A stretch of DNA of 64,000 nt, from the NCBI GenBank assembly GCA_035941675.1, contig DASZDT010000004.1:1837-65836 (forward strand). Direction: 5' to 3'. Position 1 is the first letter of the stretch. Every line of letters starts with the position of its first letter. A program made the position numbers and the translations under genes. Under the pieces are notes generated by a model. It searched no databases. It saw only the letters and a program-made list of their open reading frames with translations, and had not been told where the DNA came from. Below, piece after piece: positions 1 through 64,000 of this stretch. This stretch comes from Chthoniobacterales bacterium. GTDB lineage: Bacteria > Verrucomicrobiota > Verrucomicrobiia > Chthoniobacterales > UBA10450.

Positions 1-1206
1 ATCTCTATAGCCCAGCACCCGTTCCCAGCCTCCTTCAGGCGAGCCGAGTTGACCGCTCTTGGATGCGATAATCGGTATCGGCCGAAGTCTGAATAAGAGA
101 TCTTTCACGAACTGCTTTGGATCGATAATCGCGCCCGGATCGGCGTGCAGGATTTCTAGCAATTTGCTCCGCAAGGTGTGCACGTCGCGAACTGTGTTCG
201 CGACATCTTCGCCCACCACTTGCTCATTGAACCGGGCCACCCACTCTCGCTCTTTCGCAAAATCCTCCTCGGCCTCTTCCAGGACGGTTCTATCCCACAA
301 TTGCTTTGCGGTAGCATTGATGATCTCCCAAGCCTCAGATAGGCTCAATTCGCCAAAATTTAGTGGCCGTTTACCCAACTCAGAGCACAGCGTAGCAAAT
401 CGCGCGAACGGAAATCCAGAGGTGCCCGACACCGACTGCTTCTGACCGTATTTCCGACACATCAGGCTCGCTACTAATAACGGGCTTAAAACCGTGAAAT
501 CGCGGAAGACTTTTCCGGAACGTGACACGGTAGGTAATAGGCCAAATGTCTGAGCAGCTATCTCCGCCCAGCGATAGCGTAAATTCCTGCGCTGTATCTC
601 GGGTAGATCTTTCTGAACCGCCTCGCTTATCTCAGGCCCAAACACCTCTTGAACGCCAGCCAGTTGGCAGAAGAAGGCAAGGGCTTCCAGTTGTGCCTCT
701 CCGCCAGCCGCCGCCATCCCAAACGGCGTTTGCATCGGGGCGTTGTCCTCGCGCAACCATTCCTTTCGAGAGCGAAGATTCTCGGCGATAAGTTGTATGT
801 TCGCGGACGGTAGTGTAACGCCAAGAACACGTCGCCGAACCGGATCAGCGTAGACGTCCAGTGGACACACCAACGTTTTATCGCCATGAGCTATCTCAGC
901 GAGAATGGGGTCAATGTTTCCATAGATACTTGTGTAAAGTCGTAGGCGAAATGCCCCGTAATTGGTTAGGATCAGGTCTAGAAAATGTCGATGCTCGTGC
1001 CAGACGGAGCTGACTAAGTTGACAGCACGAATTGCCGATCGTTCGTCGCCAATAGTGGAGATAAAATCAATTACTTCAGTCAGATCGCCGAACTGAGCAG
1101 CGTGGACAGCGCGCGCGACCGCCTCTCCCCCCTTCACTCTCGACACCAACTCCGGATCATACCACAAACACAACGTGGCAGGATCGAGCTGGACAACGGG
1201 AATCAT
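1..1206 (-). CDS. hypothetical protein, C-terminus cut by window edge (at least 402 codons), contains an HExxH-like motif (WHEHRHF)
   Basis: Hand translation of the minus strand from ATG at 1206 gives 402 sense codons with no stop down to position 1 (MIPVVQLDPATLCLWYDPELVSRVKGGEAV...NLVSSVWHEHRHFLDLILTNYG...SPEGGWERVLGYRD). It is absent from the ORF track because no stop lies in the window. ATGA overlap with the upstream 120-aa ORF. No family recognised. Confidence 0.6.
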   Translation of the reverse strand, partial: MIPVVQLDPATLCLWYDPELVSRVKGGEAVARAVHAAQFGDLTEVIDFISTIGDERSAIRAVNLVSSVWHEHRHFLDLILTNYGAFRLRLYTSIYGNIDPILAEIAHGDKTLVCPLDVYADPVRRRVLGVTLPSANIQLIAENLRSRKEWLREDNAPMQTPFGMAAAGGEAQLEALAFFCQLAGVQEVFGPEISEAVQKDLPEIQRRNLRYRWAEIAAQTFGLLPTVSRSGKVFRDFTVLSPLLVASLMCRKYGQKQSVSGTSGFPFARFATLCSELGKRPLNFGELSLSEAWEIINATAKQLWDRTVLEEAEEDFAKEREWVARFNEQVVGEDVANTVRDVHTLRSKLLEILHADPGAIIDPKQFVKDLLFRLRPIPIIASKSGQLGSPEGGWERVLGYRD

Positions 1207-1565
1207 CCCTCCACGATTGTCTGAACTTCTGCAGTTGACGTTGTTTGGTCGATCCGTCCCTTTTTGGATCCGGAAAGCGGATCTTTTACGACCAATGATT
1301 CAGTCGGATGCTTCTGCAGAAAAGGCTTAAGCGCGGTAAAGAATGCCACGGCCGCCGCACCGCTCTTAAAAACGAGCGTTGCTAATTCGAGAGCTTGCCT
1401 GATTTCTTCGCCCCCGATTGGGGAGTCAAGCGCATCTGCCGGACTGGTTTTGCTGACGGGCTTAGACGTCTCGATACCGTGTTGCTCGGCAAGCGCGCAG
1501 AGCTCCTTCATCAATCCCGATCCCCCTTCCACCGCTAAAATGGCTTCAGGCATATCCATGGCCAA
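1203..1565 (-). CDS. hypothetical 120-aa protein, translationally coupled to the downstream open-ended ORF
   Basis: ORF-track entry. Its stop overlaps the next ATG (ATGA at 1203-1206). Protein-like composition (MAMDMPEAILAVEGGSGLMKELCALAEQHGIE...). No family recognised. Confidence 0.5.
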   Translation of the reverse strand: MAMDMPEAILAVEGGSGLMKELCALAEQHGIETSKPVSKTSPADALDSPIGGEEIRQALELATLVFKSGAAAVAFFTALKPFLQKHPTESLVVKDPLSGSKKGRIDQTTSTAEVQTIVEG

Positions 1566-1676
1566 CGAATCTACTTACGGATCAAATCTGATCTGCGCAG
1601 CGCCGGCAAGCAAAAACGTGGTTGTTAATGGGAGCCAGTCCTAGCGAACGCACAAGGCGAACTGGTGAAGATGTTC

Positions 1677-1943
1677 CTACGGGTGGGGCCGGCGCGTCTC
1701 GGCAAAAAGGGTTCCGGCGGCATGTGCGAGCGCGGGCGGTTTGATGCCTTCGCCAGCGGCGACTTTCAGCGCCCCTTCAAGTGCAAGCTGAATCTGGCGC
1801 GCGGCTTCTTCGCGGGTCTCGCCATGAGCCATAATGCCGGGCCACTCGACAACCTGGGCGACGTAGCATTCGTCGCCTTTTTCGGCAGAATACCAAATGC
1901 GGATTTCGTAATCGCGAGCGTCGGGCCGCATCGGTGCTTTCAT
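1677..1943 (-). CDS. HicB-like (UPF0150) antitoxin-fold protein
   Basis: DYEIRIWYSAEKGDECYVAQVVEWPGIMAHGETREEAARQIQLALEGAL matches the HicB N-terminal pattern (..Y.a.vpe.pG....GeT.eEA......a). No recognisable HicA next to it. Confidence 0.6.
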   Translation of the reverse strand: MKAPMRPDARDYEIRIWYSAEKGDECYVAQVVEWPGIMAHGETREEAARQIQLALEGALKVAAGEGIKPPALAHAAGTLFAETRRPHP

Positions 1944-2220
1944 GATGGTTTCAGATTCGATCTTTGCAACTCCTGGCGGACTTGTCGGACCTGATACGCC
2001 TTAGCTTTACCGCCGAGGAGACTGGGGTCAGAGCTTACTTTCGGCACTGGTTTCCTCTGCCTGGGCGCGCTATTTGAAGAGTGAGAACGGCTGCTCAAAG
2101 CAGCGGCTCGCGACGCGTTGCTTTTCGGTGGGCAGTTCCCGGATGATCGACCACGTCTTCCGCGGCATCGCGGTAATTTCGTGGCGGCGTCGCGCGTGCG
2201 CCCGATCACTGGCGGCTTCG

Positions 2221-2931
2221 TCATGGATACGACGCTCCTGCCGCGACGAGTTCCGATTCGTGGGCCGGGTTCGCGATGGCTACGACGCGATCCACGAAGA
2301 TGCCGGGCGTGACGATCGACTCGGGGTCCAGCTGGCCCGGCTCAACGATCTCGGCGACTTGGACGATCGTGACCTTGCCCGCCATCGCCATCGGCGGGCC
2401 GAAGTTTCGCGCCGTTTTGTTGTAGAGGATGTTGCCGTGGGTGTCGGCGACCCGCCCCTTGATGAGCGAGAAGTCGGCGCGGAGGCCGTGCTCAAGCAGG
2501 TACTTTCTGCCGCCGAATTCCCGAGATTCCTTGCCTTCCGCCAGCGGCGTTCCCACGGCGGACGGGGTGTAGAACGCCGGGATTCCGGCTCCGCCGGCGC
2601 GGATGCGCTCCGCGAGCGTTCCCTGGGGAACCAATTCCAATTTCGTGCGCCCGCTTCGGTAGAGTTCGGGGAAGACGGTCGAGTTGGCGGTGCGCGGAAA
2701 CGAACAGACGACCTTGGAAACGCGGCCCGCCTTAAGCAGCGCTGCGAGGCCGACCTCGCCGCTGCCGCAGTTGTTGCTGATCATCGTCAGATTCGTGGCG
2801 CCCTGGTCGATCAGCGCGTGGATGAGCTCGACTGGACTGCCCGCTTCGCCGAAACCACCGAACATGATGGTGGCGCCGTCGAAAATGTCCGAGACAGCCT
2901 CGGCCGCACTCGCGACCCGCTTGTCGATCAT
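2221..2931 (-). CDS. 3-oxoacid CoA-transferase, subunit A (ScoA/AtoD type)
   Basis: [43 protein letters not shown] and KGRVADTHGNILYNKTARNF are typical family I CoA-transferase alpha motifs. ATGA overlap with the upstream KamA-like gene. Confidence 0.9.
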   Translation of the reverse strand: MIDKRVASAAEAVSDIFDGATIMFGGFGEAGSPVELIHALIDQGATNLTMISNNCGSGEVGLAALLKAGRVSKVVCSFPRTANSTVFPELYRSGRTKLELVPQGTLAERIRAGGAGIPAFYTPSAVGTPLAEGKESREFGGRKYLLEHGLRADFSLIKGRVADTHGNILYNKTARNFGPPMAMAGKVTIVQVAEIVEPGQLDPESIVTPGIFVDRVVAIANPAHESELVAAGASYP

Positions 2932-4421
2932 GACGCGCCTGCAAGAGCGGCTTGAAGAGCGCCGATACTGGGCGCCTGTCCGGCAGCCGTGGCGTGACCC
3001 GGCGCCTGTCCGGGTTTCGAGACACGTGCGTAGTCATACAAACCGGCCTCGTCGAACAGAACGCGGTCCTCGTAGTCGTCGAACCAAAGCGCCTCGGGGT
3101 TGCGGCCGACGATGCAGACCTTGCCACGGTCGGGGGCGCTGCCGGCGTTCCGAAGAATCTTGAAGATCAAGACGCCATTCTCGCTGCCCGCGAGTCCCGG
3201 TATTCCCTCGTTGGTGACCGCCGCCACTTCGGTCTTGCCTTTGTAATGGGTGATGGAAAGGCGCGCGTGGGTCTCGACGCCCGACAATCCCTTTTGCGAG
3301 GTGTTGAGAATATTCCACGCGCTCTCGATCGGAACGTTGAACTGCTTGTAGGCGATGATGTCGCGCCCGCAGAAGAAGTAGTGGTTATGGCCGCCGGCCC
3401 GCACGAACTCGCGCTGCAGAATGCGGAGAGCGTCCGGGTCATCGTTGATGCCCCTGATGATCGGCGCCTGGTTCTCCACGGTGAGCCAGCCGCGCGAGGC
3501 AAGCCCGCGCATTCCCTCATTCGTCGCGGGGACCCATTGCTTGAAGCCCTGCGCGTCCTCGATGTAGTTTCCTTCCGGATCCTTGGCGAGGAACTCGTCA
3601 GGGTGCTCGAAGTGCAGCATCATATGCAGGCCGACCTGCGGGTAGGTCTCGTGGAACCGATCGAGCATCGACAGGAAGGTGCGGTCGAAGCGCTGGGGAT
3701 AGAATGCCATTTCCTTGGTGCCGATGCGGATCGACTCGACGCCCGCTTCGGCCAGCGCGCCGAGCCAGGCCGCGATCTTCGAATTGTTCAGCACCATCGG
3801 GTCGCCGCCCGACATCAGTATCTCGCGCAGCTTCTCGCGTCCGCTTTCAGGGTGCACGCCGCCGTTCGCCGCCACCTCGGCGTTGTGCTGCTTAATGTAC
3901 GGGATGATCTCGGGGATCAGCGCGAGACCCTTCTTCGCGATGGTGCCATCCTTTCGCCTGATCTCTTTGCGGGCGATCAATTCTTCGCGGTAGCAGAAAC
4001 GGCAATGGGCCGAGCAGGTCGCCACGACATACATGAGTCCCATCTCGTACTTGTGGAGCAGGCCCTCGACGGGGCTGTAGTCCATCTGGTTGCCAGGATC
4101 TTCCGAGCCCGCAAGATCCAGGGTCTCGGCGGGGTCGGCCTTAACGATGCGCTGAATCGCGGCGCTGGTCCTGGCCAGCTCGTAGTAATGGCGCGTGATC
4201 TTCACCGGCATCCGGCTTTCCACGTCACGCTCGGTGCCCTTGAGGACTTGCAGGCGTGTCACCTCGTCCTTGGAGTAGAAGTTGAGCATGTCCTCCGGGG
4301 CCTTCTCGTGGAAGAAGGGGCCGAGCCCACTGATAATTTCCCGCTCATAGCGGGCGTCTTCGACGCTCTCGAGAAACTTCTGCTCGCGTGCGGTGGGGAC
4401 GTAAGGTTGTAGCTGTGTCAT
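2928..4421 (-). CDS. KamA-family radical SAM aminomutase-like protein (lysine 2,3-aminomutase family) with C-terminal extension
   Basis: Radical SAM cluster motif CSAHCRFCYR preceded by GLLHKYEMGLMYVVATCS, then MSGGDPMVL and the IRIGTKE-type region. 497 aa. Confidence 0.85.
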   Translation of the reverse strand: MTQLQPYVPTAREQKFLESVEDARYEREIISGLGPFFHEKAPEDMLNFYSKDEVTRLQVLKGTERDVESRMPVKITRHYYELARTSAAIQRIVKADPAETLDLAGSEDPGNQMDYSPVEGLLHKYEMGLMYVVATCSAHCRFCYREELIARKEIRRKDGTIAKKGLALIPEIIPYIKQHNAEVAANGGVHPESGREKLREILMSGGDPMVLNNSKIAAWLGALAEAGVESIRIGTKEMAFYPQRFDRTFLSMLDRFHETYPQVGLHMMLHFEHPDEFLAKDPEGNYIEDAQGFKQWVPATNEGMRGLASRGWLTVENQAPIIRGINDDPDALRILQREFVRAGGHNHYFFCGRDIIAYKQFNVPIESAWNILNTSQKGLSGVETHARLSITHYKGKTEVAAVTNEGIPGLAGSENGVLIFKILRNAGSAPDRGKVCIVGRNPEALWFDDYEDRVLFDEAGLYDYARVSKPGQAPGHATAAGQAPSIGALQAALAGAS

Positions 4422-4658
4422 CGTTCGGGCTCCATTGCGGGGAAAGAATTAATGTCTATCGATCCGTTCCGCAATTTTACGCCCGGATCCCCATCCTACA
4501 AAAGCATTTTTGGCGAAGGTCGATCGTGCGTCATTTGGAGAATTTGCAGCGCAAAGGCGGCTTCAAAGGATTCATCAACACGCGGTCAGCATCGTCATCG
4601 CGGAGACCGATCCGCGCAAGCAGAAGGCGTAAGCCGCAGTGGTCCGATCAGATTCGCC

Positions 4659-7088
4659 TTATTTGCCTGGGGGCGCCGCGGTGATGGATGAGGCCGCGCC
4701 GCCTGGGGCGGAGTTCGCGCCGAGCTGGCTAAAGAGATTGCCGCCGGTGCCAGCTCCGGCCGCCCAGATAAACATGGTGACGTATTGAGTAAACGATCCA
4801 AAGGTGGAGTCGTATTGAGCGCCCATGGCCGTGATCATGGCAAAGAGCGCCGCGAGAGCGATGGCCGCGTATTCCGTCCATTCCATGATAAACATCCCGC
4901 GTTTGCGGTACTCGGGGTTTGGGACGACGTCCAATCTCACGGGATTTTCGATCGAAATCTCGTCCCCTTTCCAGCGCAGGCTCGCTTTGACCTCGACCGG
5001 GCCCTCTGATGGGAAGTATTGCACTAACGTGAGCCCGTCGGTTTCCGGCGTGCGGACGTCTCCGCCCTTGGGCTGGACACGCCAGCCGACGCGCAACGGG
5101 TGATAGCGGAGGCGGTCGCTTTCCAGATTGGTAGATTCCAGATCGATTTCGACCACATGGTAGGTCTGCGGGTTTTCCTGACTGGCCGGTCTTAGCTCGA
5201 ACTTTTTGTCCGTGGCTTCCTTCTTCAAGAAGTTCCAGACAAGCCTGTCGACCTCGTTAAAAAGATCCTGGGGTGCTGTCTTGCCGCTCGCGTAAGCGGC
5301 CGCGAGATCCTCTGCCCAAGGCCGGTTGCGCTCGCGCCAGAGCAAAATGATTCGCGCCATCGCCTCATCAGAAGTCTTGAGATCGGCCAGCTGGGTCTGG
5401 CCCTTGATCTGGTCTTCCCTGGGCAACGCGTCGTAGAGCGCAGTCAGTTGGGTGCGTAGCGTGGTCCCTCCAGCGAACGCATCGATATCGGGCTTATTCG
5501 GACATTCGCTACCGAGCCGGCGATCGAGCACGGCCTTTTGGTAGGTTTCGTTCATCTTGGAGGGATCGGCCCACGCCTCAGCTTGTTCCAAGAGTTTGGT
5601 CAGGGCAGCCTTTTCCAGCTCGCCGAAGCTTGGGCGTTCGAGGAGATCGGTGGCTTGGCGCAGGGTGCGGCCGATGGCCAATTGCGCCGCGGGCCTGGCG
5701 TCCGCGAACGGCTGAACCTTCAAGCGCACTTCCTGCAACGATTCGAGCGCCCCCAAGCGCAGCTCGGCCCGCTGCCGTTGGTCCTCAATTTCCTTCTCGT
5801 CGAGAATGACGACCATCGTCGACCCGGCCATTCTGGCGAGCCGATTTAAGGCAACCCCGAGCCGCGCAAACCCCAAAGACCCGCCTTCGCTGGGGAATTC
5901 CCATTTCGCTCGAGACACGGATCTACGGGCGAGGTAATCCGCCCGGGCGCGAAGTTCGGCAATTTGCCGCGACAGCTCGCGCGCTCTCCGCGCGCCCACG
6001 ACGTATTTCGAGGTGAACCATCCAAAGATCGACCCGATCAGGATCAGCCCGACTGGGAGACTCCAGTGGTGGCGCACTTGGATCAACAACGGCAGTTTGG
6101 CTTCGGCCGCGTCGTCGGACGCTTCATCCGCGGTGAAACGCAAAGTGCCTGAATATTCGCCGGGCGTGAGCGGCCCGATGCGCGCGGTGAAGGTGCGCCC
6201 CTTGTCCAACGTTACGGCCGTGCCCGGGTCCCGCCGCTCGAGATCGACCCGCTTGTTGTCGTTATCCCAGAAAGAAAGCGCATCGAGCGTGAAGTTAGAC
6301 GAGAGCGCTTTTGTATTCGCCGCCGCCGAAGGCTCGAAGCGAATCCCCAGATGATGATACGGGCCGCTCTCCGATTTGTCGCGGAGCGTCAAAGAGAACG
6401 ACCCGGTAGTATCGGTGCCCGGAATAAAGGGCAATGGCAGCCGAACAAACTTCAACGTTCCCACGGGCTCGACGGCGATGGTGCCGCGACCTCCCGTCGT
6501 GAAAGTGAGGTCCCAATGATGGTGCAAACCGTCCGAAGTGAGGAAGAGCTGCCCTTTGTAAGTCTTGCCGGAGCGGAGCCGGTCGAACTCCAGGGAGAAC
6601 GCGATTTCACCCTTTTTGTCCAACTGGACGGTCGCAGTCTCACTGGCCGCGGATGAGGTCTTTGGGTCGCTTTCACCGGTTCGAATCTTTGCGGCGGCAA
6701 CACCGGGGGGCTGTTCCCCCTGCGACGAAAAAAGGGAAACCCGCAGCTCCCCGCGGTCGTGTCCTCCTGGCGGCACTTCCTTGACCAGAAGGATGAGCGG
6801 CAATGGAGCCCCGAGCGGGGCCGAGGTCGACAGAGCATCATTGTTATCGTTCGCGCCGAGCAGCGTGATCGACGCTAGATCCTGCTTCGGTGGAGTTGCC
6901 TTTGGAGTTGGCGAAGCCGTGGCGGATGGCGCTGGCGTCGAGGTGGCGGATGGCGTTGGCGTTGGCTTCGCCGTCGCCGCGGGCGTGGGCGTGTTGTCCG
7001 CCGGCGGAGTTTGCGACGATACCGGATTTGCCGTGGCGAGGACAGCCAGGCATAAGACAGCCAGATGACGTTTAGGGTTTGGCAACAT
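4659..7088 (-). CDS. large membrane-anchored protein with signal peptide and Pro/Thr-rich linker, function unknown
   Basis: N-terminal signal (LAVLCLAVLATANPVSSQ), PT-rich stretch (TPTPAATAKPTPTPSATSTPAPSATASPTPKATPP), internal TM (WSLPVGLILIGSIFGWFTSKYVV), C-terminal hydrophobic helices. Confidence 0.7.
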   Translation of the reverse strand: MLPNPKRHLAVLCLAVLATANPVSSQTPPADNTPTPAATAKPTPTPSATSTPAPSATASPTPKATPPKQDLASITLLGANDNNDALSTSAPLGAPLPLILLVKEVPPGGHDRGELRVSLFSSQGEQPPGVAAAKIRTGESDPKTSSAASETATVQLDKKGEIAFSLEFDRLRSGKTYKGQLFLTSDGLHHHWDLTFTTGGRGTIAVEPVGTLKFVRLPLPFIPGTDTTGSFSLTLRDKSESGPYHHLGIRFEPSAAANTKALSSNFTLDALSFWDNDNKRVDLERRDPGTAVTLDKGRTFTARIGPLTPGEYSGTLRFTADEASDDAAEAKLPLLIQVRHHWSLPVGLILIGSIFGWFTSKYVVGARRARELSRQIAELRARADYLARRSVSRAKWEFPSEGGSLGFARLGVALNRLARMAGSTMVVILDEKEIEDQRQRAELRLGALESLQEVRLKVQPFADARPAAQLAIGRTLRQATDLLERPSFGELEKAALTKLLEQAEAWADPSKMNETYQKAVLDRRLGSECPNKPDIDAFAGGTTLRTQLTALYDALPREDQIKGQTQLADLKTSDEAMARIILLWRERNRPWAEDLAAAYASGKTAPQDLFNEVDRLVWNFLKKEATDKKFELRPASQENPQTYHVVEIDLESTNLESDRLRYHPLRVGWRVQPKGGDVRTPETDGLTLVQYFPSEGPVEVKASLRWKGDEISIENPVRLDVVPNPEYRKRGMFIMEWTEYAAIALAALFAMITAMGAQYDSTFGSFTQYVTMFIWAAGAGTGGNLFSQLGANSAPGGAASSITAAPPGK

Positions 7089-7249
7089 CAGGGGTTAGAC
7101 CGCTCATCGTAGAGAAAAGGGAAGGACTCGGTCAACCAGGATGCGCCGGCCTGCGCAGCTTCCCATTAGCGTAGCCCAACCCATTAAATTGGGGACGCAG
7201 TTGAACGTCGCGGCAGTGCGGGTGATTGTCAGGCTCTGCGAGGAATTTT

Positions 7250-8488
7250 ATGAACGAACCTGTTTACATCCTCGGCGGCGGCCGAACGGACTTTAAGCGC
7301 AACCTGAAAAAGGAAGGGAAAACCATCCGCGACCTGATCACGGAGTCGGGCCGGAAGGCACTCGACGACGCGAAGATCGACCCGGCGGAAATCGAGGCGG
7401 CGGCGGTGGGCAATTTCAACGCCGGGGGCTTCACCAAGCAACTGCATCTCGGCGCGTTCGTCCCGGAGATCGATCCGAAATTGCACGGCATTCCGACCAT
7501 GCACACGGAAGCGGCCTGCGCTTCCGGTTCGCTCTCGGTCCTGCTCGGCGCGCAATGGATTACCGGCGGCCTGCATGACGTCGTGCTGGTCGTTGGCGCG
7601 GAGCAACAGAAGACAATGTCGTCGCTCGAGGGCGGCGATGTTCTGGGCGCGGCGGCCGATTATCACATCGAGAAACCGGAGTACGGCGACTTCATGTTCC
7701 CGAAACTGTTCGGACGGATCGCCCAGATTTACATCGAAAAATATGGCGCCAGCGCGGACGACCTCGCGGCGGTGGCCTACAAAAATTATGCGCACGCCCG
7801 GCTCAACCCGCTGGCCCAGATGCGCGACGCGAACCTGACTTACGACTACGCTTCCCAGGTCTCGGACAAAAATCCGAGCGTCGCTCCGCCGTTGCGCGTG
7901 ACCGATTGCTCCCAGATCACCGATGGTGGCGCGGCGATCGTGCTCGTCTCAGGCAAATACCTGGACCGCATCGGCCGGGACAAATCGAAGCTGCCGCGGC
8001 TCCTCGGGTTCGGCAGCACGACGGATTATCTGGCGCTGGAAAAGAAAGACGCGCCCACGTTCTCCACCGCGCGGAAAGCCGCGGAGAAAGCGTTCGGGAT
8101 GGCGAACCTGAAGCCGCGCGATATGCACGGCGTGGAAGTTCACGATTGTTTTTCGATCACCGAGATCGTGGCTTACGAAATTCTCGGGCTGGCGGAGCCA
8201 GGCAAAGGCGCGGAGTTGGCCAAGAGCGGCGCGACGGCGTTGCCGCAGGTGCGAGGAGAACACGTGAGCGGCAAGATCGGCTGGGAAATTCCGGTGAACG
8301 TCGGCGGCGGCCTGATCGGCGATGGCCACCCGGTGGGCGCGACCGGTGTGCGCCAGGTTTACGAAGCCCACCAGCAATTGACCGAGCAGGCGGACCAACG
8401 GCAGGTTCCCGGAGCCAAAAAATATCTGACCTTCAACATGGGCGGCAGCCTGACGACGAGCGTCGCCATGATTTGGGGAACGGGCTAG
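7250..8488 (+). CDS. thiolase-family protein (SCP-x / lipid-transfer-type thiolase)
   Basis: VYILGGGRTDF, active-site-like TEAACASGS, C-terminal NVGGGLIGDGHPVGATG. ATG at 7250 preferred over TTG 7226 because GAGGA lies 6 nt upstream. Confidence 0.85.
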   Translation: MNEPVYILGGGRTDFKRNLKKEGKTIRDLITESGRKALDDAKIDPAEIEAAAVGNFNAGGFTKQLHLGAFVPEIDPKLHGIPTMHTEAACASGSLSVLLGAQWITGGLHDVVLVVGAEQQKTMSSLEGGDVLGAAADYHIEKPEYGDFMFPKLFGRIAQIYIEKYGASADDLAAVAYKNYAHARLNPLAQMRDANLTYDYASQVSDKNPSVAPPLRVTDCSQITDGGAAIVLVSGKYLDRIGRDKSKLPRLLGFGSTTDYLALEKKDAPTFSTARKAAEKAFGMANLKPRDMHGVEVHDCFSITEIVAYEILGLAEPGKGAELAKSGATALPQVRGEHVSGKIGWEIPVNVGGGLIGDGHPVGATGVRQVYEAHQQLTEQADQRQVPGAKKYLTFNMGGSLTTSVAMIWGTG

Positions 8489-8530
8489 TCGGCGCGGCTG
8501 TTGAAGCGCGTCGCTCCAACGCGCTAACGA

Positions 8531-8911
8531 CTACGCCGCGTGCGCGCGATCGCGGGCCAGCGCATCCAGATGCGCATGAAGCAGGGAAAGCCGAACCTTC
8601 ACCGCTTCGCAACGCTGGCGTTCCCGAGTGGCATCGCCGTCGGGCAGGTGCTGGCTTTCGTAGGGTCGGCGCGCGGGCTTGAGCGCGTTCTCGACGAACT
8701 CGTTCGCGATCCGGGCGCGCTCCAGGTTCAGCGAGTTCGTCAGTTTCTCGGCCTCGGCGAGGGCGATATCACGGATCGTGGCGTAGGCGCGGATTTCGTC
8801 GGCGATGTAGGTCGACATCGCGTGGCGAGTGGACGACCAGGTCTCTGAAGATTTTGTCCGTTTGAACGTCGGCCGGACAATCGAGCTGCGGGATTTGTGG
8901 GTTGGTTGCAT
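8531..8911 (-). CDS. hypothetical small coiled-coil protein (weak call, start uncertain)
   Basis: ORF-track entry 8531..8962. Only the C-terminal ~95 aa (MSTYIADEIRAYATIRDIALAEAEKLTNSLNLERARIANEF...) look protein-like. No homology recognised. Confidence 0.3.
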   Translation of the reverse strand: MQPTHKSRSSIVRPTFKRTKSSETWSSTRHAMSTYIADEIRAYATIRDIALAEAEKLTNSLNLERARIANEFVENALKPARRPYESQHLPDGDATRERQRCEAVKVRLSLLHAHLDALARDRAHAA

Positions 8912-9031
8912 GGGGGTGAGAAAAAGCAGCTCCTGTACCGGCAATGCCGCCCCGAACGACACGGGATCAGGACTTTAGCGGGTTCGGCGCGTGCCTTGCC
9001 ATTGCGTTCTCTCCCGCTACCATCAGCCTCT

Positions 9032-9835
9032 ATGAGTGCGCCTGATTCCGTGTCCACCATGGCGGTGTTCCTCGACCTGGAAAACATCGCGATCGGGGCG
9101 CATGAGGCCCAATTCCCGGCCTTCGATGTTCGCAAGCTCATCGAGCGCCTCCTGCTCAAGGGCCACATCGTGGTGAAGAAAGCCTACTGCGATTTCGACC
9201 GTTACAAGGCCTTCAAGCGCGGGCTCCACGAAGCCGCCTTCGAGTTGATCGAGATCCCGCATGTCCGGCAGTCGGGCAAGAACTCGGCCGACATTCGGAT
9301 GGTCGTCGACGCGCTGGACCTTTGTTACACGAAGAGCCACGTCGACACCTTTGTCATCATCAGTGGCGACTCGGACTTTTCCCCGCTGGTCAGCAAATTG
9401 CGCGAGAACGCCAAGACCGTTATCGGCGTCGGCGTTAAGAAATCGACGTCCGATCTCTTCATTAATAACTGCGACGAGTTCATCTATTACGACGACCTCG
9501 TGCGCGGCGAACGTCCGAAGAAAAGCCGGAGCGCCCAGCCGAACAGGGCGGCGTCGAAGGTCGGGGTCGAGAAAGAGAGCAGTCTGTCGACCGATCGCGC
9601 GCTCGACCTGGTCACGAACACGGTCGACGCGTTACGGGCCGAGCGCGGCGAAGATTACACCATTCGCGGGTCGCTCGTGAAACAAGCCATCAAACGACGA
9701 AACCCGGGATTCAACGAGCGCGCCCATGGTTTCCGTGCGTTCAACGAACTGCTGCTCGAAGCGCAGAAGCAGGGGCTGGTGAGGCTCGAGGACGACAAAC
9801 AGGCCGGCACCTACATCGTTCACCCGGTCGAGTAG
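9032..9835 (+). CDS. NYN-domain (LabA/DUF88-like) protein with C-terminal OST-HTH/LOTUS-like region
   Basis: MAVFLDLENIAIG...KAYCDF...SGKNSADIRMVVDALDL...DTFVIISGDSDFSPLVSKLRENAKTVIGVG is the NYN/LabA acidic-residue pattern. ATG at 9032 chosen; the upstream part of the track ORF is Arg-rich junk. Confidence 0.85.
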   Translation: MSAPDSVSTMAVFLDLENIAIGAHEAQFPAFDVRKLIERLLLKGHIVVKKAYCDFDRYKAFKRGLHEAAFELIEIPHVRQSGKNSADIRMVVDALDLCYTKSHVDTFVIISGDSDFSPLVSKLRENAKTVIGVGVKKSTSDLFINNCDEFIYYDDLVRGERPKKSRSAQPNRAASKVGVEKESSLSTDRALDLVTNTVDALRAERGEDYTIRGSLVKQAIKRRNPGFNERAHGFRAFNELLLEAQKQGLVRLEDDKQAGTYIVHPVE

Positions 9836-9843
9836 CCGGCGTT

Positions 9844-11148
9844 CTATTTACGCCGATATTTTTCCCGGTACTTGTCGCGCAAACGCGTTTGCCGATTCGA
9901 AAGATCGATCTTGCGGCCGTCGACGAAGGCCGCTTCGACCTGCGTCGGAAAATCGAGCGGATCGCCGTTGGTCACGATCAAGGTCGCGGCTTTTCCAGGC
10001 TCCAGCGAACCAAGGCGGTCCGCGATCCCAAGGATTTGAGCGGGGTAAAGCGTGACCGCTTTCAATGCCTCCTCTTTCGGCAAGCCATAGCCGGCGGCGA
10101 GCCCCGCTTCGTGGCCGACATTGCGTTCGTTCGTCTCCGCGCCCCGGCCGTTTGAAGCGATGCAAAACCGGACGCCGGCTTGCTGCAACTTGGCGGCGCT
10201 GCTCCAGCCGCTGTCGTAATCATCGTCACGTCGCGGCGGCAAACTCGTCGCCGGCCCCAGCATCACGGGGACGTCGCTCTCCTTTAACTGCGCCGCGACG
10301 CGCCAGGCGTCATCAGCGTCGACGAGCACGATCTTGAGTTGCATTTCCTTCGCCCAGGCGAGCGCCGCCTGGATTTGCGCGAGGCTGCTCGCGTGGACGA
10401 AGAGCGGCAGCTTCCCATCGAACACCGGCATCAACGCTTCCCAGCGCAGGTCCGTCTTGAAATCGGGTCCCGGATTTTTCCGGCTTTGCCAATAGGCGCG
10501 GGCGACCTGAAACGCGTCGCGGATTTGTTTCTGCGCCTTGTCGATTTCCTTTTGCTGATCTTTCACCGATTTCCGCGCGCGCGGCCGCCGGTCGATGGTC
10601 AGGTTCGGCCACCGCAAATGCATTGCGGCCGGCGAAAGGACGGTCATCTCCTCAGGTGTCCAACCTTCGAGCCGCAGGACCGCCGATTGCCCGGAAATGA
10701 TTCCGCCTTCCGGAACCGAAAGCGCGGTCAACACCCCGGCAGCGCGCGCAACCGGGATCAATTCGCTGTCCGGATTCACGCTCGTGATGCTGCGGACGTT
10801 CGGGTTGAGCGCGCCCGCTTCCTCGACGTCGACCGTCGCGCGGACCGCGCCGATCTCGACGAGGCCGAGAACGGTGTTGGCGTTGATCAAGCCCGGGTAG
10901 ACATGCTTCCCATTCGCCTCGACCACTTCGGCGCCGGATGGAATCGCCGCGTCCGCGCCAATGGCGGTGATCTTTCCGTTCTCGAAAACAATCGTGCCGT
11001 TTGGAATGTCGGGGCCGCTCACCGGATGGATCGTCGCGCCCTTGATCGCGACCGGTTTAGTTTGAGGCGGCGCCGGGATTGTGTCGGATGCGCGCGCTGT
11101 AACCAATAGCGCGAGGATGCCAACGACGACCGGGAAAGGTTTCCTCAT
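9844..11148 (-). CDS. secreted amidohydrolase-family protein (434 aa)
   Basis: Signal peptide MRKPFPVVVGILALLVTARA, then IKGATIHPVSGPDIPNGTIVFENGKITAIG...GKHVYPGLINANT. ATGA overlap (11145-11148) with the upstream amidohydrolase. The 833-aa track ORF is an artefactual N-terminal extension. Confidence 0.85.
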   Translation of the reverse strand: MRKPFPVVVGILALLVTARASDTIPAPPQTKPVAIKGATIHPVSGPDIPNGTIVFENGKITAIGADAAIPSGAEVVEANGKHVYPGLINANTVLGLVEIGAVRATVDVEEAGALNPNVRSITSVNPDSELIPVARAAGVLTALSVPEGGIISGQSAVLRLEGWTPEEMTVLSPAAMHLRWPNLTIDRRPRARKSVKDQQKEIDKAQKQIRDAFQVARAYWQSRKNPGPDFKTDLRWEALMPVFDGKLPLFVHASSLAQIQAALAWAKEMQLKIVLVDADDAWRVAAQLKESDVPVMLGPATSLPPRRDDDYDSGWSSAAKLQQAGVRFCIASNGRGAETNERNVGHEAGLAAGYGLPKEEALKAVTLYPAQILGIADRLGSLEPGKAATLIVTNGDPLDFPTQVEAAFVDGRKIDLSNRQTRLRDKYREKYRRK

Positions 11149-14100
11149 TCGGACGCGTCTCCCATGCAGGTGTGCTTGTCGTGCCCGTCGCCGTAGATCG
11201 GCTCCAATTCCTTTGCGCGGTGCAGATCGTGCCCGGAAATCTTCGGCGGCTCCTTGTCGTCCTTCTTCTCGCCGTCGCCGTCCTTGCCACCTCCGATTTC
11301 CTTCAGCCGTTCCACCAGCGCCTTCTGGACGAGCGCCTCGCGCTGCGCCGCAAAACTTTTCCGCGCCTCCGCATCCTCGGCGCGATCGAAATACTTCCGG
11401 CCATCGATCCACGTCTGCTGGACGCGCGCGTAATTCGAGAGCGGGTTGCCGGTCCAGATCACGAAGTCCCCGTCCTTCCCGTTTTCCAGCGAACCGGTCT
11501 TCGCCTCGATCCGCAATTGTTTGGCGGGATTGATCGTCACCAGCTTGAGCGCGTCTTCCGGCGAGAGCCCGCCATACTTCATCGATTTCGCCGCTTCCGT
11601 GTTCAAACGCCGCGCGAGATCGGCGCTGTCGGAGTTCACCGAGGTCACCACGTTCTGCCCGTTCATCATGGCGGCGTTGTCCGGGATCGCATCGATCACT
11701 TCGAACTTGTAGCCCCACCAATCGGCAAACGTGGAACCGCCCACGCCGTCTTTCGCCATCACGTCGGCCACCTTGTAGCCCTCCAAAATATGCTGGAGCG
11801 TGCCGACCCGGATCTTGAATTCCCGCGCCACGCCCAGGAACGCCAGGATCTCGTCCTGCCGGTAGGAGTGGCAATGGATCAGCCGCTTGCCGCTCAAAAT
11901 TTCCGAGATCGCTTCCAGCTGAAGATCGCGGCGCACCGGCAAGCCGCCTTTCTTCTTCAGGGCCGCGTCGTATTCCTGCGCGGCCCGGAACCGGTCGCGC
12001 ATGATTTGTTCGACACCCATCCGCGTCTGCGGATAACGCGTTCTGAATTTGTCGCCCCAGTTCGCTTGCTTGACGTTTTCGCCGAGCGCGAACTTCACTC
12101 CCGGCATCGCGTCGGCGAACTTGAGCTCCTCCGCGGACGCGCCCCAGCGAAATTTGATGACCTGATTCTGGCCGCCCATCGGATTGGCGGAACCATGGAG
12201 CACGTTCGCGGTCGTGACGCCGCCGGCCAGCTCCCGATAGAGACCGATATCCGTGGGATCGATCACGTCGCCGATCCGCACTTCGCAGGTCACGGCGTGG
12301 CTCGACTCGTTCACGCCGCGGCTGATTGCGGTGTGCGAGTGGCAATCGATGATGCCCGGCGTGACATGCATTCCCTTGCCGTCGACCACCGTCGCGCCGC
12401 CGGGCGCTTTCAATCCCGGGCCGACCGCCGAGATTTTGCCGCCGGTCACGAGGACGTCAGCGTTCTGGAGCGTGCCTTGCGGTCCGGAAGTCCAAACCGT
12501 CGCGCCTTGAATCAGGACCGCTTTCGGCTGATCGGGTGGCGCCGCGCGACCGAAGGCGCCCGCCGGGTAGGTCTCCGGGAAATCCAGCGGCTTATCGAGC
12601 GGCGATGGTTTGTCGTCCGGCTTTTTCGCGGGCGTGAAAGCAGCCGTGCGTTTCGCGTTCCATCGCACGTTCGTTAGGCCGGGGGCGTCGCCCGTTCCCG
12701 AAATCGTCTCACCGAAAATTACACCGGTTAGCCGGAGCGACCCTTCGCCTTTCTCGAAGAGCTTCGCCGGCGCGATCACGAGGATCGAGTCGTCCTTCAC
12801 CGAGACGGTCGCTTTTTCGCCGCCGACCTTGGCATCGAGTTTCTCGACCTTGCCCTCGATCGTCAGCGGCAAGGTCTTTCCGTCCGCCACCAGTTCCCAC
12901 GTCCCGCGCACGTCACGCTCGCGCGCCTGGTCGGTATCGTAATAGCGGCCGTCGACCCAGGTCGTCAGCACCTTGGCGTCGTCGCCAAAAAGATCGCCGC
13001 TGGCCACGACCAGGTTCGCCATCCGGCCGGCCGCGATCGAGCCGAGCCGGTCAGCGACGCCGAACATTTCCGCCGGCGTAGTGGTGAGAGCCGCGAGCGC
13101 CGCGTCCTTGCTCAAGCCGCGTCGAACGGCCAGGCGCAGCCGGGACCAAAAATCCTTTTCCGGTTTCTCCAGCTTCTCCGTCGTCAACGCGAACGGAATA
13201 CCCGCTTCCGCCAGCCGGGCGGGATTGCTGGGCGCGCGGTCCCAATGCTGAAGCTCGTCGAGCTCAACTTCGATCGCGTTCTCGGGCCGCTCGATTTCCG
13301 GCGGCTTCGGAAAATCGAGCGGCAAAATGATCGCCGGCTTTTTCTCCGCCAACGCCTTGCGGACCCGATATTCGTAACCGTTCCCGAACAGGATCGGTTT
13401 CAATTTGAATTCGTCCGCTATCCGCAGGGCGCGGAGCAGATCGAGTTCGTCTTCCGCCTCGAACACGGCCGGATTCCGCTGCATCTGCTCAGCGAGCGTG
13501 GCCAGGCTCGCGTTCGTTTCCGGGCGCTCGGTCGTCGCGGGATTTTTCCGGTAGGCGTCCTGGGCCGCCTGATACCATGACGCGTCGAGGAAACTCTGCC
13601 GAATCAGCGCGATGCTTCCCATCAACGAATTCGGATAACCCCGGTCGCCGTCGCGCCCGTCGCGATCGAAGTCGAACCCGATGTGTTGCGCGACGACCGG
13701 CGAAACGACCATCGTGTCGACATTCGTTTCCTGCAGGTTGATGAGCGCGCTCGATCCGTGGAAAACGCCGCGAGCCGGAACGACCAGCGCGCTCGCGAAC
13801 CCGAGATCGCGCAGGAGCTTCGTCGCTTTCTTGTCGACGTTAAGATAATCGGCGGCCCGCCGCTCCGGCGTCACGCGCGGGTTCCAGGAGCGCGTACCCT
13901 TGGCGCTTTCGCGCGGCACTTCCTTGGGCTTCGCATTTGGATCGTCCGGATCGATATCGGTCCGCGCCGACTCCGGTTTCAATGTCTCCGGCAAATCCAG
14001 CCGGCTGTAGCCATCGATGAAGCCCGCATAAATCGTTTTGCCGGTGAGATCCCAAACCCGCGCTTCCTCCGGTACCTTCACCTCCGGCCCCACGTCGACG

Positions 14101-14297
14101 ATGATTCCGTCGCGGATCAGCACCGTCCCTTTCTCGATCGTTTTGCCCGGCGCCGCGACGATGCGCGCGTTGGTCAAAGCATGAACCCGCGGATCGTTCT
14201 CGCGAATTCCCTCCTTCGGGGCCGTCGTGACCTGGGCCGAACTGGAGACCGCCAGGATCAGCAAACCCGCGAACGACGAACGCCACGACCGTTTCAT
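11145..14297 (-). CDS. large secreted amidohydrolase-family protein (1050 aa)
   Basis: Signal peptide, two amidohydrolase-like modules, metal-binding HVTPGIIDCHSHTAISRGVNE and LHGSANPMGG. Confidence 0.85.
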   Translation of the reverse strand: MKRSWRSSFAGLLILAVSSSAQVTTAPKEGIRENDPRVHALTNARIVAAPGKTIEKGTVLIRDGIIVDVGPEVKVPEEARVWDLTGKTIYAGFIDGYSRLDLPETLKPESARTDIDPDDPNAKPKEVPRESAKGTRSWNPRVTPERRAADYLNVDKKATKLLRDLGFASALVVPARGVFHGSSALINLQETNVDTMVVSPVVAQHIGFDFDRDGRDGDRGYPNSLMGSIALIRQSFLDASWYQAAQDAYRKNPATTERPETNASLATLAEQMQRNPAVFEAEDELDLLRALRIADEFKLKPILFGNGYEYRVRKALAEKKPAIILPLDFPKPPEIERPENAIEVELDELQHWDRAPSNPARLAEAGIPFALTTEKLEKPEKDFWSRLRLAVRRGLSKDAALAALTTTPAEMFGVADRLGSIAAGRMANLVVASGDLFGDDAKVLTTWVDGRYYDTDQARERDVRGTWELVADGKTLPLTIEGKVEKLDAKVGGEKATVSVKDDSILVIAPAKLFEKGEGSLRLTGVIFGETISGTGDAPGLTNVRWNAKRTAAFTPAKKPDDKPSPLDKPLDFPETYPAGAFGRAAPPDQPKAVLIQGATVWTSGPQGTLQNADVLVTGGKISAVGPGLKAPGGATVVDGKGMHVTPGIIDCHSHTAISRGVNESSHAVTCEVRIGDVIDPTDIGLYRELAGGVTTANVLHGSANPMGGQNQVIKFRWGASAEELKFADAMPGVKFALGENVKQANWGDKFRTRYPQTRMGVEQIMRDRFRAAQEYDAALKKKGGLPVRRDLQLEAISEILSGKRLIHCHSYRQDEILAFLGVAREFKIRVGTLQHILEGYKVADVMAKDGVGGSTFADWWGYKFEVIDAIPDNAAMMNGQNVVTSVNSDSADLARRLNTEAAKSMKYGGLSPEDALKLVTINPAKQLRIEAKTGSLENGKDGDFVIWTGNPLSNYARVQQTWIDGRKYFDRAEDAEARKSFAAQREALVQKALVERLKEIGGGKDGDGEKKDDKEPPKISGHDLHRAKELEPIYGDGHDKHTCMGDASE

Positions 14298-14413
14298 GAC
14301 AGAAGTTGCAGGCTAGCGTTCCGCCCGCGTGAGACAAGCCCGCGTTTTTCGTTCACCGGAAACCACCGGTGGACGCATTGGAAGAGCGTAAGTCCGGTCG
14401 AGATACCGGACGG

Positions 14414-15217
14414 TTACCGTGGCATCGGGATAGCGTCGTCGGCCCGCTCGATTTTCAGAACCGGATGAATCTCCCACGCGGTCGCTCGCCAGGGGTTGTG
14501 ATAGCGGTTGCGCGCGATGGAGTGAATCGTGACGCCGACATCCTTCGTTTTGTCGTTGTGCTCGTCGTCCCAAAGAAGATAGCCGGTCAGGCGGACCTTC
14601 TGCGCTTTGTGCCCGGTCGATTCGTAAGTGGCATCGCGACGCCGGAAAAAAGCCGCCAGCTCCTGGATTCGAATGCCGTCATGGTAGATGGCGTTTTGCG
14701 TTCGCGGCGTGATTTCGCAAATGATCGGCGTCGGGTCGCCCGGCTGCGGCGGATGATCGAGCGGCTGTTCAAACATCTCGAGATGCCAGTCATGGAAGTC
14801 GAGGCTGCCGCAGATGGTCGACTCCCCCGGGCCTGGATACGCGAGCACAAGATAACCAGTTAACGAAACAAGCGGCGCTTGGAGAATCTCGAGCCGTCGC
14901 TTTTGGGCGGGACTCAGATCTTTTCGGTGTTTGCTTTTGGTTTCTGCATCGAACCGAGCGACGTGTTTCAACAGGCTCTTCATGTCGAACGGTGTCACCG
15001 CAAGTTTGGAAACATCGGCGGCCGACCGGTTCTTCAATCGATTAAGCTCACCATTGTCCGGACTCTTCGCGCTTTTTTCCCCTCGCGTGTCGCAATTCCA
15101 CGTTGTCAGATCGATCTTTTTTAGTTCGCGATCATCGGATATTTGCTCGGCGGCGTTGGCGCAGCGGAACGCGATCAGCGCGAGAGCAACCAGACTTCGG
15201 CGGAGGAAGCGGGTCAT
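14414..15217 (-). CDS. secreted hypothetical protein
   Basis: ATG at 15217 gives the signal peptide MTRFLRRSLVALALIAFRCANA. The rest is protein-like but no family is recognised. Confidence 0.6.
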   Translation of the reverse strand: MTRFLRRSLVALALIAFRCANAAEQISDDRELKKIDLTTWNCDTRGEKSAKSPDNGELNRLKNRSAADVSKLAVTPFDMKSLLKHVARFDAETKSKHRKDLSPAQKRRLEILQAPLVSLTGYLVLAYPGPGESTICGSLDFHDWHLEMFEQPLDHPPQPGDPTPIICEITPRTQNAIYHDGIRIQELAAFFRRRDATYESTGHKAQKVRLTGYLLWDDEHNDKTKDVGVTIHSIARNRYHNPWRATAWEIHPVLKIERADDAIPMPR

Positions 15218-15230
15218 CGGGGCGCCATTC

Positions 15231-15304
15231 GTCACCCCATGTAGTAACCGCCGTTCACATTCAAAACGTGGCCGGTGATGAAGCTCGCCATGTATGTGCG
15301 AGGA
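15231..15304 (-). pseudogene. orphan 3'-terminal fragment of a FabG-like SDR gene (duplicate of 18569-18643)
   Basis: 15231-15291 matches 18569-18629 at 57/61 nt by hand alignment. It encodes ...MASFITGHVLNVNGGYYMG* versus ...MASYITGHVLNVNGGYYMG* of the intact gene. Similarity continues with a 1-nt indel (gcgaggaa) and is then lost. Confidence 0.75.
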
Positions 15305-15340
15305 AAATACCTCAAACAACGTGGATTGGGATAGTCACCG

Positions 15341-15865
15341 TCACCAGTATTCGATCCTCAAGTCGACTGGCGCACCGCGGGCCCTCAGTTCTTTCCCCGC
15401 TTGATCTATGAAACGCATTCCGGCATTTCGATCGCGAGTTACTAAGATCAATCCGTTCTCGGCTGCAATGCTGGCTATTAAAAGGTCACGCTCGTCAATT
15501 CCCAACTCCCGGCCACTGACACGGTCCATTAATTCCTCGGGCAACTTTTCGCGGTGCCCTCTGGTCTGTTTGGTTGCGTGCATTCGCCACAGCTGCGCGC
15601 GCAGATGTGAATAAGGTTCCACTGTATTTGGACCGATTCCTAATGGTTGGGGGAAGCTTTCAAAGCACTTCCGAATTCCACTGCGCTGAAATTCATCTGC
15701 CAGTTCGGATTTAGCCATTCCAAACTCAATTTCGGCGATCGCAATTACCGGCAGCCAAACATGGTCTAGCGCGCGAACGCGTTTTTCGATCTCATCGTGA
15801 TCCGCATGGCGACTGTTTGCCAACACCGAAATCACATTGGTGTCGAGTAGATAACCGTCGCTCAC
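15341..15865 (-). CDS. PIN-domain ribonuclease (VapC-like toxin), 174 aa
   Basis: LLDTNVIS (first Asp), AIAEIEFG (Glu), ERDLLIASIAAENGLILVTRDRN (third and fourth acidic residues). GTG start overlaps the stop of the upstream methyltransferase (GTGA at 15862-15865). Confidence 0.85.
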   Translation of the reverse strand: MSDGYLLDTNVISVLANSRHADHDEIEKRVRALDHVWLPVIAIAEIEFGMAKSELADEFQRSGIRKCFESFPQPLGIGPNTVEPYSHLRAQLWRMHATKQTRGHREKLPEELMDRVSGRELGIDERDLLIASIAAENGLILVTRDRNAGMRFIDQAGKELRARGAPVDLRIEYW

Positions 15866-18414
15866 GCCACATCCTCAAGCACTGCAGCGATGCTCGGCTC
15901 AATGCGATCAGGCAGCGAGTCGACCAGATATGAACCCCTGCATCGCTCGAAATCTGTTGCGATGAATCTCCACAGCGGGATAGTTGGTTTAAAGCTCTCA
16001 GGAAAGTATCCATCGAAGGAGAAGGGAACTCGTCGCGGCGTTCTCGCGTCGTTAAAATAGTCTAAAAGGCGACGTTCTAATCGCGGCGGAAGATTGTAAG
16101 CCCGCAGGATCACGGCATCAATTTGCAGGAGTAAATTTCGCGCAATATCGTTGCCGGCGCGTGCGCCCCACAATTCCAAATCGTTGTGTGGAAGGGATCG
16201 AAGAGACTGCAAGTAGGCATCAATTAACCTGTGAAGAAGGGCATGATCCTCTCTGGACACCTCCGGCACCGGCATTTGGCGCAACGTTGAAACACGTATG
16301 TGCATCCTGCCTTCATGCGTCGCGACATACGCGGCTGCGATCGGGCTATTCAGGAGCGCAACGATCGTAGTTGCGGGATAGCCTAATCGCGGCCACACCG
16401 CGTGAAAATTCTGGGATACGACGAGACCGCTCGGATCAAAAAAGGCCGCTAGACGCCACGGCCCCCGCGACAAACGCACAGCATTTACGATTACCTTTGG
16501 GTGCTCCCAAGACAACCGCCAAGCATTACCGCGTTGGAAAGACTGCTTGCCGCATAAGAAAGTGGTCTCGGGTGTCTCGAATGATCGAAAATCACGCTCT
16601 ACAGAATTAAGGCCACGACGGAAATGATCATTCGGAGATCCGGATAGGTACAGGTGTCGACGGAATGGTTGCTTCCATTCTACGCCGCGGTGGATCCGAG
16701 CAATCTTTTGCAATTGGGCATGTGTGTTAAGCCGATCCCACACTTCGCTCAATTCGGGTATGTTCCATGAGCGAGCGACTTCCGATATTGACCTTTCCGA
16801 TATGTCAGTTCGACTTGCATGATGTTGCTGAACAAAGCGGTGCCTGTCTTCCTCGCGGACCTCTGAAAATTGTAACGAAACCAATTTGGAGCCCCGTCTG
16901 ACCGACTTCGCAATCAAGAGACATGTTTCTAAGTCGACGCCCTGGAAGATGCGATCCGGAAGAGATACGACTTCAATTTCGGAATAGCGTTTCGCCAGTC
17001 GCTCGCGGGCTTCACGGTAACTTAGGCCCGAAACTGCCTGCCTCGGTAAAACGAAACCGACCAACCCCGCAGGAGAGAGGGCGGAAAGGACCTTGCTCAG
17101 GACAGCGACGGGCTTTTTGAGGAGCCCTTGTCTTCGAGCGGCATGCGATGGGCCGAAATCCTGAAAGGGGGGGTTGCAAAGGACGATCTGGGCACTCTGG
17201 AGACTTTTGTCGAAATCGGGCGATCTAAAAATGTCTGCACAATGTAACTTCCAGCCGCTGTGGTTAGGAAAGTCGGCGAGCGTTACGCATAATCGACTCA
17301 CTTCGAGTGCGAATGCATCAATTTCGAACCCGCGCAACATTTTCACAAAATACTTATGCCGCTCCTGTCCCGACATGTTTGGAGATAACAAATCGCGAAG
17401 CCTTTTTAGTGCAGCGACGAGGAAAACGCCGTGCCCGGAGCAGGGTTCGACTACGCGCCTGTCGGCCTCCGGAATATCCTCGAACGGCAACTTGTTGACA
17501 ATATATCTAGCAATGTTTCGAGGCGTGCTGTGAATGCCTAGTTCCGCACGAGCGCCGGCGTCGACGAGCGTGTTCTCGTAGATGTAAGACAGGATATCGA
17601 CAGATAGATTCTGAAAGCTGAATCCATCCCACAGCCGATCAAAGACTGCTTGTTGCGACGCTCTGTCATGTAGTACTGGCGAGTCTTCGCCATAATAATC
17701 AGCAACTCTTTCAAGAATAACGGCAGGCGTTGCGCTATCTAGCGACCGAAAGCCTTGGACTGAGCGGTCATGTAATACTCGTGCGGCCAACATCCTGAAT
17801 ACGAGGCGAAATAAACGCCTCGGATCCGGGGGCAAACCGGTACGGGTCTGATGTGCATTCGTCACATCAACAATTGCCGCAGTTAGTACTTCGTGAAGTT
17901 TTTGGCTAACGATTTGTTCGAGCGCCGGGACTAAATTGAGATCGAGGAACTCTAATTGCGCGGCAGTCGTCGCCCCGGGAATGTTTTTCGCCCGTAAGAT
18001 TGATTGCGGTTTCCAGTCTAGCGCGCTATCGCGAAAAAGTGCGTCGATACGCTCATGGGGAATCTCTTCTCGCACGTGACATGTAGTGCTGGCATCCCTA
18101 CCAATCCGCCAAGGGAGAATGCCATTTGGCTGTACCTCTAGCCCGATCGGTGCACCTAATGCGCGGTATTGGGCGACGCGATCTGCCGTGGCTGGCGTTT
18201 TAGTAGGAAATACCGCAAAACATGCCGAGTCGTACGAGAACGGTGTTTGGCCGAACACCGCGCAGACTCTGCGCTTTGGTGCAAGCGAATCAAACCAGTC
18301 TACAAATTCATAGTCTTCGTCGCGAAGGCCGGCTGAATAGCCAATGTGGTTCAGTCCTCCGAGGACGGCACGGTAACCCTTTTCATGACGGTCGTTAACG
18401 AACGTTGGGATCAT
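15862..18414 (-). CDS. gamma-class N6-adenine DNA methyltransferase (Eco57I/type IIG-like MTase core plus TaqI-like C-terminal specificity region) with unrecognised ~280-aa N-terminal domain
   Basis: Motif order IYENTL...GIHSTPRNIARYIV, VVEPCSGHGVFLVAAL (motif I), IVLCNPPF (motif IV), then a long C-terminal region (NFHAVWP...LLNSPIAAAYV). 850 aa. Confidence 0.85.
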   Translation of the reverse strand: MIPTFVNDRHEKGYRAVLGGLNHIGYSAGLRDEDYEFVDWFDSLAPKRRVCAVFGQTPFSYDSACFAVFPTKTPATADRVAQYRALGAPIGLEVQPNGILPWRIGRDASTTCHVREEIPHERIDALFRDSALDWKPQSILRAKNIPGATTAAQLEFLDLNLVPALEQIVSQKLHEVLTAAIVDVTNAHQTRTGLPPDPRRLFRLVFRMLAARVLHDRSVQGFRSLDSATPAVILERVADYYGEDSPVLHDRASQQAVFDRLWDGFSFQNLSVDILSYIYENTLVDAGARAELGIHSTPRNIARYIVNKLPFEDIPEADRRVVEPCSGHGVFLVAALKRLRDLLSPNMSGQERHKYFVKMLRGFEIDAFALEVSRLCVTLADFPNHSGWKLHCADIFRSPDFDKSLQSAQIVLCNPPFQDFGPSHAARRQGLLKKPVAVLSKVLSALSPAGLVGFVLPRQAVSGLSYREARERLAKRYSEIEVVSLPDRIFQGVDLETCLLIAKSVRRGSKLVSLQFSEVREEDRHRFVQQHHASRTDISERSISEVARSWNIPELSEVWDRLNTHAQLQKIARIHRGVEWKQPFRRHLYLSGSPNDHFRRGLNSVERDFRSFETPETTFLCGKQSFQRGNAWRLSWEHPKVIVNAVRLSRGPWRLAAFFDPSGLVVSQNFHAVWPRLGYPATTIVALLNSPIAAAYVATHEGRMHIRVSTLRQMPVPEVSREDHALLHRLIDAYLQSLRSLPHNDLELWGARAGNDIARNLLLQIDAVILRAYNLPPRLERRLLDYFNDARTPRRVPFSFDGYFPESFKPTIPLWRFIATDFERCRGSYLVDSLPDRIEPSIAAVLEDVA

Positions 18415-18481
18415 TTCGACGTTGTCATGAATGTTCGGATGGTGAGTGGCTGCAATCGCATGACAATTAGCATACGGGGTG

Positions 18482-18496
18482 GGACAAATATTGTCC
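18482..18496. promoter_or_regulatory. perfect 6-3-6 palindrome GGACAA-ATA-TTGTCC about 70 nt upstream of the methyltransferase start (candidate operator)
   Basis: Read directly: gggacaaatattgtcc. A second small palindrome TGCAC-AGGA-GTGCA lies at 18535-18548. Confidence 0.25.
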
Positions 18497-18568
18497 TATC
18501 CCGAAAAAAATTCAGAACCGTCGCATTTTGGCGCTGCACAGGAGTGCAACAATCTAAATAAATCGGCT

Positions 18569-19324
18569 TCACCCCATGTAATAACCACCGTTCACGTTCA
18601 AAACGTGGCCGGTGATGTAGCTCGCCATGGGCGAAGCGAGGAAGAGCGCGGCGTTCACGATTTCATGCACGTCGCCGAGGCGGCCGAGCGGGATCTGCTT
18701 TTTGAAGTTTTCCGTCACTTCGTCGGGCATCCCTTTGCTCATGCCGACGTCGATGAATCCGGGCGCGATCGCGTTCACGGTAATGTTTTGCCGGGCCAGC
18801 TCCCGCGCCGAGACTTTGGTCAGCGCGATGATGGCCGCTTTGCTCGACGAATAATTCGCCTGGCCGAACAATCCCATCTGGCCGCTGACCGACGACAGAT
18901 TGATGACCCGCCCGTCGTTGCGCAGGATCGTTGCCGCCGCCTTGGTGACGTTGAAGGTCCCGGTGACGTTGACGCGGAGGACGCTTTCGAATTCCTCGAC
19001 CGCCATTTTTTTCATCGTCCGGTCGCGGATGATTCCCGAATTGTTGACCAGGACGTCGAGCCCGCCGTGGCGCTCCTGGATCTGCTTCATCATGGCCTCG
19101 ACCTGCGCCGGGTTCGTCACGTCGCACTCAATTACGAGCGGCTCGCGTAACTCCGCCGCAACCTTGGCTGCATCCGTCTTGTTCGTTCCATCCGGATCGG
19201 CCACATAATTCACCACGCACTTCGCCCCGCGCGCTCCAAACGCCTTGATCATTTCCGCCCCGATCCCGCGCGAACTGCCGGTCACGAGAATGATCTTGCC
19301 GCCGAAATCCAAAGGATCACTCAT
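18569..19324 (-). CDS. SDR-family oxidoreductase, 3-oxoacyl-ACP reductase (FabG)-like
   Basis: TGSSRGIG cofactor motif, NNSGI, catalytic YSSSK, C-terminal GHVLNVNGGYYMG. Confidence 0.9.
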   Translation of the reverse strand: MSDPLDFGGKIILVTGSSRGIGAEMIKAFGARGAKCVVNYVADPDGTNKTDAAKVAAELREPLVIECDVTNPAQVEAMMKQIQERHGGLDVLVNNSGIIRDRTMKKMAVEEFESVLRVNVTGTFNVTKAAATILRNDGRVINLSSVSGQMGLFGQANYSSSKAAIIALTKVSARELARQNITVNAIAPGFIDVGMSKGMPDEVTENFKKQIPLGRLGDVHEIVNAALFLASPMASYITGHVLNVNGGYYMG

Positions 19325-19340
19325 GGCAACGAGATACCAT

Positions 19341-19796
19341 TCACGCGGCGGTCGCGCCAGAGAGCCGGCGGATAAGGAGTGAAGTCGGTAACCCGATTAC
19401 GAACATGTGAATCCCGACCTGGATCAGATCGCCGGTCAACGAATGCCGCGGCTTCGCGGCCGACAACGGCAGGACGATCAGGTTCATTACCCCGAAGACA
19501 ATCAACCCATAGACCAACCCCGAGATCACCGCCTGCCGTCGCAGGACGGCGAGCTGGCGACTCGCAGCGTAGAAAATCGCGACCAGACTGAACGCGATCA
19601 AGAAATGCAATCCGAGACCGAGCGCGGCCGTTGCGGTGCCGCCTTGAAACGCCTTCGGCCCGATGAGACCGCTGGCGACGAACTGGAGAAGCCGCGTCAC
19701 AGTCGCTCCGCGCGAAACCGCCTGGATACATGCCGCAGTAATGTCCATCGCGCCGACGATCACTCCTGTGATCGCGATAGTTCGAGCGGCGCGCAT
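19341..19796 (-). CDS. small integral membrane protein (about 4 TM), function unknown
   Basis: Hydrophobic helices (ITGVIVGAMDITAACI, ALGLGLHFLIAFSLVAIFY, ISGLVYGLIVFGVMNLIVL, IQVGIHMFVIGL). Confidence 0.6.
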   Translation of the reverse strand: MRAARTIAITGVIVGAMDITAACIQAVSRGATVTRLLQFVASGLIGPKAFQGGTATAALGLGLHFLIAFSLVAIFYAASRQLAVLRRQAVISGLVYGLIVFGVMNLIVLPLSAAKPRHSLTGDLIQVGIHMFVIGLPTSLLIRRLSGATAA

Positions 19797-19858
19797 CCGG
19801 CGACGTTAGGCTGGAAACGCTTTGCCTGACAAGGGATTGCCGTTAAGTTTTGCGCCTC

Positions 19859-21016
19859 ATGTCCGCACCGATTCGCGTTCTCACCGCCGTTCCGATTTGC
19901 GATGGGCACGACAGCGCGATCAACACGATCAACCTCGAGTTCATCCGGCACGGGATCGAAGTCGTTTATCTCGGGTTCCATCGTTACGTCAGCGATATCG
20001 TCCGCGCCGCGATCCAGGAGGACGTCGCCGCGGTCGGCATCTCCAGTTACAACGGGGGGCACATCGAGTTCTTTGCGGAAGTCGTGAAGCAATTGAAGAA
20101 GCGCGGCGCCGACGACATCAGGGTTTTCGGCGGCGGCGGGGGCACGATCACGCATGATGACCAGCGCATCATGCAGAAGCGCGGCGTGGATAAGATCTTC
20201 TTCGCCGGAACATCGCTGACCGACATGGCGGACTTCGTCCACGACCGGTACGGCAAACGGCCGAAGCGGCGGGCGACGAAAGATTCGGAGATGAATCTCG
20301 CGCGAAAGCTGACCGCGATCGAAGACAGCTACGCGGGGAAAAGTAGAAAGGCTAAAATAGAAAGTAGAAATTCGAAGACCGGTAAGACGCGCGTGATCGG
20401 ATTTACCGGGCCGGGTGGAGCGGGCAAGACAACGCTGATCGACGAGCTGGTGCTGCGGCTGCTGAAGCGCGATCCGAAATCGCGGATCGCGATTCTGTCG
20501 CACGATCCGAGTGTGGTGGGCGCAGGCGCGCTGCTCGGCGATCGCGCCACCATGATCAACTCGCAGGACGACCGGGTTTTCATGCGGAGCATGGCCACGC
20601 GCGGACAGGCCGGCGGATTGTCGCCCGCGACGGAAGATTGCCTGCGGCTCCTCGCGCAGGAAGGATTCGATTACGTCATTATCGAGACGGTCGGCACCGG
20701 CCAGGAAGCGATGCCGTTCCAAAACAAGCTGGTCGATCAAACCGTGCTGGTGATGAACCCGGACTACGGCGCGCGCCTCCAGTTGCAAAAGATCGTGATG
20801 CTCGACCTGGCCGACATTGTGGTGGTGAACAAGAGCGATCAGGAGCGGGCGCGAACCGCGATGAGCGAGATCGAGCGGCGGCTCGAGCTGAACAAACGGG
20901 ACCAGCAACTCGTCGCGACCGTTGCGAAACGGCACCGCGACGCCGGCGTCGATGCGTTGTGTGATTTGCTGACCAAGCCGGGCAGCCCGGCCTCGAAGAA
21001 AGGAAAGAGAAAATGA
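19859..21016 (+). CDS. B12-binding domain fused to MeaB/ArgK-type G-protein chaperone (N-terminal two-thirds of an IcmF-like mutase)
   Basis: VLTAVPICDGHDSAINT (DxH B12-binding motif), then P-loop GFTGPGGAGKTTLIDEL and VVVNKSDQ (NKxD). ATG 19859 preferred over TTG 19850. Confidence 0.85.
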   Translation: MSAPIRVLTAVPICDGHDSAINTINLEFIRHGIEVVYLGFHRYVSDIVRAAIQEDVAAVGISSYNGGHIEFFAEVVKQLKKRGADDIRVFGGGGGTITHDDQRIMQKRGVDKIFFAGTSLTDMADFVHDRYGKRPKRRATKDSEMNLARKLTAIEDSYAGKSRKAKIESRNSKTGKTRVIGFTGPGGAGKTTLIDELVLRLLKRDPKSRIAILSHDPSVVGAGALLGDRATMINSQDDRVFMRSMATRGQAGGLSPATEDCLRLLAQEGFDYVIIETVGTGQEAMPFQNKLVDQTVLVMNPDYGARLQLQKIVMLDLADIVVVNKSDQERARTAMSEIERRLELNKRDQQLVATVAKRHRDAGVDALCDLLTKPGSPASKKGKRK

Positions 21017-22866
21017 GCAAGCTAGGACGAGTGGTGGAAGCGGTCGAGAACTACAACGCGTTCGTCGAGGACGAAGTAAAGCGCGCGCGGACCGACAAAA
21101 AGTTTGGCGACCAGATGGTGAAGCGCTGGAACGAGATCAAGGCCGGCATTCCCGTCGGCACGGCGCCGACCGGTTTGAAATTGCCGCGGCTCGCTTTGCC
21201 GGAGATCGACGAAGCGGGCGACATCACCCGCTACTTGTTAGGTGACGGATTGCCAGGCGAATTCCCGTTCCTCAACGGCGCGTATCGCGAAATGTATCTG
21301 GAGCCGCTCCACAACCCCGCGATCGAGACCGGCACTTACGAGAAGAACGGGCACGGCGCGAAATCGAAGCTCAACGGAAGCAAGAACGGCGCGCGCAACG
21401 GCGCCGTCGCCAAGCCGCAGCAAGCCGAAGAGCCGACTCGTTTGTTCTCCGGCCTGATGCTGGCCGAAGACACCAACGAACGTTTCCATTTTCTCGGACG
21501 CCACCAGCGTTCGAAACGGCTCAGCACCGCGTTTGACGGTCCCACCCTTTACGGGATCGATTCCGACGCGCCCGGGATTCTCGGCAAAATCGGCGAGGGC
21601 GGGGTCGCGGTCGACACCGTCGAGGACATGGTCCGGCTTTACGATGGATTCGATCTTGGGTCGCCGGATTTCTCGGCGTCGATGACGATCAGCGGCCCGG
21701 CCCCGATCATCATGGCGATGTACATCGCGGCGGCGAAACGGCGGTTCGGTCCGGGCGTTGTCCCGAAACTTCGCGGCACCATCCAGGCCGACATTTTCAA
21801 GGAAGTCCAGGCGCAGAACGAGACGATCTTCCCGGTGGAAGCGTCGTTGCGGTTCCTGACGGACATGATGGAATTCACGACGCGCGAGATGCCGCGCTGG
21901 TACCCGGTTTCAATCAGCGGCTATCACATCGGCGAAGCGGGTTCGACGCCGGTCCAGCAGGCGGCTTACACGCTCTCGAACGGTTTCGCGTATGCGGAGA
22001 TGATGGCGGCGCGCGGCATTCCCGTGGATGAGTTCGGCCCCCGGCTCTCGTTCTTTCTCGATTGCGGACTCGATGTCGAATACATCGCGCTGACTCGCGT
22101 CTCGCGTCGCATCTGGGCGATCGGAATGCGGGACGCATTCGGCGCCGGCCACAAGGCGCAAATGTTCAAGGTGCACACCCAGACGAGCGGCCGTTCCCTC
22201 GTCGCGGCGGAATTCAAGAACAACCTCACCCGCACGGCCGCCGAGCTGATGCTTTCCTACATGAACGGGACCAACTCGTGCCACTCGAACAGCGCCGACG
22301 AGCCGTTCACCACGCCGAGCGAAGAATGGATCCGTCTCGCGGCGCATGGCCAGGCGATCCTGCTCGACGAGTCCGGCATCTTCAAACACACGATGAACAT
22401 GCTGAGCGGATCGCCCGGGATGAAGGCGGTCGAGCGGGCCGTGGAAGCCGCGATCCTGGAAGAATTCCGCGAGATCGAGCGCCTCGGCGGAGTGATGGGG
22501 TCGGTCGAGAATCGTTATCAACGCAGCCAGATCCAGGCGGCGGCGCATCGTTACGAACAGCAGATCTACAGCGGCGTCCGGCCCATCATTGCCCTGAACA
22601 AGTACCGCAACGACAGCGAGGAGATGCCGGAGTTCGAGCTCGCCCGGACCCCGCGCGCCCGGCAGCAGTTGCAGGTCGATCGCCTGAAGAAGTTCAAGCA
22701 AAAGAACGCGGCCAAGGCCGGGAAGGCGCTCGAGAAACTGGCCGCCGTGGTGGAGACCGATGAGAACTGCTTCCCGGCCCTGCTCGAAGCCGCCGAGGTC
22801 TGCTCGTTAGGCCAGATCTGCGAACGCCTGCAGGAAGTCGTGGGGCGGTTCCGGCCAATGGTGTAG
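21013..22866 (+). CDS. methylmalonyl-CoA mutase-family substrate-binding (TIM barrel) subunit, IcmF C-terminal-like
   Basis: RLSTAFDGPTLYGIDSD, GEGGVAVDTVEDMVRLYDGFDL, SASMTISGPAPIIMAMYIAAA, GTIQADIFKE. ATGA overlap with the preceding B12/MeaB gene. Confidence 0.9.
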   Translation: MSKLGRVVEAVENYNAFVEDEVKRARTDKKFGDQMVKRWNEIKAGIPVGTAPTGLKLPRLALPEIDEAGDITRYLLGDGLPGEFPFLNGAYREMYLEPLHNPAIETGTYEKNGHGAKSKLNGSKNGARNGAVAKPQQAEEPTRLFSGLMLAEDTNERFHFLGRHQRSKRLSTAFDGPTLYGIDSDAPGILGKIGEGGVAVDTVEDMVRLYDGFDLGSPDFSASMTISGPAPIIMAMYIAAAKRRFGPGVVPKLRGTIQADIFKEVQAQNETIFPVEASLRFLTDMMEFTTREMPRWYPVSISGYHIGEAGSTPVQQAAYTLSNGFAYAEMMAARGIPVDEFGPRLSFFLDCGLDVEYIALTRVSRRIWAIGMRDAFGAGHKAQMFKVHTQTSGRSLVAAEFKNNLTRTAAELMLSYMNGTNSCHSNSADEPFTTPSEEWIRLAAHGQAILLDESGIFKHTMNMLSGSPGMKAVERAVEAAILEEFREIERLGGVMGSVENRYQRSQIQAAAHRYEQQIYSGVRPIIALNKYRNDSEEMPEFELARTPRARQQLQVDRLKKFKQKNAAKAGKALEKLAAVVETDENCFPALLEAAEVCSLGQICERLQEVVGRFRPMV

Positions 22867-22872
22867 GCGCCG

Positions 22873-23301
22873 CTACTTTTTTGCGACCCGCGTCAGCCGG
22901 ATGTTCTTGCCGTAGAAGGCCAGGCAGCGCGGCTCGACGACGTGGGTGGCGTTGATCGACACGATAATGTCGCGGCCGGCACGCGTGATCGTGCCCGTTC
23001 CCGAATTCTCGAAACTGTCCTGGAACCGGAACGTAAGCGTGTTTCCGGAAACCATCGCGGGTCCTTCCGCTTCCGGCGCGGCGCCGTGACCATCGGCCCA
23101 GGCTGCATCAAAGGCGACCTGGGTTCTGGCTCCCGATTCTTCGATCGTCAGTTGAAACACCGCGCGGCCGCCGAGAAATTTCTTGTCCGTGTACTGACCG
23201 GCCCAGCCTGATGAGTCAGTCGCGCGAGCGGAGAGACTGAAGAGACCGAGAAGCACAACGGTCGTGGCAAGCTGCCGGAAGAAAGAGAGCCGCGTATTCA
23301 T
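22873..23301 (-). CDS. small secreted hypothetical protein (142 aa)
   Basis: ATG at 23301 gives the signal-like MNTRLSFFRQLATTVVLLGLFSLSARA. The upstream part of the track ORF is implausible. Confidence 0.5.
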   Translation of the reverse strand: MNTRLSFFRQLATTVVLLGLFSLSARATDSSGWAGQYTDKKFLGGRAVFQLTIEESGARTQVAFDAAWADGHGAAPEAEGPAMVSGNTLTFRFQDSFENSGTGTITRAGRDIIVSINATHVVEPRCLAFYGKNIRLTRVAKK

Positions 23302-23370
23302 TCGCGGAGTATCGAACCGGTTTGCGGTTTGCGCCATCGAATCAGATTTGTCCGCATCGCAGCGGTCGTT

Positions 23371-24669
23371 ATGCTGGCCATCGTCATGGCTAACGGCGGA
23401 CTGGATGCGGGGACGACGGCGCGCGGGAAAATCGCGTGGCGGCTGCTGCCGTTCCTTTTCCTGCTCTACGTCGCGAACTATCTCGATCGCACCAACATCG
23501 CCTACGCCACCCTGGGAATGAAAGGCGATCTCCGGCTGAACGATTCCGTCTTCGGCACCGCGAGCGGCATCTTTTTCATCGGCTATTTCGCGTTGCAAAT
23601 CCCGGGCGCGGTTTTGGTGGAACGCTGGAGCGCCCGCCGTTTGCTCGCGATTACCCTGATCGCGTGGGGCGCGCTCACGACGTTGACCGGGTTTGTCCGG
23701 ACGCCCACGGAACTTTACGGCGCCCGTTTTTTGTTAGGCGCGGCCGAGGCCGGATTTTTCCCGGGCGTGATCGTGTATCTGTCGCACTGGTTCGTCTACG
23801 AGGACCGCGCCAAAGCCGTCGCGCGATTCATGTCCGCCATCCCGATCGCTTACATTCTCGGCGGACCACTGGCGGGCGCGATCCTCGGAATGAACTGGCT
23901 GGGCACAGCGGGATGGCGATGGTTATTCCTGCTGGAAGGCGTGCCGGCTGTCGTGCTCGGCGTCGTGACTTTCTTCGTGCTGCCGGATCGGCCTAACGAG
24001 GCCAGCTGGCTCACGCCTGGCGAGCGCGAGTGGATGAGCTCACGCCTCGGCGAAGAGCGCCGGGCCAAGGCCAACACCGGGCAGATGTCGATCTGGCAGG
24101 CGCTGCGACATCCGGCCGTGATCATCCTCACGATCGGATTGTTCTTCTGCTACAGCGGCGGCTACATTTTCTGGTTCTGGATGCCGACGCTGCTCAAGCG
24201 CATGACCGGATGGAGCGACGCCGAGGTCGGCTGGATGGGGGCGATACCTTTCATGGGCGGTCTCATCGGCATGCTCCTCGTCGGCTGGAGCTCCGACCGC
24301 ACCCGGGAACGGCGGTGGCACTTCGCGCTGCCCCAGCTCACCGCGGCGGCCGGGCTCGCCGCCTGGTTCGTCCTGCCGCATTCGAACGCCGCGCTGCTGG
24401 CCGTGTTCACGCTCATCGGCTTCGGCACCGTCGCATATCTTCCGGCGTTCTGGGCTTTGCCCTCTGCATTTCTCTCCAGCGCCGCGGCCGCGGCCGCCGT
24501 TGGCTTCATTAATTGCATGGCCAGCATCGGCGGCTTCGCCGGCCCCAAAATCTTCGGCGACCTCAGCCAGCGAACCGGTTCGTTCAACACTGGTTTTGCC
24601 GTGATGATCGCGTGCTGGGTGATCGCGTCGGTCCTGGTTCTCGTTTGTCCACGAGAACCAGCCAGATAG
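23371..24669 (+). CDS. MFS transporter (anion:cation symporter-like)
   Basis: WRLLPFLFLLYVANYLDRTNIAYA, 12-TM-like hydrophobicity. Start uncertain (TTG 23329, ATG 23371 or ATG 23386). Confidence 0.85.
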   Translation: MLAIVMANGGLDAGTTARGKIAWRLLPFLFLLYVANYLDRTNIAYATLGMKGDLRLNDSVFGTASGIFFIGYFALQIPGAVLVERWSARRLLAITLIAWGALTTLTGFVRTPTELYGARFLLGAAEAGFFPGVIVYLSHWFVYEDRAKAVARFMSAIPIAYILGGPLAGAILGMNWLGTAGWRWLFLLEGVPAVVLGVVTFFVLPDRPNEASWLTPGEREWMSSRLGEERRAKANTGQMSIWQALRHPAVIILTIGLFFCYSGGYIFWFWMPTLLKRMTGWSDAEVGWMGAIPFMGGLIGMLLVGWSSDRTRERRWHFALPQLTAAAGLAAWFVLPHSNAALLAVFTLIGFGTVAYLPAFWALPSAFLSSAAAAAAVGFINCMASIGGFAGPKIFGDLSQRTGSFNTGFAVMIACWVIASVLVLVCPREPAR

Positions 24670-24671
24670 CG

Positions 24672-26027
24672 TCAGCTCTTCAGGGCAACCTCAAACGGCG
24701 CGCCGGTCTTGGCGCGGACGTCATCGACCGTGGCGCCGGGTTGCAGCTCTATCAGGACAAGCCCGCCGCCTGGTTTCACCTCGAAGACAGCGAGATCGGT
24801 GATGATGAGATTGACGACGCCGAGACCGGTGATCGGCAGGGTGCATTCCTTCAAAATCTTCGGGCTGCCGTCCTTCGACGTGTGCTCCATCACGGCGACG
24901 ACTCGCTTCACGCCCGCCACCAGGTCCATCGCGCCGCCCGGCCCTTTCACCATCTTGCCCGGGATCATCCAATTCGCGATGTCGCCCTTGTCGGTCACTT
25001 CAAACGCGCCGAGAATCGCGAGGTCGATATGCCCGCCGCGAATTTGGGCGAAGGAATCCGCGCTCGAGAAAAAGGCCGAGCCGGGCATGGTCGTGATCGT
25101 CTGTTTGCCGGCGTTGATCAGGTCGGGGTCCTCTTTGCCGGGTTGCGGAAACGGGCCGATGCCTAACAACCCGTTCTCCGATTGCAGCGTCACATTCATT
25201 CCTTCGGGAATGTAATTCGCGACCAGCGTCGGAATGCCGATACCCAGATTGACGTAATACCCTTCGCGTAATTCCTGCGCGGCGCGTTTCGCGAGCAGAT
25301 CGCGGATCGAGGAACCGGCCTTCGCGACCGCGGCGCCCTGGACCGTGCGGAACTCAATCCGCTTCTCGTAGTTCGCTCCCTGAATGATCCGATCGACGTA
25401 AATCCCCGGCGTGTGAACCTGATCCGGATCGAGCTCGCCCACTTCAACCAGCTCTTCGACTTCCGCGACGCAAACCTTCCCGCAGGTCGCGATCATCGGA
25501 TTGAAGTTCCGCGACGTCATTCGGTAGATGAGGTTCCCGGATTTATCGCCCTTCCACGCTTTCACGAGCGAGACTTCGGCTTTGATGCCCGGCTCGAGGA
25601 CGTATTCCTTGCCGTCGAAAGTTTTCGTCTCCTTGCCCTCGGTCAGTTTGGTGGCGAACCCCGTCCGCGTGTAGAACCCGGGAATGCCGGCGCCTCCCGC
25701 GCGCAATCGCTCGGCGAGCGTCCCCTGCGGGATCAGTTCCAGCTCGAGCTCGCCGCTCAACACCTGGCGCTCGAATTCCTTGTTCTCGCCGACATACGAC
25801 GCCATAACCTTCTTCACCTGTCGGGTCGTAAGAAGAACGCCCATGCCGAACCCATCGACTCCCGCGTTGTTGCCGACGATCGTGAGGCCCTTCACGCCAC
25901 TCTCGTGCAACGCCGCGATCAAATTCTCCGGAATCCCGCAAAGCCCGAAGCCGCCCGCGGCAATCGTCATGTTGTCGTGGAGCAGACCAGCCAGCGCTGC
26001 CTTGGCGTCAGGGTAAACTTTGCTCAT
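24672..26027 (-). CDS. fused 3-oxoacid CoA-transferase (A and B subunits in one 451-aa chain)
   Basis: A-part [40 protein letters not shown]-part [31 protein letters not shown] (catalytic Glu motif SENG), GGAMDLV. Confidence 0.9.
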
Positions 26028-26077
26028 GTGGACCGAAATCTAAGCACGGATTCCAGGGATCGGCACGGATGAATTCC
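25992..26077. repeat. direct repeat copy A: 5' end (12 codons) plus 50-nt leader of the fused CoA-transferase gene
   Basis: Aligns without indels to 27756-27841 (offset 1764 nt). 41/44 identical in the leader part (26034-26077), roughly 72/86 overall by hand. Confidence 0.8.
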
Positions 26078-26229
26078 TAGGCGATCCCGGGACCCACTCG
26101 TCGCGTGGGGCCCTTGGACACACCCTCGCTGTCGTCAACAGGCAACTCGATATCCCGGGCCTATCCTCGCCGCGCTCGGTTCTGGTTCGGTTAGCGCGTC
26201 AGCGTGGACTCGCTCCAAGAAAAAAACGC

Positions 26230-26258
26230 TTGAAAGACCTTAACGATATGAGCATATA
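26230..26258 (+). promoter_or_regulatory. possible sigma70-like promoter for the DUF4062-like/ACT gene (TTGAAA-17 nt-CATATA)
   Basis: Read by eye about 75 nt upstream of ATG 26331. Weak -10. No experimental or statistical support. Confidence 0.2.
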
Positions 26259-26330
26259 GGGACAGCATTCCCCGGAATAAAAGCTCTGGCATTTTAGCCA
26301 AGCACAACCCTCTCTGAATCCCCTCTCGCC

Positions 26331-27704
26331 ATGCCTACCCCTGATAAAGTAGAGCCACGTACCGTTCTCATTAGCAGCCGCATTGACGAGCTCGGTTCCT
26401 CGCGCCGAGCGGCTTTTCGTGCGGTTCACGATGAGGGTTGGATCCCGCTCCTCTATGAAACTGAACCGCTTGCATGGTTAGCCGCCCAGCGACACGCACG
26501 GCGGAAAGGGCAACAGCCTGTTCAACACGTAATGCAGGATAATGAGATCGAACGGTTGACGATGAACAGCCTTCTCAATACTGCCGACCATTTCATTGGC
26601 ATCTACGGGACTTCCCTGGGTGAGCCAAGTCCCCAGCTGAGTGGCCTCCGTCCAATTGAATACGAATTCGTACGCTTTCTGGTGGGCCATGTGTTGGGGA
26701 ACGAGAACGCGAACGAAGAGCGGCTGGCCGATATGTTTCGTTCGAACCCTTCTCCTGCAGGTTTTCGGGCTGCACGGGATAAATTACGACGGGCCGTCAG
26801 AAGCATTTATGACGAGTCAAGCGACTATCACAAAGTGTTCCGTAAGCGGATGGCGTTATACCTTAAGAAGCCGCCGAGCGATGTTTCTCCCCCCTCTTCC
26901 ATGTACGCGATCATCAACAAGTTGCGCCGGGCTGTTCCGGGCGAGCAGATCTGCTTCTTTACGTCTGAATTCGAGCAGGTTGCAAGTGGGGCCGTCGTGT
27001 ATTGCAGACCAAGTTCTCACCTTTATGTGAAGATCCGTTTGCAGATTCAGCAATGGCGTCTTAACGGCGACCTTCCAAACACATCGAGGCCGCAGGGCGG
27101 CGAGTTTTCGTTCGAGGTTGTGTCGCGCGAGCACGTGGGCGCGGTTCTCCACGTCGTGAGATCCATTTTTTACGAGGGCTATAACGTGCGAAAGCTGAGC
27201 TTGGGCATGAACGAACAAGCGGAGCGGGTCATGCACGTCACGGTGAAGCCCTATTTGCACGCTCGAGGTGATCTCCGTGAGCAGCTAAATACACATTACG
27301 GTTGTGAGGTGCGCGACTGCCCAAATCCGCACGCCGTAAAACCCCTTTCGGGCGATGTTGCGATACGGCAACTAGAGATGATCGTCGCCGATCGTCCCGG
27401 GATGTTGGCGCGCGCCTTAGCCGCTCTCGCGCTTCTGGATATGCAAGTGCTCGAAATACGAATGGAAGATGCCGAGCATAGTGGAGGACCGGGCCGTGGG
27501 CCACGTAACCACGTTTGGGTGACCTTCGAGGAATCGCGAGGCTCGGAGGTGAAGAAGGACAAGAGTATGCTTCACGATTTTCAGTTGCCTGACGATCGGC
27601 AATTCAAACTTGACTTCATCGCGGCCGACTTGGCCTCACAACCGGGGTTTTACTCCGTGATTCTTACTAATATGGCGAGCAACGCCTCTCGTGCTCAGAG
27701 TTAA
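26331..27704 (+). CDS. DUF4062-like (TIR/nucleoside-deoxyribosyltransferase-like) N-terminal domain fused to two ACT-like domains, 457 aa
   Basis: N-terminus VLISSRIDELGSSRRAAFRAVHDEGWIPLLYE ... ADHFIGIYGTSLGE ... LRPIEYEF follows my recollection of the DUF4062 consensus (vFiSS..DL..eR......l...G..pv..E ... cDvyvgilG.rYG ... S.TelEy). C-terminus FSFEVVSREHVGAVLHVVRSIFYEGYNVRKLSL and LEMIVADRPGMLARALAALALLDMQVLEIRME are ACT-like. Confidence 0.75.
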   Translation: MPTPDKVEPRTVLISSRIDELGSSRRAAFRAVHDEGWIPLLYETEPLAWLAAQRHARRKGQQPVQHVMQDNEIERLTMNSLLNTADHFIGIYGTSLGEPSPQLSGLRPIEYEFVRFLVGHVLGNENANEERLADMFRSNPSPAGFRAARDKLRRAVRSIYDESSDYHKVFRKRMALYLKKPPSDVSPPSSMYAIINKLRRAVPGEQICFFTSEFEQVASGAVVYCRPSSHLYVKIRLQIQQWRLNGDLPNTSRPQGGEFSFEVVSREHVGAVLHVVRSIFYEGYNVRKLSLGMNEQAERVMHVTVKPYLHARGDLREQLNTHYGCEVRDCPNPHAVKPLSGDVAIRQLEMIVADRPGMLARALAALALLDMQVLEIRMEDAEHSGGPGRGPRNHVWVTFEESRGSEVKKDKSMLHDFQLPDDRQFKLDFIAADLASQPGFYSVILTNMASNASRAQS

Positions 27705-27734
27705 GTACCAATTGATCCGTTCGAGACCTTCATG

Positions 27735-27791
27735 TCAGCAATGGCGCACTGCCTCAAGCGCAGTCTTGGCGTCGGAATAAACCTTGTTCAT
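27735..27791 (-). pseudogene. 18-codon relic of a CoA-transferase 5' end (MNKVYSDAKTALEAVRHC*)
   Basis: Compare the intact gene [16 protein letters not shown]. Part of direct repeat copy B. Confidence 0.65.
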
Positions 27792-27841
27792 GCGAAGCGA
27801 AATCTAACCACGGATTCCGCGGATCGGCACGGATGAATTCC
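27756..27841. repeat. direct repeat copy B (see 25992-26077)
   Basis: cgaaatctaaCcacggattccGCggatcggcacggatgaattcc versus cgaaatctaaGcacggattccAGggatcggcacggatgaattcc, plus the diverged ATG-proximal codons. Confidence 0.8.
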
Positions 27842-27923
27842 GATCCCAAACGTGAGAGCGCGACGTCAGTTAATGCCTGAAGAGGCGATTGTCTCCCATT
27901 GCCCAAAATGATAATCTCTCTTC

Positions 27924-28145
27924 GTGAGCAGAGTATCTGTCGCTGATGTGCTCGAGCTGAGCGTAAGTGAACGCATCCAGCTTGTGGAGGAAATATGGGA
28001 TAGCATCGCGGCCGTTCCGCAGGCGACTCCGTTAACGCCGGCTCAACGGGAAGAGCTTGGGCGACGACTTGAGGATTATCGGCTGCATCCGGACGAAGGC
28101 TCGCCCTGGGACGAAGTGAGGAGCCGCCTTCTCGCCAGTAAGTAA
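27924..28145 (+). CDS. putative addiction-module antitoxin component (partner type of RelE/ParE toxins)
   Basis: LSVSERIQLVEEIWDSIA...LTPAQREELGRRLEDY...SPWDEV matches the 'putative addiction module component' family pattern (L...eR..L...lwdSl.......l.........el.rR...). Confidence 0.65.
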   Translation: MSRVSVADVLELSVSERIQLVEEIWDSIAAVPQATPLTPAQREELGRRLEDYRLHPDEGSPWDEVRSRLLASK

Positions 28146-28297
28146 TGACCGGCCAGGTCATCTTCAGATCTCGCTGGTGTTCCGGTTCGGCATCGCGAAA
28201 AAAAACTGCGTTTTCACAATTCAAACGTGTCCCTCGGATCGGGGCGATGAGACACAGCCTGGGCGGCAAGGCAGCTACGGAAAACGCCCCGCGTTAG
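28145..28297 (+). pseudogene. possible degraded RelE/ParE-type toxin remnant
   Basis: ATG overlaps the antitoxin stop (TAATG). It starts MTGQVIFRS like ParE/RelE N-termini and then loses similarity. An alternative frame reads FRFGIAKKNCVFTIQTCPSDRG, reminiscent of a toxin C-terminus. Suggests an internal deletion or frameshift. Confidence 0.25.
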
Positions 28298-30729
28298 GGA
28301 AGCGCGGCCACAACCAACGGATCGCCATCCAGGCGACCGTCCAAATCGCGATCGATTCCCATCCGCACGCCGGAGCCAAGCGGAACTCCGGTGATGCTAA
28401 GAATGTCTCCCGCGGCAATCTTTGCTTGCAGCTCCGCCTGCGAGAATGGGCCCACGCCCGTCTTGTCCGACAAATAACTGTTGTTTACTGGATCGTAGAC
28501 GAGCCCGCGCTGCGCACCGTCGACAGTTCCTTTCGCGATCAGGTCGATGTTCGAGGCCGCAGCCTGGCTTTGCAGTACCGTCCAATCGTTCGTCACCGCC
28601 GGGTCAGCGACGTTCGTGGCGGTCACGGTGCGGGTGAATCCCACGGCGGGCGCGGTGCCGGTGTCGAGGCAGAGCAGGAACGCGCTGATGTTCGTCTTTC
28701 GGACTGTGTCGTTCGTAAAGTTGGTGAAGACGGGTCGACTAATGAACGCGAACAGGCCCGGATCGGTGCCATCGTGAGTGAGGCCAAAGCCGTCGAGCGA
28801 CACTGCGCCCGACGCGGTGTTGAAGAATTTCTTCTGATATAAGGTGCGCAGTTGCGGGACCTTCATGGTCTGCGGTTGCTGCATGACGGGACCTGAGGTG
28901 AACGTCTTGTCTGTCCCGGGGCCCGGATCCACCTTGTGGCACATGTTGCACGAGATGGTCGTCGTGTACGGCTCCGTCCGGAACGTGTTCATTCCCGCGG
29001 CGGGGTTGCCGCCGGCATGCGTGGGCGGCAGGGTGCGATCGAGCTGTTGATTTGGATTCGGCGGCAGGTTCATGGTCTCGACGAATTGCGCGAAGGCGTC
29101 CATATCCGCCGGGGTCAGCTGCGAGCCGCCGAGCAGGGAGGCAAAGGCCGGGCTGAAGGAGGTGAACCCGGCGCGGTCACCGCGCCAATGCAGCGGCGCC
29201 AGATTCTTCAATCCTTTCAGGGTCTGCGTTGTCATGGGCCCTTTCATGGGATGCATCGGGAACGTCGTCGTCGCGCCGGTAAGCGAGGCCGGTCCGACGA
29301 CGTTCTGCATCTGGCCGTTTGGATCGCCGAGATCCCACGCGAGCCGATCGTTGGTGCCGTCCAGGTGACACGAAGCACAGGAGACAGTGCCGTTGCCGGA
29401 GAGGCGCGCGTCATACAGGAACCCACGCCCATTCTTAATCACCACCGGAGTCGGATCGAATCCGCCGACCGGGACTTCCGATACGACCGCGTTGGCCGCT
29501 GTGTCCACGACGCTGATCGTGTTCGAGATACGGTTGAGAGAATAAAGTTTTCCACTCCCTGCGTTTAAGGCGAGCCCGCGCGGGCCGCGTTTGTTCCGCG
29601 GATTGACGGCCGCGCCGGCCAAATCAATGCGGGAAGCGACGGTGCCGTCCGCGTTCATCTTCGCGATGCGATCGCTGCCGAAGGCCGCCACGTACGCGAA
29701 GGTCCCTTGGGGCGCGAAGACGATCGCCGTGGGTTGCCCCAGGGCTGTCGCCTGCGCCGATGGATTCGGGAGCACGGAATAATTGACGCCCGGGTTCAGA
29801 TCGGAGATGCGAAGGGCGCCGCCGGCGTTGGAAATGCGGGTAACGCGATTATCGACAAAGTGGGCGCGCAGGTTGGGCTCGAAATGCACGAGGTTCCGGG
29901 CGTCGGTATTGGTGACGAAGATGTCGCCGGTCGTGGGTTGCACGGCCAGGCCGAGATTGCTCGTGCCGACGCGTGGGAAATAGCGCGTAACTGCCAGCGT
30001 GCTCGTGTCGATTTCCGCCACGTCGTTATCCGGCATTGTGTATTTGATGACCTTCCGCCACGTCGTGTCGGTCGCGTCGACAATCAGGCCGACCTTCGGT
30101 GGCTGGGGCAGGCTCCGGTTCGTCGGCTTCGGTTGTGAAGGGGCTTTGTCCGCGGGGATCAACGTCGTGCGGTTTCCCGATTCAGCGAACGCGACATAAA
30201 TTCTCGTCCCGTTGGGGCTCACGGCAAGGGCGCGCGGTTGCTGGCCGTTCAGCGGAATCGTCTTCACCAAGGCGTGCGTCGAGGTGCTGTAGACGCGCAC
30301 TTCGTTGTTGCCTGCGACGCTCACGAAGGCGAACGCCCCCGCAAACACGACATCAGCCGGCTCATCTTTCACGTTGATCGTATCGGTCACGATTCCACGT
30401 GAGAGCGAGACGATGCTCACGCTGTCGGAGAGTTCGTTCACCACCCAGACTTCGTCGTTCGTCAGCGGGTTCACCGAAACGGGCTCGATTCCGACCGGGA
30501 TTTCGTAGGTCAAAACCGGGGGGGTCTGGGTCGCGTCGAAGACTGAGAGCCGCGCATCGGCGCTATTGACCGCGCACAACCAGCGGCCGTCGGGCGAGAG
30601 CCGAAGGGGATTTGTCTGCCGCGCCTCGAAGTTAACGAAGGCAGACGACGGAACCTGCGCCTGGCTCTGCTCTAAAAAAACAGCGAGGGCGCCGGCGAAA
30701 AGGAGGGAGTGGAGCAAGGGGTGGCGCAT
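28294..30729 (-). CDS. secreted YVTN-type beta-propeller fused to a di-haem cytochrome c peroxidase-like domain
   Basis: Signal peptide. Repeated propeller strands (LSPDGRWLCAVNSADARLSVFD, LAVSPNGTRIYVAF). Two haem c motifs: CASCH (SCASCHLDGTNDRLAWDLGD) and CNMCH. Confidence 0.8.
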   Translation of the reverse strand: MRHPLLHSLLFAGALAVFLEQSQAQVPSSAFVNFEARQTNPLRLSPDGRWLCAVNSADARLSVFDATQTPPVLTYEIPVGIEPVSVNPLTNDEVWVVNELSDSVSIVSLSRGIVTDTINVKDEPADVVFAGAFAFVSVAGNNEVRVYSTSTHALVKTIPLNGQQPRALAVSPNGTRIYVAFAESGNRTTLIPADKAPSQPKPTNRSLPQPPKVGLIVDATDTTWRKVIKYTMPDNDVAEIDTSTLAVTRYFPRVGTSNLGLAVQPTTGDIFVTNTDARNLVHFEPNLRAHFVDNRVTRISNAGGALRISDLNPGVNYSVLPNPSAQATALGQPTAIVFAPQGTFAYVAAFGSDRIAKMNADGTVASRIDLAGAAVNPRNKRGPRGLALNAGSGKLYSLNRISNTISVVDTAANAVVSEVPVGGFDPTPVVIKNGRGFLYDARLSGNGTVSCASCHLDGTNDRLAWDLGDPNGQMQNVVGPASLTGATTTFPMHPMKGPMTTQTLKGLKNLAPLHWRGDRAGFTSFSPAFASLLGGSQLTPADMDAFAQFVETMNLPPNPNQQLDRTLPPTHAGGNPAAGMNTFRTEPYTTTISCNMCHKVDPGPGTDKTFTSGPVMQQPQTMKVPQLRTLYQKKFFNTASGAVSLDGFGLTHDGTDPGLFAFISRPVFTNFTNDTVRKTNISAFLLCLDTGTAPAVGFTRTVTATNVADPAVTNDWTVLQSQAAASNIDLIAKGTVDGAQRGLVYDPVNNSYLSDKTGVGPFSQAELQAKIAAGDILSITGVPLGSGVRMGIDRDLDGRLDGDPLVVAALP

Positions 30730-30816
30730 AAAGGCGGCGATTCAACTCCAATCGCGGACAAATAGGAAGTGCTAACTTCGGGGCGCATGCTGTCCCCCTA
30801 ATTGCGGCTGCCTACT

Positions 30817-31302
30817 CTAGCGATCAGTATAACGCTGGGTCAGCGTCAGAATAATATGCGATTTGCCCGCAGCCCCGGGTTCCTGATCGGGTAAGCTTTT
30901 AGACAAGCTGAATCCGCATTTTTGCAGAACGCGCAGCGACGCGGTGTTGTGCGGGGCTACACCGGCGCAGAGTGGCCGCCGTTGTTCGAGGCGGAGAAAC
31001 AAAGAGAGCGCTTCGGTGGCAATGCCGCGTCCCCAAAGCGCGCGGTCGATCCAATAGCCGATCTCGCGCTCCCCGTCGCGCAGGAAACTGGCGATGCTTC
31101 CCGCTACCTGGCCGTCGGCTACGATGGTTTTCGTGAAACAGTTCTCGTCGGCCAGGATCTTGGCCCAGTGCACATCGAACTCAGCCCTGTCCCGCGAACG
31201 GAAGGCAACCATCGCGACCGCGACGGGATCTCGCTGGTGTTCGAAGAAGTGGGGCAGGTCGCCCGGTTCGACATCGCGGAGAACGACGTTTGGTGATTTC
31301 AC
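30817..31302 (-). CDS. GNAT-family N-acetyltransferase (161 aa, GTG start)
   Basis: IGYWIDRALWGRGIATEAL (acetyl-CoA-binding R/Q-x-x-G-x-G/A motif), ASLRVLQKCGF. GTG at 31302 overlaps the POT stop (GTGA). The 570-aa track ORF is an artefactual extension. Confidence 0.75.
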   Translation of the reverse strand: MKSPNVVLRDVEPGDLPHFFEHQRDPVAVAMVAFRSRDRAEFDVHWAKILADENCFTKTIVADGQVAGSIASFLRDGEREIGYWIDRALWGRGIATEALSLFLRLEQRRPLCAGVAPHNTASLRVLQKCGFSLSKSLPDQEPGAAGKSHIILTLTQRYTDR

Positions 31303-32807
31303 ACGACGGCGGCAGCAGGACCGGCGGGGGTGGCCGCTTCGACGGGAGTGGTCTCGGCCCGGTCGGTGATCAGTTTGCGCAGGAACGGATTGAGCACGGC
31401 GAGTGCGATCCCGACCACGAGGCTGCCGATGCCGAGCTTGGCGAACAGCATCGCGTACTCGGGATTCGTGGCGGCGGCGCCGGTGCCGGTCGGCTCGGGA
31501 ACCATGCCGGAGAAGTCGCCGGCAAACAGGGAGGCGAGGCCGGTCACCAGCATCCAGCTTCCCATCATCACGCCCTGGTATTGTTTCGGCGCGAGTTTGC
31601 CGATCATGGCGTATCCGATCGGCATGATGAGCAGTTCCCCGATACTTTGCAGGACGTAGCTCGCGAACAGCCACGCGAACGCGCTCTTGCCGTCGCCGGC
31701 CAGCTTGATGCCCAGCGGCAGAATGAGAAACGCCACCGCCATGAGAAGAAGCGAGGCCGCGAATTGCCTCGGGATATCGATTCTCCACCCGCGCGCGCGC
31801 ATCCGGATAAAGAACGACGCCAGCAACGGCCCGCCGATCACGATGCAAACCGTGTTGATGTTCTGGATCCACTGCGGCTGGATCTGCACGGGCCCCATCA
31901 TCAGGTCCACGTTGTTGACCGCGAACAGCATGAGGCCGCTCGGCGCCATTTGATAGAGAGACCAAAACATCAGCGAACCGATCGCCAGGATCAGGAACGC
32001 CGTCATGTTGCGGCGCTCGCGCCGATCGGGGTGGCGAACCGTAAGATAGATGAGCGTGGCCGCGACCGCGCCGCTGATCGCCTTCAGGATTATGCCGGTG
32101 CTCCCGGGCCGCTGGAGCATGAACCACACGACCGGGACGAGGCCAATGAGAATGGCGAGGCCGGCGACCACCCGGAGCCGGAACTGTTTTGGCGCGACTT
32201 CGAGCAACGGAGTGTTGCGATCGGCCAGCGTCTTCCACCAGAGCAGGGCGAGGACGATGGCGGCGAAGTTGCCGAGCGTGGCGAAGATGAAAAGGCTCGA
32301 ATAACTCTCGGTCGCCTGATAATAACCGGCGGCCGTGAACCCGACGAAGAAGCCGACATTCATCCCGGCGTAATTCCAGAGGAAGGCGCCTTCGCGACGC
32401 GGGTCTTCCGGGGCGAAGCGCTGGGTCAGCATCATGTTGATGCAGGTGACGTTGAGGCCGCTGCCGGTAAGGAAAAGGGCGAGACCGACGTAGAAAAGCG
32501 CGAGCGTGCCGCTGGCGATGCAGGCGCACCCGATCACCTGGAGGCCCATGCTGCCGACAAAAAGGTTGCGGTTCGAGAGGAAGCGGCCGCCGAGGTAACC
32601 GCCGAAAAGGTGCAGGCCGTAATTGAACGCGCCGAATACGCCCATCAGCATCGTCGCCGCTTTCACGGAGAGCTGCAGATGCTTCGTGGCGTAGAGGACG
32701 AGGGTCGAATAGAGGACCGCGAAGCCGAGCGTCGAGAAGATCTGAATGAAGAAGAGCGCGGCGGTTCCCTCCGGCGCCCCGGCGAAACGGCGTTTGAGTG
32801 ATTGCAT
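31299..32807 (-). CDS. POT/PTR2-family proton-dependent oligopeptide transporter
   Basis: FSTLGFAVLYSTLVLY, GAFNYGLHLFGGYLGGRFL (PTR2 signature-like), about 14 TM. ATG 32807 chosen. Confidence 0.85.
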   Translation of the reverse strand: MQSLKRRFAGAPEGTAALFFIQIFSTLGFAVLYSTLVLYATKHLQLSVKAATMLMGVFGAFNYGLHLFGGYLGGRFLSNRNLFVGSMGLQVIGCACIASGTLALFYVGLALFLTGSGLNVTCINMMLTQRFAPEDPRREGAFLWNYAGMNVGFFVGFTAAGYYQATESYSSLFIFATLGNFAAIVLALLWWKTLADRNTPLLEVAPKQFRLRVVAGLAILIGLVPVVWFMLQRPGSTGIILKAISGAVAATLIYLTVRHPDRRERRNMTAFLILAIGSLMFWSLYQMAPSGLMLFAVNNVDLMMGPVQIQPQWIQNINTVCIVIGGPLLASFFIRMRARGWRIDIPRQFAASLLLMAVAFLILPLGIKLAGDGKSAFAWLFASYVLQSIGELLIMPIGYAMIGKLAPKQYQGVMMGSWMLVTGLASLFAGDFSGMVPEPTGTGAAATNPEYAMLFAKLGIGSLVVGIALAVLNPFLRKLITDRAETTPVEAATPAGPAAAVV

Positions 32808-32868
32808 CCGGCGCTGGTTGTGACTCGCTGAGCCGGACGATGTCAAGCCGCGTCCTCGATGCAGCCGA

Positions 32869-33642
32869 TCAGCTTTTCGTCGCCGGCTCCTCATTTCGCG
32901 TCACTCGCGCTGCTTCCTCGTCGTCGGTCCGTTTCCAGAACGCAGCGAAGTTAGCGTCCTTCCCTTTCTTGCCCGGCACTCGATCCATCACCGACGAAAG
33001 CCAGCGCGGCGGCGTCTTGGGCTGGTATTGCGGAACAGCGAGGCTGAAGTTGAGCATCGTCTTCAGGAAGATGAAGACAGCGAAGAAATTCCGGTTCGCT
33101 CCGGTGAACATCATCGCCATCATTCCTCCGACGATCGTCAGATGAATCACGAGCACGCGACTAAGGCTCAGGTTGCCGAGCCGTTCGATCCAGGCAAACG
33201 GTTGGGTTCGCAGCCAAACGAGATCAAACCCGAAATCCGCGACCTGAAAAAACGCGATCGCGGTCAACCCGGCGAGAAGCGAGTGGACGTCGATCCGCGC
33301 TTCCGGGCTGTGATGCTTTGAAATCATGATCAGGCCGAGCGCGCCGAGAAAGACGCCATGAGCAACGGTGAAGGCCAGGGCCGGCACCAAAAACGCCGAC
33401 AGATAAGTCGACCGATCGTTGGATTGCCCTTCCTTACCCTGGGGCGCCTTGTAATCCCAGTGCCCTTTGCTGGGCCGGACACGGCGATGAACAACAATGC
33501 GGATCGCGACGAGCAACGTGCCGACCAATGTCTCCAGCCAATAAAGCAGCAACGTTGTCCCAGCCGACCATTCCCCCACGAACCAGCCCAGCGCCGGCAC
33601 AGCATTCAGCCCGAGAGCAAGGAGAAGAGCCCGGCCGCGCAT
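32869..33642 (-). CDS. multi-pass membrane protein, function unknown
   Basis: Several hydrophobic helices (ALLLALGLNAVPALGWFV, LLLYWLETLVGTLLVAIRIVV, LVPALAFTVAHGVFLGALGLIMI...). Confidence 0.6.
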   Translation of the reverse strand: MRGRALLLALGLNAVPALGWFVGEWSAGTTLLLYWLETLVGTLLVAIRIVVHRRVRPSKGHWDYKAPQGKEGQSNDRSTYLSAFLVPALAFTVAHGVFLGALGLIMISKHHSPEARIDVHSLLAGLTAIAFFQVADFGFDLVWLRTQPFAWIERLGNLSLSRVLVIHLTIVGGMMAMMFTGANRNFFAVFIFLKTMLNFSLAVPQYQPKTPPRWLSSVMDRVPGKKGKDANFAAFWKRTDDEEAARVTRNEEPATKS

Positions 33643-33707
33643 CGAGCCGGCAACGTTACTGACGACGGCGCGCGCTCACCAGTGCTAACTCAAGTCTCAA
33701 GACCGGG

Positions 33708-34796
33708 ATGAGGATTACGCTGGAAGATTTGCGGCGGTTTGCGGTGGGGCGGTCGCTCTTCGCGCCGACGACGTTGCCGCGGGCGCTGGACCGGATGGGA
33801 TTTGTGCAGGCCGATCCGATTCGAGCGCCGGCCAGGGCGCAGGATCTGATTCTGCGGCATCGAGTGAAGGGCTATCGGGCCGGCGACTTGGAACGGCGGT
33901 ATGAGGCGCTCGGGGTCGAGGAGGATTTCTTTATCAATTATGGGTTCGTGACCCGCGCGGTGCAGAGGTTGATGCATCCGCGCGCGGAAGAGCGTGTGCC
34001 GGCGGCGGAGCGGAGGAAGGAAAAGCTGCTGCTGGATTTTGTGACGGAGCGCGGCGCGGTGCATCCGCGTGAGGTGGAAGAACATTTTGCGCATGGAACG
34101 GTGCGGAATTACTGGGGCGGCTCGTCCCATGCGACGACCCAAATGCTCGACGCGCTCCATTACCGCGGAATGCTCCGCGTGGCGCGGCGTGAGAAGGGCA
34201 TTCGGCTTTACCGCCGTCACCGGCATGAACCGGCGCAGCTGGACGAAGCAGGCCGGCGGGCGCGGACCGATGCGCTGGTCGATGTGGTGGTGAACATTTA
34301 CGCGCCGCTCCCGGCGGTGAGTCTTTCGTATTATGTGCGCCGGTGGCGTTTCGCCGCGCCGCAATGGGAGAAGGAGATCACCGGGGCGTTGCAGCGCGCT
34401 CGGGAACGGCTGGCGCAGGCCAGGGTGGACGGCCTCGATTGGTACTGGCCTAACGAGGCGAATCCGGGAAAGGCAAGAGAACCAGAAGGCCTCTGGTTCC
34501 TGGCGCCGTTCGACCCGGTGGTGCACGACCGAAAACGTTTCGAGCTGTTGTGGGGCTGGAATTATCGCTTCGAAGCCTATACGCCGGCGCCGAAACGGAA
34601 GCTCGGGTACTACGCGCTGCCGTTGCTCTGGCGCGATCGCGTGATCGGTTGGGCGAATCTCGCGGTGAAGAACGGGAAGCTGGACAGCGAGTTTGGATAC
34701 GCGGCCGGGCGGCCGCCGCGCGATCGTGATTTCAAGCGCGAGCTCGACGCGGAGCTGGAGCGGATGCGGGCGTTTCTCGGAGCGAATGGTCTGTAG
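33708..34796 (+). CDS. YcaQ/AlkZ-like winged-helix protein (DUF1006, crosslink-repair DNA glycosylase family)
   Basis: LDRMGFVQADPIRAPARAQDLILRHRV contains the Q-hydrophobic-D motif of the YcaQ branch. Also WGWNYRFEAYTPAPKRKLGYYALPLLWRDRVIGWANL. Confidence 0.8.
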   Translation: MRITLEDLRRFAVGRSLFAPTTLPRALDRMGFVQADPIRAPARAQDLILRHRVKGYRAGDLERRYEALGVEEDFFINYGFVTRAVQRLMHPRAEERVPAAERRKEKLLLDFVTERGAVHPREVEEHFAHGTVRNYWGGSSHATTQMLDALHYRGMLRVARREKGIRLYRRHRHEPAQLDEAGRRARTDALVDVVVNIYAPLPAVSLSYYVRRWRFAAPQWEKEITGALQRARERLAQARVDGLDWYWPNEANPGKAREPEGLWFLAPFDPVVHDRKRFELLWGWNYRFEAYTPAPKRKLGYYALPLLWRDRVIGWANLAVKNGKLDSEFGYAAGRPPRDRDFKRELDAELERMRAFLGANGL

Positions 34797-34873
34797 CGAC
34801 AACGCTCTGTCGCCGTAAACCGTTGCTTTTGACATGATCCATCTGATTGACAGCGGTTGTGTGCCGAAAAAAT

Positions 34874-37800
34874 TTAGTATTCTGCTTCAAACGAGGGATG
34901 AACCCACAGGAACTCCTGCCGTTTATTCTGCACCCGCACAAGCCCGCCAAAAGTCGGATCCTCTTCCTTTAACCACGCATGCAACTGTCGCAAAACGCCA
35001 CCTTCTGCCCGAATCGTTGTCCCCGCTTGGAGATCTATGCCGTCGTCCTTCGTCAGCCACTCACCGACCTCTCCTCCACCTTTGAGAAGCGATTCTGCCG
35101 TGGCTTTGCCCAGCGCTAGCTGCGCTTCGATTCCCTTATAACTCGTTTCCGGTAGCGCTACCTTTGCCGTCGCGGCGACGACTGGCAGGAGCAACCCGAG
35201 GGTGCTCGATAACACTTTTAGGAAAGGCGCAGCCTTCACTAGCCACTCACGGGGCAAGTCGATCGTGTACGCACCGGCATCCTTGTCGTCCGAGTAAAAC
35301 CAGAGCGGGCGACGGGAATGTTCGCACCAAAGCGTCAGCCGAAACTTCGCGCTTATCCACTTCGGTCGATCGAAGAATCCCGGCTCCGCCGGTTCGAAGC
35401 TAAAGAGCCGTGGCCCTTCCTTTGCCTCGTCCACCACAGTTCGCATCAACGCAGTATAGGCGTCTTCCACCTTGCTGACGATTTCACGTCCTGTCGCATC
35501 GACTCGATCGAAACGGCCGATCACCTGCACTTCGTGCGCCGCCAATTGCACTCGAATATCATCTAAGCGCTGCATCATCTTGTCCTGATGCGTGAGTAAC
35601 TCTTCTATAGGATTCGCTCGCGCGGCCGGGGCATTGTCGAGTAGTTGATCGATATTCTGCCACTCATTGCAAATCGGGCATGGTTGCTCGGGCCTTCCGC
35701 GCTTTTTGTTTTCGAGCAGCTTGCCAACCTCGAACAATCCTTTGCACACATCTCCGTTTGGTAATGGAACGAGACAGGGTACCGTAACGTCGCAGCGAAG
35801 GCCGCCCCAAAAGCTCTCGACCAGCCATTTCACTTCGTAGGTGAGCGCGGAGAGGAAACGCGGCGGATAGGGCGAACGCACCGTGATGCGTACATCGTTG
35901 CCGATGTGCTCCAGAAAGGCGCGTGCTCCTGTGTCGTCCTCCACCACCAGTCCCCGTTGCCAGTGGACGCTGTCTCTGAAGTTCGCGCGGCCCAGGGAGA
36001 ATTTATGCAGGCGCACAATGAGCTGATAGAAAAGCCCCTCGGCAGTGGCGGATTGATTGTTCGCTGTCTCCACAATTCGGCAGATTTGCAATTGTTGCTC
36101 GTCGCCTTGTGCGAGGTCTTCCGGCCAGACACCCTTGAGGTCCGTCTCTGGACGAACGTCGGGCACTAATTGAGCGATCAAGCTCGTGCCGTCTGTATCG
36201 TTTCCGCCGCCCTCCGCAATTCGATAGGACAGATCGAAGCGCTCCATCAGCCGCAAAAAGATCGAGTGTAGCGGAGCCGGGTACCGAAACTCTGGCGCGC
36301 GAGTGCGATGGTTCCACAATTGGCCTAGTCTGCGAAACGTCACGAGGCCGTGGTTATGGCGAGTGTTCTCATCATCTAACACGAAACTTACTGCAGTCGC
36401 CAGCCAGTCGGGTTTAAGCACCACGATGTTCCTCAGCACCGGGTCGTGTTCATAGTGGATTAGATCACCGACGCGGTGGCAGATGCGGATCAGCAGGCTG
36501 GCATCCTCCTCGTCCACCTTGTGCCTCTTGCAGATTGCGTAAACACGATCCAGTGGCAGATACGCCTCCTTGCTCGTCCGCAATGCTTCCCGCGCCTCCT
36601 GCCAGTGTTTCGGGACGCTTCGCCCTACTTCCGGAAGCGACGCTGCTACCTTGGCGATAGCGTTCTTTAAATCCTCGATGCCTTTGCAAGCGCCGGTCCT
36701 CGCTCCGTTTTTTTCGTTCGGCTCTGGGGGTCGACAATCGACGTGAAAGAAATCAATGACCGTGTTTTCGCCAAAAAGATCCCATATTTCCTGTCGGTCG
36801 ATGTCGGGCTGGCGTGCCTCCGGCCCGCCGTGAGTGGCAACGACGAGGATTTTGGCCTCGGGCTCACGATGCTTGACCAACTTGATCCACTCCTTCACGA
36901 AGCCCTGCTGCGGACCTTCGCGTGGCTTCCACACCACCAGGTAAACGGCCGGGGCGCTGAAGAATAATTGGTGCGTTGGGCGATACACCCGCTGCCCGCC
37001 GAAATCCCAGCCATTTAGGGTGATCTCCGTCGCTGTAGCCGGGTCAATTACTTTTACGGGTTTGATCTCGATGCCGTGAGTCGTGGGACGGCCTTCCTGC
37101 CAAGGATCACCTCGCAACGCGCCAAGCAGGGAGCTCTTCCCCACCTCTCCCTCGCCGACTAGAATGAGCTTTGCCTCATTCAGCACAACCTTTGCGGCCG
37201 CCTTAGCGCGCAGATAGCGTTTGATGGCGTCGAGGCCCATCTTGTAGGCGGCGGCGAGTTCAGGGTTCAACGGATTATCGTCGAGGTCGAGGTTGGTTAG
37301 GTGTTCGAGTTGGGCTAATGAAGGGGGCAGGTCCGTCAGACGATTCCCTCCGAAAGTAGTTCCGAGCCCCAGATCGGTAAGTCCTCGCAGTTGACCGATT
37401 TCATCGGGAATCTGACTGATTTCATTGTCATCCAAGTCGAGCCGTTCCAGTGCATGGAGTTCAACTATCCAAGTTGGGACGATTTCGAGATGATTGCTGA
37501 AAAGGGAGAGCAAAGTCAGTTGCGACAAACTCCGTAGCACCTCCGGGAATTCTTTGAGATTGTTTTTTGGCACCCAAAGTTCCCTCAACCGTGTGAGTTC
37601 GCCCAGCGTGTCCGGCAACGCCGCCAGTTGGTTGTCGTAAAGGCTTATCGATTGCAAACGCGTAAGTTGGCCCACCCACTTCGGCAATATCGTCAGTTGA
37701 TTGCTGGAAAGGTCCAACGACTGCAACTGCACGAGCTGGCGCACGCACTCCGGCAGAATCGTCAATTCGTTATGAGAGAGATCCAGCGACCGCAACTGCA

Positions 37801-38290
37801 CGAGCTGGCCCAGCCACTCCGGCGCCACCTTCAGTCGGGTGCTCGAGAGATTGAGCGTCTGCAATTTTGTGAGCTGGCCCAGCGACTCCGGCAGCACGGT
37901 AAGTTGATTGTTGGATAGGTCCAGCGTCTGCAATTGTGTGAGTTCGCCCAGCGATTTCGGCACTATCGTCAGTTGATTGCGGGAGAGGTCCAACGACTGC
38001 AACTGTGTGAGTTCGCTCAGCGATTTCGGCAGCGCCGTCAGTTGATTGCTGGAGAGGTTCAGCGACTGCAACTGTGTGAGCTGGCTCAGTGACTCCGGCA
38101 GCGCTGTCAATTTGTTGCCGGAGAGATCCAATGACTGTAACTGCGTCAGTTGGCCGAGTGACTCCGGCAACTCGGAAAGTTTTGGTCTACTTGCGCCGTG
38201 TTCGCTGCTGAGATCGAGTTTCTTCGCCTTTGAACGCCGCGCTTCATCGATCTTCCTCTCGGCCTCCTGATAAGTCGCGTCTTTACTCAT
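34874..38290 (-). CDS. ROCO protein: 13 LRRs, Roc GTPase, COR, plus an uncharacterised ~340-aa C-terminal module
   Basis: 13 tandem 23-aa LRRs (LTALPESLSQLTQLQSLNLSSNQ type). Roc G1 LILVGEGEVGKSSLL and G3 WDFGGQ. COR-like region (ICHRVGDLIHYEHDPVLRNIVVLKPDWL). C-terminal Cys cluster (CDVTVPC...CKG...CPIC), a coiled coil and a hydrophobic helix (FLKVLSSTLGLLLPVVAATAKVAL). Confidence 0.85.
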   Translation of the reverse strand: MSKDATYQEAERKIDEARRSKAKKLDLSSEHGASRPKLSELPESLGQLTQLQSLDLSGNKLTALPESLSQLTQLQSLNLSSNQLTALPKSLSELTQLQSLDLSRNQLTIVPKSLGELTQLQTLDLSNNQLTVLPESLGQLTKLQTLNLSSTRLKVAPEWLGQLVQLRSLDLSHNELTILPECVRQLVQLQSLDLSSNQLTILPKWVGQLTRLQSISLYDNQLAALPDTLGELTRLRELWVPKNNLKEFPEVLRSLSQLTLLSLFSNHLEIVPTWIVELHALERLDLDDNEISQIPDEIGQLRGLTDLGLGTTFGGNRLTDLPPSLAQLEHLTNLDLDDNPLNPELAAAYKMGLDAIKRYLRAKAAAKVVLNEAKLILVGEGEVGKSSLLGALRGDPWQEGRPTTHGIEIKPVKVIDPATATEITLNGWDFGGQRVYRPTHQLFFSAPAVYLVVWKPREGPQQGFVKEWIKLVKHREPEAKILVVATHGGPEARQPDIDRQEIWDLFGENTVIDFFHVDCRPPEPNEKNGARTGACKGIEDLKNAIAKVAASLPEVGRSVPKHWQEAREALRTSKEAYLPLDRVYAICKRHKVDEEDASLLIRICHRVGDLIHYEHDPVLRNIVVLKPDWLATAVSFVLDDENTRHNHGLVTFRRLGQLWNHRTRAPEFRYPAPLHSIFLRLMERFDLSYRIAEGGGNDTDGTSLIAQLVPDVRPETDLKGVWPEDLAQGDEQQLQICRIVETANNQSATAEGLFYQLIVRLHKFSLGRANFRDSVHWQRGLVVEDDTGARAFLEHIGNDVRITVRSPYPPRFLSALTYEVKWLVESFWGGLRCDVTVPCLVPLPNGDVCKGLFEVGKLLENKKRGRPEQPCPICNEWQNIDQLLDNAPAARANPIEELLTHQDKMMQRLDDIRVQLAAHEVQVIGRFDRVDATGREIVSKVEDAYTALMRTVVDEAKEGPRLFSFEPAEPGFFDRPKWISAKFRLTLWCEHSRRPLWFYSDDKDAGAYTIDLPREWLVKAAPFLKVLSSTLGLLLPVVAATAKVALPETSYKGIEAQLALGKATAESLLKGGGEVGEWLTKDDGIDLQAGTTIRAEGGVLRQLHAWLKEEDPTFGGLVRVQNKRQEFLWVHPSFEAEY
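37268..38179. repeat. tandem 69-bp coding repeats (LRR units) within the ROCO gene
   Basis: Nucleotide-level recurrence of ...gtccaacgactgcaactgtgtgagttcgc.cagcgatttcggca... blocks every 69 nt. Confidence 0.7.
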
Positions 38291-38549
38291 GGATGTTGGG
38301 AGTCAATTCATTGTCCAATTGCTTTGCGGAGAGAGGTCGGCTTCAGCGCGCAGCTACATTGTGACTGACAGATACTCGAAACAGAAAGCGCGCTCCAGAC
38401 GAAACACGACGATGGTGCCGTTGCAAGTCCCTGAGTGTAAACGACGGTGAAAAGTTCGCTCGGCAGAATGTCTCGCCAGCAAGCTGCAAGCGTGCGCTTC
38501 CTGGAACTTGCCGCGATGCGTTTCATCGGCAGATTGCCCCTTCACTTCT

Positions 38550-39953
38550 ATGGCTCAACCGACTCTCGCGCACCAGCTCGCCTCCTTCGCCTGCTCCCTG
38601 AATTTCGAAGATCTCTCGAAGAACGTCGTCCACGAGGTGAAACGGCGGCTGATCGATTCACTGGGGTGCGCGCTCGGAGCGTGGAACGAAGAGCCGTGCA
38701 CGATCGCGCGCGAGGTCGTCTCGGATTTTTCGGCCAGGAACGGCGCGACGGTTTTCGGCACGTCGCACAAGGCGCCGCCGGATTGGGCGGCGTTCGCGAA
38801 CGGCTGCCAGATTCGCTATTTCGATTACAACGACACCTATCTCTCGAAAGAGCCGGCGCATCCGAGCGACAATTTTGCAGCGGTGCTCGCGGTGGGCGAG
38901 AGCGTTGGCGCGACCGGCAAGGAAATGATCCTGGCGACGGCGATCGCGTATGAAGTGCAATGCCGCCTCTGCGATGCCGCCAGCATTCGGGCTCGCGGCT
39001 GGGATCATCCGACCTATGGCGCGTTCTCGACCGCGCTGGCCTGCGCGAAATTGATGCAGCTCGATCCGGAACGGACCCGGCACGCCATCAATATCGCGGG
39101 CGTGCATTGCGCGGCTTTCCGGCAGGCGCGGGTGGGGGAACTTTCGCATTGGAAGGGTGTAGCATTCGCGAACGCGGCGCGGCTCGGCGCTTACGCGGCG
39201 TTATTGGCCCGCGCCGGCATGACCGGCCCGGCGCCGATTTTCGAAGGCACCATGGGATTCGAAAAAGAACTGGGCGTGTCGTTAGGCAACGTGCGCGAGG
39301 TGTTCGACAAGACAAAGGAAGCGATGCCCGGCGAAGGACCGGCGTCGATGATTTTGAAGACGAGCATCAAGTATTGGCCCGCGGAATATCACAGCCAGAG
39401 CGCGATCGAAGCCGCGCTCTTTTTGCGCAACCAGATCCAGGACTTGTCGCAGGTAAAAACGATGGTGATCGAGAGTCACGACGCGTCGGTCGATATTATC
39501 GGGAGCGAACCGGAGAAATGGCATCCGCAAAGCCGCGAGACCGCCGATCACAGTTTGCCTTACATCACGGCGGTGGCGTTGATCGACGGCGAAGTGACCG
39601 ACAAGCAGTTCGCGCCCGAGCGGTTCACGGAGACCGGGATTGTTTCATTTCTCCAGGGCGTGAAGGTGGAGCGCAACGATGAGTTGAGCGCTCTCTACGC
39701 GGAAGCGGTCGCGAACATTGTTCACGTCAATCTCGCGGACGGACGGACGCTAACGAAGCGGGTCGATTACCCATTGGGGAACGCGAAGAACCGGTTGAAA
39801 GATTCCGAGCTCGAAGGAAAATTCGTGAACCTCGCCGCTCCGAAAATCGGTAAAGAGGCGGCTGATCGCGTCCTGGAACTGGGCTGGAAGTTCGATGAGG
39901 CGGGTAACGTTTCAGAACTGATGAAGTCGCTCGAAATGCCGGCCCGCTCATGA
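38550..39953 (+). CDS. prpD: 2-methylcitrate dehydratase
   Basis: MmgE/PrpD-family motifs (DSLGCALGA, YFDYNDTYL, HPSDNFAAVLAVGE, DHSLPYITAVALIDG). ATG 38550 chosen. Operon with prpB and prpC. Confidence 0.9.
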   Translation: MAQPTLAHQLASFACSLNFEDLSKNVVHEVKRRLIDSLGCALGAWNEEPCTIAREVVSDFSARNGATVFGTSHKAPPDWAAFANGCQIRYFDYNDTYLSKEPAHPSDNFAAVLAVGESVGATGKEMILATAIAYEVQCRLCDAASIRARGWDHPTYGAFSTALACAKLMQLDPERTRHAINIAGVHCAAFRQARVGELSHWKGVAFANAARLGAYAALLARAGMTGPAPIFEGTMGFEKELGVSLGNVREVFDKTKEAMPGEGPASMILKTSIKYWPAEYHSQSAIEAALFLRNQIQDLSQVKTMVIESHDASVDIIGSEPEKWHPQSRETADHSLPYITAVALIDGEVTDKQFAPERFTETGIVSFLQGVKVERNDELSALYAEAVANIVHVNLADGRTLTKRVDYPLGNAKNRLKDSELEGKFVNLAAPKIGKEAADRVLELGWKFDEAGNVSELMKSLEMPARS

Positions 39954-40789
39954 CTTCACCCGCCGCCCGCTTACGCGAATTGATTCGCGACGGCTGCGTC
40001 GCGATGCCGGGCGTGTTCAACGCCGGGATGGGCCGGCTGGTCGAACGCGCGGGCTTTGACGCCCTCTACATTAGTGGCGCCGGGTTGTGCAACGCGACCG
40101 CAGGGGTGCCGGATATCGGGCTGCTGACGCTGACGGAAGTGGCGCAGCTCGCCGGCTACGTCGCGCACGCCGTGAAAATTCCGTGCATTGTCGATGCCGA
40201 TACCGGTTTTGGGGGGCCCGAAAACGCGGCGCGAACGATTCGAAATTTTGAGCGCGCCGGACTGGCCGGTTGCCATATCGAGGACCAGGAATTCCCAAAA
40301 CGCTGCGGCCATCTCGCCGGCAAGTCGCTGGTCGCGGTTGAAGACATGAATGAGAAGATTGCGGCGGCCGCGGCGGCGAAACGGGACAAGGATTTCCTGC
40401 TCATTGCTCGGACGGACGCGCGCGCGGTCGAGAGTTTCGCGAAAGCCGTCGAGCGGGCGCAGGCCTACCTGGCCGCGGGCGCTGACGCCATTTTTCCCGA
40501 AGCCCTCCAGAACGAGGAGGAGTTCCGGGAGTTCGCCCGCGAAGTGAAAGCGCCGCTCCTGGCGAACATGACGGAATTCGGGAAGAGCCCGCTCCTCTCG
40601 TTAGGCCGGCTGGCGGACCTGGGATATCGGATGGTGATTTATCCGCAGACGGCCTTTCGCGTTTCCATGTTTGCCGCCGGGCAAATGTTGCGCGATTTGA
40701 AAAAGAGCGGAACGCAGGCCGGCTGGTTGGAGCGGATGCAAACGCGCCAGGAACTTTACGACTTGTTGGGATACGATCCGACGAAATGA
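39950..40789 (+). CDS. prpB: methylisocitrate lyase
   Basis: MPGVFNAG, IVDADTGFGG, AGCHIEDQEFPKRCGHLAGK (K[KR]CGH motif). ATGA overlap with prpD. Confidence 0.9.
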   Translation: MTSPAARLRELIRDGCVAMPGVFNAGMGRLVERAGFDALYISGAGLCNATAGVPDIGLLTLTEVAQLAGYVAHAVKIPCIVDADTGFGGPENAARTIRNFERAGLAGCHIEDQEFPKRCGHLAGKSLVAVEDMNEKIAAAAAAKRDKDFLLIARTDARAVESFAKAVERAQAYLAAGADAIFPEALQNEEEFREFAREVKAPLLANMTEFGKSPLLSLGRLADLGYRMVIYPQTAFRVSMFAAGQMLRDLKKSGTQAGWLERMQTRQELYDLLGYDPTK

Positions 40790-40796
40790 CAACGCT

Positions 40797-41942
40797 ATGA
40801 GCACAGACACGAAACCATCCTACAGCCCCGGCCTCGCCGGGGTGGTGGCGGGCGAAACCGAAATCTGCTGGGTCGATCCGAATGCCGGCCTGATGTACCG
40901 CGGCTACGACATCCACGAGATGGCGGAGAAAGCGAACTTCGAGGAAGTCGCCTATTTGCTCCTCAACGGCGAGCTCCCGAACCAGGAGCAGCTCGTCGAA
41001 TTCAGCCGGCAAATCGCGCAGGATCGCGCTGTCCCCAAGGAAGTGCTCGATGCCCTTCGGCTCATGCCGAAAAACACGCACCCGATGGACATGCTGCGCA
41101 CGGGTGTTTCGATCCTCGCCCCGTTCGACCCCGAGCTGAACGACCATTCGCACGAAGCCAATGTTCGCAAAGCCATCCGGTTGATCGCGAAGGTCTCGAC
41201 CCTGATCACCGACGGCTTCCGGATCCAGAAGGACGAAGACATTATCCAGGACAAACCCGATCTCTCCATGGCCGGGAATTTTTTCTACAAGCTCACCGGC
41301 GCCGTTCCGGAGGATTGGCAAATCCGGATGATGGACACGATTTTCATCCTTTACGCGGACCACGAATACAACGCCTCGACTTTCGCGGCGCGGGTCACGG
41401 CGTCGACGCTCGCCGATATGTATGCGGCGGTCACGAGCGCCTGCGGGACGTTGAAGGGCCCGTTGCACGGCGGCGCGAACGAGGAATCGATCTACATGCT
41501 GAACGCCATCGCGACTCCGGACCGAGCGGAGGCGTGGCTGACGGATGCCCTGGCGAAAAAGGCGAAGATCATGGGCTTCGGCCATCGCGTCTATAAGAGC
41601 GGTGATTCGAGAGTGCCGATCATGCGCGAGATCGCGCGCGATCTCGGGAAACGCGTGGGCAAGGAAAACTGGGTGCCGATTTGCGAGAAGCTCGAGCAAA
41701 CGATGGAGCGCGAGAAAGGTCTCTGCGCGAACGTCGATCTCTACGCGGCCCCGGTCTTCACCATGTTCGGTTTCGATCCGGCCTTGAACACCCCGATCTT
41801 CGCCGCGTCGCGCATCGCCGGCTGGTGCGCCCACGTGATCGAGCAGCATGACCACAACCGGCTGATCCGTCCGCGCTCGCTTTACACCGGGCCGGAATTG
41901 CGGCCGTATCCGGGATCCGTCGCGGGCAACGGAGCAAAGTGA
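40797..41942 (+). CDS. prpC: 2-methylcitrate synthase / citrate synthase family
   Basis: GLAGVVAGETEI, YRGYDI, ILYADHEYNASTFAARV, GPLHGGANE, GFGHRVYK. Confidence 0.9.
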   Translation: MSTDTKPSYSPGLAGVVAGETEICWVDPNAGLMYRGYDIHEMAEKANFEEVAYLLLNGELPNQEQLVEFSRQIAQDRAVPKEVLDALRLMPKNTHPMDMLRTGVSILAPFDPELNDHSHEANVRKAIRLIAKVSTLITDGFRIQKDEDIIQDKPDLSMAGNFFYKLTGAVPEDWQIRMMDTIFILYADHEYNASTFAARVTASTLADMYAAVTSACGTLKGPLHGGANEESIYMLNAIATPDRAEAWLTDALAKKAKIMGFGHRVYKSGDSRVPIMREIARDLGKRVGKENWVPICEKLEQTMEREKGLCANVDLYAAPVFTMFGFDPALNTPIFAASRIAGWCAHVIEQHDHNRLIRPRSLYTGPELRPYPGSVAGNGAK

Positions 41943-42406
41943 GCGAAGAGAAATCGCTCCAGGAATTTTACGCGCCGGCCAACGCCTGCTTCGGCTGCGG
42001 GCCGTCGAACCCGGACGGCCTCCACATTCGCAGCTTCGTCCGCGGCGATGAAATCGTGGCGGAATGGAAACCCGAGCCGCGTTACGAAGCGTTTCCCGGA
42101 GTTCTGAACGGCGGCATCATCGGGGCGTTGCTGGATTGCCACTGCAACTGGACTGCGGCCTGGCACCTGATGAAATCCGCGGGCGAAGATCGGCCGCCGT
42201 GCACGGTGACGGCGGATTACGCGATCAAGCTTTTGCGGCCGACGCCGACCGACGGCCCGGTGTTCCTCTCCGCCAAGGTCGTCGAATCGGCCGGGAACAA
42301 AGCGACTGTCGACGGCACTTTGAGCGCGGGCGGGAAAGTTTGCGCGACCTGTCGCGGGACGTTTGTCGCGGTGAAGGAAGGCCACCCGGCCTTTCACCGC
42401 TGGTAA
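41939..42406 (+). CDS. PaaI-family hotdog-fold thioesterase
   Basis: CFGCGPSNPDGLHI, GVLNGGIIGALLDCH. GTGA overlap with prpC. Confidence 0.75.
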   Translation: MSEEKSLQEFYAPANACFGCGPSNPDGLHIRSFVRGDEIVAEWKPEPRYEAFPGVLNGGIIGALLDCHCNWTAAWHLMKSAGEDRPPCTVTADYAIKLLRPTPTDGPVFLSAKVVESAGNKATVDGTLSAGGKVCATCRGTFVAVKEGHPAFHRW

Positions 42407-42407
42407 G

Positions 42408-43343
42408 TTAGCGTCGCTCCTGCGCGGTCGATTGTTCGGCCAGCAGAATTTTTTCCGCGGGAACGCGCCGCAGCTTTTTCGTCAGTCCGACCTTGGACAA
42501 GGACCAGATAATCCACTTCGTCGGATCGAAGTTCCATGGCTTTACGCCGTTGCGGTAATCGTGTTGAAACTCGTGGTGATAGTTGTGATAGCCCTCGCCC
42601 ATCGTGAAAATCGCGAGGAGCCATGAATCTCGCGCCGAACATTTGGTCGAGTAGGGCTGCGTTCCCATCACGTGGCAGGCGCTGTTGATCAAAAACGTGC
42701 AGTGTTGCAGGACGACGACGCGCGCGACCCCGGCGATCAGGAACCCGCCCAGGGCGCCCGGCCAGCCGTCCCAGAAGAAACCGGCGATCGAAGGAAGGAC
42801 GAAGCTCACGATCACCGCGATGACCTGAACGTAGCGGTGCTGCCACTGGACCAGCCTGTCTTTCATCAAATCCGGCACGTTGTCGTAGGAGGGATCGCCG
42901 TGGAGCTTGAAGAGGAGCCAGCCAATGTGCGCGTAGAAAAATCCCTTCGAGATGCTGTAAGGATCGTCGTCGTGATCGACATGCTTATGGTGGAGGCGAT
43001 GTTCGCTCGCCCACATCAGCGCGGAGTTCTCGAACGCGGCCGCCCCGAAAATGAGGGTGAGAAGGCGGATCGGCCACGCCGCCTGGAAAGCCATGTGCGA
43101 AAACAACCGGTGATAGCCGATCGAAATGCTGAACCCGCAGGCCAGCAGCATGCAAAAGAAAAGCGCGACGTGGAACCAGTCGATCCCGAAATAATAAAGA
43201 TAAACCGGAACGGCCGTTAGCGTCAGGACGAGAGTTCCGATGAGGAACGAACTCGTGATCCAGTTGATGCGTTCGAAGGGGAACTGGCGGACGAAACGAA
43301 TCGGCCACGCCACCGCCTCAGCTTCTGTAATCGTTGAGTCCAT
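42408..43343 (-). CDS. acyl-CoA (delta-9-type) fatty acid desaturase
   Basis: Three His boxes: GYHRLFSH, EHRLHHKHVDHDDDP, GEGYHNYHHEF. ATG 43343 (MDSTITEAE) chosen. Confidence 0.85.
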   Translation of the reverse strand: MDSTITEAEAVAWPIRFVRQFPFERINWITSSFLIGTLVLTLTAVPVYLYYFGIDWFHVALFFCMLLACGFSISIGYHRLFSHMAFQAAWPIRLLTLIFGAAAFENSALMWASEHRLHHKHVDHDDDPYSISKGFFYAHIGWLLFKLHGDPSYDNVPDLMKDRLVQWQHRYVQVIAVIVSFVLPSIAGFFWDGWPGALGGFLIAGVARVVVLQHCTFLINSACHVMGTQPYSTKCSARDSWLLAIFTMGEGYHNYHHEFQHDYRNGVKPWNFDPTKWIIWSLSKVGLTKKLRRVPAEKILLAEQSTAQERR

Positions 43344-43449
43344 CTGCGGAACGAAGTGATAATAATGCCGCCGTTTTTCGCGTCTGCCACCGGATTTTTC
43401 TGGCGTGGCGCGGTATTGAGTCGGACGTTTCGGCGAAACGTTCCAGCTT

Positions 43450-45858
43450 GTGCCAGACGAACCGCATAGCGACACGGTCGCGCAAAAACCTGATGAGGTG
43501 GGACGCGGCGCGCCGCCCAGTCCGCCGGTGCCCGACGCCGATCGCGACCAGGAAAATCCGACCCGCGGCGCGCAGGCTCCATCCAAAACGAGCGCTGAAA
43601 TTGCCGAGCCTTCTTCGGTTGCCGCCGGGTTGCCCGCGATGTATCAAACCGCGCGGTTCGCCGTGCGCGAGATGGGAATCGCGCGCGGCTTCAAGACGCT
43701 GCTCAACGTAAATAAGAAAGACGGGTTCGATTGCCAAAGCTGCGCCTGGCCCAGTCCCGACGGCGATCGGCAAGTAGCGGAGTTTTGCGAGAACGGCGCG
43801 AAAGCGATCGCCGACGAAGCCACCACAAAAAAGATCGCGGCAGAATTTTTCCGCGAACATTCCCTCGATGATTTGCGGGGCCGGAGCGATTTCTGGCTGG
43901 GACAACAAGGCCGCCTGACGGAGCCGATGGTGAAACGTGCCGGCGCCACCCATTACGAACCGATTTCGTGGGACGCCGCCTTCGAACTCGTCGCGACGGA
44001 ACTGAACGCGTTGCCTTCGCCGGACGCGGCGGCGTTCTACACCAGCGGGCGAACCAGCAACGAAGCGGCTTTTCTGTACCAGCTTTTCGCTCGCCAGTTC
44101 GGCACGAACAACCTGCCGGATTGTTCGAACATGTGCCACGAATCCAGCGGCGCCGCGATGAACGAGACCCTCGGCATCGGCAAAGGTTGCGTGAAGCTGG
44201 AGGACTTCGATCACGCCGACGCGATTTTTATCATCGGCCAAAATCCGGGCACGAATCACCCGCGGATGCTGTCCAGCCTCGAGCGCGCGAAACTGCGCGG
44301 GGCGAAGATCGTTTCGATCAACCCGCTCCCGGAGGTGGGCAACTTCCGATTCAAGAATCCGCAGGACCTGAAGAACCCGCTCCGCGCCCCTGCCGTGTTT
44401 TTCGGCGGCGGAACGAAGCTGAGCGATCTCTGGTTGCCGCTGCGGATCAACGGCGACGTGGCTGTCCTTAAAGGCATCATGAAAGAGATGCTGGCCGAGG
44501 AAGACGCGCGGCCGGGCTCGGTCTTCGATCGCGAGTTCATCCGCGATTCCACCGCCGGTTACGCCGAATTCGTCGCCGACCTGCGCGCCACGGATTGGGA
44601 CGATGTCCTCGTGAGCAGCGGCCTTACGCGCGACAAAATCCGCGCGGCCGCTGAGATCGCGATGGAATCAAAACGCATCATCTGTTGCTGGGCGATGGGA
44701 TTGACCCAGCACAAGAACGCCGTCGCCACCATCCAGGAGATCGTCAATTTTCTGCTGCTCGGCGGAAACATCGGGCGCAGAGGCGCCGGGCCGTGCCCCG
44801 TCCGCGGGCATTCCAACGTCCAGGGCGATCGCACCATGGGAATCTGGGAACGGATGAACGACAACTTCCTCGATAAACTCGGCGCCGAATTTGGATTCGC
44901 TCCGCCGCGGGAGCATGGCGCCGATACCGTCGAGACGATCAAGCAAATGCACGAAGGCCGGATCCGCGTCTTTTTCGCGATGGGCGGCAATTTTCTGTCG
45001 GCAACCCCGGACACGGAATTCACGGCGAAAGCGTTGCAGCGGTGCCGGCTGACCGCCCACGTCTCGATCAAGCTCAACCGCTCGCACCTGATCACCGGCG
45101 ACACTGCGCTCATCCTGCCCTGTCTCGGCCGCACCGAGGTCGACCGGCAGGCGGGCGCCGAACAATTCGTGACGGTGGAGGATTCGATGGGGATCATCAA
45201 CCCGTCGCGCGGCGTCCTCGAACCGGCGAGCGAACAATTGCGCAGCGAACCGGCGATCGTCGCCGGTCTGGCGCGCGCCACTCTGGGAGAGCGATCGGGC
45301 GTCGATTGGGAAGGGCTCGTCGCCGATTACAATCGGATCCGCGATCGGATCGAAAACGTCATTCCCGGTTTCGAGCAGTTCAACGAACGGATCGCGCGCG
45401 ACATTTTCTATCTGCCGAATGCGGCACGCGACGAACGCAAGTTCGCCACGGACGTCGGCAGGGCGAAATTCACCGTTCATCCCATTCCGCGGAACGAGCT
45501 GGCGCCCGGCCGCTACATCATGATGACGATCCGGTCGCACGACCAGTTCAACACTCACCTTTACGGATTGGACGATCGTTACCGCGGCGTGTTCAACGGC
45601 CGTCGTGTCGTCTTCATGAACCTGGACGACGTCGCCGCCGCCGGCTTGAAGCGCGGGCAGCTCGTCGACCTAACGAGTCATCACGAAGACGAAGAGCGGA
45701 CCGCGGCCGGTTTCCAGGTCGTGCCCTACGATATCCCGCGCGGCTGCACGGCCACTTATTTCCCCGAGGGCAATGCGCTCGTTTCCATCAACAGCGTCGC
45801 GGAGCGGTCGAACACGCCGGCAAGCAAGTTCGTGATCATCTCGATCACGGCGCACTGA
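43450..45858 (+). CDS. FdhF/YdeP-family molybdopterin oxidoreductase
   Basis: DGFDCQSCAWP, NLPDCSNMCHESSG, GQNPGTNHPRML, typical YdeP-family blocks. Start uncertain (GTG 43450; no ATG before the conserved region). Confidence 0.85.
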   Translation: MPDEPHSDTVAQKPDEVGRGAPPSPPVPDADRDQENPTRGAQAPSKTSAEIAEPSSVAAGLPAMYQTARFAVREMGIARGFKTLLNVNKKDGFDCQSCAWPSPDGDRQVAEFCENGAKAIADEATTKKIAAEFFREHSLDDLRGRSDFWLGQQGRLTEPMVKRAGATHYEPISWDAAFELVATELNALPSPDAAAFYTSGRTSNEAAFLYQLFARQFGTNNLPDCSNMCHESSGAAMNETLGIGKGCVKLEDFDHADAIFIIGQNPGTNHPRMLSSLERAKLRGAKIVSINPLPEVGNFRFKNPQDLKNPLRAPAVFFGGGTKLSDLWLPLRINGDVAVLKGIMKEMLAEEDARPGSVFDREFIRDSTAGYAEFVADLRATDWDDVLVSSGLTRDKIRAAAEIAMESKRIICCWAMGLTQHKNAVATIQEIVNFLLLGGNIGRRGAGPCPVRGHSNVQGDRTMGIWERMNDNFLDKLGAEFGFAPPREHGADTVETIKQMHEGRIRVFFAMGGNFLSATPDTEFTAKALQRCRLTAHVSIKLNRSHLITGDTALILPCLGRTEVDRQAGAEQFVTVEDSMGIINPSRGVLEPASEQLRSEPAIVAGLARATLGERSGVDWEGLVADYNRIRDRIENVIPGFEQFNERIARDIFYLPNAARDERKFATDVGRAKFTVHPIPRNELAPGRYIMMTIRSHDQFNTHLYGLDDRYRGVFNGRRVVFMNLDDVAAAGLKRGQLVDLTSHHEDEERTAAGFQVVPYDIPRGCTATYFPEGNALVSINSVAERSNTPASKFVIISITAH

Positions 45859-46654
45859 AAACGATCCGTTCGATGTGCGAATAAACGTTGAAGGTCGGCG
45901 GCCGCAGAAATCCAACCAGGGTCTGGCCACATTCCCGCGCGAAGTTCACCGCCAGCGAAGACGGCGCCGAGACAGCCGCTATGAACGGGATGCGGGCCGC
46001 GAGCGCTTTTTGGACGATCTCGAGCGAAGAACGTCCGCTGACCATCAAGACCGCTGCGTTCAGCGGCAACAACCCGTCGAGCAACGCGCGGCCGATCGCT
46101 TTATCCACGGCGTTGTGACGCCCGATGTCTTCGCGCGCGACGATGGGCTCGCCCTGCGCGCCGAAAATTCCCGCGGCGTGGATGCCGCCAGTCCGCGCAA
46201 AATTTCCCTGCGCCCGGCGAAGTTTGTCCGGCAAATCCAGCAGGGTCGTTTCCGCGATCCGCATTCCGTCCGTGACAAAATCGATCGCGGGAAAATTCTG
46301 GCGGATCGCGTCGATGCTGGTCTTGCCGCAAAGCCCGCAACTGCTCGTGATGGTCCCGAAGCGCTGCGAGGCGCCGGGCGTGAATTTCACGGTCGCCGCC
46401 AGTTCGACTTCGACGATGTTTTCGGCGGGCCGCGACGTCGCGCGAATCTCTTCGCGGTTGCGGATGATTCCTTCCGAGAGAAGAAATCCGGCGGCCAGCT
46501 CTTCGTCGTGGCCCGGGGTGCGCATCGTCGTCGCGATGGTGGCGGCGCCGATCCGGATTTCGAGCGGCTCTTCGATCGCGACCTCATCGGTCACGCATTC
46601 GTGGTCGCCCTTCCCTTTCCGGCGAATGATGCTGCCGACGCCGATCCCCTGCAT
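45845..46654 (-). CDS. fdhD: formate dehydrogenase accessory sulfurtransferase
   Basis: MRTPGHDEELAAGFLLSEGII, SSCGLCGKTSIDAI, GGIHAAG, DIGRHNAVDK. Confidence 0.85.
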   Translation of the reverse strand: MQGIGVGSIIRRKGKGDHECVTDEVAIEEPLEIRIGAATIATTMRTPGHDEELAAGFLLSEGIIRNREEIRATSRPAENIVEVELAATVKFTPGASQRFGTITSSCGLCGKTSIDAIRQNFPAIDFVTDGMRIAETTLLDLPDKLRRAQGNFARTGGIHAAGIFGAQGEPIVAREDIGRHNAVDKAIGRALLDGLLPLNAAVLMVSGRSSLEIVQKALAARIPFIAAVSAPSSLAVNFARECGQTLVGFLRPPTFNVYSHIERIVFSAP

Positions 46655-46691
46655 TCAAGATGATCGCACGAAAAATGACCGGAAGAAGCGA

Positions 46692-47267
46692 ATGACATTC
46701 AGCGCTCTTCTTCTCGCGGGAGGCGAATCGCGCCGGATGGGGCGCGACAAGGCGATGGTAGAATTCGAAGGCGCACCATTGTGGCGGCGGCAGTTGACTC
46801 TGCTGCGCACCCTGGCGGTGGAGGAGATTATTGTTTCCGCGCGGCGGATACCGGACTGGCTTCCGGACAACGTCGAACTGCTGCTCGACGATTCGCCGTC
46901 GCGCGGTCCGCTCAGCGGCCTGGCGAAAGCATTGGCGGCAATGCGAACGACCCACCTGCTCGCGCTCGCCGTCGATATGCCCTTCATGGTCGCCGAAGAG
47001 CTGCGCGAGTTATTCCGCTTGGCAGAACCCGGACGCGGCGTTGTGCCAACGATAGCCGGCCGGGCCGAACCGCTGGCTGCAATCTATCCGGTCGAGGCCG
47101 CGGCCGAATTCCAGGCGGCGCTGGCCGGCTCGGATTTTTCGCTCCAATCTCTTGTCCGAACTTTGACGGTCACGGGCAAGGTCAAGCTAATGCCGGTCGC
47201 GCGGTCCGCCGCGTTCCATTACCGAAACGCAAACAGCGTGGAAGACTTTCCGGAATTCAACGCCTGA
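46692..47267 (+). CDS. mobA: molybdenum cofactor guanylyltransferase
   Basis: LLLAGGESRRMGRDKA, GPLSGL, AVDMPF. ATG 46692 chosen; the 380-aa track ORF is an antisense-shadow extension over fdhD. Confidence 0.8.
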   Translation: MTFSALLLAGGESRRMGRDKAMVEFEGAPLWRRQLTLLRTLAVEEIIVSARRIPDWLPDNVELLLDDSPSRGPLSGLAKALAAMRTTHLLALAVDMPFMVAEELRELFRLAEPGRGVVPTIAGRAEPLAAIYPVEAAAEFQAALAGSDFSLQSLVRTLTVTGKVKLMPVARSAAFHYRNANSVEDFPEFNA

Positions 47268-47311
47268 ATTCCGTCGATGCGCGGCCCGTCGTGGTCGGCG
47301 TAGCGTTCGTC

Positions 47312-48439
47312 ATGAAAACATCGAGCTTTTCGATCGAGCCGCTCCCGCCGATAATTGCCAACGGAAATTCGAACGTCATGAAGGTCCCGGAATTACTACC
47401 GCCGCCAGACACGATGTATCGCGCGCTGGTGGATCGCGACTCGACCTTCGAGGGAATTTTCTACGTCGGCGTGCGGACGACCGGAATTTTCTGCCGGCCA
47501 ACCTGTTCGGCGAAAAAGCCGGCCCGGCAGAACGTCGATTTTTTCGCGACCCCGAGCGAAGCGCTTCACGGCGGTTATCGCCCCTGTTTGCGTTGTCACC
47601 CGATGGACCCAGACAAACGTCCGCCGGAATTGATCGAAAGGCTGCGGGCCGAAGTCGAGCGCGCCCCGGGCGGCCGTCTCACCGACAAGGAACTGGCCGC
47701 TTTGTCGATCGATCCCTCGACGGCGCGGAGGCAGTTCAAACGGCATTACGGGATGACGTTCCAGGCGTATCACCGGGCGCGGCGGATGGGTCTGGCGTTG
47801 CGCGAAGTCCGCAAAGGCGGGCGCGTCGACGAAATTCAGAATGGAAGCGGCTTTGGATCGGCGAGCGGCTTCCGCGATGCGTTCTCGCGGATTTTTGGGG
47901 ACGTTCCTACCGCGGCGAAGAACCAGGGCGGCTTGTTTGCGGAGCGAATTGAGACGCCACTCGGCGCGATGCTCGCGATTGCCGACGACGAAGGTTTGCG
48001 CCTGCTCGAGTTTGTCGATCGCCGCGCCATGGAACGCGAAATGTCGATCCTGCGGAGCCGGCTTCAGACAAACATCGTTCCAGGCGAACACGCGCACCTG
48101 GCGGCGATTCGGCGGCAGCTCGCCGATTATTTTTCGGGAAAAAATCTCGAGTTCAGCGTTCCGCTCGCGCCGGTTGGTTCTCCCTTTCAAATGAGGACAT
48201 GGGAATTGCTGAGAAAAATTCCGCTCGGCGAAACCCGTTCTTATTCGTGGATGGCGGAACGGCTGGGCGACGTGGGGATGCGCCGCGCGGTCGGGCGCGC
48301 CAACGGCGACAACATGCTCTGCCTCATCATTCCCTGTCACCGCGTCATTCGCGCCGACGGCTCGCTCTGCGGTTACGGTGGCGGCCTGTGGCGGAAGAAA
48401 TGGCTGCTCGATCACGAGCGGCGTTTCGCGGCCGGTTAA
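47312..48439 (+). CDS. ada: bifunctional Ada-like protein: Zn methylphosphotriester-repair domain, AraC HTH, O6-alkylguanine-DNA methyltransferase
   Basis: FYVGVRTTGIFCRPTCSAKKP...YRPCLRCHP (Ada Zn Cys4), AraC-type HTH, C-terminal IIPCHRVI (PCHR active site). Start 47312 or 47378. Confidence 0.85.
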   Translation: MKTSSFSIEPLPPIIANGNSNVMKVPELLPPPDTMYRALVDRDSTFEGIFYVGVRTTGIFCRPTCSAKKPARQNVDFFATPSEALHGGYRPCLRCHPMDPDKRPPELIERLRAEVERAPGGRLTDKELAALSIDPSTARRQFKRHYGMTFQAYHRARRMGLALREVRKGGRVDEIQNGSGFGSASGFRDAFSRIFGDVPTAAKNQGGLFAERIETPLGAMLAIADDEGLRLLEFVDRRAMEREMSILRSRLQTNIVPGEHAHLAAIRRQLADYFSGKNLEFSVPLAPVGSPFQMRTWELLRKIPLGETRSYSWMAERLGDVGMRRAVGRANGDNMLCLIIPCHRVIRADGSLCGYGGGLWRKKWLLDHERRFAAG

Positions 48440-48447
48440 TCGAAGAG

Positions 48448-48521
48448 CGCGCCCAGGAGGACTCGAACCTCCGACCGTCGGATTAGAAATCCGATGCTCT
48501 ATCCGGCTGAGCTATGAGCGC
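48448..48521 (-). tRNA. tRNA-Arg (anticodon TCT)
   Basis: The reverse complement folds as a cloverleaf: GCGCTCA-TA-GCTC-AGCCGGATA-GAGC-A-TCGGA-TTTCTAA-TCCGA-CGGTC-GGAGG-TTCGAGT-CCTCC-TGGGCGC. No encoded CCA. Confidence 0.9.
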
Positions 48522-48557
48522 AGAAACGGGACGAGAATAGTCGAAACGCAGCCGCAT

Positions 48558-48717
48558 GTCATCCCGAGGTCGGCGAAGCACGGCGGGACCTGGCAGTTGG
48601 AACAAGCGTTTTCGCGAAGCGCGTGATGGTCCGATGACGTAGAAAGCCCCTCGTTACGCGGAAGCGATTTGACCGCGTGAGAGGTCCCTCGGCGTGCTGC
48701 GCCAGCCTCGGGATGAC
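48558..48717. repeat. imperfect ~33-35-nt inverted repeat pair separated by ~92 nt (MITE/REP-like palindromic element) next to the tRNA
   Basis: Arm 1 is 48558-48590 GTCATCCCGAGGTCGGCGAAGCACGGCGGGACC. The reverse complement of arm 2 (48683-48717) is GTCATCCCGAGGCTGGCGCAGCACGCCGAGGGACC. Confidence 0.5.
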
Positions 48718-49017
48718 GATTCGCGTCGCGAGCGGTCTAGTCGCTGATGCGATGCTTGAGCTCCCAAACGCGGAGCGCGGCGAGAAGAAGGCTCTTCGTG
48801 CGGGTCAAGGTGCCAACGGCCGGCAGTTCTCTCTCAACGACTTGAGCGCTGCTGTTCTTCCGGGGGCGGCCGCGCTTCGCCTTGGCTTTGCCAGCACGGC
48901 GCGCGGTTTCACTGATCGGGAGGTGGCCGGCATTATTCATGGCGACGGAAAAAGCAGCTTCCAAGCCATGGTTTTCCCTCTTGTGCGCGGCTCTGTTCTC
49001 CACCACTTTGCCCGGTC

Positions 49018-50025
49018 ATGCCGGCTGATCGGAAACTGGGTTGCCTGAGCGTTTTTCTCGCAGTCGCGCTCTGCGCCAGCGTGGTGATCAACCTGGTCCT
49101 GGCCGCGGCGGCGTTGCGGAGTTTTGGCGGCACAACGCGGCTGGAAGAGCCGGCTCCTTCCTTTCGCGAAGTCATCGTCCAGCGCGGCGCGCGAGGCAGT
49201 AACGACAAGATCGCCGTGATCATGATGCGCGGGCTCATCAGCTCGAGCCTTCCCGGCAGCGTCGGCGATACCATGGTCGACGATATGCGGCTCGCGCTCC
49301 AGCAGGCGCGCGACGACGAACACGTGCGGGCGATCGTTTTGGAAATCGATTCGCCTGGCGGCGAAGTGACCGCTTCGGATGCGATCTACAACTGGGTCGT
49401 CAAGGCGCGCGCCCGCAAACCGGTCGTCGTTTACATGGATTCCCTCGCGGCCTCGGGCGGCTACTACGTCGCGTGCGGCGGACAATATTTGATGGCGAAT
49501 GAGACCACCATCACCGGCAGCATTGGCGTGATCATTCAGACCCTGAACTACGAACAACTCTTCAACAAGGTCGGGCTCGCCTCGGTCGTCTTCAAAAGCG
49601 GGAAGTTCAAGGACATGCTCAACGGCGCGCGCCAGGTGACGCCGGAAGAACGCGAATTGATCCAGGGCTTCGTCATGAAAACCTACGACAAATTCCTGGG
49701 CATCGTGGCGACCGAGCGCAAGCTGCCGGCCGAGGGGCTTCGGAATTCGGTGGCCGACGGCCGGATTCTTTCCGGCAAAGACGCGCTCGAAAACAAATTG
49801 ATCGACGGCACGGGGCAGATCGAGGACGCGTTCGCGAAGGCGAAGCAATTGGGGCGGGCCTCCGGCGCAACCGTGGTGAAGTACGGTCCGCCCTTTACCC
49901 TCGGCCGATTTTTCCGCGCGCTCGGCACCTCGAACAACAAGATCGAGCTGACGCTGCCGAGCCAACTCGTGCCGCAATTGGAAACCGGGCGCGCCTATTT
50001 TCTGCCGGGTTTTTACGCTCCGTAA
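49018..50025 (+). CDS. sppA: signal peptide peptidase SppA (36K type)
   Basis: N-terminal TM, LEIDSPGGEV, MDSLAASGGYYVA (catalytic Ser), GSIGVI, FKSGKFKD (Lys). Confidence 0.85.
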   Translation: MPADRKLGCLSVFLAVALCASVVINLVLAAAALRSFGGTTRLEEPAPSFREVIVQRGARGSNDKIAVIMMRGLISSSLPGSVGDTMVDDMRLALQQARDDEHVRAIVLEIDSPGGEVTASDAIYNWVVKARARKPVVVYMDSLAASGGYYVACGGQYLMANETTITGSIGVIIQTLNYEQLFNKVGLASVVFKSGKFKDMLNGARQVTPEERELIQGFVMKTYDKFLGIVATERKLPAEGLRNSVADGRILSGKDALENKLIDGTGQIEDAFAKAKQLGRASGATVVKYGPPFTLGRFFRALGTSNNKIELTLPSQLVPQLETGRAYFLPGFYAP

Positions 50026-50040
50026 AGCGCGCGGCGCCGC

Positions 50041-50853
50041 ATGACCGTCGACGGCTTACTTCCAGCGGTCAGCGCTGCGCTCAACGCCTTGTTCCTCGTT
50101 GCCGGCGTCTACATTTACGTTTCGATCCTGCGCCAGATCGCGGCCCGCGTCCCGAACTCTGAAGCGCCGCCTCTTCGGACTTTCGGCTGGCCCGAGGCGG
50201 TCATCGCTGTGCTGCTGACCGCGTTTTTTCTGCTGAGCCTCTCGGGCGCCGCCACCCACAACGTCTCGCGGCTTCGGACCCGCGATCTCATCGCCAGCGC
50301 CATCCTGACAATCGGATTGCTTTTAGCGGTCGCGGGATTTCTCAGGCTCCGCCGGTTCGACCTGAATTCGTTGGCTGGATTTTCCCGGATCGGCTTTTTC
50401 CGAATGCTCATCACGGGCGCCGTCCTGATTCTGGCCGCGTATCCGCTGATTTTCCTCGCGGACGTGGTCACGCAACGCGTCATGCGGAGCGCCCCGCAAC
50501 GGCAGGCGATCGTCGAAATGTTCAGCGAGTCGAGCACGCTCGATCAGCGAATCCTCATCATCGTGCTCGCGGTGACGCTCGCGCCGGTAGCGGAGGAATT
50601 CATCTTCCGCTTTTTCATCTACGGAGTGGCCCGGCGTTATTTCGGCAAGGCGATCGGTGTCCTGGTGAGCGCCCTCCTTTTCGCGGCGGTCCACGCGCAT
50701 TTGCCGTCGTTCGCGCCGCTCTTTGTCCTCGGCGCCTGTTTCGCCATCGCCTATGAATGGAGCGGGTCGATCCTCGTTGCCATGACGATGCATGCGCTTT
50801 TCAACGCGATCACTTTGACCGCGCTCGCGTTTCCCGAACTGGTGCAACGATGA
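50041..50853 (+). CDS. CPBP-family intramembrane glutamic endopeptidase (CAAX protease-like)
   Basis: APVAEEFIFRFFIYG (EExxxR), FAAVHAH, HALFNAI. Multi-TM. Confidence 0.8.
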   Translation: MTVDGLLPAVSAALNALFLVAGVYIYVSILRQIAARVPNSEAPPLRTFGWPEAVIAVLLTAFFLLSLSGAATHNVSRLRTRDLIASAILTIGLLLAVAGFLRLRRFDLNSLAGFSRIGFFRMLITGAVLILAAYPLIFLADVVTQRVMRSAPQRQAIVEMFSESSTLDQRILIIVLAVTLAPVAEEFIFRFFIYGVARRYFGKAIGVLVSALLFAAVHAHLPSFAPLFVLGACFAIAYEWSGSILVAMTMHALFNAITLTALAFPELVQR

Positions 50854-51740
50854 AACTGCGAGAGGTCGGCGAAGACCGGCTGCTCGAACAACTCCTCTCC
50901 AAACTCCGATCCGGCCGCGGCGTCGTCCTCGGGGCCGGCGATGATTGCGCGCTCGTCGACTCGGGCCAGCGCGGGATGCTCCACGTTCTGAAGACCGATT
51001 GCCTCGTCGAAGAAATTCATTTCGCGAAAAGCGCGCGACCGGAACGGGTGGGATGGAAAGCGATGGCGCGTCCCTTGAGCGATTTCGCGGCGATGTCTGC
51101 CCTGCCGCAGTTTGCGCTGGTCACCTTGATCGTGCCGCGAGAGCGAGAGGTGCGATGGGTGAAACGGCTCTATCACGGCATCGAGAAAGCGGGCCGCGCC
51201 TTCGACGTTTCCATCGTCGGGGGCGAAACGAGCGCCACCCGGGGCCCGGTTGTGATCTCAGTTAGCGTCACCGGCGTTGTCGAAAAGGACCGCTGGGTTG
51301 GCCGGGGTGGGGGCAAGGCAGGCGACGAAGTTTTCGTCACGGGAAAACTTGGGGGTTCCCTGCGCGGGCGGCATTTCACGTTTGTCCCGCGTATCGCCGA
51401 ATCGCGCTGGCTGACCGAAAATTTCCCGATCCACGCGATGATGGATTTGAGTGACGGACTCGGAGCCGATTTGCCGCGGCTCGCGCGGGCGAGCGGCCTC
51501 AGTTTCGAGATCGACGAAAGCGCGCTTCCCCGGAATCGTGGCTGCTCCGTGGCGGACGCAATCTCCGACGGTGAGGATTACGAATTATTGTTCGCGATCG
51601 CGGCCGCAGATTCGGCATCGCTCGTCAGGCGCTGGCGAAAAAAATTCCCAAACGTCGCTCTGACCCGCATTGGCCTGCTCAATCGAAAATCGAAAATCGG
51701 AAATCGAAAATTCCCCCGCGGCTACTTACATTTCCGATAA
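50850..51740 (+). CDS. thiL: thiamine-monophosphate kinase
   Basis: GAGDDCALV, KTDCLVEEIHF, LSDFAAM, IVGGETS, DLSDGLGADL, GEDYELLF. ATGA overlap with the CPBP gene. Confidence 0.85.
   Translation: MKLREVGEDRLLEQLLSKLRSGRGVVLGAGDDCALVDSGQRGMLHVLKTDCLVEEIHFAKSARPERVGWKAMARPLSDFAAMSALPQFALVTLIVPREREVRWVKRLYHGIEKAGRAFDVSIVGGETSATRGPVVISVSVTGVVEKDRWVGRGGGKAGDEVFVTGKLGGSLRGRHFTFVPRIAESRWLTENFPIHAMMDLSDGLGADLPRLARASGLSFEIDESALPRNRGCSVADAISDGEDYELLFAIAAADSASLVRRWRKKFPNVALTRIGLLNRKSKIGNRKFPRGYLHFR
51681..51712. repeat. tandem heptamer (AAATCGA-like, about 4.5 copies) inside the 3' end of thiL
   Basis: aatcga-aaatcga-aaatcgg-aaatcga-aaatt read directly. Translates to NRKSKIGNRKF. Confidence 0.6.
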
Positions 51741-51766
51741 TCCGGGCGCAATTTTTTCGTCGCAAG

Positions 51767-52447
51767 CTAGCTCGGTTTCTTGCCGAGCACGTACTCGTCG
51801 AAATCCGGCAATGGCTTGACGAGGGGAAGGAGTAACTCCGAGGCACGAGCCGCAGTCAGCACCTCGGCCGGCTGGAGCTTGATGATTTCAGCCGTGGTCC
51901 GATCTGGTTCGAGGATGTCTTCCCGCATGAGCCGGCCGCGGTCGTCATAGGGCCAGAACCATTGCTCGAGGGTCTTGTAGAGGTACATGGAATTCAGATC
52001 GGCCGAAATGCCCTTGAACTTGAGCAGCTTGATGAACAGCTTTCCGGCTAATCCTTTCGGCAGAATGCGAAGCACTTTGGCGGCGGTGAAAGTTCCACCC
52101 CAGATCTGTTGGTAGACGGTCAGCCGCGACGTTACGAAGTTGTCGGCGACCGCAACCTGTTCATCTTCGAGGAAGAAGACGCACTGGTTCGTTTCGGCCC
52201 AGTTTTTGTACAACGCCCGCACTTCATCCTTCCCGTTTATCCCGATGTCCATGCCGAGGGCGCGGATCGTGTAATTGGGATGATCCGCCATCATATGGTC
52301 GTTGAGGACCTCCTCGTAGTTTCCCGAGAATTCCAGATGGCGATGCCGTGCATAGCTCATGAGGATGTAGCGATGCCGGGGGTTCGTGGTGACCTCCAGG
52401 AGGCGATCGATGGCAACGTTGCATTTCGTGATGTCCAGATTTCGCAT
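51767..52447 (-). CDS. hypothetical cytoplasmic protein (last gene of the peroxidase operon)
   Basis: Track ORF with protein-like composition, 18 nt downstream of the membrane-protein gene. No family recognised with confidence. Confidence 0.6.
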   Translation of the reverse strand: MRNLDITKCNVAIDRLLEVTTNPRHRYILMSYARHRHLEFSGNYEEVLNDHMMADHPNYTIRALGMDIGINGKDEVRALYKNWAETNQCVFFLEDEQVAVADNFVTSRLTVYQQIWGGTFTAAKVLRILPKGLAGKLFIKLLKFKGISADLNSMYLYKTLEQWFWPYDDRGRLMREDILEPDRTTAEIIKLQPAEVLTAARASELLLPLVKPLPDFDEYVLGKKPS

Positions 52448-52465
52448 CGGATCGCCCGGGTTAAA

Positions 52466-53275
52466 TCATTTCAGGTAACCACCAGCCGAGGCTCCGGCCG
52501 CCTGCGCTTCTGCGGGAGGGAGGAGAGCTGCGCCGGGACCCGGCCCCGTGTATTTTCGAGTCAGGGCCCAACCGAGCATCGCAATCGCCACGTTGAGCAG
52601 GATGACGATGACCCACTCGAACGTTTGCGCGACATGCACTGGCGTGGCGTCACTGGGCGGCGCCGCATAGATCACTTTCTGGTGGTAGATGGCGAGCGCG
52701 GCGAAAACGTAAATAGAGACAATGACCACCCAATTGAGGGTGGGCGCCCATGGACGAGCCGCCAGTTTTTCGGGCGTGTTATAGAACGTCTGGAAAAGCC
52801 GGCGCGGTCCGACATCGAGATAGCGATACGCCACCAGCCAGTAGAGCAGCCCATAGTAGTAAAACCAGTTGAGGGCGATGGCGGCGACTAGGACGTGGAG
52901 CGAGATCTCGAAGACGTTACGAAAGCGGACCCAGGCTCCGATGAGCTTGCCGAAAGACTGGGGATTGCGGTTGAAGTAAAAGGCGAGCGGGAACGAACAC
53001 GAGAGTAGGGCGATGCGCCCGCCCCAGTACCACAACCGGCTCTTGTAGTGCAGAGCGAGCGGCCCGCAGACGAACAGATCCAGCGAGACGATAATCAGGT
53101 GATAGGTGAAGATCGTGATCGCCGCCCTGTTGCCGAAGAGCGGGTTCAACAGTTGCTGCGGCCGGCGGAATCCCTGGTAGACCTGGCGCACGCCGACCCA
53201 CACGCCCCAGAACAGCAGGACGGTGTAGACGATGGTGATGACGATCGAGTCGGGAGTGACGGGGGATAAGTCCAT
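52466..53275 (-). CDS. multi-pass membrane protein, function unknown
   Basis: About 7 hydrophobic helices. 30 nt downstream of the peroxidase gene. Confidence 0.6.
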   Translation of the reverse strand: MDLSPVTPDSIVITIVYTVLLFWGVWVGVRQVYQGFRRPQQLLNPLFGNRAAITIFTYHLIIVSLDLFVCGPLALHYKSRLWYWGGRIALLSCSFPLAFYFNRNPQSFGKLIGAWVRFRNVFEISLHVLVAAIALNWFYYYGLLYWLVAYRYLDVGPRRLFQTFYNTPEKLAARPWAPTLNWVVIVSIYVFAALAIYHQKVIYAAPPSDATPVHVAQTFEWVIVILLNVAIAMLGWALTRKYTGPGPGAALLPPAEAQAAGASAGGYLK

Positions 53276-53305
53276 GGGATGCCGTCAGAACCTAAGGCGA
53301 AACTC

Positions 53306-55693
53306 TCACCGGTAACTGTCCCCCAGCCAGGGATCCGATTTGAGTTCGACGTCGTACTCCCGCAATGGATGCCGATCAGGATCTAGTCTTTCACCTGTGT
53401 CCCAGGGTTCGAAGGCGTTTGCCACGTTGGCCAATCCCGTCTGGCCGAGCTCCGGGAAGTTGCGCAGCAGGACGGTCTTCAGATTCGAACTGTCGATCCA
53501 ATCCAATCCTTCCCGCGTGTAGGTATCCTCGTTGTAACTGTCGGTGTAAAACCGGTCCGCTTGCAGCCGCCGGGTTGCGTTAAGGATGAAGATTTGGAAC
53601 ATCGTCTCGCCGAAGCCAAATTTAGTCGGCCTTTGCTGGGTTCCTTCAGAGAGGGTGCCGATGAGGAGGTCGAGTTTCTCAACGTCCTCCGGCTTATCGC
53701 CATAAACCTCCTTGATTTTTTCCACCTGTTCTTTGTCATCCGTCAGGTCGTCAAAGGACTGGATCGGGTTCATCCCCAACTGCCGCCGGAACTCATTGTA
53801 TCTGGGCACACCACGCTCCCGCGCCCGCAGGATATCGACCGCCCCCATGTCGAAGAGCGGGTTGCCTGGGATGCTCAACTCCTGCATGAAACGCGGATAG
53901 TTATTCAGGACGAGGGCTCCCGGATGCTGCGTGCCAAAGGAATAGAGGATGTTGGCGAGGCCGAATTTACCGGTCAATTTTTTGGAGCCCGCCTGGCGCG
54001 ACGCGACAAACGGGATCTCGGCGATTGCTTCTGCTCCGTTTCCAAGGGTGCGAATTTGAAGCGACTCAGGCAGGAGCGAATGGAGGCGGTAGACTTCGGT
54101 GAACTCTTCGGTGAGTCCATACGGCTGGCCGTGTTTGTCGATGGGATTGCCCACCACGCCGCCCAGCTCCGGGTTGCTGACTTTGACGTCCGCGAGAGTT
54201 TTGCGGTCCTTTCCGCGTTCCAGGAGATTGGTAAGAATGCCATACCAGTTTGCATTCAGAGCCGCGTTAAGGCCGGGATTGGGGAGGATGGCCGGCGTCC
54301 ATTCGACGGTATGGATTTTGGCCATGACGGCCGCGTTGATCAGACGCGCCACATTGAAAAGGCGATTGTCGTTCCATTGCGGGTAAGAAACCTTTAGCCG
54401 GTCGCAGATCGCATTGTGCTCATGCACGAAGAGCGTGTGGAGGATCGTCATTCCAACCCACCAATTCCGGCGAAATCCGGTATCCTCGACCCCGTTCGTG
54501 CCGAGTGGCAACGTGCCGTCCTCGTTGAGCTTCATCTTCCCATCGACGTTGCTGCGCAGGCGGTTTTGCGTCTCCTGATCGCTGCCGTAAATCTGCGATC
54601 CATCCCACCAATGCGTGACTTCGTTGATAAAGGTGATGGGCGTTTCTTCCTGGCCCGCTGTAAAAGTCGGGTCCGGCTGGGTTTTGCCCACGAAGATATG
54701 GCTCTGCCGATAATTGCGCCGCGCCGGATCGTCTTCGGCCAGGGGAACCTCGTGCACGTCGCGATAGAGTATTTCTCCGTGATTGATCCAATCTCCGTTT
54801 TGAAATTGGATCCAGGAACCGGCCAACATATTGAGGAAGGGGACCTCCTTGATTTTCTCTCCCCGGGTTAACAGTTTTCGGCTGATTTCCCGGGGATTTG
54901 GCGTCAACAGGGTCCGGCCTGTCTCCGGCCGGATTGCGTCGACGTGGACATTTCGAAGGAAGCGCGTGCCGGCGGCGCCCTCCTTGGGGTTGTCCAGATT
55001 ATTCCAGGTGCCATCCGCGGTCCGGTAACTGGTTGCGCTGGGAGGCGGCTGCTGGCCCGGCTTTTGGAACCCGATTAGAGTTCCTCCAGGATAAGTATTC
55101 TTGAGATTGCCCTTGTTAAGCTGCTCCCGCATGTAGGCGAGGGTAAGAATGCCGAGGGTGAGGGAACGCCGGTACCAATTCGTCCATACCCTGTCCCTGT
55201 AGCCAGCGACTGAGCCCCACAGGTGGGTCGCGCCGTTCATGGTGGCGGTGGCCACTTTTCCTAACACCCCTCCTATTTTCCGGCGCGCCCGCTCCCCCCA
55301 GATCTGCTGCCGGGGCTTTGGAACGGTCAATGACGGATCCATCGCCGGGTTCGCCGGCTCAAGCAGCTTGGAGCGATCGAAATAATAGATCTCCGGGACG
55401 TGCACATTCACCTCGGCGATTGCGTTCGCCTGCGCTTTACCAAGCATGTCACGCCAGTCGGTCTGGTTCGGGGCCAGTTTCAAGGCAGCTTCGTAGTAGT
55501 GTGCCGCCTGTTCATGCTCCTGCCGTTGGAAGTAGGCGAGCCCCATCAAAGCCTGGCTCTCGCCGGTCGTGTCGCTCAGGGCGGGTCCTTGCAAGGCTCT
55601 AAGGGCTCCGTCGTAGTCCCTTTGCTCAAGGCAGCGTGAAGCCTCGTCACGCGCTCCGTTCAAATCTGGATTCTGTTGTGCAAAGGGGTCCAT
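53306..55693 (-). CDS. animal-haem-peroxidase/dioxygenase-superfamily protein with N-terminal TPR-like region
   Basis: YRTADGTWNNLDNPKEGAAGTRFLRNV, HTLFVHEHNAICDRL (distal His region), ARLINAAVMAKIHTVEWTPAIL (proximal His region). Confidence 0.8.
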   Translation of the reverse strand: MDPFAQQNPDLNGARDEASRCLEQRDYDGALRALQGPALSDTTGESQALMGLAYFQRQEHEQAAHYYEAALKLAPNQTDWRDMLGKAQANAIAEVNVHVPEIYYFDRSKLLEPANPAMDPSLTVPKPRQQIWGERARRKIGGVLGKVATATMNGATHLWGSVAGYRDRVWTNWYRRSLTLGILTLAYMREQLNKGNLKNTYPGGTLIGFQKPGQQPPPSATSYRTADGTWNNLDNPKEGAAGTRFLRNVHVDAIRPETGRTLLTPNPREISRKLLTRGEKIKEVPFLNMLAGSWIQFQNGDWINHGEILYRDVHEVPLAEDDPARRNYRQSHIFVGKTQPDPTFTAGQEETPITFINEVTHWWDGSQIYGSDQETQNRLRSNVDGKMKLNEDGTLPLGTNGVEDTGFRRNWWVGMTILHTLFVHEHNAICDRLKVSYPQWNDNRLFNVARLINAAVMAKIHTVEWTPAILPNPGLNAALNANWYGILTNLLERGKDRKTLADVKVSNPELGGVVGNPIDKHGQPYGLTEEFTEVYRLHSLLPESLQIRTLGNGAEAIAEIPFVASRQAGSKKLTGKFGLANILYSFGTQHPGALVLNNYPRFMQELSIPGNPLFDMGAVDILRARERGVPRYNEFRRQLGMNPIQSFDDLTDDKEQVEKIKEVYGDKPEDVEKLDLLIGTLSEGTQQRPTKFGFGETMFQIFILNATRRLQADRFYTDSYNEDTYTREGLDWIDSSNLKTVLLRNFPELGQTGLANVANAFEPWDTGERLDPDRHPLREYDVELKSDPWLGDSYR

Positions 55694-55851
55694 AGCGTCT
55701 GGTTGGGGTTGAATTTTTGCGTGGGGATCAATGACCGGCTAACGGGCCGATCTTGAATAGGGGAACGTCCAACGTCAAGCGTCGTCTCTTTCTCCAACGG
55801 CGCGTTCTCGACAACGCCATCTCCGACGGCGAAGACTACCCGGGCAGGGTT

Positions 55852-56259
55852 ATGATTGCTTCGAATAGCGTTGCACAAACGATCGCGCTCGGGCGCACAT
55901 ACGGCGAGCAGGCGCGCCGGGGCGATGTGTTCGCGCTCCGCGGGGACCTGGGTGCGGGGAAGACGCAATTCGTGAAGGGGTTCATCGCCGGCCTTGGCAG
56001 CAAGGCCGACGCGACGAGTCCCACCTTCGTCCTCGTCCACGAATACGGCGACGGACGCCTGCCGGCTTATCATTTCGATTTCTGCCGGCTCGAGAGTCCC
56101 GAAGCGCTCTCGCGAATGGGCTTCGACGATTACATCTTTGGCGATGGGGTCTCCCTGATCGAGTGGGCGGACAAATTCGCCGAACTGATTCCTCCGGGGG
56201 CACGCTGGATTTCGTTCGAAGCGAAATCCGAAACCGAGCGGCTGATTACCGTCTCGTGA
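55852..56259 (+). CDS. tsaE: tRNA t6A37 biosynthesis ATPase TsaE
   Basis: LRGDLGAGKTQFVKG (P-loop), SPTFVLVHEY, HFDFCRL. Confidence 0.8.
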   Translation: MIASNSVAQTIALGRTYGEQARRGDVFALRGDLGAGKTQFVKGFIAGLGSKADATSPTFVLVHEYGDGRLPAYHFDFCRLESPEALSRMGFDDYIFGDGVSLIEWADKFAELIPPGARWISFEAKSETERLITVS

Positions 56260-56861
56260 AAATTCTGGCGCTAGAACTTTCCAGCGCGCGCGGCAGCCTG
56301 GCGTGGCGGGACGGCGACCTCGATCTGACGCGGGAATGGGAGAACAACCGGAAGAACTCCGGCGAGTTCTTTCGGAACCTCGCGGAAGTGCGCCGGGAAT
56401 TTGGCGCCCCGCATCGGATTGTCGTCGGCCTCGGTCCGGGCTCCTATGCCGGAACCCGGATCGGGATCTCCGCGGCGCTCGGCCTGCATGTCGCCTTGAA
56501 AGCCGAGCTGGTCGGATTGTCGTCGCTCTGTGCGATGGAGAGCGAGGCGGCAGCGTACGCCGTTGTCGGGGACGCGCGACGACAGTCATTTTTTCTGGGA
56601 CAGGTGCGCGACAACACCCTGGTCGCTCCACCGTCGTTGCACTCCGAGCCCCAGCTCCGGGAAGCGCTCGCGGCGATCGCAGCGCGGATGCCGGTCTTCG
56701 CGGTGGAAGAGCTGCCGCAATTTTCCGGTCTAAAGGTCGGCTATCCGTCCGCCCGAATCCTCGGCCAGCTTGCCGCGGAGGCGAATCGCACGTTTGTTTT
56801 GCCGCCACTCGAGCCGATGTATTTGCGCGAACCGCACATCACGACGCCGAAACAGAAATGA
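56256..56861 (+). CDS. tsaB: tRNA t6A37 biosynthesis protein TsaB
   Basis: ILALELSSARGSLA, VGLGPGSYAGTRIGIS. GTG start overlapping the tsaE stop (GTGA). Confidence 0.75.
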   Translation: MKILALELSSARGSLAWRDGDLDLTREWENNRKNSGEFFRNLAEVRREFGAPHRIVVGLGPGSYAGTRIGISAALGLHVALKAELVGLSSLCAMESEAAAYAVVGDARRQSFFLGQVRDNTLVAPPSLHSEPQLREALAAIAARMPVFAVEELPQFSGLKVGYPSARILGQLAAEANRTFVLPPLEPMYLREPHITTPKQK

Positions 56862-57949
56862 GCGAAACGCATAGATGCTGGGTTGAGATTGATCGCAGCG
56901 CGCTGCTGCACAACGCCGGCGTGGTCCGCGAAAGGATCGGGAACGCCGAACTGCTCGCGGTGGTCAAAGCAAACGCCTACGGCCATGGCCTGGTCGGCGT
57001 GGCGAAAACGCTGGCGAGCAACGCGCAACTGTTCGGGGTGGCGAATCTCGAGGAAGCGCTCGCGCTTCGCGACGCCGGCCTGGCGCACCCCGTGATTGTT
57101 CTGGGCCCGGCGCTGGCCAGCGAGCGGGCGCCGATCGTGGAGCGCGGATTCATTCCGACCGTCTCCAGTCTGGAAGAGGCGGAAGCGTTCGATCGAATCG
57201 GATCCGTCGCGATCAACTTCAAGGTGGACACCGGCATGGGCCGGATGGGCGTGCCGGAAAGCGAGAGCCTCGCGGCCTTCAAAAAAGTGTCGGCGTTACG
57301 GAATGTCCGGGTGCACAGCGTTTCGACGCACATGCCGGTGTCGAATGAGGACGCCGATTTTACTCGCGACCAGCTGACGCGGTTCCAGAAAGTCGTGGAA
57401 CGGTTTCGCGCGGAAGTTCCGGGGGCCTATAAAGCGCACGTTCTTCAAAGCACGGGCACGCTCGCCTTCAACGAGACACCTCACGAAATTGTGCGCGCCG
57501 GTATCATGCTTTACGGCATTTCTCCGCTGCCGGAATGCCAGGATCTGCTCAAGCCAGTCATGACGTGGAAGACGCGGATCGGGTTGATTCGCGATATGCC
57601 GGCCGGACACGGGATCAGCTATGGCCGCACTTTCATTACGCCAGGCCCGATGCGCGTCGCCACCTTGACGGCCGGTTATGCCGACGGTTATCAGCGTCAG
57701 ATATCGAACCGCGACGCCGCCATGATCGTGCGGGGAAAACGCTGCCCGCTGCTCGGGCGGGTGACGATGGATCTCATGGTCATCGATGTGTCCGATTTGC
57801 CGGAGGCGAGCGCCGGCGACGAAGTCGTGTTGATGGGCCGGCAGGGGGAGGCGGAAATCAGCGCCGCGGAATTGGCGGAGCGCGCGGGGACGATCCACTG
57901 GGATATCGTTACGCGCATTGGCAGCCGGGTGCGGCGTGTGTATGTGTGA
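56858..57949 (+). CDS. alr: alanine racemase
   Basis: AVVKANAYGHG (PLP Lys), KVDTGMGRMG, GYADGY, RVTMDLMVIDV. ATGA overlap with tsaB. Confidence 0.9.
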   Translation: MSETHRCWVEIDRSALLHNAGVVRERIGNAELLAVVKANAYGHGLVGVAKTLASNAQLFGVANLEEALALRDAGLAHPVIVLGPALASERAPIVERGFIPTVSSLEEAEAFDRIGSVAINFKVDTGMGRMGVPESESLAAFKKVSALRNVRVHSVSTHMPVSNEDADFTRDQLTRFQKVVERFRAEVPGAYKAHVLQSTGTLAFNETPHEIVRAGIMLYGISPLPECQDLLKPVMTWKTRIGLIRDMPAGHGISYGRTFITPGPMRVATLTAGYADGYQRQISNRDAAMIVRGKRCPLLGRVTMDLMVIDVSDLPEASAGDEVVLMGRQGEAEISAAELAERAGTIHWDIVTRIGSRVRRVYV

Positions 57950-57955
57950 GGAGAG

Positions 57956-58321
57956 ATGTTCCAGATCATCTTCAACGAGCTGAGCGCGGCGGAAATGGCC
58001 GCGCTGCCGAAGTCGTTGCAGCTCGATCTGCTGGCGGAATTCCAGATCCTTCCGGAAGACTTGGATAACCTCGACGCGAGCCGCTTCGGCGTGATCGAGC
58101 GCGAAGGCAAGAAGCTCCACCGCTACCGCGCGAAAGAGTACCGGATTTATTTTGAGCGCCGGCCGGAAGGCATCACCGTCCACCGCGTCCTGCACAAGAA
58201 CACGTTCCGGGATTTTCTTTTCCGCAGTAAATTGCCGATGGCGGAAGACGACCAGCTCGGGAAGAACCACGAGTTCTGGAAGTTGATCGAACAGGGCGAG
58301 CGAACGCAGAAAGCATCGTGA
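57956..58321 (+). CDS. RelE/ParE-fold-like small protein with a ~30-aa C-terminal extension, no adjacent antitoxin
   Basis: MFQIIFNELSAAEMAALPKSLQLDLLAEFQIL...LHRYRAKEYRIYFERRPEGITVHRVLHK follows the RelE/ParE pattern (i.f...a..el..lpk.....i...i..l...........yR.r.gdyRiiy.......i.i..v.hR). Confidence 0.55.
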   Translation: MFQIIFNELSAAEMAALPKSLQLDLLAEFQILPEDLDNLDASRFGVIEREGKKLHRYRAKEYRIYFERRPEGITVHRVLHKNTFRDFLFRSKLPMAEDDQLGKNHEFWKLIEQGERTQKAS

Positions 58322-59481
58322 TCGCCGAGCTGGCCGCCGACGAAGCTCTTCGCCAGCGCGAGTTTCCAATCTGTGCCCGCAAGATTTACTGCGCGCACGC
58401 GGCGGACGCGCCGTTGCCGCGACGGGTCGCTGAGGCAATGAAGGAGTCGGTCGAGCGCGCCTGCGCCGATTCGCGGAATTACGATCACGAGCTGGAACGG
58501 ATCGCGGAGACACGGCGGATTGTGGCGCAGTTGCTGGCGTGCGAGACCGAAGAGATTTCGTTCACCGGTCCGACGGCGAGTGGATTGAACACCGTCGCCA
58601 GCGGCCTCGACTGGAACCCGGGCGACGAGGTCGTCTGCTACCTCGATGATTATCCCGCGAACGTGTATCCGTGGCTCGCCCTCGCACGCCGCGGCGTGAA
58701 GCCGGTTTTCCTTGAGACGGCGAGCCTCGGGGGAATTACGCCGGAGATCGTCGAGCGCGCGCTCACGAAACGGACGAGACTCGTCGCGCTGGCGAGCGCG
58801 CATAACATCAGCGGTTATCGGATCGATCTGGATACGATCGGCGCGCTCTGCGCCGAGCGCGGCATTCTCTTCTCGGTCGACGCCATCCAGACGCTCGGCG
58901 CGTTTCCGGTTCCGTTGCGGCACGTCGACTTCGCCAGCTCCGGATCGCAGAAGTGGATGCTGGGTCCTTCCGGGGCCGGGATTCTTTACGTAAAGAAAAC
59001 CCGCCACGAATTGTTGCGCCCTGCGCTGATCGGCGGGTGGAACGTGGTCTCACCGGATTTCATCACGCAGCGCGAGATACGTTTCGAAAGCGGCGGCCGG
59101 AAATTCGAACCCGGCGCCTACACGCACAGCGTCATCGCGGGTCTCAGGGCTGCGGCCGAGCTGCTCCTGGAAGCCGGGCCGAAAGAAGTTTCGAATCAGA
59201 TTCGATCGTTGAACGAATCGCTGCGCGAACAAATTGCGGCGGCCGGCTTCGAGTTCCTGAGTCCCGCCGAAGACGCAAACCGCAGCGGGATCCTGACGTT
59301 TCGGCATCCCAACGCAGGCTCCGATCGGCTGTGGGAAGTGCTCAGGAAGAGCGACATCGTGGTTTCGCTGCGCTTGGACCGCGCGAACCAGAGTTGGTTG
59401 CGTGTTAGCCCCCATTTTTATAACACCGAGCCGGAGATCCACAGCATCATCAATCATCTGCGGCAAGAAGTGCAGACCTAG
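58318..59481 (+). CDS. class V aminotransferase-fold PLP enzyme (cysteine desulfurase/SufS-like family)
   Basis: FSVDAIQTLG, SGSQKWMLGPSGAGILYV (PLP Lys region), RVSPHFYNT. GTGA overlap with the upstream gene. Confidence 0.85.
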   Translation: MIAELAADEALRQREFPICARKIYCAHAADAPLPRRVAEAMKESVERACADSRNYDHELERIAETRRIVAQLLACETEEISFTGPTASGLNTVASGLDWNPGDEVVCYLDDYPANVYPWLALARRGVKPVFLETASLGGITPEIVERALTKRTRLVALASAHNISGYRIDLDTIGALCAERGILFSVDAIQTLGAFPVPLRHVDFASSGSQKWMLGPSGAGILYVKKTRHELLRPALIGGWNVVSPDFITQREIRFESGGRKFEPGAYTHSVIAGLRAAAELLLEAGPKEVSNQIRSLNESLREQIAAAGFEFLSPAEDANRSGILTFRHPNAGSDRLWEVLRKSDIVVSLRLDRANQSWLRVSPHFYNTEPEIHSIINHLRQEVQT

Positions 59482-59520
59482 GATTGTGAGCGGTGCGCCC
59501 CCCGAAGTAAGATCGCGCCG

Positions 59521-62500
59521 GTGAAATACTGGGCCTTCATCAGTTACAGCCATCTCGACAAGGTCTGGGGTGACTGGCTCCACAAAGCGCTCGAAACCTA
59601 CCGGGTGCCGCGCCGGCTAGTAGGGGGTCCATCGCGGGATGGCGAGGTACCGGCTCGCTTGTTTCCCATCTTCCGCGATCGCGAAGAGCTTCCTGTCTCC
59701 GCCGATCTGAGCACGAACATCAACCAGGCCCTACAGGAATCGCGGTATTTGATTGTGATCTGTTCGCCGCACTCGGCTCGCTCGCGGTGGGTCGGAGAAG
59801 AAATCACGACGTTTAAGGCTCTCGGCCGCGAAGATCGGATCCTCGCGCTGATCGTGGACGGGGAGCCAAATGCGGAGGGCAAGCCAGGATTCGCCGCCGC
59901 AGACGAATGTTTCCATCCCAATCTGCGGTATCGATGGGCCGAGGGCGTGGGCATTTCGGATACACCCAGTGAGCCGATCGCGGCCGACGCGCGTGAAGGC
60001 AAAGACGGAAAGCACAACGCGAAGCTGAAACTGCTGGCCGGTTTGCTGGGGGTCAATTACGACGATCTCCGACAGCGCGAGCACGAGCGCCGGCTACGAC
60101 GCGCCCGCAGGATTGGCATGGCGGCTCTGGCTCTGGTCGCGGTTTTTGCCGGGCTTGCAATCTGGGCGGTTCTCGCGGCCCGCGAAGCGTCGCGGCAAAA
60201 ACGACAGACGCAACGGTTGCTGGTCGCGACCGACAGCGCGCGATCGCAGGAATTCTTCGACCGCGGCGATGCGGCTACAGCGGTCGCTTTCCTGGCCCGT
60301 GCTGCTGAACAGGACCCGGACGAACGGAGTGTGGCGGCCGAGCGCCTCTGGTTCGCCTTGACCCAACGGTCGTGGCCAATCCTCGTTGCTCCTTCGATGC
60401 GTCATGCCGGCGCAATCGCGAGCGTTCGTTTTTCTCCCGACGGAGCCAGGGTGCTGACGGCAAGCCGCGATGGAACAGTGCGTTTGTGGGAAACCAGTTC
60501 GGGGAATCCGACCGGCCCTGTCTGGGCCCATCCCAAACCGCTTCGTCGCGCTCTCTTCACCCCGGACGGAGACCGTGTCATCAGTGTGTGCCTTGATGGA
60601 TCCGCGCGGATTCTTGATCCCAAGAAAGATTTTAGCGCGGCGTTAACCCTGAATAATCCGGATTCGATCAACGCTGTCGCCGTGAGTGCAAAAAGCGCGT
60701 GCGTCGCCACCGGCTCGACGGATGGAACTGTCCGTTTGTGGAGCACCGAGACCGGTCGTCTCCTCGGCGAAATCAAGCGGCCGGAAAATGTGCATACCCT
60801 CCTTTTTCATCCGACAGACGAAACCTTACTCCTTGGGGTCAGCGGGACGACGGCTAGTCTCTGGAAAGTCCCGGAAGGCACTGCCGTTTTTGAATTCCAG
60901 CACGACGGAGATATCAACTCCGCGGAATTCGATGGCGATGGCGGCCGAATTCTCACCGCGAGCAAGGATCGCACAGCGCGAATTTGGGACACCCGCAGCG
61001 GGCGGGTCGTAGGAATGGAACTGCTCCACGAGGATGAGGTGGTGGACGCGAAATTCAGTCCCGACAGCCAGGTGATCGCGACCTCCGGGGGTCTAAAAGT
61101 ATCGATTTGGAGCGGCGGAGCGCGCAGAAACGAATTAGTTCACGAGGCCGCGATCACGACGATGAAATTCAGCCGGGACAGTCGTGCGCTTTTCACGGCC
61201 TCGGCCGACGGAAAGGTGCGCCAATGGAATCTTGCCAGCGGCGAAATGATTGGCGAACCGATCACCGAGGCAAGTGCCGTTGTGGCCCTGGAGTTGGATC
61301 CGTCCGGTCGCAAACTTCTTCTTGGGATGGGGAATGGAACAGTTCGCCTGTGGCGCCCCGCGCCGCGATACCCGATTTCCGATCGGCTGGTCCATGCGGC
61401 GACGATCGAAAAATTGGTCCCATCCCCGAACGGCGCGTTGCTCGCCGCAGCGTGCACTGATGGCTCCGCCTTGCTTTGGGATCTGGCCCACAGTGAAAAA
61501 CCGCGTAGCACGCTCGCGCACAAGTCGGCGGTTCTCGCACTGGCGTTCAATCCCGACGGCAGCACGATGTTGACCGGCGGTGCCGATGCTACCGCCCGGC
61601 TTTGGGAAACGCAATCCGGCGCCTCGCTCTGCGCTCCTCTCGCTCACCCGGGCACCGTTTCGCTGGTCACCTTTCGTCCCGACGGAAAGATGTTTGCCAC
61701 CGCGACTGAGAATGGGGTTGCGCAGTTGTGGGATGCTACGACGAAAAAGCGCGTCGGAGAGCCGATGAAGCACCCTGCGCAAATCAGCGCGCTCGAATGC
61801 ACGAGAGATAACAGGCTGCTGATGACCGCCAGTTGGGATGGCAAAATTCGCTTCTGGGATGCTACGACGGCTCAACCCGCCGGCGCGCCCTTCGGAACAG
61901 CGTCGGAGATCACCGCGGCTCGGATTGCGCCGGGCAACGCCACCATTGCTACCGGGCACCGTGATGGAGCGGTCAATGTCTGGTCGTTCTCGGGAAATCT
62001 GCTGCGGGCAATGTCTCACAAAAAATCCGTCAACAGTTTGGAGTTTAATTCTGCCGGCGACTACCTTGTCACCGGTTCGGACGACGGCACCGCCTCTGTC
62101 TGGGAAGTGGCGAGCGGCAAACCGTCCGGTGAGGCCATGCAGCTCGATGCGGCGGCGACGGCGGTGGCCTTCGATCCCGGCGGCAATCGTGTCGCGACCG
62201 GTGCGGACAATGGACGGGTGAGAATTTGGGATGCGCGGACCGGGCAGCCGATCAGTGAGATCCTGCGGCACGAGAAAGCGGTGACCTCTCTGGCGTTCAG
62301 TGCGGATGGGACAAGGCTCTTTTCCGGGTCGCGCGATCACACGGTGCGAATCTGGGCCGGGCCCGGAACGATCAACGCGAGCGACCGGCAGGCGTTGGTG
62401 AAACTGGCGCGGTCGATCACGCCGGTTGCGCTTCAGGCTTCCGGGCGGCCTGCTCTTCGCGCTGAAGAAGAACTGAAAGCGCTGTCCGCGGAGCCCGAGT

Positions 62501-62676
62501 CGTCGGCTCCGGGAGCGATCGTGCGGAAATGGTTTCTAACCGATGTCATGGTCCGGCCCCTGACTCCGTCCGCTTCGATCGATCTGCGCACATTCATTCG
62601 CAATCGAAGATCGGATAATTCTCCTGCCGCCGCCGACGAAGCGCGCTTCTGGGAGGATGGTCAGGCAACCCGCTGA
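59521..62676 (+). CDS. TIR domain - transmembrane helix - WD40 repeat protein (1051 aa)
   Basis: N-terminal TIR_2-like AFISYSHLDKVWGDWLHKAL...YLIVICSPHSARSRWVGEEI. TM IGMAALALVAVFAGLAIWAVLAA (about aa 198-220). About 16 WD40 blade endings (DGTVRLWE, GTVRLWS, RTARIWD, GKVRQWN, ATARLWE, GKIRFWD, GRVRIWD, HTVRIWA...). GTG start. Confidence 0.85.
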   Translation: MKYWAFISYSHLDKVWGDWLHKALETYRVPRRLVGGPSRDGEVPARLFPIFRDREELPVSADLSTNINQALQESRYLIVICSPHSARSRWVGEEITTFKALGREDRILALIVDGEPNAEGKPGFAAADECFHPNLRYRWAEGVGISDTPSEPIAADAREGKDGKHNAKLKLLAGLLGVNYDDLRQREHERRLRRARRIGMAALALVAVFAGLAIWAVLAAREASRQKRQTQRLLVATDSARSQEFFDRGDAATAVAFLARAAEQDPDERSVAAERLWFALTQRSWPILVAPSMRHAGAIASVRFSPDGARVLTASRDGTVRLWETSSGNPTGPVWAHPKPLRRALFTPDGDRVISVCLDGSARILDPKKDFSAALTLNNPDSINAVAVSAKSACVATGSTDGTVRLWSTETGRLLGEIKRPENVHTLLFHPTDETLLLGVSGTTASLWKVPEGTAVFEFQHDGDINSAEFDGDGGRILTASKDRTARIWDTRSGRVVGMELLHEDEVVDAKFSPDSQVIATSGGLKVSIWSGGARRNELVHEAAITTMKFSRDSRALFTASADGKVRQWNLASGEMIGEPITEASAVVALELDPSGRKLLLGMGNGTVRLWRPAPRYPISDRLVHAATIEKLVPSPNGALLAAACTDGSALLWDLAHSEKPRSTLAHKSAVLALAFNPDGSTMLTGGADATARLWETQSGASLCAPLAHPGTVSLVTFRPDGKMFATATENGVAQLWDATTKKRVGEPMKHPAQISALECTRDNRLLMTASWDGKIRFWDATTAQPAGAPFGTASEITAARIAPGNATIATGHRDGAVNVWSFSGNLLRAMSHKKSVNSLEFNSAGDYLVTGSDDGTASVWEVASGKPSGEAMQLDAAATAVAFDPGGNRVATGADNGRVRIWDARTGQPISEILRHEKAVTSLAFSADGTRLFSGSRDHTVRIWAGPGTINASDRQALVKLARSITPVALQASGRPALRAEEELKALSAEPESSAPGAIVRKWFLTDVMVRPLTPSASIDLRTFIRNRRSDNSPAAADEARFWEDGQATR

Positions 62677-63552
62677 TCAAGGGTAGGCCTTGGCCTGGTT
62701 CTCGACGTAGGGCTCAGTCTCGTGGTCGAGCCACTCCGGTTCACGGACAGGAGGGCCGAAAAGGACTTGGGTGACATCGACCTTCGAAACCAGATATCCG
62801 AACGCTTTCCGTTTTCCGCCGAGCGCATCGATAGTGGCGCGAGCAAGCATTTTCGCCTGACGATCGCCGTCCCGGGCTGCATCCCGCAAAGCCGGCAGAC
62901 TTTGATCTCCCAGAAGCAAAAACAACCGGACCGCCCGGGATGCGTTATAGCGGAAGTGGTCTTCACTTAAATTCGCAGCCGCCCGACGCATTACCTCGGG
63001 AGTGAAGAGCGGAGCGTACTCGGCCATGATCCCGCGCTGCTTCGCCAGCCAGGCCGCGGCCCAAAGGACAAAGGGGTTCTCCGAGACGCCGATCGCTTCT
63101 TTTACGTACGGCTCGAAAAGCTCGAAATGATCGTCAATATAGCGCCACGCTTCCCAATGCGATCCACTCCAGGCAAGCTGGTCCGAGGGCACTTTGAAAA
63201 TCGAATCGGATTTAACGTAACGATCGGTTTCTTCCATCCGGGAAAACACGAAGCGAATAAAACGCTCGTCCGGTTGAAATGAATCGGTGTTGAACAGCAC
63301 GTGGAGAATAGCGTCCCGGCCCTGGCGATCGGTGCGATAGAGCTCCGCGAGGAGATCTTCCCTGATGTCCTCTCGATAGTTCAGCAGCCATTCCGTGCCG
63401 CGCGAGCAATTGTGCGGAACTTTGTCGTCCCGAATGTCCGAAAAGGCGCGCCGCAGGTCCTCGGCAGGTGGAGCGGCCCACACCTGGCCGTGGAAAATCG
63501 CGGCGCCCGCGCACAGGCAAAAGAGAAGCTGCCGAGGGGTAACCGTCTCCAC
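62677..63552 (-). CDS. secreted hypothetical protein
   Basis: Signal peptide (LLFCLCAGAAIFHGQVWA). Convergent with, and abutting, the TIR-WD40 gene. HEAT/ARM-like helical composition. No family recognised. Confidence 0.55.
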   Translation of the reverse strand: METVTPRQLLFCLCAGAAIFHGQVWAAPPAEDLRRAFSDIRDDKVPHNCSRGTEWLLNYREDIREDLLAELYRTDRQGRDAILHVLFNTDSFQPDERFIRFVFSRMEETDRYVKSDSIFKVPSDQLAWSGSHWEAWRYIDDHFELFEPYVKEAIGVSENPFVLWAAAWLAKQRGIMAEYAPLFTPEVMRRAAANLSEDHFRYNASRAVRLFLLLGDQSLPALRDAARDGDRQAKMLARATIDALGGKRKAFGYLVSKVDVTQVLFGPPVREPEWLDHETEPYVENQAKAYP

Positions 63553-63667
63553 GGCCCGCTATCTCACGCGAATTCGCGGCGTTCGTCAAGCAGCCTGCTG
63601 CCAGCCTGAGTTCCTGATTGTGCCGGAACTCCCGAGTTGCTTGAATGGCGCCGTGAACCCCCGACGA

Positions 63668-64000
63668 ATGCGGTTCCGTGTTACGGCGCCATTGTTATGG
63701 AACCTGGCGTTTTGCCTCCTTTTTCTTTTCGCTTCCGCTGCCGCCCAGATGACACCCGAGCAGGCGGACCGGGAATTAAACACAAGTTATCGCGAGGCCA
63801 TGAATCGGTTGCCTCCGGCGACGCGCGAAAAGCTGCGCAATGCGCAAAGGGCCTGGCTCGCTTTTGCGGAGAAAAATAACGTTGCCCTTCGGCTCGCTGC
63901 AGGGAGCCTCTCGATTTCCGCACAGGTATGTCAGGCGACCGAACTTGAGGAAGTAGAGAAACGCTCGATAGATTTTGGATACTCGGAGGAGTCAACAGAA
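63668..64000 (+). CDS. secreted DUF1311 (LprI-like) domain protein, C-terminus cut by window edge
   Basis: Hand translation from ATG 63668: MRFRVTAPLLWNLAFCLLFLFASAAAQMTPEQADRELNTSYREAMNRLPPATREKLRNAQRAWLAFAEKN..., 111 codons with no stop, absent from the track. The LN.sY......L......L...QRaWl.f pattern is DUF1311-like. Confidence 0.65.
   Translation, partial: MRFRVTAPLLWNLAFCLLFLFASAAAQMTPEQADRELNTSYREAMNRLPPATREKLRNAQRAWLAFAEKNNVALRLAAGSLSISAQVCQATELEEVEKRSIDFGYSEESTE

Follow-up and report, generated by a model that had tools for sequence, protein, structure and literature searches.

A two-gene unit encoding a DNA methyltransferase and a PIN-domain nuclease probably reached this Chthoniobacterales genome, of a soil Verrucomicrobium, by horizontal transfer, inserting at the end of a FabG-like gene with a long duplication of its target and spreading by recombination among relatives. 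The window, that is, the whole stretch of DNA analyzed here (64,000 nt; GCA_035941675.1, DASZDT010000004.1:1837-65836), holds this unit between two copies of the gene end, and the features concerned all lie on the minus strand:

14414-15217, minus: secreted-protein gene, native downstream neighbor (tblastn in relatives)
15232-15292, minus: repeat copy B, the orphan fabG 3' end, …MASFITGHVLNVNGGYYMG* (repeat search, gene-end alignment)
15293-15340, minus: cassette trailer (gene-end alignment)
15341-15865, minus: PIN-domain nuclease gene, 174 aa, overlapping the methyltransferase stop by 4 nt (Pfam PIN, PF01850, E=3.6e-11)
15862-18414, minus: type-IIG-like N6-adenine DNA methyltransferase, 850 aa (Pfam N6_Mtase, E=2e-15; AlphaFold2, Foldseek)
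18415-18568, minus: cassette leader, 154 nt, with a promoter-like core (motif comparison)
18569-18629, minus: repeat copy A, the last 61 nt, with the stop, of the intact fabG-like gene (repeat search, gene-end alignment)
18569-19324, minus: FabG-like short-chain dehydrogenase (SDR), 251 aa, intact, the insertion target (ORF list; Pfam adh_short_C2, E=3.5e-67)

The target gene is called "FabG-like" because NCBIfam FabG models score it slightly under their cut-offs, and the secreted-protein gene has no match in Pfam or NCBIfam. Repeat search placed the duplication as a 61-nt direct repeat (15232-15292 versus 18569-18629) with 93% identity (57/61), a start-to-start spacing of 3337 nt and a 22-nt stretch without mismatch, and the two cassette flanks matched each other in blastn-short (E=2.3e-21). 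The first-pass annotation had reported the same 57 identities, which stand, and an upstream start at 15231, which is corrected here to 15232. Copy A directly abuts the cassette leader, and copy B is joined to the native downstream flank, its stop lying 14 nt from the ATG of the next gene, an arrangement also seen at empty sites. Relative to the intact end, the orphan carries one Y-to-F change and three synonymous changes, and in the gene-end alignment its identity to fabG steps sharply at 15292/15293, from about 35% to 93%. The further similarity with a 1-nt indel that had been described beyond the repeat is present as weak similarity upstream of the orphan (TTCCTCGC, 15293-15309). These distal 17 nt of the trailer form a decayed fabG-like stretch, TTTTCCTCGCACATA, common to the cassette of locus L003, and in their upstream parts the orphans of the window and of L003 match each other at 30/44 positions but any fabG at only 16-21/47.

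FabG-like orthologues with 82-92% identity were found in 80 metagenome loci, none of which (0/80) carried the cassette. Empty sites occur in at least five relatives (L075, L076, L077, L114 and L125; fabG at 82-92% protein identity), where the secreted-protein gene starts 0-20 nt past fabG, with a stop/start overlap (GTGA) in three of the five; with L084 counted alongside them, the distance by tblastn is 0-90 nt. The repeat matches the fabG ends of these five at 50-55 of 61 positions. Since fabG directly abuts the secreted-protein gene in these relatives, an order that the first-pass annotation had named as the sign of an empty site, the interval is an insertion, not a deletion relic. A tandem SDR paralogue at 15232-15304, mostly deleted and leaving the methyltransferase-PIN pair as old resident DNA, would explain the existence of the orphan fragment and nothing more, and it is refuted because empty sites exist; that the orphan is closest to fabG alleles of its own clade, that the interval is compositionally foreign, and that the same bracketing recurs at tRNA-Gly, gatB and an oxidoreductase gene all leave this history with practically no chance of being correct. 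A second SDR paralogue at the orphan position was rejected on the same empty sites.

Compositionally, 15293-18568 has a GC content of 0.522 versus 0.608 +/- 0.017 in the other 3.3-kb windows (n=217; z = -5.1, with none lower), and its tetranucleotide distance is the highest among the 3.3-kb windows (z = +4.8), so that the interval described earlier as AT-richer proves, at 52% versus 61% GC, to be the strongest compositional outlier of the window. The insert of 3.28 kb consists of the methyltransferase gene, the PIN gene and the leader, with no other genes; Pfam and NCBIfam return N6_Mtase and PIN only, in agreement with the claim that the interval holds no integrase or transposase, and a repeat search found no terminal inverted repeats at its borders. 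A DNA transposon or insertion sequence was rejected as a candidate, there being no transposase, no border inverted repeats and a variable duplication length (30, 61-101, 108 and 172 nt). Empty sites, foreign composition and the presence of the same cassette beside other fabG alleles uphold the proposal of a discrete, horizontally acquired unit, and we conclude that 15293-18568 is a self-contained, two-gene unit of this kind with its own promoter. The promoter is inferred from the leader, where a palindrome (GGACAATATTTGTCC, 18482-18496) is followed by a TAATT/TACAAT-like box; a simple sigma-70 scan made no call at this core. The palindrome occurs once in the window, with 0 expected by chance, and the motif recurs as TGGACnnnATTTGTCC in L004-L009, 62-78 nt upstream of the methyltransferase ATG. 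Among independent insertions, the leaders have nothing but the promoter core in common, at 125-170 nt upstream of the ATG, the trailers share nothing past the PIN stop, and neither common termini nor conserved attP arms were found beside the repeats.

The methyltransferase-PIN module is conserved, as a pair, across many phyla. Beside other fabG alleles, where the first-pass annotation had suggested searching, the cassette sits at this site, bracketed by a duplication in the same way, in three further independent assemblies (L001/L002 and L003), whose orphans are 55-101 nt long (90-101 nt in L001) with 76-88% identity. Elsewhere, the module is bracketed by a duplicated tRNA-Gly(CCC) 3' end in L006 (30/30, T-arm to CCA), by a duplicated gatB 3' end of about 108-123 nt in L016 (101/108) and in a second genome, L156, and by a duplicated FAD-oxidoreductase 5' end in L027 (154/172). 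The data all come from metagenome assemblies. A flank match of >=35 bits was obtained for 6 of 48 evaluable loci when the flanks came from the same locus, versus 1 of 400 cross-locus control pairs, and the flanking repeat is absent from about 90% of module-family loci. The perfect 30-nt tRNA repeat resembles a classical att site, and duplication edges at a stop, start or CCA are also expected from an integrase-type "replacement end". Its presence between duplicated gene ends at further sites, in other bacteria, leads us to conclude that the gene pair is a unit that moves recurrently and carries no integrase.

Alternatively, a tyrosine or serine recombinase with its gene elsewhere could have integrated the cassette site-specifically, as a cis-mobilisable element that lacks an integrase and brings a new 3' end for the target gene in its attP, the two repeats being attL and attR. 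This would fit targets that are gene termini and a tRNA 3' end, similarity that ends exactly at the stop, start codon or CCA at all four sites, the perfect tRNA-Gly 30-mer and the 22-nt identical stretch in the window repeat. We nevertheless consider it unlikely: at none of the four sites is a recombinase gene present in the unit or in the surrounding 6-10 kb (neighbors in L001, L006, L016 and L027), four unrelated att specificities would have to be assumed for cassettes that are close relatives, and the repeats range from 30 to 172 nt and are described as imperfect throughout (with the tRNA-Gly repeat at 30/30). Furthermore, no common sequence stands beside the repeats, where attP arms would be expected, and relatives of the module are absent from viral contigs, with only three, distant ones on plasmids.

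Evolutionarily, the differences between intact and orphan ends, pooled over four duplications, comprise 32.5 synonymous versus 18.5 non-synonymous changes (pN/pS 0.18, binomial p=6.5e-9). Because these differences are so strongly synonymous, the two repeat copies are different functional alleles of the gene end, an indication that the cassette came in by recombination with a donor whose flank had diverged. The cassette tree, ((window, L003), L001), departs from the fabG-end tree, ((window, L001), L003 with L114/L125), in which the placement of L003 uses just 168 nt of fabG. Two origins had been offered at first for the duplicated end, and recombination with a diverged flank is the better fit while an element carrying a replacement end is the poorer one, since the copy differences are allele-like and the cassette family lacks conserved ends. 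The cassette inserted exactly at the junction of the FabG-like and secreted-protein genes, with a long, imperfect direct duplication that left the target gene whole, and we posit that the unit moves between related Chthoniobacterales by ordinary or homology-facilitated recombination, with the gene-end copies and neighboring genes providing the homology. Donor DNA would have brought the copy that is now joined to the intact gene, the resident fabG end would have been pushed downstream to become the orphan, and the right-hand crossover would correspond to the identity step at 15292/15293. Recombination between relatives alone leaves the first duplication at each new target unexplained, and later allelic replacement of the intact gene could give a synonymous bias without any cassette-borne end.

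Structurally, the methyltransferase comprises an N-terminal alpha/beta domain, a helical linker, a gamma-class methyltransferase domain with NPPF, a target-recognition domain and a conserved C-terminal tail. It is conserved over its full length among homologues (n=683), with motif I (EPCSGHG) and motif IV (NPPF) invariant or nearly so, and its AlphaFold2 model (pLDDT 85) has BpuSI (3s1s) as best Foldseek match, with further matches to CamA, M.BseCI, BrxX/PglX, DrdV and MmeI. The N-terminal domain, modeled at pLDDT 90, has no PDB match at E<=0.001 (its best matches to restriction-endonuclease-fold proteins reach TM 0.45); D39, D62 and E93 are conserved, with no lysine motif and no canonical PD-(D/E)XK. 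Pfam gave weak MmeI_Mtase and TaqI_C matches, and the MmeI_Mtase, Alw26I-type and MADS Mad2 scores are far under the family cut-offs (28.8 versus 720 for NCBIfam MAD2). In PADLOC, the methyltransferase matched generic methyltransferase models and the shared methyltransferase core of mad2 only, the PIN protein matched nothing, and no system-specific model (MADS, BREX, type I/II/IIG restriction-modification) was matched by all components. Of 65 genome loci, 51 have a PIN gene next after that of the methyltransferase, the remaining 14 being mostly contig ends or broken copies, and none of the acidic PIN residues D8, E45, E125, D127 and D145 varies among 54 members of the family. No small antitoxin ORF lies between the two genes or directly upstream of the PIN gene, where the 850-aa methyltransferase gene stands. 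Functionally, the pair is most likely a defence or addiction module of restriction-modification-like or toxin-antitoxin-like type, as predicted from its sequences.

Could the unit insert itself? The PIN protein or the methyltransferase N-terminal domain might make widely staggered breaks, with fill-in repair and later divergence of the duplications, an idea in keeping with the invariant PIN catalytic residues and with the repeated finding of the module, with no other mobility gene, inside long target duplications at sites unrelated to one another; double-strand breakage has also been proposed, in passages of Furuta et al. (PMC2853133), as a property common to units so inserted. We rate this as very unlikely, though, given that strongly synonymous differences are unexpected for neutral decay of an initially identical orphan, that the window orphan jumps abruptly from low to high identity, and that the cassette has no fixed ends. 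In addition, VapC-type PIN domains are usually RNases. A broader version, in which the pair is an autonomous, recombinase-free selfish element, an addiction or defence module whose own nuclease breaks the chromosome and which settles at gene termini with a long duplication, pops out and re-enters relatives via the repeats, seems to us quite unlikely; if true, the PIN nuclease would stand in for the restriction enzyme. To our knowledge, such a "virus-like life cycle" has been proposed for restriction-modification units and never demonstrated.

How small defence or addiction units move without a recombinase is an old, unsolved question from restriction-modification genome comparisons, for which the module is a compact, recurrent natural example: one conserved two-gene family whose members stand at the ends of four unrelated genes, between duplicated stretches of 30-172 nt. 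Because closely related soil bacteria carry either an occupied or an empty allele, and the two repeat copies are allelic, the recombination route can be put to the test. The analysis also brings to notice an uncharacterised, phylum-spanning methyltransferase-PIN system, and members in records without a MAG label (Rhodopirellula sp. SWK7, strain NaphS2 and a Sinorhizobium chiapasense plasmid) could serve experiments if the strains are obtainable.

Compared with known systems, the methyltransferase resembles type IIG/IIL enzymes (BpuSI, MmeI, DrdV) and BREX PglX/BrxX in joining an N-terminal domain, helical linker, gamma-class N6-adenine methyltransferase and target-recognition domain in one polypeptide, but a separate PIN gene is attached here, and, unlike in type IIG/IIL enzymes, the N-terminal domain is without the canonical PD-(D/E)XK motif. 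Like VapBC type II systems, the unit encodes a VapC-like nuclease whose acidic active site is intact and whose gene is translationally coupled to the one upstream, and its promoter holds a palindromic operator-like site, whereas the upstream partner is an 850-aa DNA methyltransferase instead of a small VapB antitoxin, and the PIN protein carries a ~25-residue insertion and scores far below NCBIfam VapC cut-offs. The displacement of resident 3' ends at Rhs and T6SS loci has been attributed to homology-facilitated illegitimate recombination (PMC5361080). In effector-immunity arrays of Rhs, CDI and T6SS loci, as is proposed here, DNA that enters by way of a conserved gene delivers cargo together with a new gene end, and the end already present is moved downstream, where it stays as an orphan; there, however, what is carried is the variable end, a toxin tip, and arrays accumulate, whereas here the terminus of a housekeeping-type gene is duplicated and the cargo consists of two genes unrelated to it. 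A bracketing direct repeat and an intact gene are likewise seen with genomic islands and cis-mobilisable elements in tRNA or protein gene 3' ends, but the present unit has no integrase inside or nearby and lacks conserved attP arms, and within its family both the target and the length of the repeat differ.

Insertion with long target duplication was reportedly the subject of Nobusato et al. in 2000 (Gene 259:99), for restriction-modification units. The methyltransferase-PIN insertion matches this mode, already described for such units. In the passages of Furuta, Abe & Kobayashi 2010 that describe it (PMC2853133), restriction-modification units without mobility genes, and also orphan methyltransferases, lie between imperfect repeats of 30-420 bp, some at gene 3' ends or tRNAs. 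Of the features by which these passages recognise such units, an empty site aligning with the flanks and repeat is found in the five relatives above; the insert (<20 kb without mobility genes) is 3.28 kb; the duplication (>30 bp) is 61 nt, or 90-101 nt in L001; and the modification homologue is a clear methyltransferase, the candidates for a restriction homologue being the partner PIN protein and a putative N-terminal nuclease fold. The likeness extends to a small, methyltransferase-bearing unit without mobility genes, an empty site in relatives, a lower-GC insert and a long (>30 bp), imperfect target repeat that sometimes overlaps a gene 3' end or tRNA. Set against those passages, the present unit differs in that its repeat copies show allele-like (synonymous) differences, a point not found in them, that the partner of the methyltransferase is a PIN nuclease and not a recognised restriction endonuclease, and that one module family occupies four different duplicated gene termini.

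Every gene in this region is encoded on the minus strand, where a methyltransferase gene and a PIN gene, together with their leader and trailer, form a cassette (15293-18568) between the intact 3' end of a FabG-like gene and a spare copy of that end, hereafter the orphan. In the order of transcription, the features are as follows.

19324 to 18569, minus strand, FabG-like SDR gene, first in gene order
between the fabG-like gene and the methyltransferase gene, minus strand, leader of 154 nt
18414 to 15862, minus strand, methyltransferase gene (850 aa)
15865 to 15341, minus strand, PIN gene (174 aa), with a 4-nt overlap with the methyltransferase stop
between the PIN gene and the orphan, minus strand, trailer of 48 nt
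15292 to 15232, minus strand, orphan fabG 3' end
15217 to 14414, minus strand, secreted-protein gene, its ATG 14 nt past the orphan

A repeat finder returned a single long direct repeat, pairing 15232-15292 with 18569-18629 (57/61 identity, spacing 3337 nt), which confirms the bracketing duplication of the fabG end described in the first-pass annotation, except that its upstream coordinates had been shifted by one base. When the cassette's two flanks were compared with each other, they matched at E=2.3e-21; as a control, only 1 of 400 flank pairs drawn from different loci reached 35 bits. Compositionally, the interval is deviant, the first-pass annotation having judged it AT-richer than its flanks, with a GC content between the repeat copies of 0.522 versus 0.608 +/- 0.017 for the remaining window (z -5.1), and the greatest tetranucleotide deviation among all 3.3-kb stretches (z +4.8).

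Searching metagenome contigs with the FabG-like protein yielded 80 orthologous loci (82-92% identity), none of which (0/80) carries a methyltransferase or PIN gene. Five of these (L075, L076, L077, L114, and L125) extend far enough downstream and share a common synteny group (151-aa membrane protein, fabG, secreted protein, amidohydrolase) to be judged for an empty site, and in all five the secreted-protein gene begins 0-20 nt after fabG, so that the empty sites which the first-pass annotation proposed to look for in relatives do exist. Since fabG leads directly into the secreted-protein gene at these loci, the reading of the orphan as a deletion relic, left by a lost tandem SDR paralogue, is refuted. 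At another locus, L084, the secreted-protein gene lies ~90 nt downstream of fabG. The fabG stop overlaps the secreted-protein start as GTGA in three of the five empty-site loci (L075 1589-1600, L125 6753-6765, and L114 2479-2490), an overlap that, as far as sequence can tell, implies translational coupling of the two genes. The window's orphan is a 19-codon mini-ORF with its own ATG, ending 14 nt before the secreted-protein ATG, and could be a means of keeping this coupling after insertion.

A protein from a Chthoniobacterales MAG matches the window's methyltransferase at 100% identity, and the cassette occupies the same place in three other independent assemblies (L001, L002, and L003), with protein identities to the window of 87-89% for the methyltransferase and 93-97% for PIN. 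An orphan fabG end follows the PIN gene in each of them (90-101 nt at 85-88% in L001 and L002, and 33-55 nt at 76-91% in L003). The same cassette with its bracketing duplication thus recurs beside other fabG alleles, and an assembly artefact is ruled out for the window structure, because each of the three assemblies shows it.

Around this site, the secreted-protein gene (window 14414-15217, and in L075, L076, L114, L125, and L001) retains 57-73% protein identity, changing much faster than its neighbours fabG (82-92%) and amidohydrolase (82-88%), and its GC is also lower (0.55-0.59). The gene is missing from L003, where the orphan adjoins an apparent converging NYN-type gene, as annotated in L001, recognized by 3'-end sequence similarity. 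In L001 itself, a HEPN_AbiU2 gene is flanked by the methylmalonyl-CoA mutase gene and an MFS transporter gene, and an NYN-domain gene lies past the secreted-protein gene (defence-type genes at 2832-3434 and 12041-12844); inspection of the window's ORF list showed neither. Genes of defence type may accumulate around the cassette, making its surroundings a small hotspot.

To extend the comparison, the 1.5 kb upstream of the methyltransferase was compared with the 1.5 kb downstream of PIN at every locus, and tight flanking direct repeats emerged at three further unrelated sites. These are a perfect repeat of the last 30 nt of tRNA-Gly(CCC), from T-arm to CCA, in L006, L007, L008, and L011; a repeat of the last ~108 nt of gatB (93.5%) in L016, where a more diverged similarity runs on in the orphan up to a separate stop codon, and whose site is shared by a second genome, L156; and a repeat covering 172 nt from the start of an FAD-dependent oxidoreductase gene (89.5%) in L027, where the orphan 5' fragment lies upstream, overlapping the stop of the native upstream gene, and the intact gene stands downstream of the cassette. 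A 24-nt repeat in L036 was borderline. Same-locus flank matches of at least 35 bits were found in 6 of 48 evaluable loci (window, L001, L003, L006, L016, and L027), corresponding to four independent sites (the window, L001, and L003 being one) versus essentially none in the controls. None of the repeats at L157-L160 was convincing, a 22-nt aldehyde-dehydrogenase-like match in L157 being too weak, and a translated flank comparison for more decayed orphans revealed none beyond the known sites. L157 (848-2386, 5934-6806) and L009 (5099-5785) share a gene set of DeoC, DUF3185, and aldehyde dehydrogenase in different arrangements, with a 290-aa aldehyde dehydrogenase gene after the cassette in L157, which suggests local rearrangement around these two cassettes.

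At every site, one edge of the duplication is a gene terminus (stop, CCA, or start), which leaves the target gene whole; the position of the other edge varies from site to site, as does the length of the repeat. The only sequence that independent insertions share is that of the two genes and the promoter core; their repeat-to-gene distances differ, and no terminal inverted repeats or fixed element ends were found in the cassettes. As the first-pass annotation had noted for the inside of the unit, no recombinase gene was found in it, nor within 6-10 kb, at the four sites. A recombinase acting in trans would account for the tRNA site and for repeat edges at gene termini, but a single cassette family would then call for four specificities, and conserved arms are absent, so we regard this explanation as unlikely.

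Differences between the repeat copies are informative about their history. Pooled over the four protein-coding duplications (window, L001, L016, and L027), intact and orphan copies differ by 32.5 synonymous versus 18.5 non-synonymous changes (pS 0.30, pN 0.055, ratio 0.18), whereas neutral decay of an identical duplicate would give differences at ~3:1 non-synonymous (binomial p 6.5e-9); transition bias, which lies outside the model, cannot explain a five-fold effect. The synonymous bias therefore indicates that the repeat copies are two alleles, each evolved within a working gene. The window's orphan also shows an abrupt identity step at 15292/15293: downstream of the step it is 93% identical to fabG, and the stretch before it matches fabG alleles at 16-21/47 positions but the corresponding stretch of L003 at 30/44. 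Among the cassettes, the window pairs with L003, as ((window, L003), L001), with methyltransferase nucleotide identities of 83.2% versus 82.0% and 79.9% and PIN identities of 92% versus 85-86%. Among the fabG ends it pairs with L001 instead, as ((window, L001), L003 with L114/L125), L114 and L125 being empty-site genomes and L003 being represented by 168 nt only. Neither copy in the window could be named as native, because the two are equally distant from the empty-site alleles (to L075, 55/61 for each).

These data fit a model of spread into related recipients, in which a donor with fabG, repeat 1, cassette, repeat 2, and neighbour gene would undergo homologous recombination with a related recipient bearing an empty site. 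On the left, the crossover would fall within fabG; on the right, it would fall within the donor's orphan while this is aligned to the fabG end of the recipient, leaving the donor allele at the end of the intact gene and a hybrid orphan whose distal 61 nt would be the recipient's resident end, with the hybrid junction as the identity step of the window. Of the two origins weighed in the first-pass annotation, recombination with a diverged flank fits both the allele-like synonymous differences and the identity step; the finding is real and that interpretation is supported. The recombination model does not cover the rise of the duplication at a new target. Insertion catalysed by the unit's own nucleases appears more doubtful still than a trans-acting recombinase, since the identity step, the missing fixed ends, and the bias toward synonymous changes all argue against such an origin for the repeats seen today, though founding events may stay compatible with it.

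For many members of the family, the whole contig is roughly cassette-sized (3.2-3.5 kb), and the L008 contig has a 23-nt terminal repeat. Circular forms were considered and rejected, since the L008 and L156 contigs merely break within the flanking repeats, an assembly effect; the short contigs may be an indirect sign of many more repeat-bracketed or population-polymorphic copies. A phage or plasmid vehicle was likewise rejected, with no cassette relatives in IMG/VR and only three plasmid relatives, distant (33-35%) and on rhizobial plasmids. RefSeq labels one plasmid copy 'N-6 DNA methylase' and 'PIN domain-containing protein'. On Sinorhizobium chiapasense plasmid pSchITTGS70c (L161, 6402-8406), two transposase genes, one of the IS1182 family, follow the pair, a possible movement route unlike the window's.

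Functionally, the 850-aa protein (683 full-length homologues at E<=1e-10 among the scored candidates) is conserved end to end, and the conserved positions include the gamma-class N6-adenine methyltransferase motifs I (EPCSGHG) and IV (NPPF). Its AlphaFold2 model (pLDDT 85) best matches the type IIG enzyme BpuSI, followed by CamA, M.BseCI, BrxX/PglX, DrdV, and MmeI, and from these fold matches the modelled architecture is an N-terminal domain, helical linker, methyltransferase, and target-recognition domain. Folded separately, the N-terminal 150 residues (pLDDT 90, alpha-beta-beta-beta-alpha-beta-beta) gave no significant PDB match in a fold search and were therefore not accepted as a proven nuclease; their nearest resemblances (TM ~0.45) are restriction-endonuclease-fold proteins, including the BpuSI N-terminus, with D39, D62, and E93 near-invariant and the (D/E)xK lysine absent. 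The PIN protein is predicted to be an active nuclease, because D8, E45, E125, D127, and D145 are invariant in 54 members. In PADLOC, the methyltransferase drew only generic methyltransferase matches, and the PIN protein is not covered by any model.

Among 65 genome loci found by methyltransferase profile (Verrucomicrobiota, Planctomycetota, Desulfobacterota, Nitrospinota, Chloroflexota, Zixibacteria, and others), 51 have the PIN gene directly after the methyltransferase; the remaining 14 comprise 6 at contig ends, 5 fragmented, and the 3 most distant members. Cassette GC is below flank GC in nearly all loci. The leader holds a promoter-like core and the palindrome GGACAATATTTGTCC (window 18482-18496), common to the nearest subfamily, with the equivalent TGGACnnnATTTGTCC 62-78 nt upstream of the ATG in relatives L004-L009; a sigma-70 scan did not call this promoter. 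A mostly Desulfobacterota-labelled subfamily (L039-L051, L055, L066, and L068-L070) has a third conserved ORF before the pair, ending …GKYFSAITRQQYFRFDTEQIGAEIIxLQ…, and may represent a three-gene system. Methyltransferase copies in L054 (halves 2 kb apart), L060, L067, L072, L073, and L074 are fragmented or frameshifted, have no PIN match, and look like decaying copies of the module. A literature search found no paper on a methyltransferase-PIN system or pair. We infer a putative restriction-modification-like or toxin-antitoxin-like defence or addiction module, in which DNA marking or sensing would fall to the large methyltransferase, which would also restrain the PIN nuclease.

[quoted passage not shown] The founding duplication at a new target belongs to the phenomenon of 'insertion with long target duplication', which has been described for orphan methyltransferases as well as for type I-IV restriction-modification units, with often imperfect repeats of 30 to ~420 bp, some at gene 3' ends or tRNAs, inserts of lower GC without mobility genes, and a hypothesised virus-like life cycle (PMC2853133). 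The event type is thus already known; what is new, and deserves recording, is the type-IIG-like methyltransferase and PIN cargo, recurring at several duplicated gene termini.

What the first reader, a model, noticed from the sequence alone, without database searches (positions are those of the whole stretch)
15341..18414. Candidate novel two-gene system: N6-adenine DNA methyltransferase occupying the antitoxin slot of a PIN (VapC-like) toxin
The 850-aa ORF has the gamma-class amino-MTase motif order: GIHSTPRNIARYIV, then VVEPCSGHGVFLV (SAM binding), then VLCNPPF (catalytic). A long TaqI-type specificity-like C-terminal half follows. The first ~280 aa match nothing I recognise, and I could not place a convincing PD-(D/E)xK motif there. 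Its TGA overlaps the GTG of a 174-aa PIN protein (GTGA at 15862-15865) carrying the four canonical acidic positions. In vapBC operons the gene in exactly this upstream overlapping position is a 70-90-aa antitoxin, and none exists here. The only alternative ORF (15792-16013) is out of frame and not antitoxin-like. One precedent for an RNase toxin kept latent by restriction-modification proteins is PrrC within the EcoprrI hsd locus. Three hypotheses follow. (a) The MTase C-terminal tail acts as a fused antitoxin. (b) An MTase-guarded abortive-infection RNase is released when a phage inhibits or titrates the MTase. (c) A type IIG-like enzyme with a cryptic nuclease domain is paired with a back-up RNase.
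Basis: partly seen in the sequence, partly recalled or inferred. Interest (0 to 1): 0.8.

Follow-up and report, generated by a model that had tools for sequence, protein, structure and literature searches.

The report
Methyltransferase with built-in antitoxin tail plus toxin
A large restriction-enzyme-like DNA methyltransferase and a small PIN toxin gene form a widespread, mobile two-gene unit with no separate antitoxin; relatives show that the methyltransferase's variable C-terminal tail takes the antitoxin's place, a pairing I found described nowhere.

Summary
An 850-aa N6-adenine methyltransferase gene (15862-18414, minus strand) overlaps by GTGA a 174-aa PIN gene (15341-15865), and no antitoxin gene is present.

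- **Linkage:** it is essentially obligate both ways. 72 of 78 genome loci have the PIN after the MTase, 71 of 75 metagenome loci have the MTase before the PIN, and all 125 junctions lie within ±19 nt, across at least 10 phyla.
- **Large protein:** it folds like single-chain Type IIG/IIL restriction-modification enzymes (best match BpuSI). Its N-terminal domain lacks a family-wide nuclease motif.
- **Tail and partner:** beyond residue ~794 the tail varies, and the downstream gene varies with it: PIN (most common), RES, HNH, a Shedu-type nuclease, and unassigned proteins. RES-linked relatives carry the Xre/MbcA/ParS antitoxin toxin-binding domain in the tail, and another variant carries DUF433.

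For the PIN clade it rests on analogy, because that tail matches no known antitoxin.

The pair is also a mobile cassette of about 3.3 kb. It has low GC and is bracketed here by a 61-nt duplication of the 3' end of the neighbouring SDR gene.

The trigger and any defence role are untested. I rate it a new variant of known kinds (toxin-antitoxin and restriction-modification), and interesting.

The parts
15862..18414 (-). Gene for the 850-aa Type IIG/IIL-like N6-adenine DNA methyltransferase/specificity protein (stop codon TGA at 15862-15864).
   Evidence: ORF. Pfam N6_Mtase E 2e-15. 100% identical to an NCBI protein from a Chthoniobacterales MAG, with hundreds of full-length homologs. AF2 pLDDT 83.6. 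Best fold match BpuSI 3s1s, E 7e-19, over the whole length, followed by CamA/BseCI, PglX, DrdV and MmeI.
18061..18414 (-). N-terminal alpha/beta domain (aa 1-118), with a weak restriction-endonuclease-like fold and no canonical PD-(D/E)xK motif.
   Evidence: AF2 pLDDT 89.9, topology H-E-E-E-H-E-E. Foldseek finds no hit at E<=1e-3; the top hits are DrdV, RE-like fold proteins 3ijm/1wdj, NucC and HsdR. D39, D62 and E93 are 98-100% conserved in this clade, but D62->R and E93->I/V/A in the alphaproteobacterial clade. No PDB or Pfam sequence hit.
17632..18057 (-). Helical connector (aa 120-261) between the N-terminal domain and the MTase domain.
   Evidence: Helices 120-261 in both AF2 models. Aligned with the N-terminal half of DrdV over 286 columns. 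R141 and K143 are invariant or nearly so.
16762..17601 (-). Gamma-class N6-adenine MTase catalytic domain (aa 272-551), with motif X GIHSTP, motif I EPCSGHGVF and motif IV NPPF.
   Evidence: Pfam. Invariant motif residues. PDB profile hits to BsaXI, EcoKI M and BseCI. The motif order matches that published for MmeI.
16255..16749 (-). Target-recognition-like domain (aa 556-720, TaqI_C-like). It is not hypervariable in this family.
   Evidence: Weak TaqI_C hit, E 0.0099. Beta-rich region in the AF2 model. Fold matches to CamA/BseCI/MmeI, which are MTase+TRD proteins. Conservation in this region (0.37-0.61) is similar to the rest of the protein.
16060..16254 (-). C-terminal helical region (aa 721-785), ending in the conserved 'IDA.IL.AY.LP..LER.LL..F' helix. 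This is the last part of the core shared by all variants.
   Evidence: Helices 721-739, 752-773 and 777-785. Conserved across variants with different partners.
15865..16059 (-). Variable C-terminal tail (aa 786-850; divergence between variants begins after R794), proposed to dock and neutralise the toxin. In this clade it carries the conserved 'RPVPF.FG.YFP.DF.PTIPLW' motif.
   Evidence: Coil plus short helices, pLDDT 58-86. Residues 781-810 are among the best-conserved stretches within the PIN-linked clade. The tail is replaced whenever the partner gene differs. In RES-linked relatives this position holds Xre/MbcA/ParS antitoxin domains, and in another variant DUF433. Partial correlation with PIN divergence is 0.38. 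No antitoxin homology is detectable for this tail type.
15341..15865 (-). Gene for the 174-aa VapC-like PIN protein (GTG start), the predicted toxin/effector.
   Evidence: PF01850 E 3.6e-11. Sub-threshold NCBIfam VapC hits. Invariant D8, E45/E47, D124/D127 and D145. The nearest solved structures are Rickettsia VapC2 (3zvk) and FitB. It has 361 homologs, and in the survey they almost always sit next to the MTase.
15862..15865 (-). GTGA overlap of the MTase stop codon and the PIN start codon (translational coupling).
   Evidence: Sequence. Across 125 related junctions the distance is always -19 to +19 nt; 39 overlap and 78 are 0-10 nt apart.
18569..18629 (.). Direct repeat, copy 1. This is the true 3' end of the SDR/FabG-like gene (18569..19324, minus strand), just upstream of the cassette.
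   Evidence: the repeat finder family D1: 61 nt, 93% identical, spacing 3337. SDR Pfam hits.
15232..15292 (.). Direct repeat, copy 2. This is a relic copy of the SDR gene's 3' end, just downstream of the PIN gene. It marks the other edge of the inserted cassette.
   Evidence: The stretch between the repeats is 50-54% GC against about 62% in the flanks. The same site is occupied in the relative L004, with a 96-nt repeat at 86% identity.
18415..18568 (-). 154-nt leader between the SDR stop codon and the MTase start codon. It belongs to the inserted cassette and is the presumed promoter region. It contains no ORF.
   Evidence: The consensus scan found no sigma-70-like site here, so the promoter is not identified.

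Best explanation
The two genes form one functional and mobile unit: a toxin-armed, restriction-enzyme-like methyltransferase.

**The large protein.** It has the single-chain layout of Type IIG/IIL restriction-modification enzymes:
- an N-terminal endonuclease-like domain;
- a helical connector;
- an N6-adenine MTase domain;
- a target-recognition domain;
- an extra C-terminal tail.

**The proposed mechanism.** The tail plays the part that a separate VapB antitoxin plays in ordinary vapBC operons. It binds the co-translated PIN RNase and keeps it inactive, so the toxin is tethered to a DNA-recognising, DNA-methylating enzyme.

The toxin would be set free, stopping translation and growth, when the large protein is lost, clipped or conformationally changed. 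The most likely causes are engagement with unmethylated foreign DNA or binding by a phage anti-restriction protein, giving abortive infection. Loss of the cassette would give addiction.

**Shown here:**
- the architecture;
- obligate linkage and tight coupling;
- modular co-variation of tail and toxin;
- bona fide antitoxin domains in the tail of relatives;
- mobility of the cassette.

**Inferred, not shown:**
- physical binding and neutralisation in the PIN clade;
- toxicity of the PIN protein;
- methylation activity;
- the trigger and a defence role.
For: **Linkage**
- The same-family PIN lies directly downstream in 72 of 78 genome loci from at least 10 phyla.
- The MTase lies directly upstream of the PIN in 71 of 75 metagenome loci.
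- All 125 junctions fall within -19 to +19 nt.
- MTase and PIN divergences correlate at r = 0.83 over 83 non-redundant pairs.
- No third gene is conserved family-wide, and there is no hidden ORF.

**Modularity of tail and partner**
- The core is conserved up to about residue 794, and the tail beyond it differs with the partner.
- PIN is the majority partner.
- HNH is the partner in L070 and L173.
- An SduA_C nuclease is the partner in L174.
- RES is the partner in L168 and L169.
- A weakly DUF5615-like ORF follows a tail carrying DUF433 at E 2e-18.
- Unassigned partners occur in L072, L078, L085 and L172.

**Antitoxin domains in the tail**
- In RES-linked proteins the tail hits Xre-MbcA-ParS_M and the toxin-binding Xre_MbcA_ParS_C domain, collinearly and directly before the RES gene.
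- The same families are precomputed hits in 21 of about 69 long homologs.
- Single tails also hit PrlF antitoxin and Xre-MbcA-ParS_M.

**Both proteins look active**
- MTase motifs are invariant.
- PIN acidic residues are invariant.

**N-terminal nuclease is not family-wide**
- D62 and E93 are replaced in the alphaproteobacterial clade, which fits effector function being supplied in trans.

**Tail features in this clade**
- The tail is well conserved and partly extended coil.
- It co-varies with the PIN protein at partial r = 0.38.
Against: - For the PIN-linked clade the tail has no detectable similarity to any antitoxin. Its role is therefore inferred by position and analogy only.
- The Xre/MbcA/ParS hits in L168 are individually below Pfam's gathering scores (22.1 against 24.5 bits, and 15.8 against 27.8 bits).
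- The co-variation test is weak, and the MTase core scores as high as the tail (0.42).
- Some partners (HNH, SduA_C) are DNases, which would also fit a trans-acting restriction subunit.
- In the window's clade the neighbours are mostly housekeeping genes, so defence-island support is lacking there.
- Within this clade D39, D62 and E93 are nearly invariant, so an active cis nuclease is not excluded.
- A large, stable protein is an unusual antitoxin for classical post-segregational killing.
- No complex prediction could be run.
Confidence: 0.6

Rival explanations
1. Split restriction enzyme. The PIN protein (and HNH or SduA_C in relatives) is the DNA-cleaving subunit. It is recruited by the tail to a methyltransferase/specificity protein whose own nuclease domain has decayed. 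The pair would then be a classical restriction-modification system with a PIN-fold endonuclease that cuts unmethylated invading DNA.
For: - The architecture is Type IIG/IIL-like.
- There is no family-wide PD-(D/E)xK motif in the N-terminal domain.
- Partners include true DNase families: HNH and SduA_C.
- Coupling is tight.
- MTase motifs are invariant.
- The cassette inserts with a long target duplication, as restriction-modification units do.
Against: - The PIN protein is VapC-like; its nearest solved relatives are VapC2 and FitB, which are RNase-type toxins by established knowledge.
- RES partners are NAD+-targeting toxins, not nucleases, and come with their cognate antitoxin toxin-binding domain. 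This points to inhibition rather than recruitment.
- The TRD is not hypervariable.
- No PIN-fold restriction endonuclease is known. Matelska et al. 2017 note that none has been shown.
Confidence: 0.13
2. A complete Type IIG restriction-modification enzyme plus an independent back-up or addiction toxin. The N-terminal domain is an active but divergent nuclease that does the restricting. The PIN protein is a second line, analogous to PrrC, released only when the enzyme is inhibited.
For: - The N-terminal fold is weakly restriction-endonuclease-like.
- D39, D62 and E93 are 98-100% conserved within the window's clade.
- The full-length model best matches the bifunctional enzyme BpuSI.
- Fold hits include MTase-Ocr complexes, which shows such enzymes are targets of anti-restriction proteins.
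- The PrrC precedent.
Against: - There is no lysine at the ExK position, and position 95 is variable (R 47%, Q 29%).
- D62 and E93 are replaced in sister clades that keep the same two-gene design.
- No significant structural or sequence match to any nuclease was found.
Confidence: 0.15
3. Purely selfish addiction module. The pair is a mobile toxin-antitoxin-like cassette whose only function is its own maintenance and spread. Methylation is incidental, or serves as an epigenetic mark without any role in phage defence.
For: - The cassette has lower GC than its flanks in 46 of 57 loci.
- Long imperfect direct repeats bracket just the two genes at six independent sites.
- In the window's clade it is mostly inserted alone among housekeeping genes.
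- Decayed copies exist.
Against: - Alphaproteobacterial relatives sit in clear defence islands: DarTG/HEPN, Shedu, Type ISP/McrB and a BseRI-like gene.
- Strict conservation of the MTase motifs and of a TRD argues that DNA recognition matters.
- Swapping of effectors between RNase, DNase and NADase types is typical of immune systems (established knowledge of CBASS, Thoeris and retron effectors).
Confidence: 0.1
4. Accidental adjacency: an orphan methyltransferase next to a vapC gene whose vapB antitoxin has decayed.
For: No antitoxin gene is present.
Against: Bidirectional conserved synteny across at least 10 phyla, universal tight junctions, co-divergence at r = 0.83, and no vapB remnant or conserved alternative ORF.
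Confidence: 0.01

Closest known systems
VapBC / FitAB type II toxin-antitoxin modules (nearest solved toxins: Rickettsia VapC2 3zvk, Neisseria FitB 2h1c)
   Same: A VapC-like PIN toxin with the four acidic residues. The toxin is the second gene and overlaps the first. The pair is a mobile two-gene unit.
   Different: The first gene is not a 70-90-aa DNA-binding antitoxin but an 850-aa DNA methyltransferase. No RHH, AbrB, Phd or HTH domain is present. The PIN protein carries a conserved insertion of roughly 20-25 residues relative to VapC2 (profile positions ~93-114, absent from VapC2). Neutralisation by the tail is inferred, not shown.
Type IIG/IIL single-chain restriction-modification enzymes (BpuSI 3s1s, MmeI 5hr4, DrdV 7lo5)
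   Same: The domain order is N-terminal alpha/beta domain, helical connector, gamma-class N6A MTase, then TRD. Motifs X, I and IV (NPPF) follow the published MmeI order.
   Different: There is no D...ExK motif like MmeI's VD70-X9-E80MK82. There is an extra variable C-terminal tail and an obligatory downstream toxin gene. Sequence profiles give only weak or sub-threshold MmeI_Mtase and Eco57I hits.
PrrC-EcoprrI (an anticodon nuclease held latent by a Type Ic restriction-modification enzyme and released by phage T4 Stp)
   Same: An RNase-type suicide effector is encoded with, and presumably silenced by, restriction-modification proteins. This offers a plausible guard logic.
   Different: PrrC is an ABC-ATPase-type anticodon nuclease inside a multi-subunit Type I hsd locus. 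Here a PIN protein is coupled to a single-chain Type II-like enzyme through a dedicated tail. No homology exists, and the trigger is unknown.
Xre-RES (MbcTA / ParST) toxin-antitoxin modules
   Same: In relatives (L168, L169 and at least 21 clusters) the MTase tail carries the Xre/MbcA/ParS middle and C-terminal toxin-binding domains, directly before a RES toxin gene.
   Different: The antitoxin's HTH DNA-binding part is replaced by a whole methyltransferase. This variant is not the one in the window, where the toxin is a PIN protein and the tail is unrelated.
PIN genes coupled to Type I restriction-modification subunits (Matelska et al. 2017, PMC5499597)
   Same: PIN-like toxins co-transcribed with restriction-modification genes, sometimes without an antitoxin.
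   Different: Those cases involve HsdM/HsdS/HsdR operons. The authors state they saw no PIN in a Type II context, and that no direct toxin-antitoxin/restriction-modification interaction had been shown.
Restriction-modification units inserted with a long target duplication (Furuta et al. 2010, PMC2853133)
   Same: A small gene unit with no mobility gene, atypical GC content, and bracketed by direct repeats longer than 30 bp that duplicate the target, often at the 3' end of a gene.
   Different: Here the inserted unit is MTase plus toxin rather than R plus M genes. The repeats are imperfect (86-100% identical).

Membership tests
VapBC type II toxin-antitoxin | PIN-domain toxin with the conserved acidic active-site residues | tested here: met
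   PF01850 E 3.6e-11. D8, E45/E47, D124/D127 and D145 are invariant in 34 homologs.
VapBC type II toxin-antitoxin | A separate small antitoxin gene (RHH, AbrB, Phd or HTH N-terminal domain) immediately upstream | tested here: not met
   The upstream gene is an 850-aa MTase. There is no conserved small ORF.
VapBC type II toxin-antitoxin | Toxin neutralised by direct binding of the antitoxin's C-terminal region | not testable with these tools
   Only indirect evidence is available: tail/toxin co-variation and antitoxin domains in the tails of relatives. No complex prediction was available.
Type IIG/IIL restriction-modification enzymes (MmeI/BpuSI) | Single chain ordered as nuclease, connector, gamma-class N6A MTase, then TRD | tested here: met
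   Full-length model against BpuSI, E 7e-19 over the whole length; DrdV and MmeI also match. Secondary-structure layout.
Type IIG/IIL restriction-modification enzymes (MmeI/BpuSI) | N-terminal PD-(D/E)xK catalytic motif (MmeI: D70-X9-E80-X-K82) | tested here: not met
   No D...ExK motif. The candidates D62 and E93 have no lysine, with position 95 being R or Q, and both are replaced in sister clades. Published MmeI motif.
Type IIG/IIL restriction-modification enzymes (MmeI/BpuSI) | Amino-MTase motifs X, I and IV (NPPF/Y) | tested here: met
   GIHSTP, EPCSGHGVF and NPPF are invariant and in the order published for MmeI.
Type IIG/IIL restriction-modification enzymes (MmeI/BpuSI) | DNA cleavage and methylation activities in one polypeptide | not testable with these tools
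   Needs biochemistry.
PrrC-type guard of a restriction-modification system | PrrC/RloC-family ABC-ATPase anticodon nuclease embedded in a Type I hsd locus | tested here: not met
   The effector is a PIN protein. There are no hsdR, hsdS or hsdM neighbours in the window or in the surveyed loci.
MADS (methylation-associated defence system), MAD2 methyltransferase | Full-length match to MAD2, with mad1 and mad3-8 neighbours | tested here: not met
   The PADLOC mad2 hit covers only the MTase domain (263-550). NCBIfam MAD2 scores 28.8 bits against a cutoff of 720. No multi-gene neighbourhood is present.
BREX (PglX methyltransferase) | PglX-family MTase with PglZ, BrxC and BrxL neighbours | tested here: not met
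   NCBIfam PglX scores 11 bits against a cutoff of 500. PglX matches by fold only, at the MTase/TRD level. No such neighbours are present.

The most novel reading that the evidence does not exclude
This family (792 clusters at 50% identity with E <= 1e-30) may be an unrecognised class of immune system. A restriction-enzyme-like methyltransferase would read the methylation state of DNA, or be targeted by anti-restriction proteins. Instead of cutting with its own decayed nuclease domain, it would release whichever toxin-antitoxin-type toxin is docked on its exchangeable C-terminal antitoxin adaptor: PIN, RES, HNH, a Shedu-type nuclease or others. That would be restriction by abortive infection, with plug-and-play toxins. 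It would also make the methyltransferase the largest and first DNA-modifying antitoxin.
Probability: 0.35. Interest if true: 0.85.

Novelty: new variant of a known kind. Interest (0 to 1): 0.72.

Why it matters
- **A concrete link between two systems.** It would physically join toxin-antitoxin modules and restriction-modification, which have been compared for decades but not shown to interact directly. A DNA methyltransferase would serve as the antitoxin through an exchangeable adaptor tail.
- **A place for orphan toxins.** It gives many apparently orphan PIN, RES and HNH toxin genes and "N-6 DNA methylase" annotations a functional context.
- **A way to find new pairs.** The variable tails and their partners offer a natural library of toxin/adaptor pairs, several of them unassigned.
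- **A simple test system.** It is a two-gene system for asking how DNA-modification status or anti-restriction proteins are turned into an abortive-infection signal.
- **Experimental access.** Cultured hosts carry it (Agrobacterium tumefaciens A74a, Sinorhizobium chiapasense, Sphingomonas sp. So64.6b, Rhodopirellula sp. SWK7), so it is directly testable.

Tried and rejected
1. **Hidden antitoxin.** The 73-aa out-of-frame ORF is not conserved, and no small flanking ORF is shared across the family.
2. **Known defence systems.** PADLOC gives only generic MTase-domain hits and nothing for the PIN protein. MAD2 and PglX score far below their cutoffs.
3. **Sequence identification of the N-terminal 118 aa.** Nothing in PDB sequences or Pfam, even at E <= 10. 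Foldseek gives only weak hits.
4. **Sequence identification of the PIN-type tail.** Nothing in Pfam, PDB or NCBIfam.
5. **Hypervariable TRD as a sign of diversifying restriction-modification specificity.** Not seen.
6. **Defence-island enrichment for the window's clade.** Only a few of 137 neighbouring ORFs hit PADLOC families, and most are housekeeping genes. The gene calls were crude.
7. **The ~3.3 kb contigs as circular elements.** No terminal overlaps were found.
8. **Phage carriage.** No hit in 50,697 phage records.
9. **Empty-site comparison for the SDR insertion.** The exact SDR protein is not on record, so this was not resolved.
10. **Promoter and terminator scan.** Nothing above the shuffled expectation, and nothing in the leader.
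11. **HEPN assignment for the L078/L085 partner and PIN assignment for the L072 partner.** Pfam does not confirm either, so they are left unassigned.
12. **Literature.** Seven searches found no description of this pairing. The library is incomplete, so prior description elsewhere cannot be excluded.

Full report
**1. The observation**

The window holds an 850-aa ORF at 15862..18414 (minus strand) and a 174-aa ORF at 15341..15865 (minus strand). The first gene's TGA overlaps the second gene's GTG as GTGA at 15862-15865.

Pfam assigns N6_Mtase to residues 272-551 (E 2e-15). It also gives weak MmeI_Mtase and TaqI_C hits on the large protein, and PIN (PF01850, E 3.6e-11) on the small one. NCBIfam gives only sub-threshold VapC hits for the small protein.

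The PIN residues D8, E45/E47, D124/D127 and D145 are invariant too.

There is no antitoxin gene. A third-frame ORF like the 73-aa one at 15792-16013 spans the junction in only 17 of 132 related loci. That ORF is also less conserved than the true frames in the closest relative, so it is a chance ORF.

**2. Is the pairing real?**

Both proteins have hundreds of full-length homologs. The window protein is 100% identical to an NCBI entry from a Chthoniobacterales (Verrucomicrobiota) metagenome-assembled genome.

- **From the MTase side.** A scan of one genome per species (185,579 species) found 112 loci, of which 80 were fetched. They come from Verrucomicrobiota, Planctomycetota, Chloroflexota, Acidobacteriota, Desulfobacterota, Nitrospirota, Nitrospinota, Myxococcota, Binatia, Zixibacteria and Patescibacteria. 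In 72 of the 78 loci with sequence downstream, a PIN gene of the same family follows directly on the same strand.
- **From the PIN side.** Starting from the PIN protein in metagenomes, 71 of 75 loci with upstream sequence have the MTase directly upstream. Of the four exceptions:
  - L126 has a frameshifted MTase separated from the PIN gene by about 1.6 kb.
  - L117 has a transposase-like ORF in its place.
  - L125 and L127 were not resolved.
- **Junctions.** All 125 measurable junctions lie between -19 and +19 nt; 39 overlap and 78 are 0-10 nt apart.
- **Co-divergence.** MTase and PIN pairwise divergences correlate at r = 0.83 over 83 non-redundant pairs.
- **Third genes.**
  - No third gene is shared by the family.
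  - A MerR-family ORF precedes the MTase in 21 loci.
  - An unassigned 150-165-aa ORF overlaps the MTase start in the alphaproteobacterial clade.
  - Neither is present in the window.

Chance adjacency and a decayed vapB are therefore excluded.

**3. What the large protein is**

A profile of the family hits only MTase domains in PDB sequences: BsaXI, EcoKI M, BseCI and LlaBIII.

The full-length AlphaFold model (pLDDT 83.6) best matches the bifunctional Type IIG enzyme BpuSI (3s1s, E 7e-19) across its whole length. CamA/BseCI, BREX PglX/BrxX, DrdV and MmeI follow. So it has the single-chain Type IIG/IIL layout and is not a plain methyltransferase.

The N-terminal 275 residues model confidently (pLDDT 89.9) as an alpha-beta-beta-beta-alpha-beta-beta core plus a helical bundle. 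Foldseek finds nothing significant. The leading weak hits are the N-terminal half of DrdV, restriction-endonuclease-like fold proteins (3ijm, 1wdj), NucC and HsdR. Sequence profiles of residues 1-118 find nothing in PDB or Pfam.

Within the window's clade, D39, D62 and E93 are 98-100% conserved. However, there is no lysine in an ExK arrangement, and position 95 is R, Q or another residue. In an alignment that includes distant variants, D39 and K143 stay invariant, but D62 becomes Arg and E93 becomes Ile, Val or Ala in the alphaproteobacterial clade. The MTase motifs remain invariant throughout.

MmeI's published motif is VD70-X9-E80MK82, and nothing equivalent is conserved here. I conclude that the N-terminal domain is probably a decayed or repurposed endonuclease-like domain. 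Residual activity in the window's clade cannot be excluded.

The TRD-like region is no more variable than the rest of the protein.

**4. The key result: a variable tail that changes with the downstream toxin**

The conserved core ends with the helix 'IDA.IL.AY.LP..LER.LL..F' and an invariant Arg (R794 in the window protein). Beyond that point the sequences are unrelated between variants. Each tail type goes with a different downstream, tightly coupled gene:

| Tail type | Downstream gene | Loci |
|---|---|---|
| 'RPVPF.FG.YFP.DF.PTIPLW' (window type) | this PIN family | majority, including the window |
| A different short tail | PIN proteins only 26-29% identical to the window's | rhizobial plasmids, L171 |
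| Coiled-coil-like | HNH nuclease | L070, L173 |
| Weak Gp49-like hit | SduA_C (Shedu-type) nuclease | L174 |
| 'DEDRLS.RKLF' motif | unassigned 156-aa protein | L172 |
| ~115-aa extension | unassigned 127-131-aa protein | L078, L085 |
| ~150-aa extension with Xre/MbcA/ParS domains | RES-domain toxin | L168, L169 |
| DUF433 (E 2e-18) | small ORF weakly resembling DUF5615 | L170 |

The RES case is the most informative.
- RES scores E 1.5e-16 in Rhizobium sp. Q54 plasmid 8, and the same arrangement occurs on the Sphingomonas sp. So64.6b chromosome.
- The Q54 extension hits the middle domain of Xre/MbcA/ParS antitoxins (residues 845-891, E 0.011) and their C-terminal toxin-binding domain (902-929, E 1.5e-4).
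- Both hits are slightly below Pfam's gathering scores. They are collinear, and they end directly before their cognate toxin gene.
- The same two families are precomputed hits in 21 of about 69 long (930-948 aa) homologs from Hoeflea, Sphingomonas, Mesorhizobium, Xanthobacter and others.

A library-wide HMMER scan counts 792 representative clusters at E <= 1e-30. Among the best 150, 45 carry alternative tails. Single tails among these hit PrlF antitoxin and Xre-MbcA-ParS_M.

In short, the same methyltransferase chassis carries exchangeable toxin-specific adaptors, some of them recognisable antitoxin toxin-binding domains. Each is followed by a matching toxin.

**5. What this implies for the window's pair**

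By position and analogy, residues ~786-850 are the PIN-docking, antitoxin-like part.
- The tail is well conserved within the clade.
- It is modelled as extended coil plus short helices at moderate confidence. That resembles the way VapB and FitA C-termini wrap their toxins (established knowledge of 3zvk and 2h1o, the nearest solved PIN relatives).
- Its divergence tracks PIN divergence after controlling for the rest of the protein (partial r = 0.38). The catalytic core scores 0.42 and the other segments are near zero. This is a weak test, because pairwise distances are not independent.
- The PIN-type tail has no detectable similarity to any known antitoxin.

Binding and neutralisation are therefore inferred, not shown. 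RES partners are not nucleases, and they come with an inhibitor domain. That argues against the idea that the small protein is simply the cutting subunit of a restriction enzyme. The HNH and SduA_C partners keep that rival alive for some variants.

**6. Trigger and biological role (inferred)**

Three non-exclusive possibilities remain:
- The toxin is released when the enzyme meets unmethylated foreign DNA.
- The toxin is released when a phage anti-restriction protein binds the enzyme, following the PrrC/EcoprrI logic. Related MTases are known Ocr targets, as seen among the fold hits.
- The module causes addiction when the cassette is lost.

The genomic context is mixed. Alphaproteobacterial relatives sit in clear defence islands: DarT/DarG plus HEPN proteins, Shedu, Type ISP plus McrB, and a BseRI-like gene. 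In the window's clade the pair usually sits alone among housekeeping genes. Only a few of 137 neighbouring ORFs from 40 loci hit PADLOC families. No copy was found in phage records. Three were found on rhizobial plasmids.

**7. The pair is a mobile cassette**

In the window, a 61-nt direct repeat (93% identical) lies at 15232-15292 and 18569-18629. It duplicates the 3' end of the SDR/FabG-like gene and brackets exactly the two genes plus a 154-nt leader. GC content falls to 50-54% between the repeats, against about 62% outside.

The relative L004, whose MTase is 89% identical, has the cassette at the same site with a 96-nt repeat. Other independent sites carry repeats of 30-172 nt at 90-100% identity: L003/L012 at the end of gatB, L007, L023, L075 and L083. 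The pair has lower GC than its flanks in 46 of 57 loci, by 5.1 points on average.

No integrase or transposase lies inside the cassette. This matches 'insertion with long target duplication', described for restriction-modification units by Furuta et al. 2010. The many ~3.2-3.7 kb contigs are not circular. They probably reflect assembly breaks at the cassette's edges.

**8. Comparison with what is known, and novelty**

The module combines features of four known things:
- vapBC toxin-antitoxin modules (the toxin and the operon geometry);
- Type IIG/IIL enzymes (the chassis);
- the PrrC-type coupling of a suicide RNase to restriction-modification proteins (the possible logic);
- Xre-RES modules (the adaptor in relatives).

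It fails defining features of each, as the membership table shows. PADLOC v2 has no model for the PIN protein and only generic MTase-domain hits for the large protein. MAD2 and PglX are far below threshold.

The PIN superfamily survey of 2017 saw PIN genes with Type I restriction-modification subunits. It explicitly saw none in Type II contexts, and noted that no direct toxin-antitoxin/restriction-modification interaction was known. Seven literature searches found no description of this pairing. The library is incomplete, so this is absence of evidence only.

I rate the finding a new variant of known kinds: conserved, widespread and experimentally accessible.

**9. Verdict**

- **Observation:** confirmed.
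supported. Hypothesis (a) is favoured, (b) is open, and (c) is half right.
- **Best explanation:** a toxin-armed, Type IIG-like methyltransferase whose C-terminal tail is the antitoxin (confidence 0.6).
- **Main uncertainties:** physical neutralisation in the PIN clade, the activity of the N-terminal domain, and the trigger.

Noticed in passing
window 15232-15292 and 18569-18629: A 61-nt direct repeat (93% identical) duplicates the 3' end of the SDR/FabG-like gene and brackets the MTase-PIN cassette. GC content drops to 50-54% between the copies. Six independent sites in other genomes show the same long, imperfect target duplication, with no mobility gene inside.
   Followed up: yes
L059 5478-5936, plus 20 other loci (e.g. 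L039, L055, L062, L099, L104): In one subclade, mainly Desulfobacterota, a MerR-family HTH gene (PF13411, E 1e-10) sits directly upstream of the MTase on the same strand. It may be a controller-like regulator. It is absent from the window.
   Followed up: partly
L167 3510-4007, L169 4546-5004, L171 4513-5004: Alphaproteobacterial relatives, both PIN-linked and RES-linked, share an unassigned 150-165-aa ORF whose stop overlaps the MTase start. The copies are 37-46% identical to one another and have no Pfam family. This may be a third component in that clade.
   Followed up: partly
L173 2651-3001: In the HNH-linked variant an Xre-type HTH_3 gene abuts the MTase start. A canonical Phd/YefM-PIN pair and an integrase gene lie just downstream.
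   Followed up: no
window 14414-15217 (-): The gene downstream of the cassette encodes a protein of about 267 aa with a signal-peptide-like N-terminus and no Pfam or NCBIfam family. Its GC content is intermediate (55-59%). The listed TTG start at 15319 runs into the repeat relic, so the true start is probably the ATG near 15217. A 289-aa homolog occupies the same position in L004.
   Followed up: no
L004 2832-3434 and 12041-12844: In the close relative that shares the window's insertion site, a HEPN_AbiU2 gene and a NYN-domain gene lie within 5 kb of the cassette. The methylmalonyl-CoA mutase and MeaB genes are syntenic with window 19850-22866.
   Followed up: no
PIN protein residues ~94-115 (window ~15521-15586): Relative to the nearest solved VapC2 and FitB toxins, this PIN family has a conserved insertion of roughly 20-25 residues (HAT..RGHKEKLPEEL, with H104, E106, P109 and E110 nearly invariant). 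Its role is unknown.
   Followed up: no
many metagenome contigs of 3.2-3.7 kb (e.g. L111, L115, L158): A striking number of contigs carrying the pair are about the size of the cassette. None shows terminal overlap, so they are probably assembly breaks at cassette boundaries rather than circular molecules.
   Followed up: yes
L079 2260-2544, L082 5992-7941, L126 1056-3339, L117 2815-3918: Decayed copies exist: a frameshifted PIN gene, a truncated or frameshifted MTase gene, and insertions of IS or transposase-like sequence between or in place of the genes.
   Followed up: partly

Follow-up and report, generated by a model that had tools for sequence, protein, structure and literature searches.

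How small accessory and defence genes move from genome to genome without obvious mobile-element machinery is an open question, and it is one that arises especially in abundant, barely cultured soil phyla such as the Verrucomicrobiota. It is raised here by a locus in a window (the whole stretch of DNA that was analysed, 64,000 nucleotides, GCA_035941675.1 DASZDT010000004.1:1837-65836) from a member of the Chthoniobacterales (Verrucomicrobiota), a soil bacterium. A preliminary description had pointed to a single-gene cassette bracketed by an indel-free 86-nt direct duplication (72/86 identical, period 1764) of the start and leader of a fused CoA-transferase gene (CoAT), with no recombinase. That interpretation is partly supported, and the locus probably belongs with the scars already known from terminal displacement or homology-facilitated illegitimate recombination.

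The surroundings of the insert need to be considered first. In relatives, CoAT and prpDBC adjoin and are divergently oriented, prpD lying 0.1-1.4 kb from the CoAT leader in three of them (L023, L014 and L015) and a GNAT gene following the leader directly in L012; in the window the two are separated by a variable gap of 12.4 kb filled with accessory genes. Thus, while the insert is indeed bracketed by copies of the CoAT start as first described, its neighbourhood is not a stable one, and in the Chthoniobacterales the CoAT-prpDBC gap is a recombination hotspot that collects accessory genes. CoAT itself is conserved (88-95% amino acid identity between the window and eight full-length relatives). 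The loci used for comparison are mostly metagenome contigs. An assembly artefact as the origin of the structure is ruled out by an independent Logan contig (L001), 100% identical across both repeat copies and of even depth, and by the presence of the same architecture in L030, an ENA assembly from another sample. The features concerned are as follows.

24672-26027, minus strand: CoAT, intact, 451 aa, the conserved anchor gene (Pfam CoA_trans, E=2e-123)
25964-26077, minus strand: repeat copy 1, comprising the working leader (26028-26077) and CoAT codons 1 to about 22; gap-free core 25978-26077
26078-26330, plus strand: cassette upstream (promoter) region, type I1, common to L002 and absent in L003 and L030
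26331-27704, plus strand: cassette gene, 457 aa, with a predicted N-terminal domain of divergent DUF4062 (TIR-like NADase) type, then a helical linker and a pair of ACT-like domains
27705-27727: short spacer with the old junction between the cassette 3' end and a truncated CoAT start, a junction found also in L030 and L003
27728-27841, minus strand: repeat copy 2, an orphan CoAT start (about 22 codons) and orphan leader; gap-free core 27742-27841
27842-38507: remainder of the gap, from the CoAT leader to prpD (Pfam; comparison with relatives), containing the next seven features, all assigned by Pfam
27924-28145: Unstab_antitox antitoxin
28294-30729: CCP/beta-propeller protein
30817-31380: GNAT
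31299-32894: POT
32869-33642: DUF6498
33708-34796: AlkZ-like gene
34874-38290: LRR-Roc-COR
38508-39953, plus strand: prpD, the conserved gene that bounds the hotspot at its other end, with prpB and prpC next in line (Pfam MmgE_PrpD, PEP_mutase and Citrate_synt; synteny)

The duplication is readily recovered. A repeat search finds 25978-26077 and 27742-27841 to be 80% identical over 100 nt without gaps at a spacing of 1764, while self-BLAST of the window aligns 25993-26077 with 27757-27841 at 84.7% over 85 nt (E=1e-19), in agreement with the 72/86 first counted. The gap-free part consists of 50 nt of leader, 44/50 identical (88%), and 50 nt of coding sequence (17 CoAT codons), about 69-72% identical, and an identical stretch of 21 nt is common to both copies. 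If one 1-nt indel is allowed the homology extends to 25964/27728 (about 114 nt, about 22 codons), and judging from the copies in L030 and L003 it might reach about 25 codons. Translation of copy 2 gives the orphan stub as originally read, MNKVYSDAKTALEAVRHC*, its frame being broken after codon 18. The leader holds three ATCCGTG heptads about 10 nt apart, and a 33-nt core of it occurs only twice in the 64 kb (0.00 expected), both times in the repeat. Copy 1 adjoins the cassette, and copy 2 is the right edge of a block that is common to L030 and to a contig found in runs X2 and X3. The two copies have different affinities: copy 1 is 90% identical to the leader and start of L002 and 77% identical to the window's own copy 2, which in turn matches the working leader and start of L012 at 92.4%. 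A transposon target-site duplication was considered and rejected, given that the repeat is 100-114 nt long, that its copies group with different lineages and that the repeat search of the window reported no terminal inverted repeats.

Between the copies there is one plausible gene and no other, as had been stated, and the interval was also correctly described as AT-richer. Its GC content (26078-27741) is 0.550 against 0.602 for the whole window, within the lowest 7% of equal-sized windows, its tetranucleotide distance is in the top 3.5%, and the GC3 of the cassette is 0.605 against 0.79-0.84 for CoAT, MFS, POT and MCM. The interval is foreign in composition, the contrast being moderate.

Evidence as to its history comes from the relatives. 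Seven of them (L010, L012, L013, L014, L015, L018 and L023) have the empty site that the preliminary description envisaged, with CoAT and its leader present, the leader kept to its last base (GAATTCC), and neither cassette nor stub. The window's GNAT region comes immediately after the working leader in L012; in the window a further insert of 3 kb (27844-30831) lies between stub and GNAT. The combination of cassette and stub is common to several diverged lineages, namely L030, L003 and contigs in runs X2, X3, X5 and X8, and the junction between cassette and truncated CoAT is older than the lineages sampled; the locus is well described as an acquired single-gene insert, but it was not in this genome that the duplication arose. 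The cassette-plus-stub blocks of the window and L030 are 94% identical in nucleotide sequence, and at fourfold sites the cassette is 88% identical as compared with 54% for the flanking CoAT and GNAT; the stub region, at 81% over 114 nt, falls under the cassette's fourfold-site figure. The contig from X2 and X3 is about 97% identical to the window over 26001-27838. The right end of the exchanged block is at 27838-27841, the last bases of the leader, and beyond it lie at least three kinds of flank: antitoxin and CCP (window), Fic (L030) and unrelated sequence (the X2/X3 contig and contigs from X5, X6 and X8). On this comparison it is evidently the cassette-plus-stub block itself that has been exchanged horizontally between lineages.

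Other relatives show what may become of such a block, and what else may occupy the site. L003 has a frameshifted cassette and a stub into which a deletion has cut; in L030 the stub is a 29-codon ORF whose leader has lost the heptads. L002 has a DUF4062-ACT gene next to the CoAT leader, with unrelated DNA downstream, and in L029 a homologue of the cassette is inserted elsewhere, without duplication. The stub ends vary with the cargo, at about codon 22-25 for the DUF4062-ACT cassette and at codons 43 and 54 for other cargo. L022 and L024 carry arrays of stubs, these being short multi-stub contigs in which assembly chimeras are possible. In L022 the junction flank and stub codons 1-27 are of the type found with a toxin-antitoxin cassette (90-91%, vs 76% to L018), the outer end of the leader and the next 640 nt are of the L018 type, and the whole L022-L018 match is 94%, a pattern that apparently reflects a crossover within a stub. 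Across more than 12 loci the variation starts exactly past the last base of the leader. This sharp GAATTCC edge would also fit a site-specific att site; it is explained equally well by purifying selection, which acts on the functional leader.

The different affinities of the two repeat copies have a separate explanation, for which one further feature must be introduced.

25971-26355: imported L002-like recombinant tract of about 385 nt, which spans copy 1 and the intergenic region and reaches about 8 codons into the cassette gene

Rightwards from 25971, informative sites are of L002 type in 42 cases and of L012 type in 4, as against 96 and 115 in the body of the gene, and a breakpoint test gave a Max-chi2 of 31.9, reached by 0/1000 permutations. 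Sliding identity to L002 holds at 85-95% as far as about 26420 and drops to 50-70% beyond; identity to L003 is absent before about 26350 and then 83-97%. Judged by these site patterns, 25971-26355 evidently represents a later overwrite, by an L002-like third lineage, of an older copy of the R type. The copies are about 20% diverged, much of this being due to the overwriting of copy 1 by the third-lineage tract. Homologous recombination, against which the preliminary description proposed to test the divergence of the copies, does fit, but not as a single event that sets donor against recipient.

The reading that we prefer, to which a probability of roughly 0.6 may be assigned, is one of terminal displacement: one-ended homologous recombination would have displaced the gene start, and homologous recombination of the ordinary kind would have come afterwards, with the stub acting as a portable arm. 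In a first step, which we infer for an ancestor of the window, L030 and L003, DNA would have been received from a relative with a DUF4062-ACT gene beside its CoAT leader, an arrangement that persists in L002, and would have recombined by homology on one side only, in CoAT; the other end, about 20 nt beyond the cassette stop codon, would have been joined illegitimately within the recipient CoAT at about codon 22-25. The route would be homology-facilitated illegitimate recombination, or an equivalent single crossover of a circularised fragment. In either case the intact CoAT would gain the imported start and leader, while the recipient's own start and leader would be moved 1.8 kb off as a dead stub on the native upstream flank. 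The resulting block is bracketed by CoAT 5' sequence and is therefore movable by ordinary two-sided homologous recombination; in a second step, which the comparison of relatives supports, it would enter related genomes in this way whatever sequence lies upstream, with CoAT or copy 1 as left arm and the stub and leader as right arm. The third step, in the lineage of the window, was the replacement of copy 1, the intergenic region and the first cassette codons by the L002-like tract of about 385 nt that the site patterns reveal, and the fourth is the decay seen in some lineages, as in L003.

Several observations agree with this reading: the gene's terminus is contiguous with the cargo and the stub with the native flank, there are empty sites, and no element-encoded recombinase was found in the searched loci. 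Pfam scans for integrase, transposase and resolvase domains gave none in the 12.4-kb gap or in the variable-region ORFs of about ten related loci, as the preliminary description had supposed for the vicinity of the cassette, and a dedicated recombinase is not involved in the proposed mechanism. It counts against displacement that a homology arm of about 114 nt, 80-92% identical between lineages, would be a poor substrate for RecA, and that between the window and L030 the stub region, albeit just 114 nt long, is less alike (81%) than are the fourfold sites of the cassette (88%). Furthermore, homology-facilitated illegitimate recombination is orders of magnitude below ordinary recombination in frequency in experiments (PMC5361080). 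In favour of the reading, the same mechanism has earlier been proposed for the orphan arrays at T6SS and Rhs loci (PMC5361080).

One rival is a Campbell-type event, in which a circle of about 22 CoAT codons, leader and cassette would enter the CoAT start through one homologous crossover, in place of a one-ended recombination whose illegitimate joint is made in the chromosome. It would predict the product exactly, the intact gene lying by the cargo and the native flank bearing a truncated copy, and would account for the truncated terminus in every scar, all without a recombinase. However, the product sequence is the same as for homology-facilitated illegitimate recombination, the model still requires both an illegitimate closure of the ring and recombination within about 114 nt of diverged homology, and the circular junction was not seen in contigs from eight metagenome runs (contigs being able to show presence, not absence). 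We consider it improbable.

Slightly less probable again is a recombinase acting in trans on a tiny integrative mobilisable element, with an att site in the 5' end of CoAT, which would bring a replacement start and promoter and leave stubs from successive integrations. The repeated use of one locus, the stub arrays in L022 and L024, the onset of variation at the leader's last base in those more than 12 loci, the three heptads as candidate protein-binding sites and the identical 21-nt stretch in both copies would all suit such an element. Against this, the gap and about ten related loci lack a recombinase in the scans described above; there is no fixed core, the stubs ending at about codon 22-25, 43 or 54 depending on the cargo; the crossovers vary in position, that of L022 lying within a stub and that of the window where the leader ends; like scars occur at three other gene termini of unrelated sequence; and the L029 homologue is inserted elsewhere without duplication. 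The varied stub ends and the other scarred termini, in particular, appear to speak against site specificity.

It is very unlikely that the duplication is functional, the second leader having been selected as a promoter for an antisense RNA over the 3' end of the cassette or as an operator copy. Copy 2 has kept its leader half better than its coding half (88% vs about 70%), and this leader does point into the cassette gene from the 3' side, but the coding part was duplicated too, its decay is lineage-specific (the window's frame stops after codon 18, L030 has an ORF of 29 codons and L003 a truncation), and the heptads are gone from the stub leader in L030. Rfam gave no matches, and shuffled sequence is predicted to fold better than either copy on either strand (z = +1.0 to +1.4). 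Least probable of all is a deletion relic, in which the cassette replaced the body of the second of two tandem CoAT paralogues in an ancestor: the stub does keep a start codon, recognisable codons and its own leader, but the second full copy whose existence the preliminary description had allowed for is present at this position in none of eight full-length and four partial CoAT loci, the nearest matches of the stub are the working starts of orthologues in other lineages and not a paralogue of its own, the native flank in L012 comes directly after one working leader but in the window after the stub and a 3-kb insert, and differing stub lengths recur with differing cargo.

Terminal displacement as preferred here can be set beside several systems. 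Homology-facilitated illegitimate recombination (de Vries & Wackernagel 2002; Prudhomme et al. 2002; Meier & Wackernagel 2003, as cited in PMC5361080) likewise integrates foreign DNA by homology at one end and by an illegitimate joint at the opposite end, with no need of an element-encoded recombinase; it is known, however, from laboratory transformation, mostly with deletion in the recipient, whereas here it would be deduced from natural genomes, and the joint here falls within the anchor gene so that its terminus is duplicated. C-terminal displacement with orphan arrays is known at Rhs, CDI and T6SS effector-immunity loci (Jackson et al. 2009; Kirchberger et al. 2017, PMC5361080). There too an incoming module replaces the terminus, the old one shifts outward as an orphan, and repetition builds arrays that spread by ordinary homologous recombination; but the displaced part is a functional, diversifying 3' toxin tip with its immunity gene, whereas what is displaced here belongs to a housekeeping gene, namely its 5' start and leader (or its 3' end), cargo and anchor gene are unrelated, and the stub as such is without function. 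The minimal mobile elements of Neisseria (PMC3787668, PMC3082526) are likewise single genes or small cassettes between conserved genes, moved by homologous recombination in the flanks without a recombinase of their own. They need two different conserved flanking genes, whereas here the far flank is unconserved and the second arm comes from a duplicated stub that belongs to the near gene.

SXT/R391, a conjugative element of about 100 kb that encodes a tyrosine integrase and uses a short, fixed att core, integrates in the 5' end of prfC. The inserted DNA gives the target gene a new promoter and 5' coding end, as here, but neither conjugative size nor tyrosine integrase nor fixed att core was found at the present locus. 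Integron arrays are similar in having small cassettes beside one fixed gene, a recurring separator and older cassettes displaced outward; here, however, IntI was not found, the separator is a gene fragment rather than a folded attC, and the cassettes bring their own upstream regions. An integron cassette was rejected, there being no integrase in the gap and the repeat folding worse than shuffles (z about +1).

The preliminary description had likened the locus to an island at a fabG (SDR) gene elsewhere in the window, and the geometry is indeed the same.

15232-18629, minus strand: second scar, with an SDR 3'-end stub (15232-15292) and the intact SDR 3' end (18569-18629)
15341-15865: PIN gene inside the SDR scar (Pfam)
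15862-18414: MmeI-like N6-methylase gene inside the SDR scar (Pfam)

The repeat is of 61 nt at 93% identity (E=3e-19), and the GC3 of the cargo is 0.53-0.54 as against 0.81 for the SDR gene; the old terminus forms the stub on the native flank, and the terminus of the intact gene adjoins the cargo. Like scars are found in relatives at the prpD 5' end (L002, where the stub retains an upstream flank of L023 type) and at the CoAT 3' end (L018). It is conceivable that stub-flanked cassettes are a general recombinase-free format for mobility in the Chthoniobacterales, carrying their own homology arms, able to enter by ordinary homologous recombination any relative with the gene concerned, irrespective of the sequence further out, and building by repetition integron-like arrays of defence, toxin-antitoxin and other accessory genes at housekeeping-gene ends, though we would put this somewhat short of an even chance. 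At this locus the picture would be of a conserved metabolic gene serving as landing pad and incoming DNA that brings a spare gene end, the displaced end then providing the second homology arm that makes the cassette portable. Should the picture hold generally, duplicated gene termini would be a cheap, annotation-free marker of recent gene flow, and would help in finding new defence candidates in metagenomes.

As to the cargo, the preliminary label of defence-like is plausible, and it is probably a single-gene NADase-type anti-phage protein. The cassette protein scores 17.6 bits against Pfam DUF4062 (PF13271), below the gathering cutoff of 24.7, and its ACT match is sub-threshold too. Among 14 close homologues, ACT or ACT_4 is matched by 10 (best E=1.9e-7) and DUF4062 by 7, below threshold. 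A search with an N-terminal profile retrieves 95 cluster representatives, and in ten of these that were checked, five exceed the DUF4062 cutoff (25.1-29.0 bits) and four more fall below it, so that membership of the family is supported only transitively. PADLOC 2023 gave no match for the cassette. Two glutamates, E110 and E112, are invariant in the 14 homologues, within the motif LRPLEYE that follows the strand HFIGIYG, a position comparable with E87-E103 of assayed DUF4062 systems.

Single-gene DUF4062 (NIR, TIR-like NADase) defence proteins are described in preprints on Evangelion, Swarozyc and Vulcan (bioRxiv 10.64898/2026.06.25.731849, 10.64898/2026.05.01.722283, 10.64898/2026.09.04.749371). 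Like these, the cassette is a single gene of patchy distribution, horizontally mobile, whose product would begin with a DUF4062-like core, its invariant glutamate placed as expected, and continue with an auxiliary region. Unlike them, the window protein is below the Pfam threshold and its NADase and defence role is a predicted one, while a tandem ACT auxiliary region was not found in the searched parts of those preprints; the cargo would add a DUF4062-plus-ACT architecture to these newly recognised proteins. The N-terminal model has a pLDDT of 66, and its best PDB matches are weak (E >= 0.025), including plant TIR domains and nucleoside 2-deoxyribosyltransferase. The full-length AF2 model has a pLDDT of 76.5, and its C-terminal half matches tandem-ACT regulatory domains, among them those of IlvA, GcvR-like double ACT proteins and the ACT domains of SerB2 (E down to 2e-6, probability 1.0). 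Sequence matches and predicted fold both identify ACT domains, here in tandem, and this module, of a kind that binds small ligands, suggests activation by a small-molecule ligand.

The preliminary description had reported that the start and leader of the fused CoA-transferase gene (CoAT in what follows) recur beyond a single intervening gene, and this duplication is real: a repeat search returns a 100-nt direct repeat, ungapped and 80% identical, at a spacing of 1764 nt, and when the window is compared with itself by BLAST the core of this repeat reaches E=1e-19. The elements concerned, in window positions, are these.

24672-26027 (-): CoAT
25978-26077 (-): copy 1, comprising the 50-nt leader and codons 1-17 of CoAT
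26331-27704 (+): the DUF4062-like/ACT gene (457 aa), the only gene between the copies, called the cassette below
27742-27841: copy 2, or the stub, an orphan start plus leader, translating as MNKVYSDAKTALEAVRHC*
26028-26077 and 27792-27841: the leader in each copy, on the CoAT sense strand three ATCCGTG heptads at about 10 nt spacing beside GAATTC

If one 1-nt indel is allowed, the homology extends to 25964 and 27728 (about 22 codons); identity between the copies is 88% in the leader half and about 70% in the coding half. An independent Logan contig (L001; L-numbers denote related loci or contigs compared with the window, X-numbers metagenome runs) is identical to the window over both copies, with even depth. 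The 33-nt leader core occurs at two sites in 64 kb, namely the two copies, against an expectation of 0.00, which together with the E-value excludes a chance repeat, while the restriction of the leader to these sites excludes a recurrent regulatory or REP-like element. An RNA gene, riboswitch or tRNA target is likewise ruled out, since Rfam gives no match at E<=1 and 20-40 kb contains no tRNA. Judged from sequence alone, the repeats of a diversity-generating retroelement seem unlikely, there being no reverse transcriptase nearby and the repeat spanning a leader. A second, unfused CoA-transferase paralogue 22 kb off (2269-2886), which aligns to residues 16-219 of the main CoAT at 47% amino acid identity, has no relation to the stub.

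Scanning 21 bases of the leader's outer part (one position left free) against genome and metagenome collections leads to loci in Chthoniobacterales and other Verrucomicrobiota, where the leader precedes a CoAT 88-95% identical in protein (an exact look-up of the CoAT protein itself found none on record); the pattern is exact in 10 CoAT loci found by the scan and conserved elsewhere. At one locus, L017 (5857-5894), the same leader sits just beyond an unrelated gene, at its 3' end, and no CoAT start adjoins it. In L023, L014 and L015 a homologue of the window's prpD (38508) follows 0.1-1.4 kb beyond the leader, and then prpB and prpC, which implies that CoAT and prpDBC were ancestrally divergent neighbours; in the window 12.4 kb separates them. 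The DNA directly upstream of the leader's last bases (GAATTCC) differs in every relative. Seven relatives (L010, L012, L013, L014, L015, L018 and L023) have CoAT and its leader with neither the cassette nor a second CoAT, so that empty sites of the kind envisaged in the preliminary description do exist, while the idea that the stub is the deletion relic of a tandem paralogue is supported by no relative and is very unlikely. A compositional contrast, which had also been anticipated, is present: GC is 0.55 in the interval against 0.60 in the window, GC3 is 0.605 in the cassette against 0.79-0.84 in adjacent core genes, and the tetranucleotide distance of the interval lies in the top 3.5% among windows of equal size. 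The reading of the cassette as an acquired insert therefore holds, but the neighbourhood is not the stable one that had been supposed, as the 12.4 kb between the CoAT leader and prpD form a variable gap, or hotspot, whose contents in the window are listed here together with the places where relatives have cargo immediately upstream of their CoAT leader.

Window, 12.4-kb gap: cassette, stub, Unstab_antitox antitoxin, CCP/beta-propeller protein, GNAT, POT transporter, DUF6498, AlkZ-like glycosylase, LRR-Roc-COR
L013 (oriented), 5548-7999: cargo upstream of the leader
L018 (oriented), 9677-11413: cargo upstream of the leader
L030, 3506-4780: cargo upstream of the leader

Among the cargo in these three relatives are DUF4238, DUF5131 together with a partner lacking annotation, a TIR/beta-helix protein and a Fic protein, from which it appears that the hotspot gathers mainly defence-like or toxin-like genes. 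No recombinase domain is found in the window's 12.4-kb gap. Two parts of this gap may be noted in passing. At 27924-28297 the antitoxin gene overlaps a downstream ORF of 50 codons without a family match, which abuts the end of the CCP/beta-propeller gene and looks like a truncated toxin partner; the low-GC stretch reaches about 28200, covering the antitoxin region. The LRR-Roc-COR (ROCO-type) protein of 1138 aa (34874-38290) occupies the region of most deviant tetranucleotide composition in the window, and its leucine-rich repeats correspond to the 69-nt tandem repeats at 37523-38212.

The two copies of the CoAT start have different affinities. The working leader and start of L012 are 92.4% identical to the window's stub, and in L012 the leader is followed directly by a homologue of the window's GNAT gene (30832-31292) and then by POT; this match, together with the adjoining flank, identifies the stub as the native-type start, its native flank abutting the leader in L012 and being set off by an extra 3-kb insert in the window. 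Copy 1 groups instead with L002, a different lineage. At sites distinguishing L002 from L012, the body of the window's CoAT is mixed (96 L002-type, 115 L012-type), whereas from 25971 rightwards 42 are L002-type and only 4 L012-type; the breakpoint has a max-chi2 of 31.9, a value reached by none of 1000 permutations. From about 25971 to about 26355 the window is 85-95% identical to L002, and from about 26355 to 27766 it resembles L003 and L030 (83-97%), its identity to L002 there being down to 50-70%. These alignments show the window itself to be a mosaic. Both L030 and L003 couple a window-type cassette with an R-type working copy (R-type being the allele common to the working starts of L003 and L012 and to the window's stub) and with I', an intergenic region of another type than the window's, so that the simplest history is one in which the window's lineage once had the same arrangement. 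A tract of about 385 nt from an L002-like donor would then have entered by two-sided homologous recombination, with CoAT as the left arm and, as the right, the part of the cassette that encodes its conserved N-terminus. This tract accounts for a large part of the 20% by which the window's copies differ; the preliminary description, in taking that divergence as the result of a single event, had overlooked that copy 1 is a later overlay on an older arrangement, although its suggestion that the divergence pattern might betray homologous recombination at the flanks fits.

The age of the structure likewise differs from that implied by a local duplication, as it is common to L030 and L003 and has been exchanged between diverged lineages. 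L030, from another sample, has the full architecture (CoAT, R-type working copy, I', cassette, a 22-codon stub plus leader, a Fic gene and GNAT), with a cassette 95.8% identical in amino acids to the window's and with its two copies about 89-92% identical in their coding parts, ending at the same point. L003 has an R-type working CoAT start, an intergenic region (I') unrelated to the window's, and a frameshifted cassette of 86% nucleotide identity, while its stub keeps the first 25 nt or so and is then lost to a deletion running to the 3' end of POT. L002 carries a homologue (59% amino acid identity) in the same divergent position beside CoAT, with the window's intergenic DNA at 85-95% and no stub. 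Nucleotide identity of CoAT is unusable as a clock, since all pairs fall at 77-87% with third positions near saturation; at fourfold-degenerate sites, window and L030 are 54% identical in CoAT, 54% in GNAT and 88% in the cassette, which argues that the block was exchanged long after the genomes had diverged. The right edge of this exchanged block of cassette plus stub is the end of the orphan leader: a contig of X2/X3 is about 97% identical to window 26001-27838 with unrelated sequence thereafter, and contigs of X5, X6 and X8 show further differing flanks past 27837-27841. For near-identical strains, contigs of eight metagenome runs reveal neither an excision nor an empty-site variant; the joints that seem to skip the 1764 nt in X8 and X5 are the L030-type arrangement (R-type working copy, then I') and not excisions.

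Comparable scars occur with other cargo and at other genes. Two short metagenome contigs, L022 (1-1577) and L024 (1-1677), each carry two CoAT 5' stubs (about 54 and 43 codons) in alternation with a cupin gene and a toxin-antitoxin pair (DUF433/DUF5615), and the toxin-antitoxin end plus stub recurs as a unit at 84-93% identity. In the cupin-side stub of L022 the junction flank and codons 1-27 are of the toxin-antitoxin-cassette type (90-91%, against 76% to L018), while the leader's outer end and the next 640 nt are L018-type, the whole L022-L018 match being 94%; a crossover inside the stub or leader is thus indicated, which is what use of the stub as a homology arm would produce. L002 (9377-10631) has a frameshifted prpD leader plus about 38 codons on an L023-type native upstream flank, then a 246-aa ORF (no Pfam match) and, behind it, an intact prpD with a different upstream flank. 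This prpD scar is the mirror image of the CoAT scar, at the opposite edge of the hotspot. In L018 (oriented as the window; 3624-3873 and 6540-6790) a 250-nt CoAT 3' fragment, 75% identical to the window's CoAT 3' end, adjoins an MFS gene, and between it and the intact CoAT lies a 705-aa ORF whose product is probably secreted. The window itself holds a further case.

15232-18629: SDR ('fabG') island, cargo bracketed by the intact SDR gene and by a 61-nt SDR 3' stub that matches the intact end at 93% identity

This cargo comprises a PIN gene and a gene for an 850-aa MmeI-like N6-methylase, with GC3 of 0.53-0.54 against 0.81 for the SDR gene; an empty site was sought in other runs, where coverage was too fragmentary to show one. 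In all these scars the truncated copy sits on the native flank and the terminus of the intact gene adjoins the cargo, and the kinship earlier proposed between the CoAT and SDR scars thus extends to prpD in L002 and the CoAT 3' end in L018.

The best fit to these observations is terminal displacement. We infer a founding event in which one-ended homologous recombination would have been completed by an illegitimate joint (a circularised fragment integrating by a single crossover would give the same product), after which ordinary homologous recombination would carry the block further. Comparison of the sequences shows the mosaic tract, the exchange of the block and the decay of the structure. A less likely reading is a site-specific element with a recombinase acting in trans, which the very sharp outer boundary at GAATTCC would suit. 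Against it, scans of about ten loci give no recombinase, the stub end-points vary with the cargo, the crossover positions vary between cases, and scars of this geometry are found at four gene termini unrelated to one another. A transposon target duplication is ruled out by the length of the repeat and by the grouping of each copy with a different lineage, and an integron, or an attC-like hairpin, by the lack of IntI and by a repeat that folds worse than shuffled sequence. What survives of the preliminary interpretation is therefore an acquired cassette, the absence of a recombinase and a scar of homologous-recombination type, its views of age, single-event divergence and neighbourhood stability having had to be given up. 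Terminal displacement at the CoAT locus is a mechanism of a known kind, the same model having been put forward to explain orphan arrays at T6SS, Rhs and CDI loci (PMC5361080). What appear not to have been described previously are scars at the starts of housekeeping genes with their leaders, the probable service of the stub as a homology arm that travels with the block, and multi-stub arrays in an uncultured soil clade.

As to the cargo, the cassette protein has Pfam matches to DUF4062 (residues 12-102) and ACT, all sub-threshold, and none in PADLOC. Its family is rare (17 matches in a word-indexed search); its N-terminal region shows strong conservation across 14 homologues, E110 and E112 being invariant in the motif LRPLEYE. 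A word-indexed profile search with the N-terminal domain finds family members alone, while an exhaustive one finds 95 cluster representatives, mostly of 440-570 aa, and five of ten representatives checked pass the DUF4062 gathering score, several also showing ACT. A sequence search of the PDB gives weak ACT-like matches only. In the full-length model (pLDDT 76.5) the predicted C-terminal half matches tandem-ACT regulatory modules; for the N-terminal model (pLDDT 66) the best PDB matches, among them TIR domains and a deoxyribosyltransferase, are non-significant. Three 2026 preprints describe DUF4062 as a TIR-like NADase, the effector of single- and multi-gene anti-phage systems, with the catalytic glutamate at E87-E103 (bioRxiv 10.64898/2026.06.25.731849, 10.64898/2026.05.01.722283, 10.64898/2026.09.04.749371), and given that report the cassette is plausibly a ligand-gated NADase defence gene, as predicted from sequence and models.

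A frameshifted homologue (58% amino acid identity) lies in L029 (971-2675), a close relative, between DUF6498 and AlkZ, with flanks 91-96% identical in nucleotides to window 32704-33986, where the equivalent of the insert is just 74 nt (33646-33719); no flanking duplication accompanies it. The remaining homologues stand in unrelated contexts. In L006 (2697-9440) and L007 (621-7364) a distant homologue, P0012 (44% amino acid identity), directly follows a gene for a TIR_2-domain protein, upstream of which an HSP70-like gene, a Cpn10 gene and a 549-aa ORF make up a setting suggestive of defence.
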